NCBI GenBank assembly: GCA_025839675.1
Contig: CP104013.1
Location: 3,840,001 to 3,872,000 of the forward strand
Direction of reading: 5' to 3'
Origin: Candidatus Lokiarchaeum ossiferum
GTDB lineage: Archaea; Asgardarchaeota; Lokiarchaeia; Sigyniarchaeales; Promethearchaeaceae
DNA length: 32,000 nt
Below are positions 1 through 32,000 of this stretch, one piece after another; positions within the stretch are counted from its first letter, which is position 1, and each line of letters opens with the position of its first letter. Position numbers and translations under genes: made by a program. The notes under the pieces are model-generated. The model was given only the letters and a program-made list of their open reading frames with translations. It did no database searches and was not told the DNA's origin.

Positions 1-31
1 AAAAAATCTGAAAAAAAATAAAAACATCGGC

Positions 32-323
32 ATGATTGTAGTTTCAGCCCTATTAATTGTAACTATTCAAATTCCGTTTGGTAATTCAAATCCAATAGCA
101 AATACTCGCTATAATGTTCATGGTCCTTCGATTGAATTAAATAACTCTATCTATCTGGATACTGCAAATGTGGTGATAAACTGCTCCAATGGTAAACATC
201 AATATGTTGCAACTGATATCAACTGATATCAAAGAAAATATTCTCAGTGCTCAAAGCGTGTTAGGTTTGTCTGGTCTTGGGATTGGGATCATAATTTTCT
301 TAAAAAAACGATTCAAAAATTAA
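32..323 (+). pseudogene. Small signal-peptide / C-terminal-TM-anchored protein gene split by a 10-bp tandem duplication
   Basis: ORF 32..226 (MIVVSALLIVTIQIPFG...) stops at TGA 224-226, inside the second copy of AACTGATATC x2 (211-230). Removing one copy fuses it in frame to 231..323, which encodes KENILSAQSVLGLSGLGIGIIIFLKKRFKN*. That is a hydrophobic anchor with a basic tail, like the C-terminus of the 3410..10141 product. The frame is also open back to nt 2, so the true start is uncertain. Confidence 0.45.
211..230. repeat. Perfect 10-bp tandem duplication AACTGATATC x2
   Basis: Read directly: 211-220 and 221-230 are identical. The length is not a multiple of 3, so it shifts the reading frame. 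Confidence 0.95.
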
Positions 324-346
324 TGCAAGATCCAAAATTTTTTTAA

Positions 347-364
347 TCTATAATGTTCTATAGA
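347..364 (+). promoter_or_regulatory. Inverted repeat TCTATA-N6-TATAGA upstream of the antitoxin start; candidate autoregulatory operator overlapping the promoter
   Basis: TCTATA (347-352) and TATAGA (359-364) are reverse complements and end 6 nt before ATG 370. A T-rich TATA-like stretch lies at 338-347. The function is inferred from typical type II TA autoregulation. Confidence 0.3.
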
Positions 365-369
365 CTATT

Positions 370-594
370 ATGGGTGAAAATACTTCAATTCAAATCAAGA
401 AGGATACCAAGATCAAGCTTGATTCCCTTAAATTATCGAAACGCGACTCATATAATGATGTTATTGAAAATTTACTTGAAGATTCTAGCGAATTGAATGA
501 AGAAACACTGAAGGATATCGAGGATGCTTTGAAAGAATATAAAGATGGTCAGACATCCTCTCTCGAAGATGTAAAGCATCAATTGGGATTTTAA
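370..594 (+). CDS. Type II antitoxin (RelB/RHH-like), partner of the RelE toxin
   Basis: 74-aa acidic product. Its stop TAA (592-594) abuts the toxin ATG at 595. The N-terminal 'SIQIKKDTKIKLDSLKLSKRDSYNDVIENLL' pattern is typical of small archaeal antitoxins. The assignment rests mainly on position. Confidence 0.7.
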   Translation: MGENTSIQIKKDTKIKLDSLKLSKRDSYNDVIENLLEDSSELNEETLKDIEDALKEYKDGQTSSLEDVKHQLGF

Positions 595-849
595 ATGTTT
601 GAGATCCAATTTTCTAAAAAAGCTATAAAGGCTCTTAAAGATCTTCCCCGCCCAATATCAAAACGAATATTTGAGAAAATTTCTGAATTGAAAGAAAGCC
701 CATACCAAAATTCCATTAAAAAATTGGCAACTCAACCCTATTTTCGACTGCGAGTTGGTGATTATCGTGTAATATTTGCAATTTTAAAGAAAGAACTAAT
801 AATTTTAGTAATTAAAATTGCTCATCGAAAAAAAATTTATAAACGTTAA
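595..849 (+). CDS. relE: RelE/ParE-family type II toxin (mRNA interferase)
   Basis: 84 aa. It shows the family pattern F.I.FSKKA.K.LK.L......RI..KI..L...P.....KKL......RLRVGDYRVIF.I......I.VIKI.HRK.IY. Confidence 0.9.
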   Translation: MFEIQFSKKAIKALKDLPRPISKRIFEKISELKESPYQNSIKKLATQPYFRLRVGDYRVIFAILKKELIILVIKIAHRKKIYKR

Positions 850-887
850 AAGAATTTATCTGAGAATCATATGGAGTAACAAACACA

Positions 888-1838
888 ATGCCCTTTCTCT
901 CCCGAACCCAACTCATAAAGCTCTTTCAATCATCTAAATTTATCCCCGAATCAATAAAGGGACAAAATTACATCGCTGATTATGCCCTGTGTCGGAAGAT
1001 TGGAAATTGTGCAAAGGGTTCCGAGCAATATAAATGCATTTTAGAAATTGGCCCTGGATTTGGGGCTTTCACAGATTTTTTATTCCCCTTGTCGGAAAAG
1101 GTATGCGTGGTAGAAAAAGATCCAAAATCCTCACAATATTTGATGGATTATTATAAATCTCGTATTCCCACCCAAGTGATCAATTCACGGGAAATTCAAT
1201 ATTTGGGTTATGTGCCCTTGAAAACGCAATTAACCATAGTTGAAGATGATTTTTTTTCACTTCCTACTCCTGACGCGGAATTAATAATTTCTAACATTCC
1301 CTTTACCCATGTATTTGAGTTCATATTAAAACTAACAGAATCCTGGAATTCCCGGCGCGCGCTTCTTATTCTACAAAAAGAAGTCATGGATCATATTCTG
1401 GCTCGACCTAACCAATCGGGGTACACAATTCTTTCTGTCATTTGCGGTTTCTTTTTCGATTCTCAAATCTTGCTTGAAATTCCATCAAAATCCTTCTATC
1501 CTAAACCAAAAGTATCTTCGCTGCTAATTGAACTTCTTCCGAACAAAAATTTGAATCTTGAACTGATTTCAAAAGAAGAAAGGAAAAATTTCCTTGTTTT
1601 TCTAAAAACTGTTATGCAATTCAAGGAAAAACATCTGCAAAATACTTTTCTTTTAATCCAAGCACAGAATCCCTTGTTTTTTGAAAATTTTCCACATTTT
1701 AAGGATGCCTTAAGAGAACTAAATCTAAATCGGTCCGTTTTACGGGAAATGACCCCTGCAGCGATATTTCATCTAATGCAAAAATCGAGAAAAAAAATGA
1801 ATGATTTACGAGCGAATTGTGAGCCGATAGGCTCGTAA
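888..1838 (+). CDS. ksgA: 16S/18S rRNA (adenine-N6,N6)-dimethyltransferase, KsgA/Dim1/Erm family
   Basis: Motifs seen: GQNY(I) (family GQHFL), SAM motif I EIGPGFGAFT, VEKD, DDFF, motif IV SNIPF, QKEV..HILA.P....Y..LSV, and F.PKPKV.S.L. GGAG at 873-876 lies 11 nt before the ATG. Confidence 0.85.
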   Translation: MPFLSRTQLIKLFQSSKFIPESIKGQNYIADYALCRKIGNCAKGSEQYKCILEIGPGFGAFTDFLFPLSEKVCVVEKDPKSSQYLMDYYKSRIPTQVINSREIQYLGYVPLKTQLTIVEDDFFSLPTPDAELIISNIPFTHVFEFILKLTESWNSRRALLILQKEVMDHILARPNQSGYTILSVICGFFFDSQILLEIPSKSFYPKPKVSSLLIELLPNKNLNLELISKEERKNFLVFLKTVMQFKEKHLQNTFLLIQAQNPLFFENFPHFKDALRELNLNRSVLREMTPAAIFHLMQKSRKKMNDLRANCEPIGS

Positions 1839-2053
1839 TAGTGAATAATTTCACTCGATTTCCTTTCCATAATGTTAAGGATAAGAAGGGTGGATGGTTT
1901 AATGAGAAAAAAGGTTAAAACGTTATTTGTGGGTCAAATATTCGTAATAGATGGTTTTAGGATGCCTTTTTTTATGAAGCTCATTACGCATCATTATCTA
2001 TAAAAAATACTTAAACCCGAAAAAAAATAAAAGAACGAGTCAGATATTCATGT

Positions 2054-2515
2054 ATGACCGATTATACGGAATGGTCAAAAGATATTGGCAGGACGATGCA
2101 AAAAGCTTCCGATGAATTTGCCAAACTTTCCGTGCGTTATGATATTACATGTGGAGTTTGTGGTACGGTACATTCCGGCGTTTCTTATATCTATTCGACC
2201 TGTTATTATTGTGGAAAAAAATATGCCAAATGTTGCAAAGGGCATTATGGCACGTGTAGTAAGTGTTGGCCCGATCTCTCCAAAAATGAACAAAATGCCC
2301 AAAAAAAGAGATATCAGCAAGTTGTGGGAAAAGCAGTGGGGTTTGGATTGCTCTTTCCCGTACTTGCGATTGGTTTTTTGATCGTGGGGCTCGTACTGAA
2401 TCGAGTAAATCGAATCCTTGGGATGAGTGTATTTTTAGTAGGATTGCTGGGATCGCTAGCATCCTTTATTCTTCTGGTCGTGAAAATGGATAAACAAGGC
2501 AAATTCCAACATTAA
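2054..2515 (+). CDS. Cys-rich (Zn-ribbon-like) protein with two C-terminal TM helices
   Basis: CGVCG...CYYCGKKYAKCCKGHYGTCSKCW cluster followed by two hydrophobic helices (VGFGLLFPVLAIGFLIVGLVL; MSVFLVGLLGSLASFILLVV). Four overlapping ORFs in other frames have no such features. Confidence 0.5.
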   Translation: MTDYTEWSKDIGRTMQKASDEFAKLSVRYDITCGVCGTVHSGVSYIYSTCYYCGKKYAKCCKGHYGTCSKCWPDLSKNEQNAQKKRYQQVVGKAVGFGLLFPVLAIGFLIVGLVLNRVNRILGMSVFLVGLLGSLASFILLVVKMDKQGKFQH

Positions 2516-2651
2516 CACCCACAACCATAATCGTTAATTTCTAGTTTTTTTACTTACTTATCTTTAATATGTGATGATTTGTTTGATTATTTTTGGATAA
2601 TATATCAATCATTCCCATTACCTTGTTTTTGGCTTTGAATATAAGTGAGAT

Positions 2652-3002
2652 TCAGTGTTTCTCTTCATAATGAGGAAATTCCACATTGGCAACCTCAATG
2701 ATCTCTTGGAATTGGTGCCGAGTAAGCGGTTGGGTTGAATCAACTTTTCCCGCACTTTTCTTCCCCCACGCATCCGTAAACGAGAGCATAATTCGGTGCA
2801 AAGAATCGAAGGCTATTTTATGATAATCGGTTAAAAACATGAGCCCCATAAACTCTTCGTAAATTTCTAAGACAATCATCTTTGATCCTAGCTGAAATAA
2901 ACGAAATAAACGAAACCTAATGCACAGATTTGACAGAAAACTATGATGAAGATTATCCACTGAAGCATCATTCTCAATTCCCTCTTTTTCAGTCATTGGC
3001 AA
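2652..3002 (-). CDS. Hypothetical protein (116 aa)
   Basis: ORF only; I recognised no family. It contains an in-frame 9-bp tandem duplication (RLF-RLF). Confidence 0.35.
   Translation of the reverse strand: MPMTEKEGIENDASVDNLHHSFLSNLCIRFRLFRLFQLGSKMIVLEIYEEFMGLMFLTDYHKIAFDSLHRIMLSFTDAWGKKSAGKVDSTQPLTRHQFQEIIEVANVEFPHYEEKH
2894..2916. repeat. 9-bp tandem repeat GAAATAAAC x2.5
   Basis: 2894-2902 equals 2903-2911, followed by GAAAC. In frame within ORF 2652..3002, where it encodes RFRLFRLF. Confidence 0.9.
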
Positions 3003-3322
3003 TCAAACCATATCAATAGGATATATCTATATAAGTTTAAGTCTAATGTTGTACGAAGAGCAATTCCCGTGCTTTATTAAATCTTCTCCTAATTTTCTCC
3101 CGTATTCCTTTTAATTGAGTTGAGACTTGATATTTAGTTAAAATGGGTTCCTATATACAGCATAAAAGTCGCTTTAAGGTAAAGGCCAAAATTTGTCTTC
3201 CAATTTACCCTAAAATTCATAAATGAACCCAAAAGAACTCATCGAACCTTAAGTTTTTCAAATTTCCATTCAAGATCATCAAGAGGGGAAGAGAGTGATT
3301 TCTAAATTGGAGTAATCAATAG

Positions 3323-3331
3323 TTTTATATA
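3323..3331 (+). promoter_or_regulatory. TATA-box-like element upstream of the giant surface-protein gene
   Basis: TTTTATATA lies about 80 nt upstream of the TTG start at 3410. This implies a 5' leader of about 55 nt containing an 8-bp inverted repeat (TGTCATAC 3352-3359 / GTATGACA 3389-3396). Confidence 0.35.
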
Positions 3332-3409
3332 CATGGTAGGTGAAGTACCTTTGTCATACATTTTTGTCAATTCATAACAATTTTGGTCGTATGACAGAAG
3401 GTTATTATA

Positions 3410-6400
3410 TTGAAATCATTAATTCAAAGACAACAAACTAAGAAGCTCATGATTATTTTTGTGTTTTATTCCCTCATCTTTACTCAACTATATCCTTTTA
3501 TTGATTGGAACGCTTTTTATGGAAATTTTTCTGTATCAGAGACTAAGCTCCCCATTCACATTCCACAGTCCGGCCTTGATGATCCGATTCAAGTCTTCCA
3601 TGATGATTGGGAAGGTTTTAGCGGATCGGGCGGATCAGATTCTCCCTATCTTATTGAAAACCTTGTTATTGATGCAGGGGGAAGTTCACATGGGATTGAT
3701 ATTTATGATTGCTCGTTATACTTTGAAATTCGAAACTGCACAATATATAACGCAAAAAATGGTATTTGGTTGAATACACTTTCACCAGGTATAGCCAAAG
3801 TGTATAACAACACAATTTATACATGTCGAGGGATTTCTGGTCAAATCAGTGGCAATGGAATAGGGTTATACTCAACGAATGGAATTGAAATATACAATAA
3901 TACCATTTATGATATCGAAGGATATTCTGAAGCTTTTAGCGGAAATGGTATGTTACTTTATATTTCTCATTATAATGAGGTTCACCACAACACGATTTAT
4001 GATATTTGGAGCGGGGCTGTTGCTTCAACAGCTCATAGTGGAAATGGAATTATGCTTACATCAGCCCAATATAATAATATCAGTTATAATCAAATTTCCT
4101 CATGTTCGAGTGCTACAACCTCAGATACTTATGCAGGGAATGGCATAGACAACTACCACGGAGATTTTAATCTCATTTCACACAATACAATTGATGATAT
4201 AAGAGGTGGCCTCGGAAGATATTCCGGGAATGGAATCACGTGCAATAATTATTACGGTATTACCGAGGAGAACATCATTGAAGAAAACACCATTTCGAAT
4301 TGTTATGGAGGGACGAATTATTATACTTCAAATGGGATCTTAGTGCATGGAGAAAGCGAATACTTGGTTGATTCTACCCAAGTATTGAATAATTATATCA
4401 TTAATTGCACCGGAGGAGATGATATCGCGGACGGAAATGATGCTCATTGCGGATGTGGGATTAATTTAGATCGGACTATTCACTCAATGGTCTCGGGAAA
4501 TGAAATTTATAATTGTAAGGGAAATTCCGGTGCGAGATATGCCGGAAATGGAATCATGAATTTCAACTCGGAGTATACAACAGTTACACAAAACATCATT
4601 GAGAATTGCTCAGGGTATGGAAATTGGGCTGGTAATGGGATTGCCAGTGCGTATGAAAATTACAATACCATATCTTTCAACAATATCAGCAATAGTTTTT
4701 GTAAAGGAACCGGAGCGATACTTTCAGGAAATGGTATAATAAACTATCAAACGGATAACACGCATATCGATTATAATCGAGTTTCTAATGCCAATGCAGG
4801 AACCGGGACATATTCCGGCAATGGTATATATCTCTGTTATGAATTCGATTATAGTTTTGTGATTGGAAATATTGTGCGCGATTGTGTTAAGTTACCACAA
4901 GCTGGAGCAGGATGGAGCATTTTAGGAACCAAAGATTTCGATATCAATGATGTGTTTTATAATGATGCAGGGGATGGATGGATCGGGGTGTGTTATCGAG
5001 ATAATGTTGATAATCGTAATGATAACAATAATTATGTTGGGAATACCGCGGATGTGATTTATGTTGATTATGGTGACAGATGGCTAATAGAAGATAATAC
5101 GGTGAATACGATATGTACGTATGGTTCGAAAGATAATTGTATTGTCGGGAATTTTAAAAACGATGGAAATGCCCCTCAATTTAACTGGTATTCAAACAAT
5201 AAAGCAGAGAATTATTTTCTGAAAATCACCTCCCCCGAAGAATGCAAAAATTATAAGGGATGTGGCGGTATTCGGGCCGAATACAAATGGCAATACTTTG
5301 GTTATGAATTAGATCAGTTAAATATGTATCTTGATGGAGCGCTTGATATTATCCATCGACCAGATAAGGAATTCTATATCCCGTGGAAAGCAAATGGATC
5401 ACATTCTCTCTTATTTCAGGCTTCAGATACCAGCACTACATCTTTTGAATATGAATCCAAACCGATAACCTATACATTAGAAAATATGGCCAGCACTGAA
5501 GTTGTGAATATTGTACGAAATACCCAAGAAGGAGGTATTGATGATCCCTTAGCTTTAAGTTACTGGGATACCAGTTTAGACGGAGATGGTACTCAATTTA
5601 GCCCTTATGAGATAAAAAATCTCAATATTGAAATTCCAGCAAACTCTCCCATAGGAACAGCAGGAATCTCAATCTCCAATACAGATGCGTTCTTTGTTTT
5701 GAAAGATTGCGTAATCGTAGGAGGAGTGGGACATTATGGAATTACCATTTCGAACGTGCAAAATGCCCGTATCGTAAACTGTACGATTATCGGCATTCCC
5801 ACTACTTATGTTCCAAATGACATTAGTGCAACTAGCTATCCTATTGAACGAGGGATTTTCCTGGATGAAGATTGTGTAAATAATTCGATTGAACAATCTG
5901 ATATTTACCGGACCCTTTCATCAGGGATTAAAGTGGATGGAAATACAAATTGGATTCAAAATAATGTTATCGCAAATGCTCAGAATAATGGAATAACCAT
6001 TTCAGGGAATGGAAACACACTGTTGAATAATGAAATTGTTCCATTTGGAGGACCAGACTATTCCGATTATCATTTTCTAAAAGGAGAAACCGATCACACT
6101 TTAAACGGAATTCTAATAGAAGGGGGTGGATCAGAAAACACGATTGAAGATTGTATTATTGCAGGGTATCCGGTTTCGGGAATCAATATTTCAACCAGTA
6201 TCTGTGAGGAAAATGTAATCGTAGGAAATAGGATTGAAAATTGTGCGGTTTTGATACATGATCAGGGAGCAAATACGCATTTTGCTAAGATTACGACACC
6301 ACTTGATGGAGCATATTTCACGGGCAACAATCCCTTAAATGAAGGATATTACTCAGGAACAGAAGGATTCCAAGATGTCGCAGATGGGGATTTACCAGTA

Positions 6401-9400
6401 GACTGGTCCATAGTGACGAATACTCCGGATGCAGTGGCCTTAGTGATGGATGAAAAAACAGATTTATATGGATATACTCATAAAAAAGTCTTGCACTGTG
6501 ACACTGGTCAAGGCGAGGAAGCCAATATTTCTCTCGTGCATGATTTTAGTGCGAATCAATCCCAAGGTACCATCGAATTTTGGGTGATGAAACAAAGTAC
6601 CGCCACCGCAACCATGAATTTTACCTTCATGGGAACTTCGGGAAATCTCTTTTCACTCTTTCTCGAGAATGGGGAATTTTGGTTTTCGGATAACACCACT
6701 ATCAACAATACTCACCAAGAATTTCACGATCTCTTCTGGTATCGGATCTGTGTTGACTTTATGGATAGCGGAACCTATCTCGGACTTGGAGATCACAGTT
6801 ATCAATTCCAAATTTTTAATAGAGAAGGAGATGTGCTTCTTTATGCCTCGGATCCTGCATCATTTACCACAACGGGTAATTTTACAGGATTTGACACCCA
6901 TATCGCAACGCACAACAGCTCTGCATCCAGTATCTATTTCGATGCTTTTGGCTATTCTTGGAGTCCGGATTATCGCTTAGGGAATAATGCCTATGAAGGA
7001 ATGTTGATCTCCCGGTCACTGCAAGAAGGGTTTAAATCTTGGGATTGGCAAGGTTATTCCCTAAATGATGCTGAAATAATAGATTTGCCATTCTTTAGTG
7101 ATGTCGTAATTCCTTTACCAAACTCACTTGGTATACAAACTCTTCAGTTATATGCAAATGACACGAGTGATTTTCAAACAATTTCACCCGTAGTTCATTT
7201 TTCATATTATTTTGATCGAAAACTCAATATAATAAAACACACCGAAAACGATGAAGTGGTAGCGGAATATACCATGTTTACCGGGAGCGGAATTATTAAG
7301 ATGGATCCAGCTACGGCTTTAAATCTTACATTAGAGTATAATACTATGAAAAATGATGATTTATGTAATACCAATGCGTCTCTATATTATCGAGTGAGTC
7401 ATGATTTCTGGAAAAAAGCATATAGCACGGGGAGTCTTTTTGGCGAAAACACCCTCAATTACCTCATTGGCCCAGATAATTACGACTTAGGTGATTCGGT
7501 AGACTATTACTTCGGATTCCAACAATACGATTTAAGTGGGCGATTCGTTCAACAATATTATTGGACTCAAACGGGAGTTAAATATTTCAACGAAACGGCA
7601 CAAATGGATGCCTTTCATAAAAAAGTAAGTCCGGTCCCCTATCAACTGACGTTGAATTATAGTGCCTATTTTCAAGCTGAAAAGACACAAAATTTTACCA
7701 CAGTTGAAGGTCACGAAGTATCCATGACAGGATTTGCACCTATTGCCATCAATGACTTTTCCGTCAAATTTTACAACACCACTGACGATATGACCGCATT
7801 TCAAGCCCTGTTTGATGAGCACGTATCCGCACTTACACATAAATTTAAAGAAAATTCCAGTATTATTACGGAAAGTAACTCCTTCCCACCAATCACGGAA
7901 GAGAATGAATGGATAAGTCCCTTTATTCTTCCAATCGGGGGAACATATGTCGAACAAGAGAGCACTATCCTTATCCCGAACATGCTTTATGAAACAAATG
8001 AAGCAAGTGAGGATAATAAATTGATGTTTACCAGAGAAGCCCTCAATCTTACCTATAAAGGAATCAAGATGGATTGGTTTAATGGAAAACGTGCCTTACG
8101 CGAATTTGAAACCTTTACCGGAGAGAGTTTTACGTGTATTCGGTTCGATTATTATACGGGAATCATGGTCTATTTCAATTATAATGATTTCACAGAGGGT
8201 GCAGGAAAACGAATCTTCTTTGGGTTAAAGGATAACAACCAAAGTTACCCAATCAACCTTAAGATTGAAATGCGCGAAGAACTCAACGATACGGATCAAG
8301 ATTTTGTGAACATGACTCTAGATGGGATCCTCTATGATCCGCCTGGAGATCGAAGCTACACCGAAATGTCTGCCGGAACTTCCATTACCACCGGTTGGTC
8401 CTTAGAAACCCAATCGGGAACAGATTTTCAAAAAGAACATCAACATCTCTTCGTAGGGTTTGGCTTTGAATCGGATGAATATAAGATTGATACCGAGGGT
8501 GATATTTATGAATTTGAACTCACTCATACGTATACCCATACGCTCAGTTCTTCCAAAGATTATACGAACTCAGAGTTGATAGGTCCAGGAAGAGGTGATT
8601 TGTATTTTGGAACTGGAACCTATATTTTCTATTATTTCTATGTAAATAATTATTACTTTGTGGTCAATCAATCTGATCCGGTGAATTTCCCCTATGATGA
8701 TATTTTGGTTCTGACGGTTGGTTCCCGAATTGAATATACAATTACACCAAATACCTCGTTTAGTGTCTTAGGATCTCATTTAGAAGATCTCGGAATGTCC
8801 GAGCTCGCATACGAAAATATTTTTGAAGATAATGAAATTTCAGGAGCTGAACGGAACTATGTGCAAGAATTGGAGTATTCCCCTCTACTATGGACTGCAG
8901 GAGGCGTGAATGAATTCGGATATTCTAGTGCCAGGACCGAAACGTCTTCCTTCCATTCCTATATGGAATACAGCAATGACACCTTTTTCACGTGGAGTCA
9001 ATGTTTGACCATGGGTGTCGGAGGTTCTTTTGGAGTGGGTGTCGAGGTGGACTGGTCCACGGGATGGAATATGTTTGAAACCTCCGGGAAAATTGCTACG
9101 CTTAATACTTGGTCCCGAGAATTTCTCAGCTATGAGTCAGTCGTCGGAGAAGAGCAAATCCTAGTACATTTGGAAGATGATGATGGTGTGCCTCTGGGAC
9201 ACCATGATCAATTCAAAATGCGGATTTTTAACGATACTCGCTATAGTTCAATAGGTTTCTTAATTGACAGTGATGCGAGTTATTCATCAAGTCCGCATGA
9301 ACCGTTTACTGGGGATCGGCGACCGCCCACTTTGTGTGATTTCTGCGGTTTGCCACCATATCTCAGAGATTCTGTCTCGTTGAATGTCCGCGCCTTTGAT

Positions 9401-10141
9401 GGAGAATTAGATGGCATTAGCGAAAACAACATTTGGAAAGTAAATTTCTACTATGATGATGATCCCACCTTTGGATCGGATTCAATCTTCATTGGAGTCC
9501 AAGGAGAAATGGAAAAAACCGCGTTGGACGATCCGGAAGAATTTGGACTGACTTGGGATTGCTCTCTTCTCGAAGGCGATTATTTTATCTTTGCCGAAGC
9601 CTATGATTATGGAACCCCAATACCGAATAAACTGGTATCAGACCCTCAGTTGGTGCATATTGATAATACCGCTCCGTCAGAATGTCATCTAATAGCCTAT
9701 GAACCTTATTATGATGCAATTCCTTTGTATGCCACTGCGACCGATGATGAAACGGATATTGCGTATATTGAATATTGGGATGGAGATCCGGTAACGGAAG
9801 GAAGTATCTTACTGGGTTGGAGTGATGTGAGCAGTGATTCTTATCGTTTCATCTGGAGTACCGATCCAAATGGTGATGATAATGGGATCCACCAAATTTA
9901 CGCAAAAGCCTTTGATTTGGCAGGAAATTCGAAAGTATCATCCGGACTCACCCTAAATGTCACCGATAGTCAAGCCGTGAGCGATCAATCGGATCAAACC
10001 GACCAAACGGATCTGCCCGATCAAGACGATGAATCACCTATCGATTGGCAAAACGCGCTTCTCGCAGGGGGAATGTCCACTGCCGGGATCTTGATCATTG
10101 GCTTAATCGTAGTCGGCGGCAACAAATTCCTAAAAAAATGA
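3410..10141 (+). CDS. Giant (2243 aa) cell-surface protein: signal peptide, two NosD-like right-handed beta-helix modules, LamG/ConA-like domain, large unassigned region, Ig-like domains, acidic linker, C-terminal TM anchor
   Basis: Uninterrupted 6.7-kb ORF. TTG start, with an alternative ATG at 3449. N-terminus is K-rich then hydrophobic. About 11 (S/A)GNG(I/M) coils occupy aa 140-490, and a second beta-helix starts around nt 5600. A LamG-like 'GTIEFWVMKQ...GNLFSLFLENGEFWF' lies at about nt 6330-6990. Ig-like modules with 'HIDNTAP' boundaries and 'AFDLAGNS' lie at about 9330-9960. An SDQSDQTDQTDLPDQDDES linker follows, and the tail is GGMSTAGILIIGLIVVGGNKFLKK*. Confidence 0.9.
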   Translation: MKSLIQRQQTKKLMIIFVFYSLIFTQLYPFIDWNAFYGNFSVSETKLPIHIPQSGLDDPIQVFHDDWEGFSGSGGSDSPYLIENLVIDAGGSSHGIDIYDCSLYFEIRNCTIYNAKNGIWLNTLSPGIAKVYNNTIYTCRGISGQISGNGIGLYSTNGIEIYNNTIYDIEGYSEAFSGNGMLLYISHYNEVHHNTIYDIWSGAVASTAHSGNGIMLTSAQYNNISYNQISSCSSATTSDTYAGNGIDNYHGDFNLISHNTIDDIRGGLGRYSGNGITCNNYYGITEENIIEENTISNCYGGTNYYTSNGILVHGESEYLVDSTQVLNNYIINCTGGDDIADGNDAHCGCGINLDRTIHSMVSGNEIYNCKGNSGARYAGNGIMNFNSEYTTVTQNIIENCSGYGNWAGNGIASAYENYNTISFNNISNSFCKGTGAILSGNGIINYQTDNTHIDYNRVSNANAGTGTYSGNGIYLCYEFDYSFVIGNIVRDCVKLPQAGAGWSILGTKDFDINDVFYNDAGDGWIGVCYRDNVDNRNDNNNYVGNTADVIYVDYGDRWLIEDNTVNTICTYGSKDNCIVGNFKNDGNAPQFNWYSNNKAENYFLKITSPEECKNYKGCGGIRAEYKWQYFGYELDQLNMYLDGALDIIHRPDKEFYIPWKANGSHSLLFQASDTSTTSFEYESKPITYTLENMASTEVVNIVRNTQEGGIDDPLALSYWDTSLDGDGTQFSPYEIKNLNIEIPANSPIGTAGISISNTDAFFVLKDCVIVGGVGHYGITISNVQNARIVNCTIIGIPTTYVPNDISATSYPIERGIFLDEDCVNNSIEQSDIYRTLSSGIKVDGNTNWIQNNVIANAQNNGITISGNGNTLLNNEIVPFGGPDYSDYHFLKGETDHTLNGILIEGGGSENTIEDCIIAGYPVSGINISTSICEENVIVGNRIENCAVLIHDQGANTHFAKITTPLDGAYFTGNNPLNEGYYSGTEGFQDVADGDLPVDWSIVTNTPDAVALVMDEKTDLYGYTHKKVLHCDTGQGEEANISLVHDFSANQSQGTIEFWVMKQSTATATMNFTFMGTSGNLFSLFLENGEFWFSDNTTINNTHQEFHDLFWYRICVDFMDSGTYLGLGDHSYQFQIFNREGDVLLYASDPASFTTTGNFTGFDTHIATHNSSASSIYFDAFGYSWSPDYRLGNNAYEGMLISRSLQEGFKSWDWQGYSLNDAEIIDLPFFSDVVIPLPNSLGIQTLQLYANDTSDFQTISPVVHFSYYFDRKLNIIKHTENDEVVAEYTMFTGSGIIKMDPATALNLTLEYNTMKNDDLCNTNASLYYRVSHDFWKKAYSTGSLFGENTLNYLIGPDNYDLGDSVDYYFGFQQYDLSGRFVQQYYWTQTGVKYFNETAQMDAFHKKVSPVPYQLTLNYSAYFQAEKTQNFTTVEGHEVSMTGFAPIAINDFSVKFYNTTDDMTAFQALFDEHVSALTHKFKENSSIITESNSFPPITEENEWISPFILPIGGTYVEQESTILIPNMLYETNEASEDNKLMFTREALNLTYKGIKMDWFNGKRALREFETFTGESFTCIRFDYYTGIMVYFNYNDFTEGAGKRIFFGLKDNNQSYPINLKIEMREELNDTDQDFVNMTLDGILYDPPGDRSYTEMSAGTSITTGWSLETQSGTDFQKEHQHLFVGFGFESDEYKIDTEGDIYEFELTHTYTHTLSSSKDYTNSELIGPGRGDLYFGTGTYIFYYFYVNNYYFVVNQSDPVNFPYDDILVLTVGSRIEYTITPNTSFSVLGSHLEDLGMSELAYENIFEDNEISGAERNYVQELEYSPLLWTAGGVNEFGYSSARTETSSFHSYMEYSNDTFFTWSQCLTMGVGGSFGVGVEVDWSTGWNMFETSGKIATLNTWSREFLSYESVVGEEQILVHLEDDDGVPLGHHDQFKMRIFNDTRYSSIGFLIDSDASYSSSPHEPFTGDRRPPTLCDFCGLPPYLRDSVSLNVRAFDGELDGISENNIWKVNFYYDDDPTFGSDSIFIGVQGEMEKTALDDPEEFGLTWDCSLLEGDYFIFAEAYDYGTPIPNKLVSDPQLVHIDNTAPSECHLIAYEPYYDAIPLYATATDDETDIAYIEYWDGDPVTEGSILLGWSDVSSDSYRFIWSTDPNGDDNGIHQIYAKAFDLAGNSKVSSGLTLNVTDSQAVSDQSDQTDQTDLPDQDDESPIDWQNALLAGGMSTAGILIIGLIVVGGNKFLKK
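3842..4828 (+). repeat. Protein-level periodic repeat: about 11 beta-helix coils marked by (S/A)GNG(I/M) every 29-40 residues
   Basis: G of the GNG motif falls at aa 148, 178, 211, 243, 273, about 308 (SNGI), about 348 (CGCGI), 379, 408, 440 and 470. I checked the DNA at 3851 (GGC AAT GGA ATA) and 4817 (GGC AAT GGT ATA). Confidence 0.8.
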
Positions 10142-10159
10142 TCATATATATCGCTCCAA

Positions 10160-10182
10160 GGGGAAAATCACCCTTTTTTTTT
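10160..10182 (+). terminator. Short GC stem plus T9 tract after the giant gene
   Basis: GGGG-AAAATCA-CCC followed by TTTTTTTTT (10174-10182), starting 19 nt after the stop. Oligo-T tracts act as archaeal terminators. Confidence 0.5.
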
Positions 10183-10267
10183 CAAAGCTTCCGTCGGACT
10201 CCGCATTCAGATTCAAATGACCACGCATCTTAGATTATTCTGACTAATGCTTATTTTTTCTTTTTTA

Positions 10268-10324
10268 TTTTAAGGAACACTATAGTGTTTATTTTAGGGA
10301 ACACTATTTTAAGGAACACTATAG
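10268..10324. repeat. 18-bp perfect direct repeat TTTTAAGGAACACTATAG (x2) with a degenerate middle copy; embedded 14-bp perfect palindrome
   Basis: Copies at 10268-10285 and 10307-10324 are identical. The middle copy TTTTAGGGAACACTAT is at 10292-10307. AACACTATAGTGTT (10276-10289) equals its own reverse complement. The element lies between the convergent stops at 10141 (+) and 10344 (-). Confidence 0.9.
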
Positions 10325-10343
10325 CAGTTTCTTTAACTGAAAA

Positions 10344-12047
10344 CTATTTTTTCTTCTTTCTCATTCGTTTTAACTTCGCATTATAAGAACTCCGAGACCG
10401 ACTTTGCCCCATGGCAGCGTAGAAAGATTTTTTATCACTTATTTTTTGTTCTACCGCTTGTGCCTCTTCCGATTTCCATTCATCCATTTCATCTTGAACA
10501 AGTTCATTCAATTCAGAGATATCCATATCATATTGTCCGCCTAAAGAGACATTACGAGCCATGGTTTGGTGGACTTGCGCCTCGGCAAATTTAATATCAC
10601 CCTTGGATCGTAATTTGGATGCCTTGGAGAGCTCAAAAGCCGTTGCAATTTTTGGGCTGTATGCTTTCTTGAAATTTTCCATATCCGGTGCTATTTCTAT
10701 TTCTTGACGATTGATGCGCATTTTTCGATTTCCTTGGGTATCAAGGTACTCTAATTGGATTTGAACAGGTATTTTGGTCCCTACGGGCAATTTGGTATCC
10801 TTTTGCTGAAATTTTAAATAAATTTCCCGATCGGGATAAAAAGCCCCCAATTTGATTGGATCTCCTCTTTTAATCTTATCTAAGGATTGAAGCACCTCCG
10901 CACCTTGAATTTCTTCCAAGACTAAAAATTCTGGAGAATAGATCCGCATCACTACATTTCGAGCAATGTAGTTGGTTCGGTGAAAACTTCCGAAGGCGGA
11001 TTCAACCTGATCTGCGGTAATGAATAACATTTGTCCCCCAGTATAGTCGGTGACTTTTCCAATCACATCTAAAGCAACTGAATTACCTCCTCCTTGTTCA
11101 CGTACCCCCACCATATCAACAATAATATTATTTTCTAAGCATCGTTTTGCAATATTGGAATAAAATCCTGCATCTTTTGAATCCTTGCCCAAACTATTTT
11201 CAATTGATCCTAAACCAACATTTGCGAGTCCATCTGTCAATAAAATGACTTTTCCACCTGTTTTTTTCGCTTGGGATTTCTGACTGGCAATGATGGTTTG
11301 AATTCCCATAAAAAGCCCTGGTCCGAGTGCAGTCATACTGCGATCAGTCATATTTTTGACGATTTTCGTCCAACCTTCATATATTTTTTCAATAGGTTGA
11401 AATGGGTATTTTTCAACTATTCTAGCAATTTCCTTCTCCATTTTGTTTTCTTTGAAGAAAAGAGGCCCATCCTCTACAATAATTTGTTTTTCTGGTGTGG
11501 GATATATGAACACATCGGATGAAAAAGGGATCAGAACAAATTTGGTTGCTGGAAAATCTGCCGTCAATTGGTGAATATTCTGCACCAACGCGTGTTTGAC
11601 TGCTTCTAACTTGCCACCTGCCATCGATCCGGAAACATCAATAACAGCGACTTGGATCGGAAAACCAGATATTGTCTTCTCCATTTTCATTTTCGAGAGA
11701 GCGTCATCTTCCTCCTTTCGTATTTCTTCAAGTAAAAATGCCATGTCTTCCATAGAAGAAACATCAGTGGATTCAGGTTCTATTCCATCCTTTAATAGAT
11801 GAAGAGCTTGATCATGCGAAACCGAATTTTCTTTCAGGCAAAATTCGCATTTATATGTAAAATTTTCCCCACTTTTTTGCAAGTGAGATTGATTGGTTAA
11901 AATTGAATTACAGAAACTACAAATAATCGGTTGATCTTGGATTTCTTTAGCAGTGGATAACTCACCAAAATTTAATGCGGTAATTAACGGAAAATCCTCG
12001 GGTTTTTCCACTTGTCGGGACACTTTACCAAAACTAAATTTGAACAT
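10344..12047 (-). CDS. Zn-ribbon + von Willebrand A (intact MIDAS) + beta-rich domain protein; Sec23/Sec24-like domain order
   Basis: C43-x2-C46-x20-C67-x2-C70; MIDAS D137-V-S-G-S141; LLTDG; the vWA-typical 'VDMVGV...VTDYTGGQMLF'; then a beta-rich region of about 120 aa and a charged helical tail ending KKKK. Confidence 0.85.
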   Translation of the reverse strand: MFKFSFGKVSRQVEKPEDFPLITALNFGELSTAKEIQDQPIICSFCNSILTNQSHLQKSGENFTYKCEFCLKENSVSHDQALHLLKDGIEPESTDVSSMEDMAFLLEEIRKEEDDALSKMKMEKTISGFPIQVAVIDVSGSMAGGKLEAVKHALVQNIHQLTADFPATKFVLIPFSSDVFIYPTPEKQIIVEDGPLFFKENKMEKEIARIVEKYPFQPIEKIYEGWTKIVKNMTDRSMTALGPGLFMGIQTIIASQKSQAKKTGGKVILLTDGLANVGLGSIENSLGKDSKDAGFYSNIAKRCLENNIIVDMVGVREQGGGNSVALDVIGKVTDYTGGQMLFITADQVESAFGSFHRTNYIARNVVMRIYSPEFLVLEEIQGAEVLQSLDKIKRGDPIKLGAFYPDREIYLKFQQKDTKLPVGTKIPVQIQLEYLDTQGNRKMRINRQEIEIAPDMENFKKAYSPKIATAFELSKASKLRSKGDIKFAEAQVHQTMARNVSLGGQYDMDISELNELVQDEMDEWKSEEAQAVEQKISDKKSFYAAMGQSRSRSSYNAKLKRMRKKKK

Positions 12048-12072
12048 ATTGTTACGAAATCATAAATCCCCC

Positions 12073-12081
12073 TATATAAAA
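12073..12081 (-). promoter_or_regulatory. TATA box for the vWA gene
   Basis: The minus strand reads TTTTATATA 26-34 nt upstream of ATG (12047). This is consistent with a leaderless or short-leader archaeal promoter. Confidence 0.5.
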
Positions 12082-12110
12082 TTAAAGGGAAAAAAAAAAA
12101 ATTGAAGTAT

Positions 12111-13430
12111 CTATATTTCAAGCAAACTCTCGATCTTAGGCTTGCTTTCGTTTTCATTCCCGATTTTTTGCCCTATTTTCTCTTCATCCTCAAATCTATG
12201 TCCGAATTTCACCAAATACATGACAATTAATACTATTCCGACAATACTAACAATGAAGGGTGTAATAAAGTGGACACTTCCCATTAAAAACCCGCCAATC
12301 GCTCCGGTTGGTAATGCCCCAAATCCTCTAACAAACGAGACCATTCCATAAGATTCCCCCTTTCGAGATTCATCTAAATCTGTCAGTATCATATTTTCTG
12401 AAGGAATGAATGTAGATGCAACTACTCCAAATAGTATTTGAGTTAAGACCATTGAAATTATTACTATTGATGTACTTCCTCCAGACCATAGTAGTGCAGT
12501 AATAATATGAATCGCGAAAATGAGAATACCTGTCGCTTCACTCACGATCAAGATTTTCTTTTTACCATACTTATCGGTTAATTTTCCCGCTGGAATTTGG
12601 AATAACATCGTTGACACATTAAACCAAATACTTAAGAATGCAAGGTTTTCCAATGTAAATCCATAATAACTTTGCAATCCTGCATTAAGGACGGAGTTGG
12701 ATACATCCCAAACGAAGAAATCAAGTGTAAGGAATATGATCGCAGTACGAATTTTTGAATTACTAAACACTTCTCTCCAACTTTTTTTAGTTCTGGAAAT
12801 TTCTGTATTTCTTTTAGGCAGATATGTAGCAATATCAGTGATGAAAAGAATTTCCATGATCCAGATCATACAAGTTATTCCTCCAAATATCATAAAATAC
12901 GTGACAAAGGAATAACCTGTTTGATTGACAAACACCGCTCCTCCGATCGTTGAACCGAAATATAAAAATGCCATAATACCGAAAATACGCCCTAAACCAT
13001 TTTTAGAATCACTATTTGATTCCGCAATTAAGATCTGGCGATTTGTATTGCTTGACATAAAACCAATAGCTCGAAGGAAGATACTAACGATGAGGAGATA
13101 CAGATTATTCTTGTTTACAAAGAACAAAATCCCCAATCCAACAAGTGCTATAGGTTTTGAAATGATCATCATCTTCTTACGACCAAACTTATCTGACAGT
13201 TTTCCAGAAATTGGTGCAGGAATGAACCACAATACGGTAAAAAGTGTGGAAAACAATCCTGTTATGAAGAGATTGTTGTCTGTGACTTCATAGAGAAAGG
13301 GTATATAAGCTATATTAATACAACTTTCACCAAAACCAGAAATTAAATTTCCGATCATAAATACCCAGAGATTTAGACGCTTCGCTTTTTTGCTTATATC
13401 GAATTTTTGAGTTTTATTCATATTTTTCAC
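12111..13430 (-). CDS. Major facilitator superfamily (MFS) transporter
   Basis: About 12 hydrophobic helices. MFS motif A occurs in both halves (GKLSDKFGRKKMMI and GKLTDKYGKKKILI). GGTGA lies 8 nt upstream of the ATG on the minus strand. Confidence 0.9.
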   Translation of the reverse strand: MKNMNKTQKFDISKKAKRLNLWVFMIGNLISGFGESCINIAYIPFLYEVTDNNLFITGLFSTLFTVLWFIPAPISGKLSDKFGRKKMMIISKPIALVGLGILFFVNKNNLYLLIVSIFLRAIGFMSSNTNRQILIAESNSDSKNGLGRIFGIMAFLYFGSTIGGAVFVNQTGYSFVTYFMIFGGITCMIWIMEILFITDIATYLPKRNTEISRTKKSWREVFSNSKIRTAIIFLTLDFFVWDVSNSVLNAGLQSYYGFTLENLAFLSIWFNVSTMLFQIPAGKLTDKYGKKKILIVSEATGILIFAIHIITALLWSGGSTSIVIISMVLTQILFGVVASTFIPSENMILTDLDESRKGESYGMVSFVRGFGALPTGAIGGFLMGSVHFITPFIVSIVGIVLIVMYLVKFGHRFEDEEKIGQKIGNENESKPKIESLLEI

Positions 13431-13945
13431 CTGTTTAATTCCAAATCAAAATTTATATTGATGGAGAATTTGGTAATACACTTACAAAGCTTGTTAATGG
13501 ATTTAAATCTTCTGTAATGTTATATAATTTGTATATATATGACCTAACCTATGTTAAATAGTTGATAACATCTCTTATATTTATTTTAAATGTATTTATT
13601 TTTTTTACTCGTATCTTTTCCATTATATCATCTCAAATCCTAAAAATTAGGCTAATCTCCTTATAATTATTTATTAGATTGAACATTTTTTGAAAATTAT
13701 ATTCGCCTTAGAAGAACAAAGTAATCAATAATTTTTCAAAAGAAAATAGACCTAAATATCACAGATTTTCTAGAAGCCTAAATGGCAAAAACAGTTATTG
13801 GTATTTTATTGAGAGAGAAAATCTGGTTGTGGCTCATAATAATCCTATCTAAAAGGATATTAAATCAGATATTTAAAGTTTCCACTTTTGTCGTTTGATC
13901 GATACAATTATTTCATGAACTCAGATAAAGTTATAATTTATTTTT

Positions 13946-13974
13946 ATCATCTTCAAATCTATCTCCGAATTTAA
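13946..13974 (-). pseudogene. Relic of a paralogous MFS-gene 3' end
   Basis: TCATCTTCAAATCTATCTCCGAATTTAAC matches 12184-12212 (TCATCCTCAAATCTATGTCCGAATTTCAC) at 26/29 positions. The minus-strand translation *FSVKFGDRFEDDKNKL* parallels YLVKFGHRFEDEEK at the MFS C-terminus. It is bounded by a stop immediately upstream, so it is not an intact gene. Confidence 0.55.
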
Positions 13975-13999
13975 CAGAAAATTAAAAATCGTTAATCTA

Positions 14000-14007
14000 T
14001 TTATATA
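14000..14007 (+). promoter_or_regulatory. TATA box upstream of the small Zn-ribbon gene
   Basis: TTTATATA lies about 22 nt before TTG 14026 and about 50 nt before ATG 14056. Confidence 0.45.
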
Positions 14008-14025
14008 TGGATCTACTCAATATTC

Positions 14026-14340
14026 TTGGGGATAAAAATTCGAGAACAAGGAACAATGGTGGACTGTGTTTATTGCAAATATATCAAACCAGATCTAAAG
14101 GGGAGCAAATTTTGTCCCGAATGTCATGGCAATACACCAACTTTTAAAGCGATGCGGATGATGGATCGCACAACTTCCGAGCAAGAATTACTATATTCTC
14201 TTCTAAATATGCAATTTAATGAGAACTATGAAAAATTACGAACCTCACTTTTGAATTTGCTAACTCAAGTTGATATTTATAATTTTGATATGAAATCTGC
14301 TTTAATTAATTACCTGCAGATCAATGAACCACTGGAATAA
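14026..14340 (+). CDS. Small Zn-ribbon protein (hypothetical)
   Basis: CVYC-x14-CPEC ribbon near the N-terminus, with a helical remainder. The track start is TTG; an in-frame ATG at 14056 (MVDCVYC...) is an alternative. Confidence 0.5.
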   Translation: MGIKIREQGTMVDCVYCKYIKPDLKGSKFCPECHGNTPTFKAMRMMDRTTSEQELLYSLLNMQFNENYEKLRTSLLNLLTQVDIYNFDMKSALINYLQINEPLE

Positions 14341-14349
14341 TAACTTCTA

Positions 14350-14360
14350 TTTTTTTTTTT
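14350..14360 (+). terminator. T11 tract after 14026..14340
   Basis: Eleven consecutive T starting 10 nt after the stop codon. Confidence 0.5.
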
Positions 14361-14485
14361 GAATATAGACATAGTCTCGCAATAATTGATTATATAATTC
14401 TTACAAAGATTTTCATTCCAAAAGTAATAGATGTAGGACATTCTTCCTCACATCAAATAATTGGAGAAGAATTTTGCTATAGATA

Positions 14486-14492
14486 TTTATAT
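14486..14492 (+). promoter_or_regulatory. TATA box about 27 nt upstream of ATG 14516 (leaderless-type)
   Basis: GATATTTATATGGG. The spacing from TATA centre to ATG is about 27 nt. Confidence 0.55.
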
Positions 14493-14515
14493 GGGTAAAA
14501 TAATATAATCCAAAT

Positions 14516-16744
14516 ATGAATCCAAAAATTCAACATCACAAATTTATCTTTGTTCTTTCGTTTCTCCTAATCATTGGAGGAAGCATCTTTTTAAAAGAAC
14601 AATTTAAAGCAAATTCTAATAGCTTCGATATTCTTCCTGTATCTGCTCAAAATACATCAAAACTTGAGAATAGGGAATCTATTGAAATTGACATGTTAGA
14701 AGACTCTCTTTCTGATTATCCTTTTATTCTAGGAAATGGGAGCTTCTCTGATCCCTATATTATTCAAAATCTCTCCATTTCTCCAGATAATGGTGTTTGT
14801 ATCAAAATTGAAAATAATAGAGATTATTTCTTGATTAGTAATTGTGAGTTTCTTATTTTTAGCTATGGAATAATTATATTAAATTCAACCAACATCTTTA
14901 TTCATAATTGTATTTTTAGCAATCTTGAATTTGGAATACATCTTGTGGAAAGTCAAAATACTACAATCCAAAACAATTTATTCAGCCACTTACGAGAAGG
15001 AATTCTCCTTCAGGGTTCAAAAATCAATTCCATATGTACAAATACATTTTCTCACATCAGATTCGATGCGATTTCAATGATTGGGGCATGCTACTCGAAT
15101 TTAATTTCCTTTAACGCGATCTTTAATTCTGGGACTGGTATTCTAATGGAAAGAGGTAATGATAATAATCGAATTATTTCAAATAATATCTCAAATCAAT
15201 ACCGAAATGCTCTTTCAATTGATGGATGTTCAAATACCTTAATAAAAAACAATTTTATGTCGAGAAATGGTGAATTTGCGATAAATTTCCAAGATAATGA
15301 GGAAGAATCTACTAATACTACGATTAACAATAACACTTTGCATTTCAACCGCAAAGGTGCTATTAATTCGGCTTCAGAAGATAATCATCATATTTCTGAA
15401 AACGATATAAAGAAATCATTCCGTCAAATAGCTATCCTTACGTGTTTATATGTGTTGGCTCCTGGAGTAGGTATTTTCTTCCTCGTACTTATTATCAAAC
15501 GAAATTTCTCTTCTCAAGTGTTGGAATTTTGTTCAGAAAACGCATATCTGAGCGGTATTCTATTCTATATTGGAGCAAATATTCTGTTTATTGTACTTTA
15601 TCTTAATGGGAGACTTTACACGTTATGTAATTATTGCATAGATCCAACTTCTGAGCTAGCAATTATTTTCAATATCGTGGTATTTATTCTCTATATTCCA
15701 ATAGTATCTAACAAAATAAGTCGTAAAAAAGAATTTCTAACAGGGATGTTAATTTCATCCCTATTTTTGAGTTTCATCCATGTGATATTATACTTCATAT
15801 CTTTATCCACCATTGAGATTTCTGCATACTATAGGTATATATTCCAGTATGGTCTACAAATTTCAATTTTTTATTTGTTTCACACAGCCCTTATACTTTT
15901 TTGTTCCTTGGGGTTAAAGTTTAATAAGTCATCAAATGAAATGATGCTAGATAAAACAGTAAAGCTACCGAATATTTGGATAAAAATTAATTCAATTTTT
16001 CTAATTGTGTTGAATTTAATCCTTTTTCTTGTTCTTTATTTTGATCTTACCTTTATGTTGTCTGGGATATTGATATCCATTAATTTACTTCTTTTCAAGA
16101 AGAACTTAAGAGTGACTCTTTATCTTGTCATTCTAATAAATTTAATTCGAATGATATTTACTGTTTTTTGGGTGAACCACCAATTCTGGCCTTATTTTGA
16201 CTATCTAAATACTTATGGTTCCATATTCGTTATTTTATTTACAATTTTTGAAATTGGCTTAATATCAAGACAAAGAAATGAACTCACATCAGATTCAATG
16301 TTAATTTTTTTTGGAATTATTATTGCCTTATTTCTTCTGTGTGTTCCAACTTTTCTTTTAACTTTACCCAAAGTTGTAGAACCACCTATATATCGCCCTG
16401 TCGATGAACGTGTCTTCTTTCGTTTGTTTTCAATTATTCTAAACTCGTTGTGGATTATTTTGGGTTTGGCTTTTTCTATAGAATTATGTCAAATTTTAAA
16501 TCTAAAAACGAATCGTGTTTCAAGAAATATCATTAAAATTGGGTGGTTGTTAATGTCTATGATCATAGGGTTTGTCTTGATGGTTTCCATTGTAATTGCA
16601 ATAAAATATCTTTATGAATCAGGGACAAGTACATCAGAAAGGCTAACAGATATTCTGATATTTTTGTTTCCAAGTTCTATTTTGTCAAGTCTATTTTATA
16701 TCAAGTCCTATCGGAGTAAAAAAATACTCACCAACGATACTTAA
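14516..16744 (+). CDS. Membrane protein: signal anchor + NosD-like beta-helix ectodomain (about 250 aa) fused to a polytopic membrane domain of about 430 aa
   Basis: N-cap GNGSFSDPYIIQNLSISPDNGVCIKI. This is followed by N/I/S-rich coils of about 22 aa (IHNCIFSN, IQNNLFSH, ISNNISNQ, IKNNFMSR, INNNTLHF, ISENDIKK), then about 12 hydrophobic segments. Confidence 0.8.
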   Translation: MNPKIQHHKFIFVLSFLLIIGGSIFLKEQFKANSNSFDILPVSAQNTSKLENRESIEIDMLEDSLSDYPFILGNGSFSDPYIIQNLSISPDNGVCIKIENNRDYFLISNCEFLIFSYGIIILNSTNIFIHNCIFSNLEFGIHLVESQNTTIQNNLFSHLREGILLQGSKINSICTNTFSHIRFDAISMIGACYSNLISFNAIFNSGTGILMERGNDNNRIISNNISNQYRNALSIDGCSNTLIKNNFMSRNGEFAINFQDNEEESTNTTINNNTLHFNRKGAINSASEDNHHISENDIKKSFRQIAILTCLYVLAPGVGIFFLVLIIKRNFSSQVLEFCSENAYLSGILFYIGANILFIVLYLNGRLYTLCNYCIDPTSELAIIFNIVVFILYIPIVSNKISRKKEFLTGMLISSLFLSFIHVILYFISLSTIEISAYYRYIFQYGLQISIFYLFHTALILFCSLGLKFNKSSNEMMLDKTVKLPNIWIKINSIFLIVLNLILFLVLYFDLTFMLSGILISINLLLFKKNLRVTLYLVILINLIRMIFTVFWVNHQFWPYFDYLNTYGSIFVILFTIFEIGLISRQRNELTSDSMLIFFGIIIALFLLCVPTFLLTLPKVVEPPIYRPVDERVFFRLFSIILNSLWIILGLAFSIELCQILNLKTNRVSRNIIKIGWLLMSMIIGFVLMVSIVIAIKYLYESGTSTSERLTDILIFLFPSSILSSLFYIKSYRSKKILTNDT

Positions 16745-16760
16745 ATCCAAATAAGATATC

Positions 16761-16769
16761 TTTTTTTTT
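16761..16769 (+). terminator. T9 tract after 14516..16744
   Basis: Nine consecutive T starting 17 nt after the stop. Confidence 0.45.
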
Positions 16770-16898
16770 CAATGCTGTTTTACTCGATCTTTTAATGCTA
16801 ACTCTGTAACTATCTAATATCAACCAACATTATTTTCCTATGCAATCTTAGTATTATTTCTACTCATTGAACAAAGGAAAAATCTTGTTATTTCAAGG

Positions 16899-17411
16899 AT
16901 GTGGAGAACTATGGGAAAAAAAAGCAAAGAAAAGTCTGAAACCAATTCAAATGACACATTTTTCGACGATTCCAAACCAGAGATATTTGCCCATAAAGAG
17001 CGAAAATGTTTGTGTCGGGGCTGTTATATGACCTTAAAGGGTGCTCATGAGCGGTTATTCGGGAAGAAATTGGGATATACAGCGGAAGATAAGTTGTCCG
17101 TCTATCAATCCATCGACGATTTTCTTCATTATACGCAATTTTTTGACTTAGCCCATTTTACTGAAGAAAATCAGGCTGATGTTCCCATCATCTTACATCT
17201 GATTTATTCTAATCGGGAAAAGGAAGAACAGAGTTTATGTGATTCTTCAATGAACGATGTAACGGATCTCATTTTTGAGCGCATTATCTTACCTTCTATG
17301 ACTCCTGAAGAAAGAATGCGTCATTTTGGATACAAAGAAAGTCATAATTTGCCCAATTCATCTCTTTATGGACCAAAAGATGGATTACCCTCGTCATCGT
17401 TTTATATTTGA
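16899..17411 (+). CDS. Hypothetical protein (170 aa)
   Basis: ORF only. K/S-rich N-terminus; I recognised no family. An alternative start is ATG 16911 (MGKKSKEK...). Confidence 0.5.
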   Translation: MWRTMGKKSKEKSETNSNDTFFDDSKPEIFAHKERKCLCRGCYMTLKGAHERLFGKKLGYTAEDKLSVYQSIDDFLHYTQFFDLAHFTEENQADVPIILHLIYSNREKEEQSLCDSSMNDVTDLIFERIILPSMTPEERMRHFGYKESHNLPNSSLYGPKDGLPSSSFYI

Positions 17412-17434
17412 AATGAAATACCAAAATTCCATAC

Positions 17435-18067
17435 TTAATTTCTTTTTTGAGCAATGATATACCGCAAATCATGGATATGTTCCCCTCGTCTGCCATGATT
17501 TTCTTTTTCTTTTATCATTCCAATATCCCTTACCTCAAAATCATCAAAATGAGTCTTTAAATCTGCTTCTGAAAAATAATGAACGGGACGTCCAGGTTTA
17601 CTTTCAAATGTATTGGTTTCTATTTCTTTCCCTGTTCCAAAGGATGATTCTTGATCGGAAAACACAACAAAATACATTAATCCTTTGGAATTTATGGTGT
17701 TGGCACACAATTTAATAACTTTTTTTCGGTTTGATTCTGTAAAAAGATGAAGAACGTTAAAACAATAAAGAGCATCATATTTTTCGGTGATAAAAGGAAG
17801 ATCAAACACCGAACCGAGCGTGATATCTGATTGAGGATCAAAAACCTGTGCTAAGTTGAACGCTACATCTGAAATTTCAATCCCTCCGGTTTTTAAATTG
17901 TTCGAAGAAAATAATTTTGTATTTCGTCCATACCCTGCACCTGGAACAAAAACCGATCGAATATTATGCGCTTGGAAATATTTTAATGCATTTAACGCTG
18001 TTTTACTGGGTGAATCTCCCCAAATCAGCCCCCCTTCGGAAAAACGACTGTTCCAATAATCCTGCAT
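17435..18067 (-). CDS. Class I SAM-dependent methyltransferase
   Basis: N-terminal W..RF.....WG..PS followed by motif I VFVPGAGYGRNT, then an acidic residue (GIEISD) and the post-I/II pattern FD..YCFNVLHL. Confidence 0.85.
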   Translation of the reverse strand: MQDYWNSRFSEGGLIWGDSPSKTALNALKYFQAHNIRSVFVPGAGYGRNTKLFSSNNLKTGGIEISDVAFNLAQVFDPQSDITLGSVFDLPFITEKYDALYCFNVLHLFTESNRKKVIKLCANTINSKGLMYFVVFSDQESSFGTGKEIETNTFESKPGRPVHYFSEADLKTHFDDFEVRDIGMIKEKENHGRRGEHIHDLRYIIAQKRN

Positions 18068-18088
18068 AGTTGAACAAATCTTAGCTTC

Positions 18089-19114
18089 TTAATTAGATTT
18101 ACCCTTATGAAAAGAAATGGCTAAGGATGATAATTGATCATTGATTGAAACTGGCAAGATAAAGGAATCCCCTTCATTTAGTACTACCCCTTCAGCATCA
18201 ACGAAAGCGCCATTATAATAGGTTTTTTGTTGAGCAAAGCGATCTTTTAAAACAAACACTCCTCGTTCGGGCTGTTCTATCACACAATGTTCTGAAGGTT
18301 CCGTTAATGGGTTATGTTCCAAAATAGGGTCAAAGAATTTTTCAGGTACAATAACAGGGAAATCGCGATTAAGAAATTCTTGGCGCCCAAAATACTGGAT
18401 ATTTTCCTTAAAAGGGAGATCCATGGTGATCTGAAGCTGCTCGATCTGTAAATAGGCTGGATCCCATTTAGGTTCTTCTACTACTTCAGTTACTGTAGGT
18501 GATGGAAATGGCTTTGGAGCTGGAAAGGGTGTCGCTTCAATCGATTTTAACTGGCCTTTTTTAATTTTTGAAGGATCTTGGGTTTTTTTCTTAACCGATT
18601 TTTTCTTTGTGGTCGCTTTAAGTTGTGTACGCGGTGAAAGAGGTTGTTTATTGCTTAATCGTCGAAGAATTGGACTACTGGATGGATCAAATGAAGATAT
18701 GGTTACTGAATCTAAGGCTTGATGGGTGGGTTGAGGTGGCATATATCCTCCGGAATTATATTGATTTGATGGTGAAGAGCCATGCATGCTTATTTTATTT
18801 TCCATCGGTTGCACATCTGTGATTTTTTTTAAATCCTTTTCAGTTTGAAATAAACACGTCTTAATTTCTTTTTCGAAAGCCTCATCGGGATTCGATCCCG
18901 CAAGAGTGGTGGCACAAAATTCTTTCAAATATTGGAGAAGTGCTTTATTCTTTTGATGGGTTCCATCTACAAAATCAAGTTTAGCTTGAATTTCTTTTAC
19001 CTTGGCGGAAAATTCTTTCTGTGTGGTCATTCCTTCTTCAAAGTAATGATTAATTTGGATCATAAATAGTTTCTGACTGAGGGAGAAAACCCAATTTAGA
19101 AAAATTAGACCCAA
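18089..19114 (-). CDS. FHA-domain protein with a long P/S/K-rich disordered linker
   Basis: The C-terminal 100 aa show FHA landmarks: YFGRQ..., SEHCVI, YYNGAFV, LNEGDSFILP. The middle of about 110 aa is low complexity. The track start is TTG; in-frame ATGs at 19063 and 19030 are alternatives. Confidence 0.7.
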   Translation of the reverse strand: MGLIFLNWVFSLSQKLFMIQINHYFEEGMTTQKEFSAKVKEIQAKLDFVDGTHQKNKALLQYLKEFCATTLAGSNPDEAFEKEIKTCLFQTEKDLKKITDVQPMENKISMHGSSPSNQYNSGGYMPPQPTHQALDSVTISSFDPSSSPILRRLSNKQPLSPRTQLKATTKKKSVKKKTQDPSKIKKGQLKSIEATPFPAPKPFPSPTVTEVVEEPKWDPAYLQIEQLQITMDLPFKENIQYFGRQEFLNRDFPVIVPEKFFDPILEHNPLTEPSEHCVIEQPERGVFVLKDRFAQQKTYYNGAFVDAEGVVLNEGDSFILPVSINDQLSSLAISFHKGKSN

Positions 19115-19150
19115 GTCGACTTTTTAAAGAAATGGGAGATAAATTAATTA

Positions 19151-19669
19151 ATGAATTCACAGCAAATGTTTCTAATCATTTTCGTGAGCATCATCGTGTT
19201 GGTGCTGGCTTTTGTTCTTTTGCTCAATTTTTTGAGAGGAAAATATCAAGAAGAATCGAAAGCTTACCGTGCCCATTATCCTTCCTCCTACCTCTGTAAA
19301 GATGGGGATAAAGTCAGATCCTTATCAGAGTTAGTTGTTGATGATTTTTTCTACCTTCATCGAATTCCTCATACTTATGAAGATGTTATTCTCAAAACGA
19401 GTGAGAAAAAATATAAGTATGATTGGTATTTTCCAGAAGCGGATATCTATGTGGAATTTTTTGGTTTTTCGGGAAAAAAATATAAAGATACTCAACGGGA
19501 CAAAATTAATTTTTATCGAAAACACAATTTAAATATGATTGCTTTAAATCCCAGCGATTTGGATGATCTCGGCACGAAAATCCCCGCAAAATTTGGAAAA
19601 CATTGGGATCATTTGATTCACTCACGTCACTGCCCCCATTGTGGAGATGCTTTAGACAATCGTGTTTAA
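19151..19669 (+). CDS. N-terminally membrane-anchored PD-(D/E)xK (restriction-endonuclease-like) domain protein with a C-terminal CxxC
   Basis: TM helix MFLIIFVSIIVLVLAFVLLLNFL. The core 'SLSELVVDDFFYLHRIPHTYE...YDWYFPEADIYVEFFGF...YKDTQRDKINFYRKHNLNMIAL' matches the S.E....fL...I.yeYE...PDFylP...iyiEyfG...Y...K..fY pattern. I recall that pattern from nuclease-like N-terminal modules of some UvrD/helicase IV-type proteins. The C-terminus has HCPHCG. Confidence 0.55.
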   Translation: MNSQQMFLIIFVSIIVLVLAFVLLLNFLRGKYQEESKAYRAHYPSSYLCKDGDKVRSLSELVVDDFFYLHRIPHTYEDVILKTSEKKYKYDWYFPEADIYVEFFGFSGKKYKDTQRDKINFYRKHNLNMIALNPSDLDDLGTKIPAKFGKHWDHLIHSRHCPHCGDALDNRV

Positions 19670-19807
19670 TTTCTTTTTCCTATCCTCAAATTTCTGAGAC
19701 TCCAGAATATTGGCTCCTTCTTCATCATAATTTAAATTCTATTCACCCGATTCACAAACGGAATTACATTTCATTAACAGATTCTTTCTGAAATAAATAG
19801 TAAAAAA

Positions 19808-20215
19808 CTATTTAGCTTTATCTGCAATTTTCTTCAAAAGCCAAACAACGAAAGTTACGGTAACAAACATGAAAAACATCGATACCATTTGTAATAAAAG
19901 CGTAATTGTGAGTAAAGCACCGTATACGATTACTATAGGCAAATATTTTAACCACCATTCATTACCGAGAGACCAGATTTCCAATTTACGAATGATACCA
20001 GACATGGAATTCCCTACTTTTTTGTTCAATATAGAGTTTGGGGAAAAGGCAAAAGGAATATAGAAAATTGCAAATACCCCTGCTGGAATAAGGAAGTAGA
20101 AATTGAAGTCAAATTTGTAAAATAATGCCCCAAAAATGGTCAAAACTGCCAACAATATTTCAATATGAAGTATATTTCGTATATTTTTTTGGGAAGCTTT
20201 GCTCAAAGAATACAT
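19808..20215 (-). CDS. Small integral membrane protein (about 4 TM)
   Basis: 135 aa with four hydrophobic segments; no family recognised. Confidence 0.55.
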   Translation of the reverse strand: MYSLSKASQKNIRNILHIEILLAVLTIFGALFYKFDFNFYFLIPAGVFAIFYIPFAFSPNSILNKKVGNSMSGIIRKLEIWSLGNEWWLKYLPIVIVYGALLTITLLLQMVSMFFMFVTVTFVVWLLKKIADKAK

Positions 20216-20376
20216 GATTATAATAATAGAAAAAAATGATTAAAACCTTAGGATAAAAATTCAAATTTGAAAATTTAAGATTACGGGTTCATTTTTTTAT
20301 GAAAAATAATAGTAAATAATGGAAATTTTCAAGAAATTAGCTAAAAAATTTATAGAAAAAAAAATTTCAATATGGT

Positions 20377-21282
20377 ATGGTAAGACTTTCATTATTTGAA
20401 ACAAAAAAAAGTCGCTTTGCCCCCTCACGTATCGGCGAAACATCAAATCCGTTAATGAAATGGGATATGATCTTTAATTTACTATTTATTACGGCGTTCG
20501 TTTGGGTGTATGACCAACCTGTACTGGCTATATGGATTTTCATCCAAATTTTTATCTTTTCATTCTTTTCTTTCAATTATCGGGGACTAAGTGTGTCCCT
20601 CCTATTTTTGATCTTATCTGGGATCCCCTTTTGGCTCTATATCAGTAATCCCCAAAGAAATGGTGCCGATATTATCTTGTTTGTTGGGATCATTTTAGCT
20701 GTCTATGGAGTCTTTTGGATCTTTATTGCCCTTAAAAATAATAAAGCCTATTTGGATTCATTAAAACCCCAAACTTGCCCTATTTGTGAAACGGAAAAAC
20801 ATGAATTTGTGCAACATTTAGGTCGTTTCATGTGTACGGATTGTTTTTACAAAGAAGCCTTTGAAGTAGTCGAACATGATGGAATTGAAATTTTCAAATG
20901 GGATTATAACTTTTTGAAGTTTCTGGAAAACCAAATTGAAAAGCCCATTCCATTGTATAAATCTACAGATCGAGACGAGATTGATTGGGAAAAGTTACCT
21001 GAAGAAGAGTTTTTCGGTTATATCATTGATGAAAAAAATATTAAGGCATTGTCCCTACCAAAAGCTGGAATTAAAGCAATTCCCAATGAAATTGGTTTGT
21101 TAACACATATTAAATTTTTAAATTTACAAGGAAATCAGCTGGTTGATCTCCCTCTTTCTATTGAACGAATTGCTTCTTTGCGGTACTTAAACGTTCAGGG
21201 AAACATTATGGAAATCATTTCCCAAGATTTAGAATACGTCTTTCGTTTTTTAAAAAAACGTAAGTGCATCATTCTTGAATAA
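20377..21282 (+). CDS. Membrane protein with cytosolic Zn-ribbon and C-terminal leucine-rich repeats
   Basis: About 4 TM segments, CPIC-x17-CTDC, then LRR units 'IKALSLPKAGIKAIPNEIGLLTHIKFLNLQGNQLVDLPLSIERIASLRYLNVQGNIM'. TTTATAG lies about 24 nt upstream of the ATG. Confidence 0.7.
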   Translation: MVRLSLFETKKSRFAPSRIGETSNPLMKWDMIFNLLFITAFVWVYDQPVLAIWIFIQIFIFSFFSFNYRGLSVSLLFLILSGIPFWLYISNPQRNGADIILFVGIILAVYGVFWIFIALKNNKAYLDSLKPQTCPICETEKHEFVQHLGRFMCTDCFYKEAFEVVEHDGIEIFKWDYNFLKFLENQIEKPIPLYKSTDRDEIDWEKLPEEEFFGYIIDEKNIKALSLPKAGIKAIPNEIGLLTHIKFLNLQGNQLVDLPLSIERIASLRYLNVQGNIMEIISQDLEYVFRFLKKRKCIILE

Positions 21283-21340
21283 AAGTTCATCCCTTTTTTT
21301 GCAAACCTTTTTTGGGTCGTTAAACAGATAAAGCCTATAA

Positions 21341-22105
21341 ATGAATCTTTTAATTATTTTAGATCAAACTCATCATGTGCTTTTATTTAAGAAGGATGAT
21401 GGGGCCAGTTCGCCTAAATTCCGACTGCCCGATGCTTCTCTTCTTCAAATTTGTCAGGAAAAGTGCATTCATTTTAAACATATAACAAATCCAGCTCAAT
21501 TTCCAGAGTATGATCAGATTGACATTTACATTTATCCTGCGTTTATTAATCCCTGTTTTCCATCATTGGAGAACAATTCGATTGAATGTGTATGGATTCC
21601 TATTTGGGAAATATCGGAAAACATGGACTTTTCTCCTATAAATGGGCAAACGTTGCAGAAAATTTATACTGAAATTATATTAGAAGGTTATTTTCCCCCC
21701 AATTTTAAATTTGATGTTTGGTATTTTGGAATGGAAGAAACTTTGGCTAATGAATTAGTAAAATTGGTTGTGTCTGGGAAAAAAACGGCAACCGCCAGTT
21801 ATTTTGATGTATATTCAAAGGAAGAAGAGAGCTTACCTCAAGCGGGAATGGTGTCAGTGATCGTTAATTGGCCAGGAATTCCATTGGTAATTATTGAAAC
21901 TACAGATGTGCAGATTCTCCCCTTTAATCAAGTTTCTGCGGAACATGCGGCTTTAGAAGGGGAAGGCGATTTGAGTCTTTCGTATTGGCGCCAGGTCCAT
22001 GAAGAAGTTTTTCGGAAAGATTGTCAAAATTTCAAATTGCAATTTTCAGAAGAAGCCAAAGTCGTTTGTGAACGATTTCGTGTGTTAAAAAAATTGAATG
22101 AATAA
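21341..22105 (+). CDS. ASCH-domain protein (YhfF/COG4405-like) with an unassigned N-terminal domain of about 125 aa
   Basis: The C-terminal half has 'LVVSGKKTATAS...LPQAGMVSVIV...PLVIIETTDVQILPFNQVSAEHAALEGEGDLSLSYWRQVHEEVF', the family signature as I remember it. Confidence 0.85.
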   Translation: MNLLIILDQTHHVLLFKKDDGASSPKFRLPDASLLQICQEKCIHFKHITNPAQFPEYDQIDIYIYPAFINPCFPSLENNSIECVWIPIWEISENMDFSPINGQTLQKIYTEIILEGYFPPNFKFDVWYFGMEETLANELVKLVVSGKKTATASYFDVYSKEEESLPQAGMVSVIVNWPGIPLVIIETTDVQILPFNQVSAEHAALEGEGDLSLSYWRQVHEEVFRKDCQNFKLQFSEEAKVVCERFRVLKKLNE

Positions 22106-22161
22106 TCATATGGTTCATAAGGAGTTTGTGTATTACCTTTGGAAACTGATACATACTTGAT

Positions 22162-22413
22162 ATGAATAAAATCCCAATTCAAATATCATCCCTTCCTTTA
22201 GGGGAAATCTCATTAATTATTATAGGGGCAATCATCTTGGCGATAGTTATTTTTGCCATCATTGACTATTTTAATAAAAAGAAAAGACATGAAATTTCAC
22301 ATATTGTTCATAATGAATTCGATAAGGAAGCTAAGTTAGAGCAAATGAGGGCAACTAAAAAGAGTAAACATATGCAAAATTTCAATCAATTGACTTCTGA
22401 TAGTCGACCTTAA
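22162..22413 (+). CDS. Small single-pass membrane protein (hypothetical)
   Basis: 83 aa with one TM (ISLIIIGAIILAIVIFAII) and a basic C-terminal half. Confidence 0.4.
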   Translation: MNKIPIQISSLPLGEISLIIIGAIILAIVIFAIIDYFNKKKRHEISHIVHNEFDKEAKLEQMRATKKSKHMQNFNQLTSDSRP

Positions 22414-22657
22414 TCTTTTTTACTGAGATTCCTTTTTTCTCTCATTTCCTTTTACTAACAAAAGTTTCCGAAATCACATGCTTTTTTTGGTAAAATTACA
22501 ATTTTGATAAAATTGATTATTGATTAGCATTCTTGAAAAAATCAATTCTAAAGATGTTTGTCATTCTCAATATCGCAGTCATATGCAATAAAAACTCCCA
22601 TAGTGAGGTCTTAATTAGAATAATTAATTAATCGGTGAAAATTTAAAAGAAATTATG

Positions 22658-23782
22658 TTAAAAAAATAATCCCCACTCATGCAAGATATATTTAGAGGTA
22701 TTGTTTGTTGACACTGATTTTGGAGGAGGTAATGTAAAAAATGGGCAACCATCAGAATAATATGAAATTGTGAAAAAAACCCGTGTTACAGAGTATGAAT
22801 GCGTTGTGGATAATTGAAACACATCGTCAATTACATCTAAAGGGACTTGTCTCAAAATGTATGTACCTTCTTCATCAAAAAGCAGCTGTTCTTCAAACCA
22901 ATAGTTTGTGAAATCTTCAATTTCATTATCAAATAGCCCCAAAATAGATAAGCTTCTCTCAAAAAAAACTTGAAGATTGCTTATCGGTTCATCATTGACT
23001 TTGCATGTGTTTGCTACTTTGTTAATAACCCAACCATTTTGAAGTGTCTGTAAATCAAAGGGTTTAACCATTGCTTCATAAAAAAGATAGGGATAAGAAT
23101 TACAATTATCAGTTATATTACTTTTAAGTCCGACTTCAAAATTATTCCAAGTTATTTTTTGCCCCAATTCTACCTCTGGAATGGTTTTAAATACATAACC
23201 ATTGGGTACATTCACGGAAAGTGTTTCATTAAAGAGATTTTGATTTGAATTGTAAAAATAAATTACTGGTTTTAGGGCTTCAACAAAACATGCACGATGA
23301 ACAAGAGTAATTGCATGAACTCTGTGATTTTTATCAATTATGACTGCTGTTTGATTGTCTATGTATCTACTATCACTGATATTGTTTGGAATTTTCACTA
23401 TATAGATCAAATTTGCTTGAAGGCTGAGATTTGCTGTTGCTTCATATAGAATGCGATCGGTTTTTACAAGACTAATACTTTCCACAATTCTCCATGTGGT
23501 GAAGCTAATCTGATCCTTTCGTCTTTCCGGTAGTGAATATACTTCAACAAAAGAAGGCTCACTATCAGCATAAGTGTATCCATCAGCTTCAGAACTATTC
23601 CAATTTACTGTGATGTTTAAAAGATGCGTTTCCTTTTCTAATTTGCTGTAAATATATGTTCCACCAATCCCAAGTGCAGAAATTAAAAACAATCCTATAA
23701 AAAAAAGACTTGTGATTTTTTTCTTCATCAAGTGGTAATTGTTGTGCTCGTATTTATTCAATGGGGTCAGAAATTCGAACAA
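22658..23782 (-). CDS. Secreted or membrane-anchored protein of unknown function
   Basis: The track start is TTG. The in-frame ATG at 23728 gives MKKKITSLFFIGLFLISALG (signal-like), with an AATAAATA element about 28 nt upstream. No family recognised. Confidence 0.6.
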   Translation of the reverse strand: MFEFLTPLNKYEHNNYHLMKKKITSLFFIGLFLISALGIGGTYIYSKLEKETHLLNITVNWNSSEADGYTYADSEPSFVEVYSLPERRKDQISFTTWRIVESISLVKTDRILYEATANLSLQANLIYIVKIPNNISDSRYIDNQTAVIIDKNHRVHAITLVHRACFVEALKPVIYFYNSNQNLFNETLSVNVPNGYVFKTIPEVELGQKITWNNFEVGLKSNITDNCNSYPYLFYEAMVKPFDLQTLQNGWVINKVANTCKVNDEPISNLQVFFERSLSILGLFDNEIEDFTNYWFEEQLLFDEEGTYILRQVPLDVIDDVFQLSTTHSYSVTRVFFTISYYSDGCPFFTLPPPKSVSTNNTSKYILHEWGLFF

Positions 23783-23907
23783 AAAAAAAACGGATTTGTT
23801 GATCCTAATAAAGGATCCACAGCTTATTTGATCAAAGTTCGATTAGAGGATTTCAATCTGATAACTCTCGGAATGAGTAAAATTGGATAAAAAAAAAATT
23901 TTTTTCT

Positions 23908-24156
23908 TCACAGTTTACCCGAAATATATTGACAGTATCCGTACTTAATTTGCCCAAATTTCTCAATAATCCCACATGGAAAGTTTTCACACTCAAAGCA
24001 AGTTTGAATTTTCCGTGAATATGCACAACCCGCAATTTTACAGACTTTATTCTCATGAGGATAGCATCCATCAGGTCCATTTGGACATTTTCCCTGCACT
24101 CGTCGCGGGCATTTTTCACATGCAATTCCACAGACTGCGATTCGTATTTTTTCCAT
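23908..24156 (-). CDS. Cys-rich DUF3795-like protein
   Basis: IAVCGIACEKCP...GKCP..PDGC......CKIAGCA.....TCFECENFPC pattern. I prefer this over the overlapping 23853..24182 ORF. Confidence 0.7.
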   Translation of the reverse strand: MEKIRIAVCGIACEKCPRRVQGKCPNGPDGCYPHENKVCKIAGCAYSRKIQTCFECENFPCGIIEKFGQIKYGYCQYISGKL

Positions 24157-24314
24157 GTAATAAAAAAAGAGATTTTATCCAATAAAATTAGAAGCTCAGT
24201 AGTTTTTTAATTTTTAACATTATTGTGAATTTGACGGATGTATTTAAAATATCTTGTAAAATAAACAGAAAACGATTTAAACGAAGATCAAAAGATTTAA
24301 ATATTTATGTTATT

Positions 24315-24330
24315 TCTATAATACTATAGA
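24315..24330. promoter_or_regulatory. Inverted repeat TCTATA-N4-TATAGA in the divergent DUF3795/PadR intergenic region; candidate operator
   Basis: TCTATA at 24315-24320 and TATAGA at 24325-24330, about 85 nt upstream of the PadR ATG. Function is inferred only. Confidence 0.25.
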
Positions 24331-24413
24331 TAGTTAAGTATTAAACCTTAGCCATTCCATCCATATTATAGGGGGAAATATTTGTCTATTAAAAAAAAGT
24401 AAAATGATGAATT

Positions 24414-25001
24414 ATGATTAAACGTGTTAAAAAACTCGGTTCTGATTCCACTACTGCGTTGATCTCGGATGATTCAATCAGGGCTTATCTTGCCAATTTC
24501 GAGTCTGAATTATCTCGAGGCATTAGCACTATTTGTGTCCTAAAAATTATTAAAAATTCTGGAGACCAAGGCATTACGGGATACCAAATTTTGAAGGAAT
24601 TGGAAGAACAATCGAAATCTATGCTGATCCTTGAAGAAGGGCGATTATATCCTTTTTTGAAGAAATTGGAAAATTGGAAATCTAGCACTGGTGTTGTTAA
24701 CTTAATCAGTGCCCGAAAAGAACAAACTGGGAGAAAAAAGAAATTTTATTTCATTACTCCCGAGGGAGTACAAATTTTGAATCACTTAGATGGATTTTTT
24801 TCAAAACTACTAGAATACATCTCGCCCATGCTCTCATTTCAAGTCGAATTGCAAGAAGATCACTATTTATATTGCCCAAATTGTGCTAATAAAATTGATC
24901 TGAATGAGGATATCATTTTTTGCGCAATGTGCGGGTTAGATATTGAAAATATTAAAAATCAAAGATTAGAAGGATTAGAAGGAGGCAATATCAATGACTA
25001 A
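24414..25001 (+). CDS. PadR-family winged-helix transcriptional regulator with a C-terminal Zn-ribbon
   Basis: ICVLKII......GITGYQILKELEE.........EGRLYPFLKKLE...........RKKKFYFITPEG matches PadR hallmarks. The C-terminus has CPNC-x14-CAMC. Confidence 0.85.
   Translation: MIKRVKKLGSDSTTALISDDSIRAYLANFESELSRGISTICVLKIIKNSGDQGITGYQILKELEEQSKSMLILEEGRLYPFLKKLENWKSSTGVVNLISARKEQTGRKKKFYFITPEGVQILNHLDGFFSKLLEYISPMLSFQVELQEDHYLYCPNCANKIDLNEDIIFCAMCGLDIENIKNQRLEGLEGGNIND
24964..24984 (+). repeat. 9-bp in-frame tandem duplication GATTAGAAG x2 running into a GGAGG Shine-Dalgarno for the downstream gene
   Basis: 24964-24972 equals 24973-24981 and encodes RLEGLEG. GGAGG (24980-24984) lies 9 nt before ATG 24994. 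Confidence 0.85.
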
Positions 25002-26028
25002 TCAACAAATTAAAACCTTTTTAAAAGAAATAGAAGAAAAATTACCAGAATGGTTAAAAGATAAGAAAGCCGATGTCACTGACATTTTAGATGAAATAGA
25101 ATCACATATTTGGGAAAAAGCATCCGAAATCTCCCATAATGATGATCCAGACGAATTATCAATAAAGCAAGCAATTGTTTCAATGGGAACCCCCGCAGAT
25201 ATTGCTAAAGATTATAAAAAACGTGGAACACCCAAGTTCTTTATCTCAGAGGAGTTATTTCCTCTCTATGTTAGGACTTTGACCGTTGCTATCAGCGTAA
25301 TTGCTGGTATTGCAGTACTTGCTAGTATTCCATGGACAGGAAATTTTCAATTCTGGAAATTCCTAGGGGATCTCTGGAATGCCATATTCACAACTGCTGT
25401 ATATGTTTCTTTCTTTGCGACACTTATATTTGTCGGATTATCGATGGAGGGATACTTACCAGAAGATTTGGGTGTCAAGGGAAATATGAAACTGACATAC
25501 GAATTCAAAGTGGCTCACAAAGAAAAAGGAAAAGGTAAGAAAAATAAATTCTACACTCCAGGTGAATGGTTCTTTGGAGCAGTATTTGGCTTTGTATTCG
25601 GTGCAATTTTAATTCTCCAACCAATTCCACAAATGAGTGAACTATTTGGAACAGAAATGTTGGCATGGTTCCGACTCTTAGGATTTCTCTCCATTGCGGA
25701 AGGAACTTTGAATTTGTTTCACATTATTCTTCAGAAATCCAATATTACCGGGCATCAATTCTTGAAATTACTCTTGATTGTTGTCAAAATCTTAGGGATA
25801 TTCCTCCTCTTGCAATTGTTGGAAAATCCTGATATAATCACGATTATTTCAATAGAAAATGGAGTAGTTATTAGCCGCCCCCTAGTTGGATATTATCTCA
25901 GTAGTGAAAAAACCTTTAGAACTATTGTAATTGTGCTCTTAGTGTTTAGTGGCTTAGGAATAATGGATGAATTTTACAAAATGGTCTCTTTGCGTTATAA
26001 GTTTAATGCAAGTCAGATCGAAGAATAA
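24994..26028 (+). CDS. DUF1700/HAAS-like N-terminal helical domain fused to a membrane domain of about 6 TM; partner of the PadR regulator
   Basis: The N-terminus 'QQIKTFLKEIEEKLPEWLKDKKADVTDILDEIESHIWEKASE...SMGTPADIAKDY' fits the DUF1700 pattern. It overlaps the PadR gene by 8 nt (ATGACTAA), and about 6 hydrophobic helices follow. Confidence 0.7.
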   Translation: MTNQQIKTFLKEIEEKLPEWLKDKKADVTDILDEIESHIWEKASEISHNDDPDELSIKQAIVSMGTPADIAKDYKKRGTPKFFISEELFPLYVRTLTVAISVIAGIAVLASIPWTGNFQFWKFLGDLWNAIFTTAVYVSFFATLIFVGLSMEGYLPEDLGVKGNMKLTYEFKVAHKEKGKGKKNKFYTPGEWFFGAVFGFVFGAILILQPIPQMSELFGTEMLAWFRLLGFLSIAEGTLNLFHIILQKSNITGHQFLKLLLIVVKILGIFLLLQLLENPDIITIISIENGVVISRPLVGYYLSSEKTFRTIVIVLLVFSGLGIMDEFYKMVSLRYKFNASQIEE

Positions 26029-26043
26029 TTTTTTTTTTTTTTT
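26029..26043 (+). terminator. T15 tract immediately after the stop of 24994..26028
   Basis: Fifteen consecutive T directly following TAA. Confidence 0.6.
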
Positions 26044-26164
26044 GATTTATCTATAATTTTGTCGGATTTTGTCAAACATTATTTATATATAATCCCGATA
26101 CGTTTTAGAGAATCTCAGATACCGCATACCTTTTTATGGGTGAAGTTGCTTCATATAGTCAAGG

Positions 26165-26770
26165 ATGGAACTTTCTCACACCCTAATAAAAGGATCAGAT
26201 CTTCTAAATCCATCTCTTTCTAGATCGAACACAAATACCAAAAATATTTTTGTACGCGATTCCAAACCTTCTTCCATTTCAAAAAATCTTCCTAAAAAAG
26301 CGAAGAATCGGAAAAAAAATAAACGGACTCAGCAATGTCCATTTTGTTCCCGGAAGCTGAAACATAAAAAAGGATTAAAACAACACATTGCTGTTAAACA
26401 CCCTGAAAAAGTCCAGCGATATCAACGTCACAAAAAAAGAGCTGTTTTCAAACCAGATTTGGATTTAAAGTCTATAGTAAATGACTTTCCTCTAAAAAAA
26501 GACGACTCTGTTATATTAGCAGATGAGAACTTAAATTTCGATTCGTATCTTGTTAAAAAACTTGCCCAAGTGCAAAAAAAACACGTTTGCCCTCTCCCAG
26601 ATCACATGCGAGGTTATTGTGATGAGATGATCCTTCGATTTTTAATTTCCCGGGGATATGGTTTAGTCACTCAAGACAAAGTTTTTGCCATTCGCGCATC
26701 AAAGCAAATAGAAAATGTCTATTTATTATCCCAAAATAGTTTAATTAAGATGGAAAAGGTTATTTTTTAA
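26165..26770 (+). CDS. Basic N-terminus + classical C2H2 zinc finger + PIN-like (DUF5615-type) domain fusion
   Basis: CPFC-SRKLKHKKGLKQ-H-IAVK-H is C-x2-C-x12-H-x4-H with hydrophobics at canonical positions. The C-terminal 'VILADENLNFDSYLVKKL...CDEMILRFLISRGYGLVTQDKVF' fits the LlDENl...D.eil..A...g..lvT.D.DF pattern. Confidence 0.6.
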   Translation: MELSHTLIKGSDLLNPSLSRSNTNTKNIFVRDSKPSSISKNLPKKAKNRKKNKRTQQCPFCSRKLKHKKGLKQHIAVKHPEKVQRYQRHKKRAVFKPDLDLKSIVNDFPLKKDDSVILADENLNFDSYLVKKLAQVQKKHVCPLPDHMRGYCDEMILRFLISRGYGLVTQDKVFAIRASKQIENVYLLSQNSLIKMEKVIF

Positions 26771-26938
26771 TTAATTACATCTTTGTCAACCAGAAGGATC
26801 TCTTTTTTTTGGAAATTTGGTCAATGGATGGTAGTTTTGTTAAGGTGAACCTTTTAATTTGTTAGCCTATCAAACTTTTTGATTTATTTATAAAAAACGA
26901 AATCTATTAAATAAAAAGAACCTATTTTAGTTCGTAAA

Positions 26939-27649
26939 ATGGAAAAAATATCCGAAAAAATGAGCTACGATGAGATTGTTTACAACAAATTATCGGACTT
27001 CTCCTGTGAGTCGGGCTGGAATTGTGTCGATTGTGACGAGAATGTGTGTGTAAAGGTGGTGTCCATCGCAGATTTCCCCTCTGAGTATGGTCATTTTAAA
27101 ATTTTAGGCTTTGTGAATAATCAAGCGGATGAAGAAGACCACTGTGCAATCGTGAAGGGAAATTTGGAAGACGGGGAAAATGTTCTCGTTCGAATCCATT
27201 CTGAATGCCTCACGGGAGATGCTTTAGGTTCCCGTCGCTGTGATTGTGGGCCTCAATTACGTCTCGCTTTACGGCGTATTGAAGAAGAAGGTCGCGGAAT
27301 TGTTGTATACATGCGACAGGAAGGCCGCGGAATTGGATTAACGAATAAATTGCGCTCCTATGCGCTTCAGGACTTAGGGGTTGATACCTATGACGCCAAT
27401 ATCGAATTGGGCTTTAATCCTGAAGAACGGAATTATGAAATTGCAATTGAAATGTTAAAAGCTCTGGGTGTGCAATCCGTTCGACTGATGACCAATAATC
27501 CCGACAAGATTATGGCTGTGGAGAAATATGGGTTAAAAGTCAAAGAACAAGTTCAACATGAGTTGCCTACTCATTCAGATGATAAAGAATACCTCACTAC
27601 TAAAAAAGAACGGTTTGGCCATAAATTAGATTTAATAGATGAAAAATAA
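26939..27649 (+). CDS. ribA: GTP cyclohydrolase II
   Basis: VRIHSECLTGDALGSRRCDCGPQL...YMRQEGRGIGLTNKLRSYALQDLGVDTYDANIELGF..EERNY...LMTNNPDK is the near-canonical RibA signature. There is also an N-terminal extension of about 40 aa with C-x6-C-x2-C-x4-C. Confidence 0.92.
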   Translation: MEKISEKMSYDEIVYNKLSDFSCESGWNCVDCDENVCVKVVSIADFPSEYGHFKILGFVNNQADEEDHCAIVKGNLEDGENVLVRIHSECLTGDALGSRRCDCGPQLRLALRRIEEEGRGIVVYMRQEGRGIGLTNKLRSYALQDLGVDTYDANIELGFNPEERNYEIAIEMLKALGVQSVRLMTNNPDKIMAVEKYGLKVKEQVQHELPTHSDDKEYLTTKKERFGHKLDLIDEK

Positions 27650-27693
27650 AATAAAACCAACATCTTGAAATCTGTTGACAAAGGCGAAATTTG

Positions 27694-27703
27694 TTATATA
27701 AAA
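27694..27703 (+). promoter_or_regulatory. TATA box inside the track ORF's 5' extension; supports a leaderless start at 27727
   Basis: TTATATAAAA is centred about 29 nt upstream of the in-frame ATG at 27727. Confidence 0.5.
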
Positions 27704-27726
27704 AATTCTTTTTTTACTTGAGTTTC

Positions 27727-28149
27727 ATGAGCATGAATCATTTTTATGGTGTTGCCAAGGTAAATTCGCGGGGTCAGATAGGGATTCCAAAACAAGCCCG
27801 CGAAGATTTTGCACTTAATTCAGGGGACAATCTTGCATTATTGGTTGGGGTTCTTCCCCACAGTAAAGATGCTATTATGTTAATGAAAGCGGAAGAATGG
27901 TATGGGGTACCAGAATCGGCCCCGATCAAAAATTCCAAGAATCGGGAGTTTGGTGGTTTGGTTAAGCTCGCAGAACGGGGCCAAATTGTCATACCTAAAA
28001 AAATACGCGAGCAAATTGGGATCACTTCTGGATTACAAATTTTAGTCTTATCACATGAAAAAACCCATAGCCTTGTTTTAGCTTTATTAAATCAAGATGC
28101 TGTTGGAAAATGGGCTGAAAATATGATAGGAAGGTCTAATAACGATTGA
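27727..28149 (+). CDS. Tandem AbrB/MazE/SpoVT-domain DNA-binding protein
   Basis: Two copies of the swapped-hairpin motif: VAKVNSRGQIGIPKQAREDFALNSGDNLALL and LVKLAERGQIVIPKKIREQIGITSGLQILVL. The track ORF starts at TTG 27691, but I moved the start to ATG 27727 because of the TATA box. Confidence 0.8.
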   Translation: MSMNHFYGVAKVNSRGQIGIPKQAREDFALNSGDNLALLVGVLPHSKDAIMLMKAEEWYGVPESAPIKNSKNREFGGLVKLAERGQIVIPKKIREQIGITSGLQILVLSHEKTHSLVLALLNQDAVGKWAENMIGRSNND

Positions 28150-28258
28150 ATTCCTTATACTAAAAGTTTATATTGATGTGTTGTCTTTTTCATATTAATA
28201 TGAATTTCATACTCTCGTATTTTAAATATCTACAGGTAATTGGGGGGGTTTTATACTA

Positions 28259-29074
28259 ATGGTTATGATTGACAATATTCCTTCCATTATTTTTCTGTGG
28301 TGTTATATGTTCATAATTTGGGGCAATTTGATCCATATTTGGATGAAAAAACCCGCAGAAAGAGCAAAATCGTGGAAGCTATTATTTGGTGCCTTTTTCC
28401 TGCTCGCCTTTGGGGATGTTTTTCACTTGCTTCCTAGAACTTATCTTTGGTTCCAATATTCTATAGGACACCAAATCGATATTTATACCAGTCCAATGGG
28501 TGTTTCGATATATGGGATTGGACTCATTTTAACAGGAATAACTATGACTTTCTTCTATTTGTTGTTTTACTTGTTCTGGAAAGAACATTTTATTAATCGT
28601 GTGAATATTCCTGGACTTCTGAACATTAAGAAACGAATAAAAATCTTTGATGGAATCGCTTTTGGTTCTGTCATAATCAGGAACATTCTAATTTTGCTAC
28701 CTTGGAATAACTACGGAAGTGAACCCGTGTTATATTTAGGTTTCATTAGTTTTCGATTACTTACCAATTTACCTCTGTACATTATTGGATTGGAAGTATT
28801 ATACTTGTTTCTGAAATCTACCCGAAAAACTCAAAGTACAAATGTAGTTCATCCAGATATAACAACTGCTCTCAAACGAAGTTCTGTATGGATTATTGTA
28901 TCTTTTGTCACGTATACCATCACATTGTTGGGAAGTCCTGCAATTCCTCTGTTAGGGATGATGATGATTCCGAAAACGATCGCATATTTGCTCGTGTTTT
29001 ATTATATGAAAAAATTTATCTTACTGAATCCCTCAAGTATGAAATTCGAGAAAGAATTTGCACTTGCGATTTAA
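28259..29074 (+). CDS. Seven-TM membrane protein of unknown function
   Basis: Seven hydrophobic segments read from the translation. A G-rich stretch (28242-28248) lies about 10 nt before the ATG. No family recognised. Confidence 0.6.
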   Translation: MVMIDNIPSIIFLWCYMFIIWGNLIHIWMKKPAERAKSWKLLFGAFFLLAFGDVFHLLPRTYLWFQYSIGHQIDIYTSPMGVSIYGIGLILTGITMTFFYLLFYLFWKEHFINRVNIPGLLNIKKRIKIFDGIAFGSVIIRNILILLPWNNYGSEPVLYLGFISFRLLTNLPLYIIGLEVLYLFLKSTRKTQSTNVVHPDITTALKRSSVWIIVSFVTYTITLLGSPAIPLLGMMMIPKTIAYLLVFYYMKKFILLNPSSMKFEKEFALAI

Positions 29075-29102
29075 TTCAATATGAATTCTGGGTTTTCTTT
29101 TT

Positions 29103-30890
29103 TTAGGTTACTTCTAAGCTCGGGATATCCCTTTTCAGTAATGCTTTAATTTCTAAAGGATTAAATAAGAAAATTAGTGGTAATGAGAACCAAATAACAT
29201 GAAAATAATAATTGAAGTCTATTAGGATAAACTTTGGTGTAATTTGTATCAATCCGAGCATTTCTATATTTTTTTCTATGAAAATAACTATACCTAACAA
29301 TCCCCCCACCAAGTTTAGAATAATAAAAATGGTAAGTCGATTTTTTTCCCCTTTTCTGATTTCTGAATTTAGCAAGTCTTTTACTAATTTTTTCAAAACA
29401 AATATTATTCCAATCATTACAAGAAAACCGATTGAATATAGATAGGAGGAATAGATTCCAAAACCAAAATAACCGATTAGAATTAAAATGGGCGGAACAG
29501 CTACAAAATAAATATAGGCAAAATAATTTTTAAAGATCTGAAATTTCTTCTTTTTTACCAATTCCTTTGTCTCTTTATTTTCTTCAATGTTTTCTCCAGC
29601 ATTTTTCTTATCAAAATCTGAATTTTTTTTCCATCTATTTTGATAGAGCAAATACACTATATAGATAACCGAAAAAACTATAAAATAAGAAATAAATATT
29701 GGGTCCTCTTTCCAGATTTTGATAGAATTGATTTCATTGTCAGATATTGTGTTTAGTTTAGGTTCATCAGAATAAATTCCTTTGTTTGATATTACATTAA
29801 GAAAGTTATTTGAGATGAGATTACCAACGGAATTAAGGAGTACTATACCATTTCTGTTATTATTTACTGTATTATTAATGATTTTTGAATTATTAGAATT
29901 TTTAAAAAGAATTCCAGATTCATAAAGGAGCCCATACTGAAAATTTTCCATGTTATAATCATTGGCAGGTGAAGACCAGAAATTCCTGATTCTATTCGTT
30001 TCATGACCTATTGTGGTAATGGTATTGTTTATTACGGAAACCCGATGACAAGAATCAATCACTACTGGATCAAACTTAGTAATACGAAAAATGTTATTAC
30101 TAATAACTCCATCTGAGGACCACAATACCGTCATCGGATCAAAAGTTGAGTTTATTTCATTGTTTGATATTGTATAATTTAATAAGTAAGAAAATTGAAT
30201 TGCTCCTCCAAAATCAATTTTGTTATTTTGGACACTGATATTGCTCCCTCCTCTAAATACTAAACCACCTCTATGAGATATAGTATTTGTTTCGAAAATT
30301 AAATTCTGAGTTCGAGAAATACACATTTGATATATTTTTCCAAATAATATGTTTCCAGTAATATTCAAATTTAGGTTGGAATAGGGAGAAAAATTGAATA
30401 TTGGTGAATGTGAGACATTTATTTCATTCTTCGTGATGGATACATTTGAAATACGGTCAAACTCAATACCAAAAGCCACATTCGAAATAATATTCATATT
30501 AATTCGAATATTTGAACAATTTTCGATTATTATTGCACTTCTGGAGTTGTTAATACCCGAAATTAAACAATTTTGGATTAAAACATATTTCGTCGTATTT
30601 TGGATTGAAATTCCATGAGAGGATGAATTGGGACTTAGAATGAGATTTTCAATAATAATTGGATATTTTGAAGAGTGTCCATTATATGGGTCATTCGCAA
30701 ATTGTTCCAAATCACTATCATCCTGAACTAAAATGAGCGCTGAACTTTCTTGGATGACATTATTAACTTGCGGAAAATAAACTTGGTCGAAATTTTCTGT
30801 ACTCAGATCAAAGTTCAAATCATTAGGAACACGCAAAAATATTGAGGAAATTAGAATAATGATAGCTAGTAATTTTGGATAAGATTTCAT
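29103..30890 (-). CDS. Signal peptide + NosD-like beta-helix ectodomain (about 370 aa) fused to a 5-TM C-terminal module
   Basis: N-cap SSKYPIIIENLILSPNSSSHGISI. Many coils follow (IQNCLISG, IENCSNIRINMNIISN, ITKNEINV, VQNNKIDF, ISNNEINS, ISNNIFRI, INNTITTI, INNTVNNN, ISNNFLNV, ISDNEINS). Then come a TM, a K/E-rich linker and four more TM. Confidence 0.8.
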   Translation of the reverse strand: MKSYPKLLAIIILISSIFLRVPNDLNFDLSTENFDQVYFPQVNNVIQESSALILVQDDSDLEQFANDPYNGHSSKYPIIIENLILSPNSSSHGISIQNTTKYVLIQNCLISGINNSRSAIIIENCSNIRINMNIISNVAFGIEFDRISNVSITKNEINVSHSPIFNFSPYSNLNLNITGNILFGKIYQMCISRTQNLIFETNTISHRGGLVFRGGSNISVQNNKIDFGGAIQFSYLLNYTISNNEINSTFDPMTVLWSSDGVISNNIFRITKFDPVVIDSCHRVSVINNTITTIGHETNRIRNFWSSPANDYNMENFQYGLLYESGILFKNSNNSKIINNTVNNNRNGIVLLNSVGNLISNNFLNVISNKGIYSDEPKLNTISDNEINSIKIWKEDPIFISYFIVFSVIYIVYLLYQNRWKKNSDFDKKNAGENIEENKETKELVKKKKFQIFKNYFAYIYFVAVPPILILIGYFGFGIYSSYLYSIGFLVMIGIIFVLKKLVKDLLNSEIRKGEKNRLTIFIILNLVGGLLGIVIFIEKNIEMLGLIQITPKFILIDFNYYFHVIWFSLPLIFLFNPLEIKALLKRDIPSLEVT

Positions 30891-30913
30891 CTATAATTTT
30901 ATAATAGTGATTC

Positions 30914-30922
30914 AAAATATAA
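30914..30922 (-). promoter_or_regulatory. TATA box about 28 nt upstream of ATG 30890
   Basis: The minus strand reads TTATATTTT. Confidence 0.45.
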
Positions 30923-31033
30923 GTCTTATTTCACAAGATTGAATAGAAGTATTTTGATAAGAAAAGAGTGAAAAAAGAGAACTAAGTATTTTTAAACTTA
31001 AATAAATGGATAATCAAACAAAAAAAAAAGGAA

Positions 31034-31366
31034 TCAAACAGGTATATCTCTCCTATCGGAGATCATTATAGAAGAAATTGTCAATACCATGGTATATCCG
31101 AATAAAATCAACATATCTCGTAGAACATTTTCATAGCTGTGAGAAACCATGATTCTCGCGGGTTCGTAATAGAAAAAGAGACTCAAGAATTTAATATCTT
31201 GAATATTTTCTTGAAAACTGGTGTAGAATGTGCCAATTACGAAGAACACAACAAAATTGCCGAAAGCCGCTCCCGTTGCATTCTTTCTATTTAAGAACGT
31301 TGAGAAAAAGAACGTTAAGAACGTTGATAAACTTTCATCTCTATTTCTAACATCGTTTTTGTTCAT
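31034..31366 (-). CDS. Small membrane protein resembling the C-terminal third of an ABC-2/NosY-type permease
   Basis: 110 aa. The end, 'FLSLFFYYEPARIMVSHSYENVLRDMLILFGYTMVLTISSIMISDRRDIPV', resembles the last loop and helix and the ...F.rRDi terminus of ABC-2 permeases (from memory). It has its own TATA (ATTATATAT, plus-strand 31389-31397) about 27 nt upstream. Confidence 0.4.
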   Translation of the reverse strand: MNKNDVRNRDESLSTFLTFFFSTFLNRKNATGAAFGNFVVFFVIGTFYTSFQENIQDIKFLSLFFYYEPARIMVSHSYENVLRDMLILFGYTMVLTISSIMISDRRDIPV

Positions 31367-31452
31367 ATAAATTTTATTTTATTGAACCATATATAATGGT
31401 AGAAATTGAAGAAAAAAATGAATAGCATTAAATGGGCTAATTTTTTGCTTTT

Positions 31453-32000
31453 TTATTGAACTTCTATTACTTGAGAACTCTTGTTTAGCAAATATTTGAT
31501 TTCTTTAGGTTTTATCAGGAAAAATAGAGGTAATGTAAACCAAATAACATGGAAATAATAGCTATAATCTATTTGGATAAATTTTGGTGTAATAAGAATT
31601 AATCTTAGCATTTCTATGGATTTTCCTAAGATAATAAAGATACCTAACAGTCCCCCAATCAAATTTAAAATGAAAATAAAAATAAGTCTATAATTTTTCT
31701 TCTTTTTGAATTCTGCAGTCATATGATCTTCTGCAAATATTTTCAAAGCAAAAATTATTCCAATCATCACAACAAAACCGATTGTATAGATAGGAAAAGT
31801 ATTGAAATTCAAGCCACAATAACCGAATAGAAGTAAAAATGGGGGAACGCCAAAGAAGTAAATATATGTAAAGATGTCTTTCAATGTTGAAAAGTTACTT
31901 ATTTTTTCTTTTTCCTTTACTTTTCTTTTATTTTCAAAACCTTCATGGGTTTTTCCATCAACAAGATCTGATTCCTTTTTGACATTTTTTTGGATTAATA
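31453..32000 (-). CDS. Paralogue of 29103..30890 (5-TM module plus linker), 5'-truncated by the window edge
   Basis: The 143 aa from the track align colinearly with the C-terminus of the 29103..30890 product. The track 'start' at 31884 is TTG. I translated 31885-32000 on the minus strand and found no stop (LIQKNVKKESDLVDGKTHEGFENKRKVKEKEKISNFST-), which matches the charged linker of the paralogue. Confidence 0.75.
   Translation of the reverse strand, partial: LIQKNVKKESDLVDGKTHEGFENKRKVKEKEKISNFSTLKDIFTYIYFFGVPPFLLLFGYCGLNFNTFPIYTIGFVVMIGIIFALKIFAEDHMTAEFKKKKNYRLIFIFILNLIGGLLGIFIILGKSIEMLRLILITPKFIQIDYSYYFHVIWFTLPLFFLIKPKEIKYLLNKSSQVIEVQ

What the first reader, a model, noticed from the sequence alone, without database searches (positions are those of the whole stretch)
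10344..12047. Zn-ribbon + MIDAS-vWA + beta-sandwich protein with the domain order of COPII Sec23/Sec24
Seen in the sequence:
- a C43-x2-C46-x20-C67-x2-C70 ribbon (nt about 11838-11921)
- a vWA fold with intact MIDAS (D137-V-S-G-S141, later LLTDG)
- a beta-rich segment of about 120 aa (RNVVMRIYSPEFLVLEEIQG ... VQIQLEYLDTQGNRKMRINRQEIEI)
- a charged helical tail

Established: zinc finger -> alpha/beta trunk (vWA-like) -> beta-sandwich -> helical is the architecture of eukaryotic Sec23/Sec24. Archaeal homologues have been reported only sporadically, in Asgard lineages.

Inference: against yeast Sec23 as I remember it, the ribbon lines up (C..C..ILN...W.C..C...N versus CSFCNSILTN...YKCEFCLKEN). 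A sandwich strand also lines up (QFITTYQHSSGTNRIRVTT versus QIQLEYLDTQGNRKMRINRQ).

Caveats: the MIDAS site is intact, there is no gelsolin domain, and no Sar1-like GTPase or Sec13/31-like gene is in the window. It could be a generic prokaryotic vWA protein.
Basis: partly seen in the sequence, partly recalled or inferred. Interest (0 to 1): 0.7.

Follow-up and report, generated by a model that had tools for sequence, protein, structure and literature searches.

The report
Asgard Sec23/24-like protein with intact MIDAS
This gene from the cultured Asgard archaeon Lokiarchaeum ossiferum encodes a genuine relative of the eukaryotic COPII vesicle-coat proteins Sec23/Sec24; that protein family is already published, but this protein keeps a metal-binding site that COPII has lost and resembles a little-studied, non-COPII eukaryotic family more closely.

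Summary
ORF 10344-12047 (-) encodes a 567-aa protein with a Cys4 ribbon (C43/C46/C67/C70), a vWA domain with a complete MIDAS site, a beta-sandwich and a helical tail. It is 100% identical to NEF87_003241 of Ca. Lokiarchaeum ossiferum.

The Sec23/24 reading is supported:
- Pfam Sec23_trunk scores above its cutoff.
- A 60-member family profile aligns to yeast Sec24 in one stretch, from ribbon into the helical domain (E 8e-19).
- The AF2 model (pLDDT 87) has Sec23/Sec24 chains as its top 46 PDB fold matches (E down to 8e-28).

It is not a COPII subunit. It has no gelsolin domain, there is one copy per genome, and the MIDAS is intact. Asgard Sec23-like proteins without gelsolin are already published (PMC11914678), so the finding itself is known.

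What I add: all five MIDAS residues are invariant in the Asgard family, whereas Sec23/24 has lost them. The closest eukaryotic relatives by sequence are the non-COPII cpRAS-VWA/VWA-only proteins (hhalign E 2.8e-80, collinear end to end). A rough tree leaves Asgard, that family and Sec23/24 as an unresolved three-way split.

The most likely function (inferred) is a metal-dependent adaptor at the membrane, possibly coupled to a small GTPase.

The parts
10344..12047 (-). Complete gene (567 codons plus stop) for the Sec23/24-like protein; identical to NEF87_003241 of Ca. Lokiarchaeum ossiferum.
11970..12047 (-). N-terminal peptide and beta-strands (aa 1-26, MFKFSFGK...). The start is conserved across the Asgard family (P20 invariant), and a similar N-terminal peptide occurs in eukaryotic VWA-only relatives.
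11817..11930 (-). Cys4 zinc ribbon (aa 40-77; C43, C46, C67, C70, N74), aligned with the Sec23/Sec24 zinc finger.
11664..11816 (-). Acidic, poorly conserved linker (aa 78-128), partly low-confidence in the model (pLDDT below 50 at 92-97 and 110-125). Residues 99-107 form one strand.
10974..11663 (-). vWA / Sec23-24 'trunk' domain (aa 129-358).
   Evidence: PF04811, 36.4 bits against a cutoff of 27, aa 133-344
11625..11639 (-). MIDAS motif 1, D137-V-S-G-S141. The other MIDAS residues are T239 (nt 11331-11333) and D272 (nt 11232-11234, within LLTDGLAN).
10683..10973 (-). Beta-sandwich domain (aa 359-455), including the invariant Q429 that is shared with Sec23/24.
   Evidence: PF08033, 18.2 bits, below cutoff for this single sequence; 55/60 family members hit it
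10347..10682 (-). Helical C-terminal domain (aa 456-567, pI 9.6). Its first helices align to the start of the Sec24 helical domain. No Pfam Sec23_helical hit. No gelsolin domain follows.
10347..10382 (-). Polybasic C-terminal tail (aa 556-567, AKLKRMRKKKK; net charge +8 over the last 12 residues).
12073..12080 (-). TATA-like element TTTATATA, 25 nt upstream of the ATG and preceded by a T12 run, inside the 63-nt spacer after the upstream MFS-transporter gene. This suggests the gene has its own promoter and a near-leaderless mRNA (read from the sequence, not tested).

Best explanation
Shown: the gene encodes the Lokiarchaeum ossiferum member of the Asgard 'Sec23/24-like' family. It is a soluble protein of about 64 kDa built from N-terminal strands, a Cys4 zinc ribbon, a vWA 'trunk', a beta-sandwich and a helical domain. 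It is homologous over its whole length to the COPII inner-coat proteins Sec23/Sec24 but has no gelsolin domain. [quoted passage not shown] Its nearest eukaryotic relatives by sequence are the non-COPII cpRAS-VWA/VWA-only proteins, which share the same ribbon, MIDAS, sandwich, helical tail and often the same polybasic C-terminus. Inferred: it works as a metal-dependent adaptor, not as a coat GTPase-activating protein. A Mg2+/Mn2+ ion held by D137, S139, S141, T239 and D272 would be completed by a carboxylate (or phosphate) from a partner protein. The basic helical domain and the KKKK tail would hold the complex at the anionic cytoplasmic face of the membrane. Coupling to a small GTPase acting in trans is plausible but not shown. 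In evolutionary terms it represents the state before (or beside) the split that gave the conservative MIDAS-type family and the divergent Sec23/Sec24 pair in eukaryotes.
For: - Identity: 100% match to NEF87_003241.
- Homology to Sec23/24: Pfam Sec23_trunk above its cutoff, with collinear weaker Sec23_BS and zinc-finger hits. Family level: trunk 58/60, BS 55/60, zf 25/60. The family profile aligns to yeast Sec24 at E 8e-19, one stretch covering profile 42-478.
- Structure: AF2 model pLDDT 87.2, pTM 0.87. Foldseek top 46 PDB hits are all Sec23/24, E 8e-28 to 6e-20, TMq 0.57-0.68.
- No gelsolin or Sec23_helical Pfam hit in any of 60 members.
- MIDAS D-S-S-T-D is invariant in Asgard 17/17, eukaryotic MIDAS-type 16/16 and bacterial relatives 8/8. 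It is degenerate in yeast Sec23 (D-T-E-R-S), human Sec23A (D-C-gap-R-G) and yeast Sec24 (D-S-S-F-G).
- Nearest eukaryotic relatives: the profile search of 1.84 billion representatives gives eukaryotic cpRas-type proteins at 210-256 bits, against about 70 bits for Sec24. hhalign of Asgard against that family gives probability 100%, E 2.8e-80, 449 columns. BLASTP against Capitella R7TED3 gives E 2e-29. The Entamoeba member models with the same fold and the same PDB ranking.
- Basic tail: net +8 in the window protein, and net positive in 38/42 non-Thor Asgard members.
- GTPase hints: a Ras-like domain is fused to the same module in eukaryotes (PMC2430557). In Thor genomes the gene lies in a same-strand cluster with an Arf-family GTPase and Roadblock proteins.
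Against: - No ligand, metal, membrane or GTPase interaction has been measured for any member; the mechanism rests on motif conservation and analogy with other vWA/MIDAS proteins.
- The GTPase/Roadblock synteny is confined to Thor-type genomes and is absent from the window and from Loki, Hermod, Odin, Frey and Jord loci.
- Thor members have acidic rather than basic tails, so membrane docking through the tail cannot be a family-wide property.
- In PMC11914678, three Asgard Sec23-like proteins bound an Asgard Arf only weakly and independently of nucleotide state in yeast.
- The branching order of Asgard, eukaryotic MIDAS-type and Sec23/24 is unresolved.
Confidence: 0.6

Rival explanations
1. Working proto-COPII inner coat. 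The protein is recruited to membranes by an Asgard Arf/Sar-like GTPase, selects cargo and helps bend membrane, as Sec23/24 does. It would act as a homodimer, and the GAP and cage functions would be supplied by other proteins or be absent.
For: Whole-length fold and sequence homology to Sec23/24. Basic helical domain and tail. Thor synteny with an Arf-family GTPase. L. ossiferum is rich in trafficking-type ESPs and shows occasional internal vesicles (PMC9834061).
Against: No gelsolin domain, which in Sec23 carries the catalytic arginine and part of the Sar1 interface (PMC11914678). One gene per genome, so no Sec23/Sec24 pair. No Sec13/31 or Sar1 gene nearby. Tested Asgard Sec23-like proteins showed only weak, nucleotide-independent binding to an Asgard Arf (PMC11914678). 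An invariant MIDAS is unexplained by this model, because COPII dispensed with it.
Confidence: 0.15
2. ArnB-like cytosolic signalling module. Like Sulfolobus ArnB with ArnA, the vWA-sandwich-helical core is a phosphorylation-controlled regulator (for example of surface structures). Here the zinc ribbon that ArnA supplies in trans is fused in cis, and there is no membrane-trafficking role.
For: ArnAB (8s05) and the ArnB paralogue (5a8j) are the next structural neighbours after Sec23/24, with E 4e-17 and 8e-13. ArnB also has a metal-occupied MIDAS (PMC12852372). Bacterial relatives share the vWA-sandwich-helical core and a C-terminal motif, and one of them is fused to an FHA phospho-threonine reader. 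The window protein has a Ser-rich C-terminal stretch (SRSRSS).
Against: No FHA, kinase or phosphatase gene lies in the window, and no such neighbour is conserved across Asgard loci. The Asgard proteins are closer to Sec23/24 than to ArnB in fold score. They share the ribbon, N74, Y296 and Q429 with the eukaryotic families but not with the bacterial ones.
Confidence: 0.15
3. Generic prokaryotic vWA protein whose resemblance to Sec23/24 is limited to the common vWA fold.
For: Pfam VWA and VWA_2 also hit the N-terminal 50 residues of the domain. Many bacterial vWA proteins share the LLTDGLAN motif.
Against: Homology extends through the ribbon, sandwich and first helices in one alignment. Sec23_trunk outscores VWA. 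The fold search ranks 46 Sec23/24 chains first. The ribbon-bearing group separates from bacterial relatives in 200/200 bootstrap trees.
Confidence: 0.02

Closest known systems
Asgard 'Sec23-like' / Sec23/24-domain eukaryotic signature proteins (described in PMC11914678; cited as an Asgard ESP in PMC7613921 and PMC10307638)
   Same: It is a member. It has the same four domains (zinc finger, trunk, beta-sandwich, helical), no gelsolin domain, and Sec23/24 as the top structural match. It shares 22-80% identity with Loki-, Thor-, Hermod-, Odin-, Frey- and Jord-type homologues.
   Different: Nothing essential. The published description does not mention the vWA/MIDAS site or the cpRAS-VWA family. 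The Loki-type members carry a polybasic C-terminal tail, whereas Thor-type members end in acidic residues.
COPII inner-coat proteins Sec23 and Sec24 (for example PDB 1M2O, 1M2V)
   Same: Collinear zinc ribbon, vWA-like trunk, beta-sandwich and start of the helical domain. Shared Cys4, N74, Y296 and Q429. Foldseek E down to 8e-28; profile E 8e-19 to Sec24.
   Different: No gelsolin domain, and hence no arginine-finger GAP element. The MIDAS is intact here and degenerate in Sec23/24. There is a single gene rather than a Sec23/Sec24 pair. It is about 200 residues shorter. Identity is only about 15-17%.
Eukaryotic cpRAS-VWA proteins and their VWA-only relatives (Elias and Novotny 2008, PMC2430557; for example Entamoeba invadens EIN_474480, Capitella teleta R7TED3, 'circularly permutated Ras protein 1-like' of Diadema and Tubulanus)
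   Same: This is the closest eukaryotic family by sequence: 210-256 bits to the Asgard profile, hhalign E 2.8e-80, BLASTP E 2e-29. The invariant motifs are the same (Cys4, DxSGSM, TALGP, TDGxAN, sandwich Q). There is no gelsolin domain. The N-terminal peptide is similar and the C-terminus is often polybasic. The fold and PDB ranking are the same.
   Different: The eukaryotic proteins have CTDG where Asgard has LTDG. They carry an insertion after the DxSGSM motif, and many have an N-terminal circularly permuted Ras domain or other extensions. Their function is unknown as well.
ArnB (with ArnA) of Sulfolobus acidocaldarius and bacterial vWA-beta-sandwich proteins (PDB 8S05, 5A8J, 4FX5; Chloroflexota/Planctomycetota proteins of about 420 aa found here)
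   Same: vWA with a functional MIDAS, followed by a beta-sandwich and a helical C-terminal region. These are the next-best structural neighbours. Bacterial relatives share LLTDGLAN and a C-terminal FY..SR.R motif.
   Different: The zinc ribbon is absent (bacteria) or supplied in trans by ArnA. They hit generic Pfam VWA strongly rather than Sec23_trunk. They lack N74, Y296 and Q429. They are linked to FHA/phospho-signalling.

Membership tests
COPII Sec23/Sec24 | Cys4 zinc finger N-terminal to the trunk | tested here: met
   C43/C46/C67/C70 are invariant in 60 homologues and align with the four Cys of yeast Sec23, human Sec23A and yeast Sec24. Pfam zf-Sec23_Sec24 is weak for this single sequence (E 0.2), but 25/60 family members hit it.
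COPII Sec23/Sec24 | Trunk domain (PF04811) | tested here: met
   36.4 bits against a cutoff of 27, aa 133-344; 58/60 members hit it.
COPII Sec23/Sec24 | Beta-sandwich/barrel domain (PF08033) | tested here: met
   The single sequence is below the cutoff (18.2 against 33.5 bits). However, 55/60 members hit it, best E 6e-10, and it is aligned in the profile-to-Sec24 match and in the fold matches.
COPII Sec23/Sec24 | Helical domain (PF04815) | tested here: inconclusive
   No Pfam hit in any of 60 members. The profile alignment does run into the first helices of Sec24's helical domain, and Foldseek alignments span about 560 columns.
COPII Sec23/Sec24 | C-terminal gelsolin-like domain (in Sec23 it carries the arginine finger for Sar1 GAP activity) | tested here: not met
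   The protein ends at residue 567 with helices. No gelsolin hit in 60 members. PMC11914678 reaches the same conclusion.
COPII Sec23/Sec24 | Two paralogues forming a Sec23-Sec24 heterodimer | tested here: not met
   Each of the 32 Asgard loci comes from a different genome, so there is one copy per genome. Only one L. ossiferum protein appears among the hits.
COPII Sec23/Sec24 | Partner genes or proteins: Sar1, Sec13/31, Sec12 | tested here: not met
   None is in the 32-kb window. Partners elsewhere in the genome cannot be tested with these tools.
COPII Sec23/Sec24 | Degenerate, metal-free MIDAS position in the trunk | tested here: not met
   The window protein has the full D-S-S-T-D set. Sec23 and Sec24 lack the Thr and the second Asp, and Sec23 also lacks both Ser.
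Asgard Sec23-like ESP family (PMC11914678) | Asgard origin; zinc finger + trunk + sandwich + helical, no gelsolin; Foldseek returns Sec23/24 | tested here: met
Eukaryotic cpRAS-VWA / VWA-only family (PMC2430557) | Four-Cys finger upstream of a VWA/Sec23-trunk domain, with conserved DxSGSM, TALGP and TDGxAN motifs | tested here: met
   The same invariant columns occur in both alignments; hhalign E 2.8e-80.
Eukaryotic cpRAS-VWA / VWA-only family (PMC2430557) | N-terminal circularly permuted Ras domain (cpRAS subgroup only) | tested here: not met
   No GTPase domain in the window protein. The VWA-only subgroup lacks it too.
Eukaryotic cpRAS-VWA / VWA-only family (PMC2430557) | Falls inside the eukaryotic clade | tested here: not met
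   Asgard and eukaryotic sequences form separate clades (156/200 and 187/200 bootstraps). They pair as sisters in only 76/200 replicates.
ArnB-type prokaryotic vWA-beta-sandwich regulators | MIDAS vWA + beta-sandwich + helical C-terminus | tested here: met
ArnB-type prokaryotic vWA-beta-sandwich regulators | FHA/zinc-finger partner (ArnA) and kinase/phosphatase control | tested here: not met
   The zinc ribbon is fused in cis. No FHA, kinase or phosphatase gene is in the window. Phosphorylation itself cannot be tested here.

The most novel reading that the evidence does not exclude
[quoted passage not shown] They would be the archaeal counterpart of a third, MIDAS-bearing eukaryotic branch of the Sec23/24 superfamily: the cpRAS-VWA/VWA-only proteins, present in Amoebozoa, Opisthokonta, stramenopiles, ciliates and excavates. 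On this reading the ancestral function of the whole fold was metal-dependent partner binding coupled to a small GTPase, and COPII Sec23/24 arose in stem eukaryotes by duplication, loss of the MIDAS and gain of a gelsolin domain. I found no paper in the searchable library that connects the two families.
Probability: 0.35. Interest if true: 0.6.

Novelty: already known. Interest (0 to 1): 0.4.

Why it matters
Sec23/24 homologues are among the proteins cited as evidence that Asgard archaea had the beginnings of eukaryotic vesicle trafficking. This analysis confirms that the homology is real. It also shows that the archaeal proteins keep an ancestral metal-binding site that COPII abandoned, and that they are much more similar to an uncharacterised non-COPII eukaryotic family than to Sec23/24. 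That weakens a direct 'proto-coat' reading and suggests a specific, testable biochemical activity: MIDAS-dependent partner binding. Ca. L. ossiferum is one of the few cultured Asgard archaea, so localisation and pull-down experiments on this exact protein are feasible. The result would also give a first functional lead for the eukaryotic cpRAS-VWA family.

Tried and rejected
- NCBIfam gave only noise.
- I looked for a gene neighbourhood conserved across Asgard lineages. Only the Sec23/24-like gene itself is shared. The SMC-ScpA/ScpB and Roadblock/GTPase neighbours are synteny within Thor-type genomes only, so I did not use them as primary evidence.
- The first bootstrap with Biopython's distance calculator timed out. 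I redid it with vectorised Kimura distances.
- I considered spending the remaining large protein searches on collecting Sec23/Sec24 sequences. I rejected this because only the top 120 hits are listed, and these would all be close fungal relatives. Instead I verified yeast Sec23 and human Sec23A from PDB alignments, using a remembered sequence only as a lure (768/768 identical to 1m2o_A), and took yeast Sec24.
- The supplements of PMC11914678 are not held, so I could not check whether this exact protein is on their list. The L. ossiferum genome paper does not name Sec23 in its main text.
- Model coordinates are not exposed to scripts. I therefore could not check whether the N-terminal strands join the sandwich as in Sec23/24, where the MIDAS faces relative to the Sar1 and cargo sites, or the surface electrostatics.
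Full report
**1. Observation**

The window carries a 567-codon ORF on the minus strand at 10344-12047. Its product has Cys at 43, 46, 67 and 70 and only one other Cys (C303). It has DVSGS at 137-141, LLTDG at 269-273 and the quoted beta-strand sequences at 363 and 428. The gene follows an MFS-transporter gene (12111-13430, minus strand) after a 63-nt spacer that contains a TATA-like TTTATATA 25 nt before the ATG. It converges on a 2243-aa beta-helix surface protein gene (3410-10141, plus strand). The conserved N-terminus MF(K/R)xSF in homologues confirms the start codon.

**2. Source and family**

The protein is 100% identical to hypothetical protein NEF87_003241 of Ca. Lokiarchaeum ossiferum, on a 6.03-Mb contig. 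257 homologues were found; the named ones come from Lokiarchaeia, Harpocratesius, Freyarchaeia, Jordarchaeia and Thorarchaeia, and one Thor protein is already labelled 'SEC24 family transport protein'. A scan of species-representative genomes returned 32 Asgard loci (Thor, Hermod, Odin, Frey, Jord and Loki-type), one per genome. In a 60-sequence alignment reaching down to 22% identity, the invariant residues include the four Cys, N74, D137, S139, G140, S141, M142, T239, L241, G242, L270-G273, N276, Y296, G337, G338 and Q429.

**3. Is it a Sec23/24 homologue? Yes.**

- Single-sequence Pfam gives Sec23_trunk at 36.4 bits (cutoff 27), with collinear sub-threshold Sec23_BS (E 0.004) and zf-Sec23_Sec24 (E 0.2). 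Generic VWA covers only the first 48 residues of the domain.
- Across the family, Sec23_trunk hits 58/60 members, Sec23_BS 55/60 and zf-Sec23_Sec24 25/60. Sec23_helical and Gelsolin hit none.
- The family profile matches yeast Sec24 at E 8e-19 in one alignment from the ribbon (profile position 42) to the first helices after the sandwich (position 478). It also matches human Sec24A-D and Sec23 from yeast, human and Toxoplasma.
- An AlphaFold2 model built on the alignment is confident (mean pLDDT 87.2, pTM 0.87). Its 46 best Foldseek matches in the PDB are all Sec23 or Sec24 chains (E 8e-28 to 6e-20, TMq 0.57-0.68, about 550-650 aligned columns).
- Only after those come the Sulfolobus ArnAB complex (8s05, deposited as 'an archaeal ortholog of the Sec23/24 core motif'), a bacterial vWA protein (4fx5) and an ArnB paralogue (5a8j).

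**4. Is it a COPII subunit? No.**

The gelsolin domain is absent and there is one copy per genome rather than a Sec23/Sec24 pair. No Sar1, Sec13/31 or other trafficking gene lies in the window. The neighbours are an rRNA dimethylase, a ParE toxin, beta-helix surface proteins, an MFS transporter, methyltransferases, an LRR protein, an ASCH protein, a PadR/HAAS pair, GTP cyclohydrolase II and a MazE-like protein.

I tabulated the five MIDAS positions in an alignment that includes verified COPII sequences. Yeast Sec23 and human Sec23A came, where a remembered sequence used only as a lure proved 768/768 identical to PDB 1m2o_A. The results:

| Group | MIDAS positions (D, S, S, T, D) |
|---|---|
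| Asgard | invariant, 17/17 |
| Eukaryotic MIDAS-type | invariant, 16/16 |
| Bacterial relatives | invariant, 8/8 |
| Yeast Sec23 | D-T-E-R-S |
| Human Sec23A | D-C-gap-R-G |
| Yeast Sec24 | D-S-S-F-G |

**5. What is already known**

Asgard Sec23/24 homologues are an established eukaryotic signature protein (PMC7613921; PMC10307638; bioRxiv 2025.11.06.686947). PMC11914678 (Nat Commun 2025) analysed 'Asgard Sec23-like proteins' explicitly. It reported that all lack the gelsolin domain and key Sar1-contact residues, that Foldseek returns Sec23, and that three tested proteins co-precipitated only weakly and nucleotide-independently with an Asgard Arf in yeast. The authors nonetheless regard them as true ancestors of Sec23. 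That paper does not mention MIDAS, vWA or metal binding. The finding as posed is therefore already known.

**6. An unexpected closer relative**

I searched the Asgard profile against 1.84 billion cluster representatives and got 6319 hits, 617 of them at E < 1e-30. After about 40 Asgard-type representatives came hundreds of 500-965-aa proteins at 210-256 bits, roughly three times the score of Sec24. The named ones are eukaryotic:
- 'circularly permutated Ras protein 1-like' from the sea urchin Diadema and the nemertean Tubulanus;
- VWFA proteins from Capitella teleta and Entamoeba invadens;
- proteins from the choanoflagellates Salpingoeca and an acanthoecid;
- a protein from the stramenopile Chrysoparadoxa.

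Pfam shows Ras + zf-Sec23_Sec24 + Sec23_trunk + Sec23_BS in these proteins, or the last three alone. This is the cpRAS-VWA family and its VWA-only relatives, described in 2008 (PMC2430557). That paper noted the Sec23/24-trunk annotation and a possible four-Cys finger, inferred presence in early eukaryotes, and could assign no function.

Further comparisons:
- Nearly all of the 141 listed representatives keep CxxC...CxxC, DxSGS, T[AS]LG and (C/L)TDGxAN.
- In a 60-sequence alignment of the eukaryotic family the invariant columns mirror the Asgard ones.
- hhalign of the two family alignments gives probability 100%, E 2.8e-80 over 449 columns, from ribbon to helical domain.
- BLASTP of the window protein against the Capitella protein gives E 2e-29 and 25% identity over 440 residues.
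- The two families are collinear to the ends. The N-terminal peptides are similar (MFKFSF... against MLKAATSKAKF...), and the C-terminus is often polybasic (NAKLKRMRKKKK here against ETRLNKMKKNKK in P0234).
- The Entamoeba member models confidently (pLDDT 90.0, pTM 0.89) with the same order of secondary-structure elements. It gives the same PDB ranking: 46 Sec23/24 chains first, then 4fx5, ArnAB and 5a8j.

I found no paper containing both 'cpRas' and 'Asgard', and the main COPII evolution study does not mention this family. The library is incomplete, so this is absence of evidence only.

**7. Relationships among the families**

The eukaryotic MIDAS-type profile scores Sec24A at 72.5 bits and Sec23A at 37.9 bits. 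The Asgard profile scores yeast Sec24 at 70.9 bits and Sec23 at 31-38 bits. Both conservative families are therefore about equally far from COPII.

I built a rough neighbour-joining analysis: 44 sequences, 495 columns, Kimura distances, 200 bootstraps, rooted on bacterial vWA-sandwich proteins. Results:

| Grouping | Bootstrap replicates (of 200) |
|---|---|
| Ribbon-bearing group monophyletic against bacteria | 200 |
| Asgard monophyletic | 156 |
| Eukaryotic MIDAS-type monophyletic | 187 |
| Sec23/24 monophyletic | 184 |
| Eukaryotic MIDAS-type + Sec23/24 | 101 |
| Asgard + eukaryotic MIDAS-type | 76 |
| Asgard + Sec23/24 | 14 |

The order of the three clades is unresolved. Mean identities are 21.8% for Asgard-eukMIDAS, 17.4% for Asgard-Sec23/24, 16.7% for eukMIDAS-Sec23/24 and 18.9% for Asgard-bacteria.

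The safest reading is that the Asgard protein represents the undifferentiated state of a superfamily with two branches in eukaryotes: a conservative MIDAS-type branch and a fast-evolving COPII branch that lost the MIDAS and gained gelsolin. Whether it is specifically orthologous to the former needs a proper maximum-likelihood analysis.

**8. Deeper roots**

Bacterial proteins of about 420 aa (Chloroflexota, Planctomycetota, Bacteroidota, Cyanobacteria) match from the trunk to the C-terminus. They have DRSGSM, LLLTDGLAN and a C-terminal FY..SR.R motif also seen in Loki-type proteins, but no ribbon. They hit generic Pfam VWA strongly rather than Sec23_trunk, and one (L033, Anaerolineae) is fused to an FHA domain at E 3e-19. 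This echoes the ArnA(FHA+ZnF)/ArnB pair, whose vWA also holds a metal in its MIDAS (PMC12852372). The Cys4 ribbon fused in cis, N74, Y296 and Q429 are shared by Asgard, eukaryotic MIDAS-type and Sec23/24 but not by the bacterial proteins.

**9. How it most likely works**

Shown: the domain architecture, the invariant MIDAS, a basic helical domain (pI 9.6) and a tail with net charge +8 over the last 12 residues.

Inferred, from established knowledge of MIDAS vWA domains such as integrin I-domains and ArnB: a divalent cation held by D137, S139, S141, T239 and D272 is completed by an acidic side chain of a partner, which gives metal-dependent binding. The basic C-terminus would favour association with the anionic inner face of the membrane.

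Three independent hints tie the module to small GTPases:
- Sec23 binds Sar1.
- Eukaryotic relatives carry a fused Ras-like domain.
- In Thor genomes the gene heads a tight same-strand cluster: Sec23/24-like, Roadblock-like, Roadblock, Arf-family GTPase, Roadblock, with gaps of 7-36 bp in L014.

The Thor cluster is lineage-specific and absent from the window. Thor proteins have acidic tails, and the only experiment so far found no nucleotide-dependent Arf binding (PMC11914678). GTPase coupling therefore remains a hypothesis. I put about 0.6 on the overall 'MIDAS-dependent adaptor, not a working COPII coat' reading, 0.15 on a working proto-coat, 0.15 on an ArnB-like cytosolic signalling role and about 0.02 on 'generic vWA'.

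**10. Verdict**

The added value is threefold: the family-wide invariance of the MIDAS, the much closer and end-to-end similarity to the non-COPII cpRAS-VWA/VWA-only eukaryotic family, and the unresolved three-way relationship with Sec23/24. Together these argue against treating these proteins simply as proto-COPII. Interest is moderate (0.4). It would rise if the orthology to the MIDAS-type family and a GTPase-linked, metal-dependent function were demonstrated.

Noticed in passing
L011-L032 (Thor-type loci), e.g. L014:9944-14178: In Thor-type genomes the Sec23/24-like gene is followed on the same strand by a Roadblock-like ORF, a Roadblock/LC7 protein, an Arf-family small GTPase and another Roadblock/LC7 protein (gaps of 7-36 bp in L014). 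The GTPase is present in 16 loci. The cluster is absent from Loki, Hermod, Odin, Frey and Jord loci and from the window.
   Followed up: partly
P0153-P0261 (eukaryotic proteins from the representative search): This is a large eukaryotic family (cpRAS-VWA and VWA-only; Entamoeba, Capitella, Diadema, Tubulanus, choanoflagellates, Chrysoparadoxa) with the full zinc ribbon, MIDAS vWA, beta-sandwich and helical architecture. It has a diagnostic CTDGxAN motif where Asgard has LTDGxAN, and an insertion after DxSGSM. Its function is unknown, and no paper found links it to Asgard proteins.
   Followed up: yes
L033:2898-4529, L036:9866-11146, L042, L071, L041, L052, L039, L065: Bacterial vWA-beta-sandwich-helical proteins of about 420-600 aa share LLLTDGLAN and a C-terminal FY..SR.R motif with the Loki protein but lack the zinc ribbon. 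The Anaerolineae one (L033) is fused to an FHA domain, paralleling ArnA/ArnB.
   Followed up: partly
window 3410-10141 (+); also 14516-16744 (+) and 29103-30890 (-): A 2243-aa protein with right-handed beta-helix/NosD repeats, ending in a hydrophobic segment and a KFLKK tail (probably a membrane-anchored surface protein). Two further beta-helix/NosD proteins lie in the same window. Local G+C rises to 0.44 at 9-10 kb, against about 0.30-0.35 elsewhere.
   Followed up: no
window 595-849 (+) and 27691-28149 (+): A ParE-family toxin ORF (E 3e-13) and a MazE/AbrB-like antitoxin-domain protein. No cognate partner was examined for either.
   Followed up: no
window 24414-25001 (+) and 24994-26028 (+): A PadR-family regulator with a C-terminal zinc-ribbon overlaps by 8 nt a 344-aa protein with an N-terminal HAAS domain. 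This looks like a PadR/HAAS sensor-regulator pair.
   Followed up: no
window 12048-12110 (-): The 63-nt spacer upstream of the gene holds a T12 run and a TATA-like TTTATATA 25 nt before the ATG. This suggests an independent promoter and a near-leaderless transcript.
   Followed up: no
Asgard family alignment A1, C-termini: The charge of the C-terminal tail is lineage-specific. Of 42 non-Thor members, 38 have a net positive charge over the last 12 residues (27 of all 60 reach +4 or more). 17 of the 18 Thor-type members are net negative.
   Followed up: partly
window 20377-21282 (+), 21341-22105 (+), 26939-27649 (+), 888-1838 (+): Other annotated neighbours are a leucine-rich-repeat protein, an ASCH-domain protein, GTP cyclohydrolase II and a KsgA-type rRNA adenine dimethylase. 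The dimethylase is also near the homologous gene in loci L003 and L005. None has an evident link to the Sec23/24-like gene.
   Followed up: no

Follow-up and report, generated by a model that had tools for sequence, protein, structure and literature searches.

Within the window, a stretch of 32,000 nt from Candidatus Lokiarchaeum ossiferum (positions 3,840,001 to 3,872,000 of contig CP104013.1), the right end carries two tandem copies, D1 and D2, of a gene for a predicted membrane-anchored beta-helix protein. A piece of an ABC-2 permease gene (P') lies between them, and a gene for a polytopic membrane protein converges on D1. The features are listed below in window coordinates.

28259..29074, plus strand: gene for a polytopic membrane protein of 271 aa, adjacent to and convergent with D in 3 of 3 lineages
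29103..30890, minus strand: D1, a 595-aa ORF with signal peptide, beta-helix ectodomain, TM1, K/E-rich cytoplasmic linker and four further TM segments
29106..29705, minus strand: 5-TM module of D1 (aa 396–595), predicted N-out/C-in from hydropathy and positive-inside counts
29721..30668, minus strand: beta-helix ectodomain of D1 (aa ~75–390), based on AF2, Foldseek, sequons and sliding identity
30891..31033, minus strand: spacer between permease and D1, with a T10 run after the permease stop and a TATA-like TTATATTT ~28 nt 5' of the D1 ATG
31034..31312, minus strand: P', a second copy of the 3' part of the ABC-2 permease gene (codons ~180–271, last two TM helices), a putative recombination scar
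31034..31366, minus strand: 110-aa ORF (P0042; protein in the public record), the first ~18 codons junction-derived and the remainder P'
31291..31327, minus strand: junction, with the 13-nt TCAACGTTCTTAA on both sides (31291..31303 and 31315..31327)
31313..31452, minus strand: 140 nt of DNA that probably arrived with D2, with a T7 run 36–42 nt past the D2 stop codon
31453..32000, minus strand: D2, the 3' 181 codons of the 598-aa paralogue P0002; the gene runs ~1.25 kb past the window edge

The D protein and its membrane module

Hydropathy and charge counts give D1 a signal peptide (aa 1–20) and five TM segments. The predicted cytoplasmic loops and tail contain 12, 5 and 3 K+R residues, and the outer loops contain 0 and 1. 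D1 matches the Pfam models Beta_helix (1.4e-16, 60.9 bits, cut-off 25.9) and NosD domain (9.9e-12). In the AF2 model, residues 78–391 form stacked strands, with pLDDT mostly >90 over residues ~90–390, and both the Pfam gathering score and the AF2 fold place D1 among the right-handed parallel beta-helix proteins (PF13229). The 14 N-x-S/T sequons of D1 are all confined to residues 88–339. Variability within the D family peaks in the central coils, where sliding identity falls to 25–40%. The predicted architecture of D is an extracellular right-handed beta-helix of ~320 aa with sequons, followed by an orphan five-helix module with a cytoplasmic C-terminus. Such a protein would be surface-exposed and glycosylated, and may serve as a variable surface glycoprotein, namely an adhesin, a receptor or a glycan-binding protein. 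When D1, D2, the 271-aa neighbour and the 110-aa ORF were searched with PHROGs and PADLOC, the sole hit, to a family of virion structural proteins, was marginal (E 0.0016) and of a kind usual for beta-helix repeats. The window also encodes two more beta-helix proteins, of 742 aa and 2243 aa, which are likewise membrane-anchored. A literature search returned no paper joining Lokiarchaeum ossiferum and beta-helix.

Two motifs are conserved in the 5-TM module: GGLLG, within TM4, and TPxFIxIDxxYYF..IWF.LPL, across the last outer loop and TM5. The module forms only 4 clusters at 50% identity among 1.84 billion representatives, and all traced clusters belong to Lokiarchaeum or close relatives. The family is thus narrowly distributed and, as the earlier note had suggested, uncharacterised. 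Alignment of the module to the ABC-2 permease by hhalign gave a probability of 0.3%, and no significant match was found in Pfam and PDB sequence searches; assignment of the module to the ABC-2 permeases (PF12679) was rejected. The AF2 model of the module is of low confidence (pLDDT <50 in two runs).

The sister strain has an orthologue of D1 at the syntenic site (P0001, 97% identical). The spacer between permease and D1 is ~99–100% identical between the two strains, with a single mismatch, which lies inside the T-run. The T-run and the TATA-like box in this spacer suggest that D1 is probably a transcription unit of its own.

The second copy, the permease fragment and the junction

The reading frame of 31453..31884 is open up to nt 31998, and the part of D2 in the window aligns without gaps to residues 415–594 of D1 (51% aa identity, E 4e-52; 67% nt identity). 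This is the tandem paralogy described in the earlier note, all of whose sequence-level statements hold. Full-length D2 is P0002 (598 aa), encoded on a 6,035,313-bp contig and 100% identical at its C-terminus to the window translation. P0002 is 49% identical to D1 and has a complete beta-helix ectodomain, so the prediction that the cut-off copy would prove to be full length with a beta-helix was right. No D2 orthologue more than 50% identical was found among 5.8 billion clusters, and no donor of D2 was found. The signal peptides of D1 and D2 are identical at 19 of 19 positions, versus only ~30% identity to that of P0003; judged from the sequences, this identity marks a putative recombination or conversion boundary. 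When the 140 nt 3' of D2 were compared with the D1-downstream DNA and with the loci of the sister strain (L001) and of a second Lokiarchaeum lineage (L002), no similarity was found beyond the junction.

The window genome (Ca. Lokiarchaeum sp. B-35) retains an intact ABC-2 permease (P0006, NEF87_003264, UYP46979.1) and an intact ATPase (UYP46980.1), and the earlier proposal that the ABC permease had been reduced to a fragment therefore fails. Both genes adjoin the syntenic left-flank acetyltransferase gene NEF87_003266, and the accessions of permease, ATPase and acetyltransferase are consecutive (UYP46979–46981). The gene order would be acetyltransferase–ATPase–permease–D2–P'–D1, with the ABC pair just beyond nt 32000. 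Accession and locus-tag order suggest that the permease directly adjoins D2, and the upstream region of D2 would resemble that of D1. The order in L001 and L002 is ATPase–permease–D–271-aa gene–MazE–GTP cyclohydrolase II, with a single D in each. Among the loci examined, the ATPase–permease pair is also present in 51 distinct loci from other Promethearchaeota. No D-family gene was found beside the pair in the available DNA of these 51 loci, and IMPDH, purH and similar housekeeping genes lie downstream at the loci checked. From these neighbourhoods, the ABC pair appears to be an older, independent two-gene unit and no NosFY partner of the beta-helix. Its adjacency to D, kept in two lineages, may reflect a functional link between them.

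The 110-aa ORF by itself matches the Pfam family ABC2_membrane_2 (PF12679) below threshold (E 0.078; 12.7 bits, cut-off 27.2), at positions 170–282 of the 283 profile positions, and does not contain the full six-helix permease domain. In BLASTP, its last 85 residues are 95% identical (E 3e-58) to the C-terminus of P0005, the 272-aa ABC-2 permease of the sister strain, and its last 91 codons duplicate the 3' terminal part of an ABC-2 permease gene. With a match that is partial and sub-threshold, and with 91 codons copied from a true family member, the ORF is a fragment and no permease, and the reading of it as a C-terminal ABC-2 permease piece is confirmed.

DNA homology to the sister strain begins abruptly inside the permease, at position 31312 of the window. 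P' is 94% identical to the sister strain at the nucleotide level, versus ~99% in the flanks. It carries 4 amino acid changes, including I198N and F264S within TM helices, whereas the intact permease copy carries 0. Of the 10 substitutions between P' and the sister-strain permease, 6 are synonymous (binomial p 0.006 against neutrality). Together with the 4 amino acid changes in P' and their absence from the intact copy, this synonymous bias is consistent with function having been lost recently. The junction sequence TCAACGTTCTTAA has 2 matches in the window versus 0 expected. In locus L004, a D-family fragment is likewise flanked by a partial gene duplicate (gene–module–gene').

Divergence and origin of the tandem copies

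D varies far more than the genes around it: its identity is 43% between lineages that share 78–94% in the ATPase, permease, 271-aa gene and cyclohydrolase and 79% in the MazE-like gene. The omega of D1 against its orthologue is 0.49, versus 0–0.11 for most neighbours and 0.40 for the 201-aa gene, all from few substitutions. The allele at 28259..29074 is strongly diverged from that of the sister strain, and this swapped allele indicates that recombination with diverged DNA does happen at this locus. A functional link between its 271-aa product and D is possible. Repeats flanking the other strain-specific insertion (22533..24241) were looked for and none was found.

The dS values are 0.90 for D1 and D2, 0.115 for P' and permease, and 0.025 for D1 and its orthologue. 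These differences indicate that D2 and the P' junction differ in age, and the contrast between ~0.9 for D1–D2 and ~0.12 for P'–permease indicates that D2 was already diverged when it was joined in. A recent in-situ duplication is ruled out, because the D1–D2 dS is ~36 times the strain divergence. The description of the family as locally expanding is likewise not upheld, since there is one extra copy in one strain, acquired already diverged and not by a fresh local duplication.

The locus is probably best read as two diverged copies of a Lokiarchaeum-restricted variable surface protein, of which D2 was joined in by illegitimate recombination, with P' as the scar. D1 would be the resident orthologue, and D2 would have diverged strongly before joining between the ABC-2 permease gene and D1. 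As to its source, D2 could be a distant paralogue or an alternative allele of a different Lokiarchaeum lineage. An illegitimate recombination of the microhomology type, with permease codon ~180 as the breakpoint, would have joined it in and would have duplicated the permease 3' end to give the 110-aa ORF, a decaying scar. This is the exact recombination route that we infer.

An old in-situ tandem duplication of the unit permease 3' end–spacer–D is unlikely. The D bodies would have diverged to 49%, with gene conversion preserving the similarity of P', the spacer and the initial 57 nt of D to their partners. In the sister strain and in L002, D2 would then have been deleted when the permease and P' repeats recombined. 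Such a duplication would make D1 and D2 slightly closer to each other than either is to P0003 (42–43%), as is observed. The identical signal peptides of D1 and D2 also agree with it, and the direct repeats around D2 permit a clean deletion to the single-copy state of L001 and L002. However, it demands two independent losses or one very recent loss, and a D2 orthologue is found nowhere. Conversion should also have wiped out the 4 amino acid changes of P', two of them helix-disrupting. The 140 nt 3' of D2 bear no trace of D1-downstream DNA, and the eight-fold dS gap between P' and D would have to rest wholly on conversion.

It is very improbable that the 110-aa ORF is no scar but a functional two-helix small membrane protein with its own promoter, modulating the ABC transporter or D. 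In favour of this, the reading frame is unbroken and has an ATG, a TATA-like ATTATATAT lies ~23–31 nt upstream of it, its substitutions against the sister permease are mainly synonymous, and the public record annotates the protein. Against this, it occurs in one genome only, and its TM helices carry I198N and F264S, whereas the intact copy shows no change. Divergence mostly older than the truncation would account for the synonymous bias. The TATA-like ATTATATAT may be due to chance, since the spacer is ~72% A+T and such strings are common there, and the analogous partial duplicate beside the D-family fragment in L004 suggests a by-product of the mechanism.

A wider, speculative reading, which we regard as distinctly unlikely, makes D a genus-specific class of highly variable Asgard surface receptors. 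Beyond anchoring, the five-helix module may relay a signal through the membrane or form a complex with the conserved 271-aa neighbour. Lokiarchaeum lineages would exchange ectodomain alleles through cassette-like recombination, with part of the upstream gene left duplicated (P–D2–P' in the window, gene–module–gene' in L004), under pressure from viruses or syntrophic partners.

Lokiarchaeum ossiferum is among the very few cultured Asgard archaea. Its surface molecules matter as the expected mediators of contact with syntrophic partners and with viruses, a kind of contact that figures in models of eukaryote origin. Under the preferred reading, joining by illegitimate recombination, the locus reveals a surface protein that is restricted to the genus, varies strongly and has a membrane module not seen elsewhere. 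Its diverged alleles would have been exchanged and stacked in strains otherwise ~99% identical. It would also offer a worked example of a partial gene duplicate as a recombination scar. The practical value is modest, as a candidate strain marker or surface antigen for cultured strains.

Comparison with NosD and other known systems

NosD takes part in N2O-reductase maturation with NosF and NosY (NosDFY; PF05048, TIGR04247). D resembles it in being a right-handed parallel beta-helix outside the membrane, in matching the Pfam NosD-domain model, and in adjoining, in Lokiarchaeum, a DrrA-type ATPase and a PF12679 ABC-2 permease. PF12679 presumably also includes NosY, and one JGI homologue of the permease is named 'multi-copper enzyme maturation permease'. 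However, D passes generic Pfam NosD and Beta_helix repeat models only, and its ectodomain scores 18.7 bits against the NosD family model TIGR04247, far under the cut-off of 300. A profile search of PDB sequences (E up to 1) gave no match between D and NosD. NosD is also absent from the best 50 Foldseek matches of D, which are glycoside hydrolases, lyases, epimerases, tailspikes and one adhesin. A Pfam scan of most window ORFs of 100 aa or more and the precomputed annotations of the 21.8-kb locus of the sister strain (L001) revealed no nos genes, and D has neither the nos-cluster context (nosZ, nosR, nosL) nor an obligate nosF/nosY partnership. The gene order is A–P–D and not D–F–Y. NosD is a soluble periplasmic protein that docks on NosY. 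D is anchored by five predicted TM helices of its own, and the ABC pair of D is found across the phylum without D. By these comparisons, the beta-helix of D is generic and not NosD.

That D is a NosD-type partner covalently fused to a membrane module of its own, descended from and still working with a NosFY-like ABC transporter whose permease is reduced here, is scarcely credible: the Pfam NosD-domain match, the family and homologue name of the permease, and the ATPase–permease–D adjacency retained in two Lokiarchaeum lineages speak for it, but the NosD family score, the fold and sequence matches, the 51 loci of the ABC pair without D, the T-run and TATA-like box between permease and D, the intact permease, the unrelated TM module and the lack of nos genes in the annotations searched all speak against it. 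The NosDFY-like ancestor suggested in the earlier note is contradicted by the conservation of the ABC pair across Promethearchaeota without a beta-helix neighbour. The names 'NosD' and 'NosY' at this locus are no sign of copper-enzyme maturation, and a tempting annotation is thereby removed.

In fold, D is closest to membrane-anchored beta-helix surface proteins, adhesins and enzymes acting on glycans (PF13229), such as the pneumococcal adhesin PfbA, the AlgE4 epimerase, PL6 lyases and phage tailspikes, which are its best matches (Foldseek E 1e-5 to 1e-3). D shares with them an extracellular domain with an asparagine-rich ladder. In contrast, sequence identity is only 9–15%, and catalytic residues are not assignable in D. 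In place of a single helix or a sortase-type signal, the anchor of D is a conserved five-helix module, found in 4 protein clusters.

Homology-facilitated illegitimate recombination is a known route by which loci are remodelled. Variable surface-antigen loci can be remodelled by recombination, an example being the divergent S-layer glycoprotein alleles of Haloferax (PMC5867893). The D locus resembles such variable surface-antigen loci in having a highly diverged coding region within a well-conserved neighbourhood, a conserved 5' end of D followed by an abrupt drop in identity, a swapped allele in the neighbouring gene, and short repeats at the junction. It differs from them in that the first D allele was kept when the second joined it in tandem, and in that the upstream gene was partly duplicated.

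A probable beta-helix surface protein and its second copy

The resident, predicted surface protein gene D1 has a paralogue, D2, which is cut by the window edge, and a duplicated permease 3' end (P') lies between the two.

29103..30890 (-): D1, 595-aa ORF
31034..31312 (-): P', within a 110-aa ORF (31034..31366, -)
31453..31884: ORF of the D2 C-terminal part, frame open up to nt 31998

The D1 product passed both the Beta_helix (60.9 bits) and the NosD repeat (45.2 bits) models of Pfam. An AF2 model built from four family members has stacked strands at residues 78–391, and from about residue 90 onwards its pLDDT mostly exceeds 90, the loop 298–321 excepted. By hydropathy, a signal segment at the N-terminus is followed by five TM segments. 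Lysine plus arginine number 12 in loop 1, 5 in loop 3 and 3 in the tail, as against 0 in loop 2 and 1 in loop 4, in line with a predicted N-out, C-in topology. All 14 N-x-S/T sequons of D1 locate in the ectodomain. The G+C content of the window is 27–44%.

The frame at the window edge aligned to D1 residues 415–594 without gaps (51% identity, E 4e-52), and the nucleotide identity in the shared C-terminal stretch was 67%. The earlier note took this frame for a paralogue of D1 and predicted a beta-helix ectodomain for it. Both were borne out by a protein search, in which complete D2 (P0002, 598 aa) was 49% identical to D1 over the full length, carried the entire beta-helix and had a C-terminus identical to the window translation. 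We consider it rather probable that D is a variable surface protein, probably glycosylated and held in the membrane by an unusual polytopic anchor, and that D2, already diverged, was captured upstream of D1 by illegitimate recombination, which would have left the permease fragment as a scar.

Other proteins in the window were also noted:

14516..16744 (+): 742-aa protein in which a signal segment and a beta-helix (Pfam 8.7e-20) are combined with about 12 predicted TM helices
3410..10141 (+): giant protein of 2243 aa that carries beta-helix repeats, 36 N-x-S/T sequons, a signal segment and one TM anchor at the C-terminus
10344..12047 (-): 567-aa protein with matches to VWA and to the trunk domain of Sec23/Sec24 (5.6e-9)

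The 742-aa protein and D share 36% identity in their N-caps (106 aa, E 7e-7). The TM part to which its beta-helix is joined has no Pfam match; the window genome thus contains another type of protein, besides D, that unites a beta-helix with a polytopic membrane domain. Sec23/Sec24-type signatures are eukaryote-like and typical of Asgard genomes.

The permease fragment and the ages of the pieces

The sister-strain locus (CP163304.1, 6.27 Mb) was fetched via the D1 orthologue P0001 (97% identical). Its order is acetyltransferase (-), ABC ATPase (325 aa), ABC-2 permease (272 aa), D, 271-aa membrane protein (-), MazE-like gene and GTP cyclohydrolase II. The metagenome loci L002 and L003, from a more distant Lokiarchaeum lineage, have one D only, in the order ATPase, permease, D (P0003, 604 aa), 269-aa protein, MazE-like gene and cyclohydrolase. 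Since these loci have a single D, and no relative of D2 above 50% identity was found in a 5.8-billion-cluster collection, D2 and P' are specific to the window strain.

The collinearity with the sister locus runs from 24242 to 31312 and ends abruptly within the permease at about codon 180. The 13-nt TCAACGTTCTTAA flanks the breakpoint on both sides (31291..31303 and 31315..31327), with 2 matches in the window versus 0 expected. The 110-aa ORF alone reached only E 0.078 against Pfam ABC2_membrane_2, and its last 85 residues are 95% identical to the C-terminus of the sister permease (BLASTP, E 3e-58), which confirmed it as a C-terminal ABC-2 permease piece, as proposed earlier. The accompanying claim that the permease was reduced to this fragment was wrong, as the window genome retains an intact 271-aa permease (P0006, NEF87_003264, UYP46979.1; 96% identical to the sister's) and the ATPase (UYP46980.1). 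Because permease, ATPase and acetyltransferase (NEF87_003266, UYP46981.1) are numbered consecutively, in the order of the left flank of the sister locus, we infer the order acetyltransferase, ATPase, permease, D2, P', D1, including the direct adjacency of permease and D2.

Synonymous divergence and omega of the pieces
D1 versus sister orthologue: dS 0.025, omega 0.49
GTP cyclohydrolase II versus sister: dS 0.028, omega 0
P' versus sister permease 3' end: dS 0.115 (6 synonymous, 4 non-synonymous changes), omega 0.16
D1 versus D2, last 181 codons: dS 0.90 (dN 0.35), omega about 0.40

On these estimates, P' and D2 cannot both come from a single duplication event, unless later gene conversion homogenised P'. 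The signal peptides of D1 and D2 are identical at 19 of 19 residues, versus only about 30% identity to P0003; because the chance probability of this pattern is about 3e-4, it marks a recombination or conversion boundary. An old tandem duplication, followed by conversion and later losses, would accommodate such a boundary, and would also have to accommodate the unequal dS values and the single D of both the sister strain and L002; we regard it as unlikely.

The substitutions in P' are skewed to synonymous ones (binomial p 0.006 against neutrality), therefore most of its divergence arose while it was part of a working gene. Over its 91 residues, P' differs from the sister protein at four positions, I198N and F264S within TM helices among them, and the intact permease at none, so P' probably lost its function recently. 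The 110-aa ORF is annotated as a protein (P0042) that clusters with the permease, and with these changes in its helices it is very improbable as a functional protein.

Variability of D and recombination nearby

Amino-acid identity between the sister-strain (L001) and L002 lineages
ATPase: 90.5%
Permease: 89.7%
GTP cyclohydrolase II: 94%
MazE-like gene: 79%
271-aa neighbour: 78% (window allele versus L002: 87%)
D: 43%

By this comparison, D is hypervariable. Its central coils are only 25–40% identical, and three blocks are conserved (alignment columns): the N-cap (61–110), the last coils with TM1 (341–420) and TM4-loop-TM5 (531–600).

28259..29074 (+): 271-aa polytopic membrane protein without a Pfam match, convergent with D and next to it in each of the three lineages
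24414..26028 (+): PadR-family regulator ending in a zinc ribbon, overlapping a 344-aa HAAS-domain membrane protein (PadR/HAAS sensor pair)
22533..24241: 1.7-kb stretch missing in the sister strain, with an 82-aa Cys-rich ORF and a 374-aa ORF whose N-terminus has a hydrophobic segment

The 271-aa gene has 67–80% nucleotide identity to the sister (dS 1.17, omega 0.11) between flanks of about 99%, and the window allele is nearer to L002 than to the sister strain (81% aa). The allele was apparently exchanged by recombination, and recombination with diverged DNA is thus visible adjoining the D locus. The PadR/HAAS genes have a dS of 0.08–0.13 against the sister, above that of D1, and this excess is further evidence for mosaic recombination. 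No direct repeats were found flanking the 1.7-kb stretch.

The ABC pair and the membrane module

Permease homologues (36–67% identity) were fetched from 51 distinct loci of other Promethearchaeota, including Promethearchaeum syntrophicum MK-D1. None of these loci matched D1, D2, P0003 or P0004 by tblastn, and where checked, IMPDH, purH, a CoA ligase and similar genes follow downstream. The ABC pair is therefore an older two-gene unit, and D came to lie next to it in Lokiarchaeum alone. Separate transcription of the permease and D1 is suggested by a T10 run downstream of the permease stop codon and by a TATA-like box some 28 nt upstream of the D1 start codon (ATG).

A NosDFY-derived module, passing NosD repeat model notwithstanding, is scarcely credible: D1 scored 18.7 bits against the NosD family model (cut-off 300), a profile of the D family did not find solved NosD, no NosD was among the Foldseek top 50 for the ectodomain, and the ABC pair occurs elsewhere without D. 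What the earlier note saw in the sequence stands, and its interpretation stands in part; the derivation from a NosDFY-like ancestor does not.

Searched against 1.84 billion representatives, the profile of the 5-TM module recovered four clusters, P0001, P0002, P0003 and P0004. By hhalign, the module showed no similarity to the permease (probability 0.3%), and none to Pfam or PDB sequences was detected. Two structure predictions of the module were both unreliable.

L004 9938..10546: P0004, 202 aa, stand-alone D-family 5-TM module without beta-helix

At this locus (9443..10817), P0004 has a 129-aa gene on one side and, on the other, a direct repeat of 258 nt that copies the 3' end of this gene at 81% identity; permease, D2 and P' have the same arrangement in the window. 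A DDE transposase is located about 3 kb from the module.

In Foldseek, the D beta-helix matched PfbA, which is an adhesin, as well as tailspikes and generic beta-helix enzymes. Its biochemical role may be adhesion, or the binding or cleavage of a glycan. Beta-helix surface proteins as such are already known, and what is new is a beta-helix surface protein carrying an orphan membrane module.
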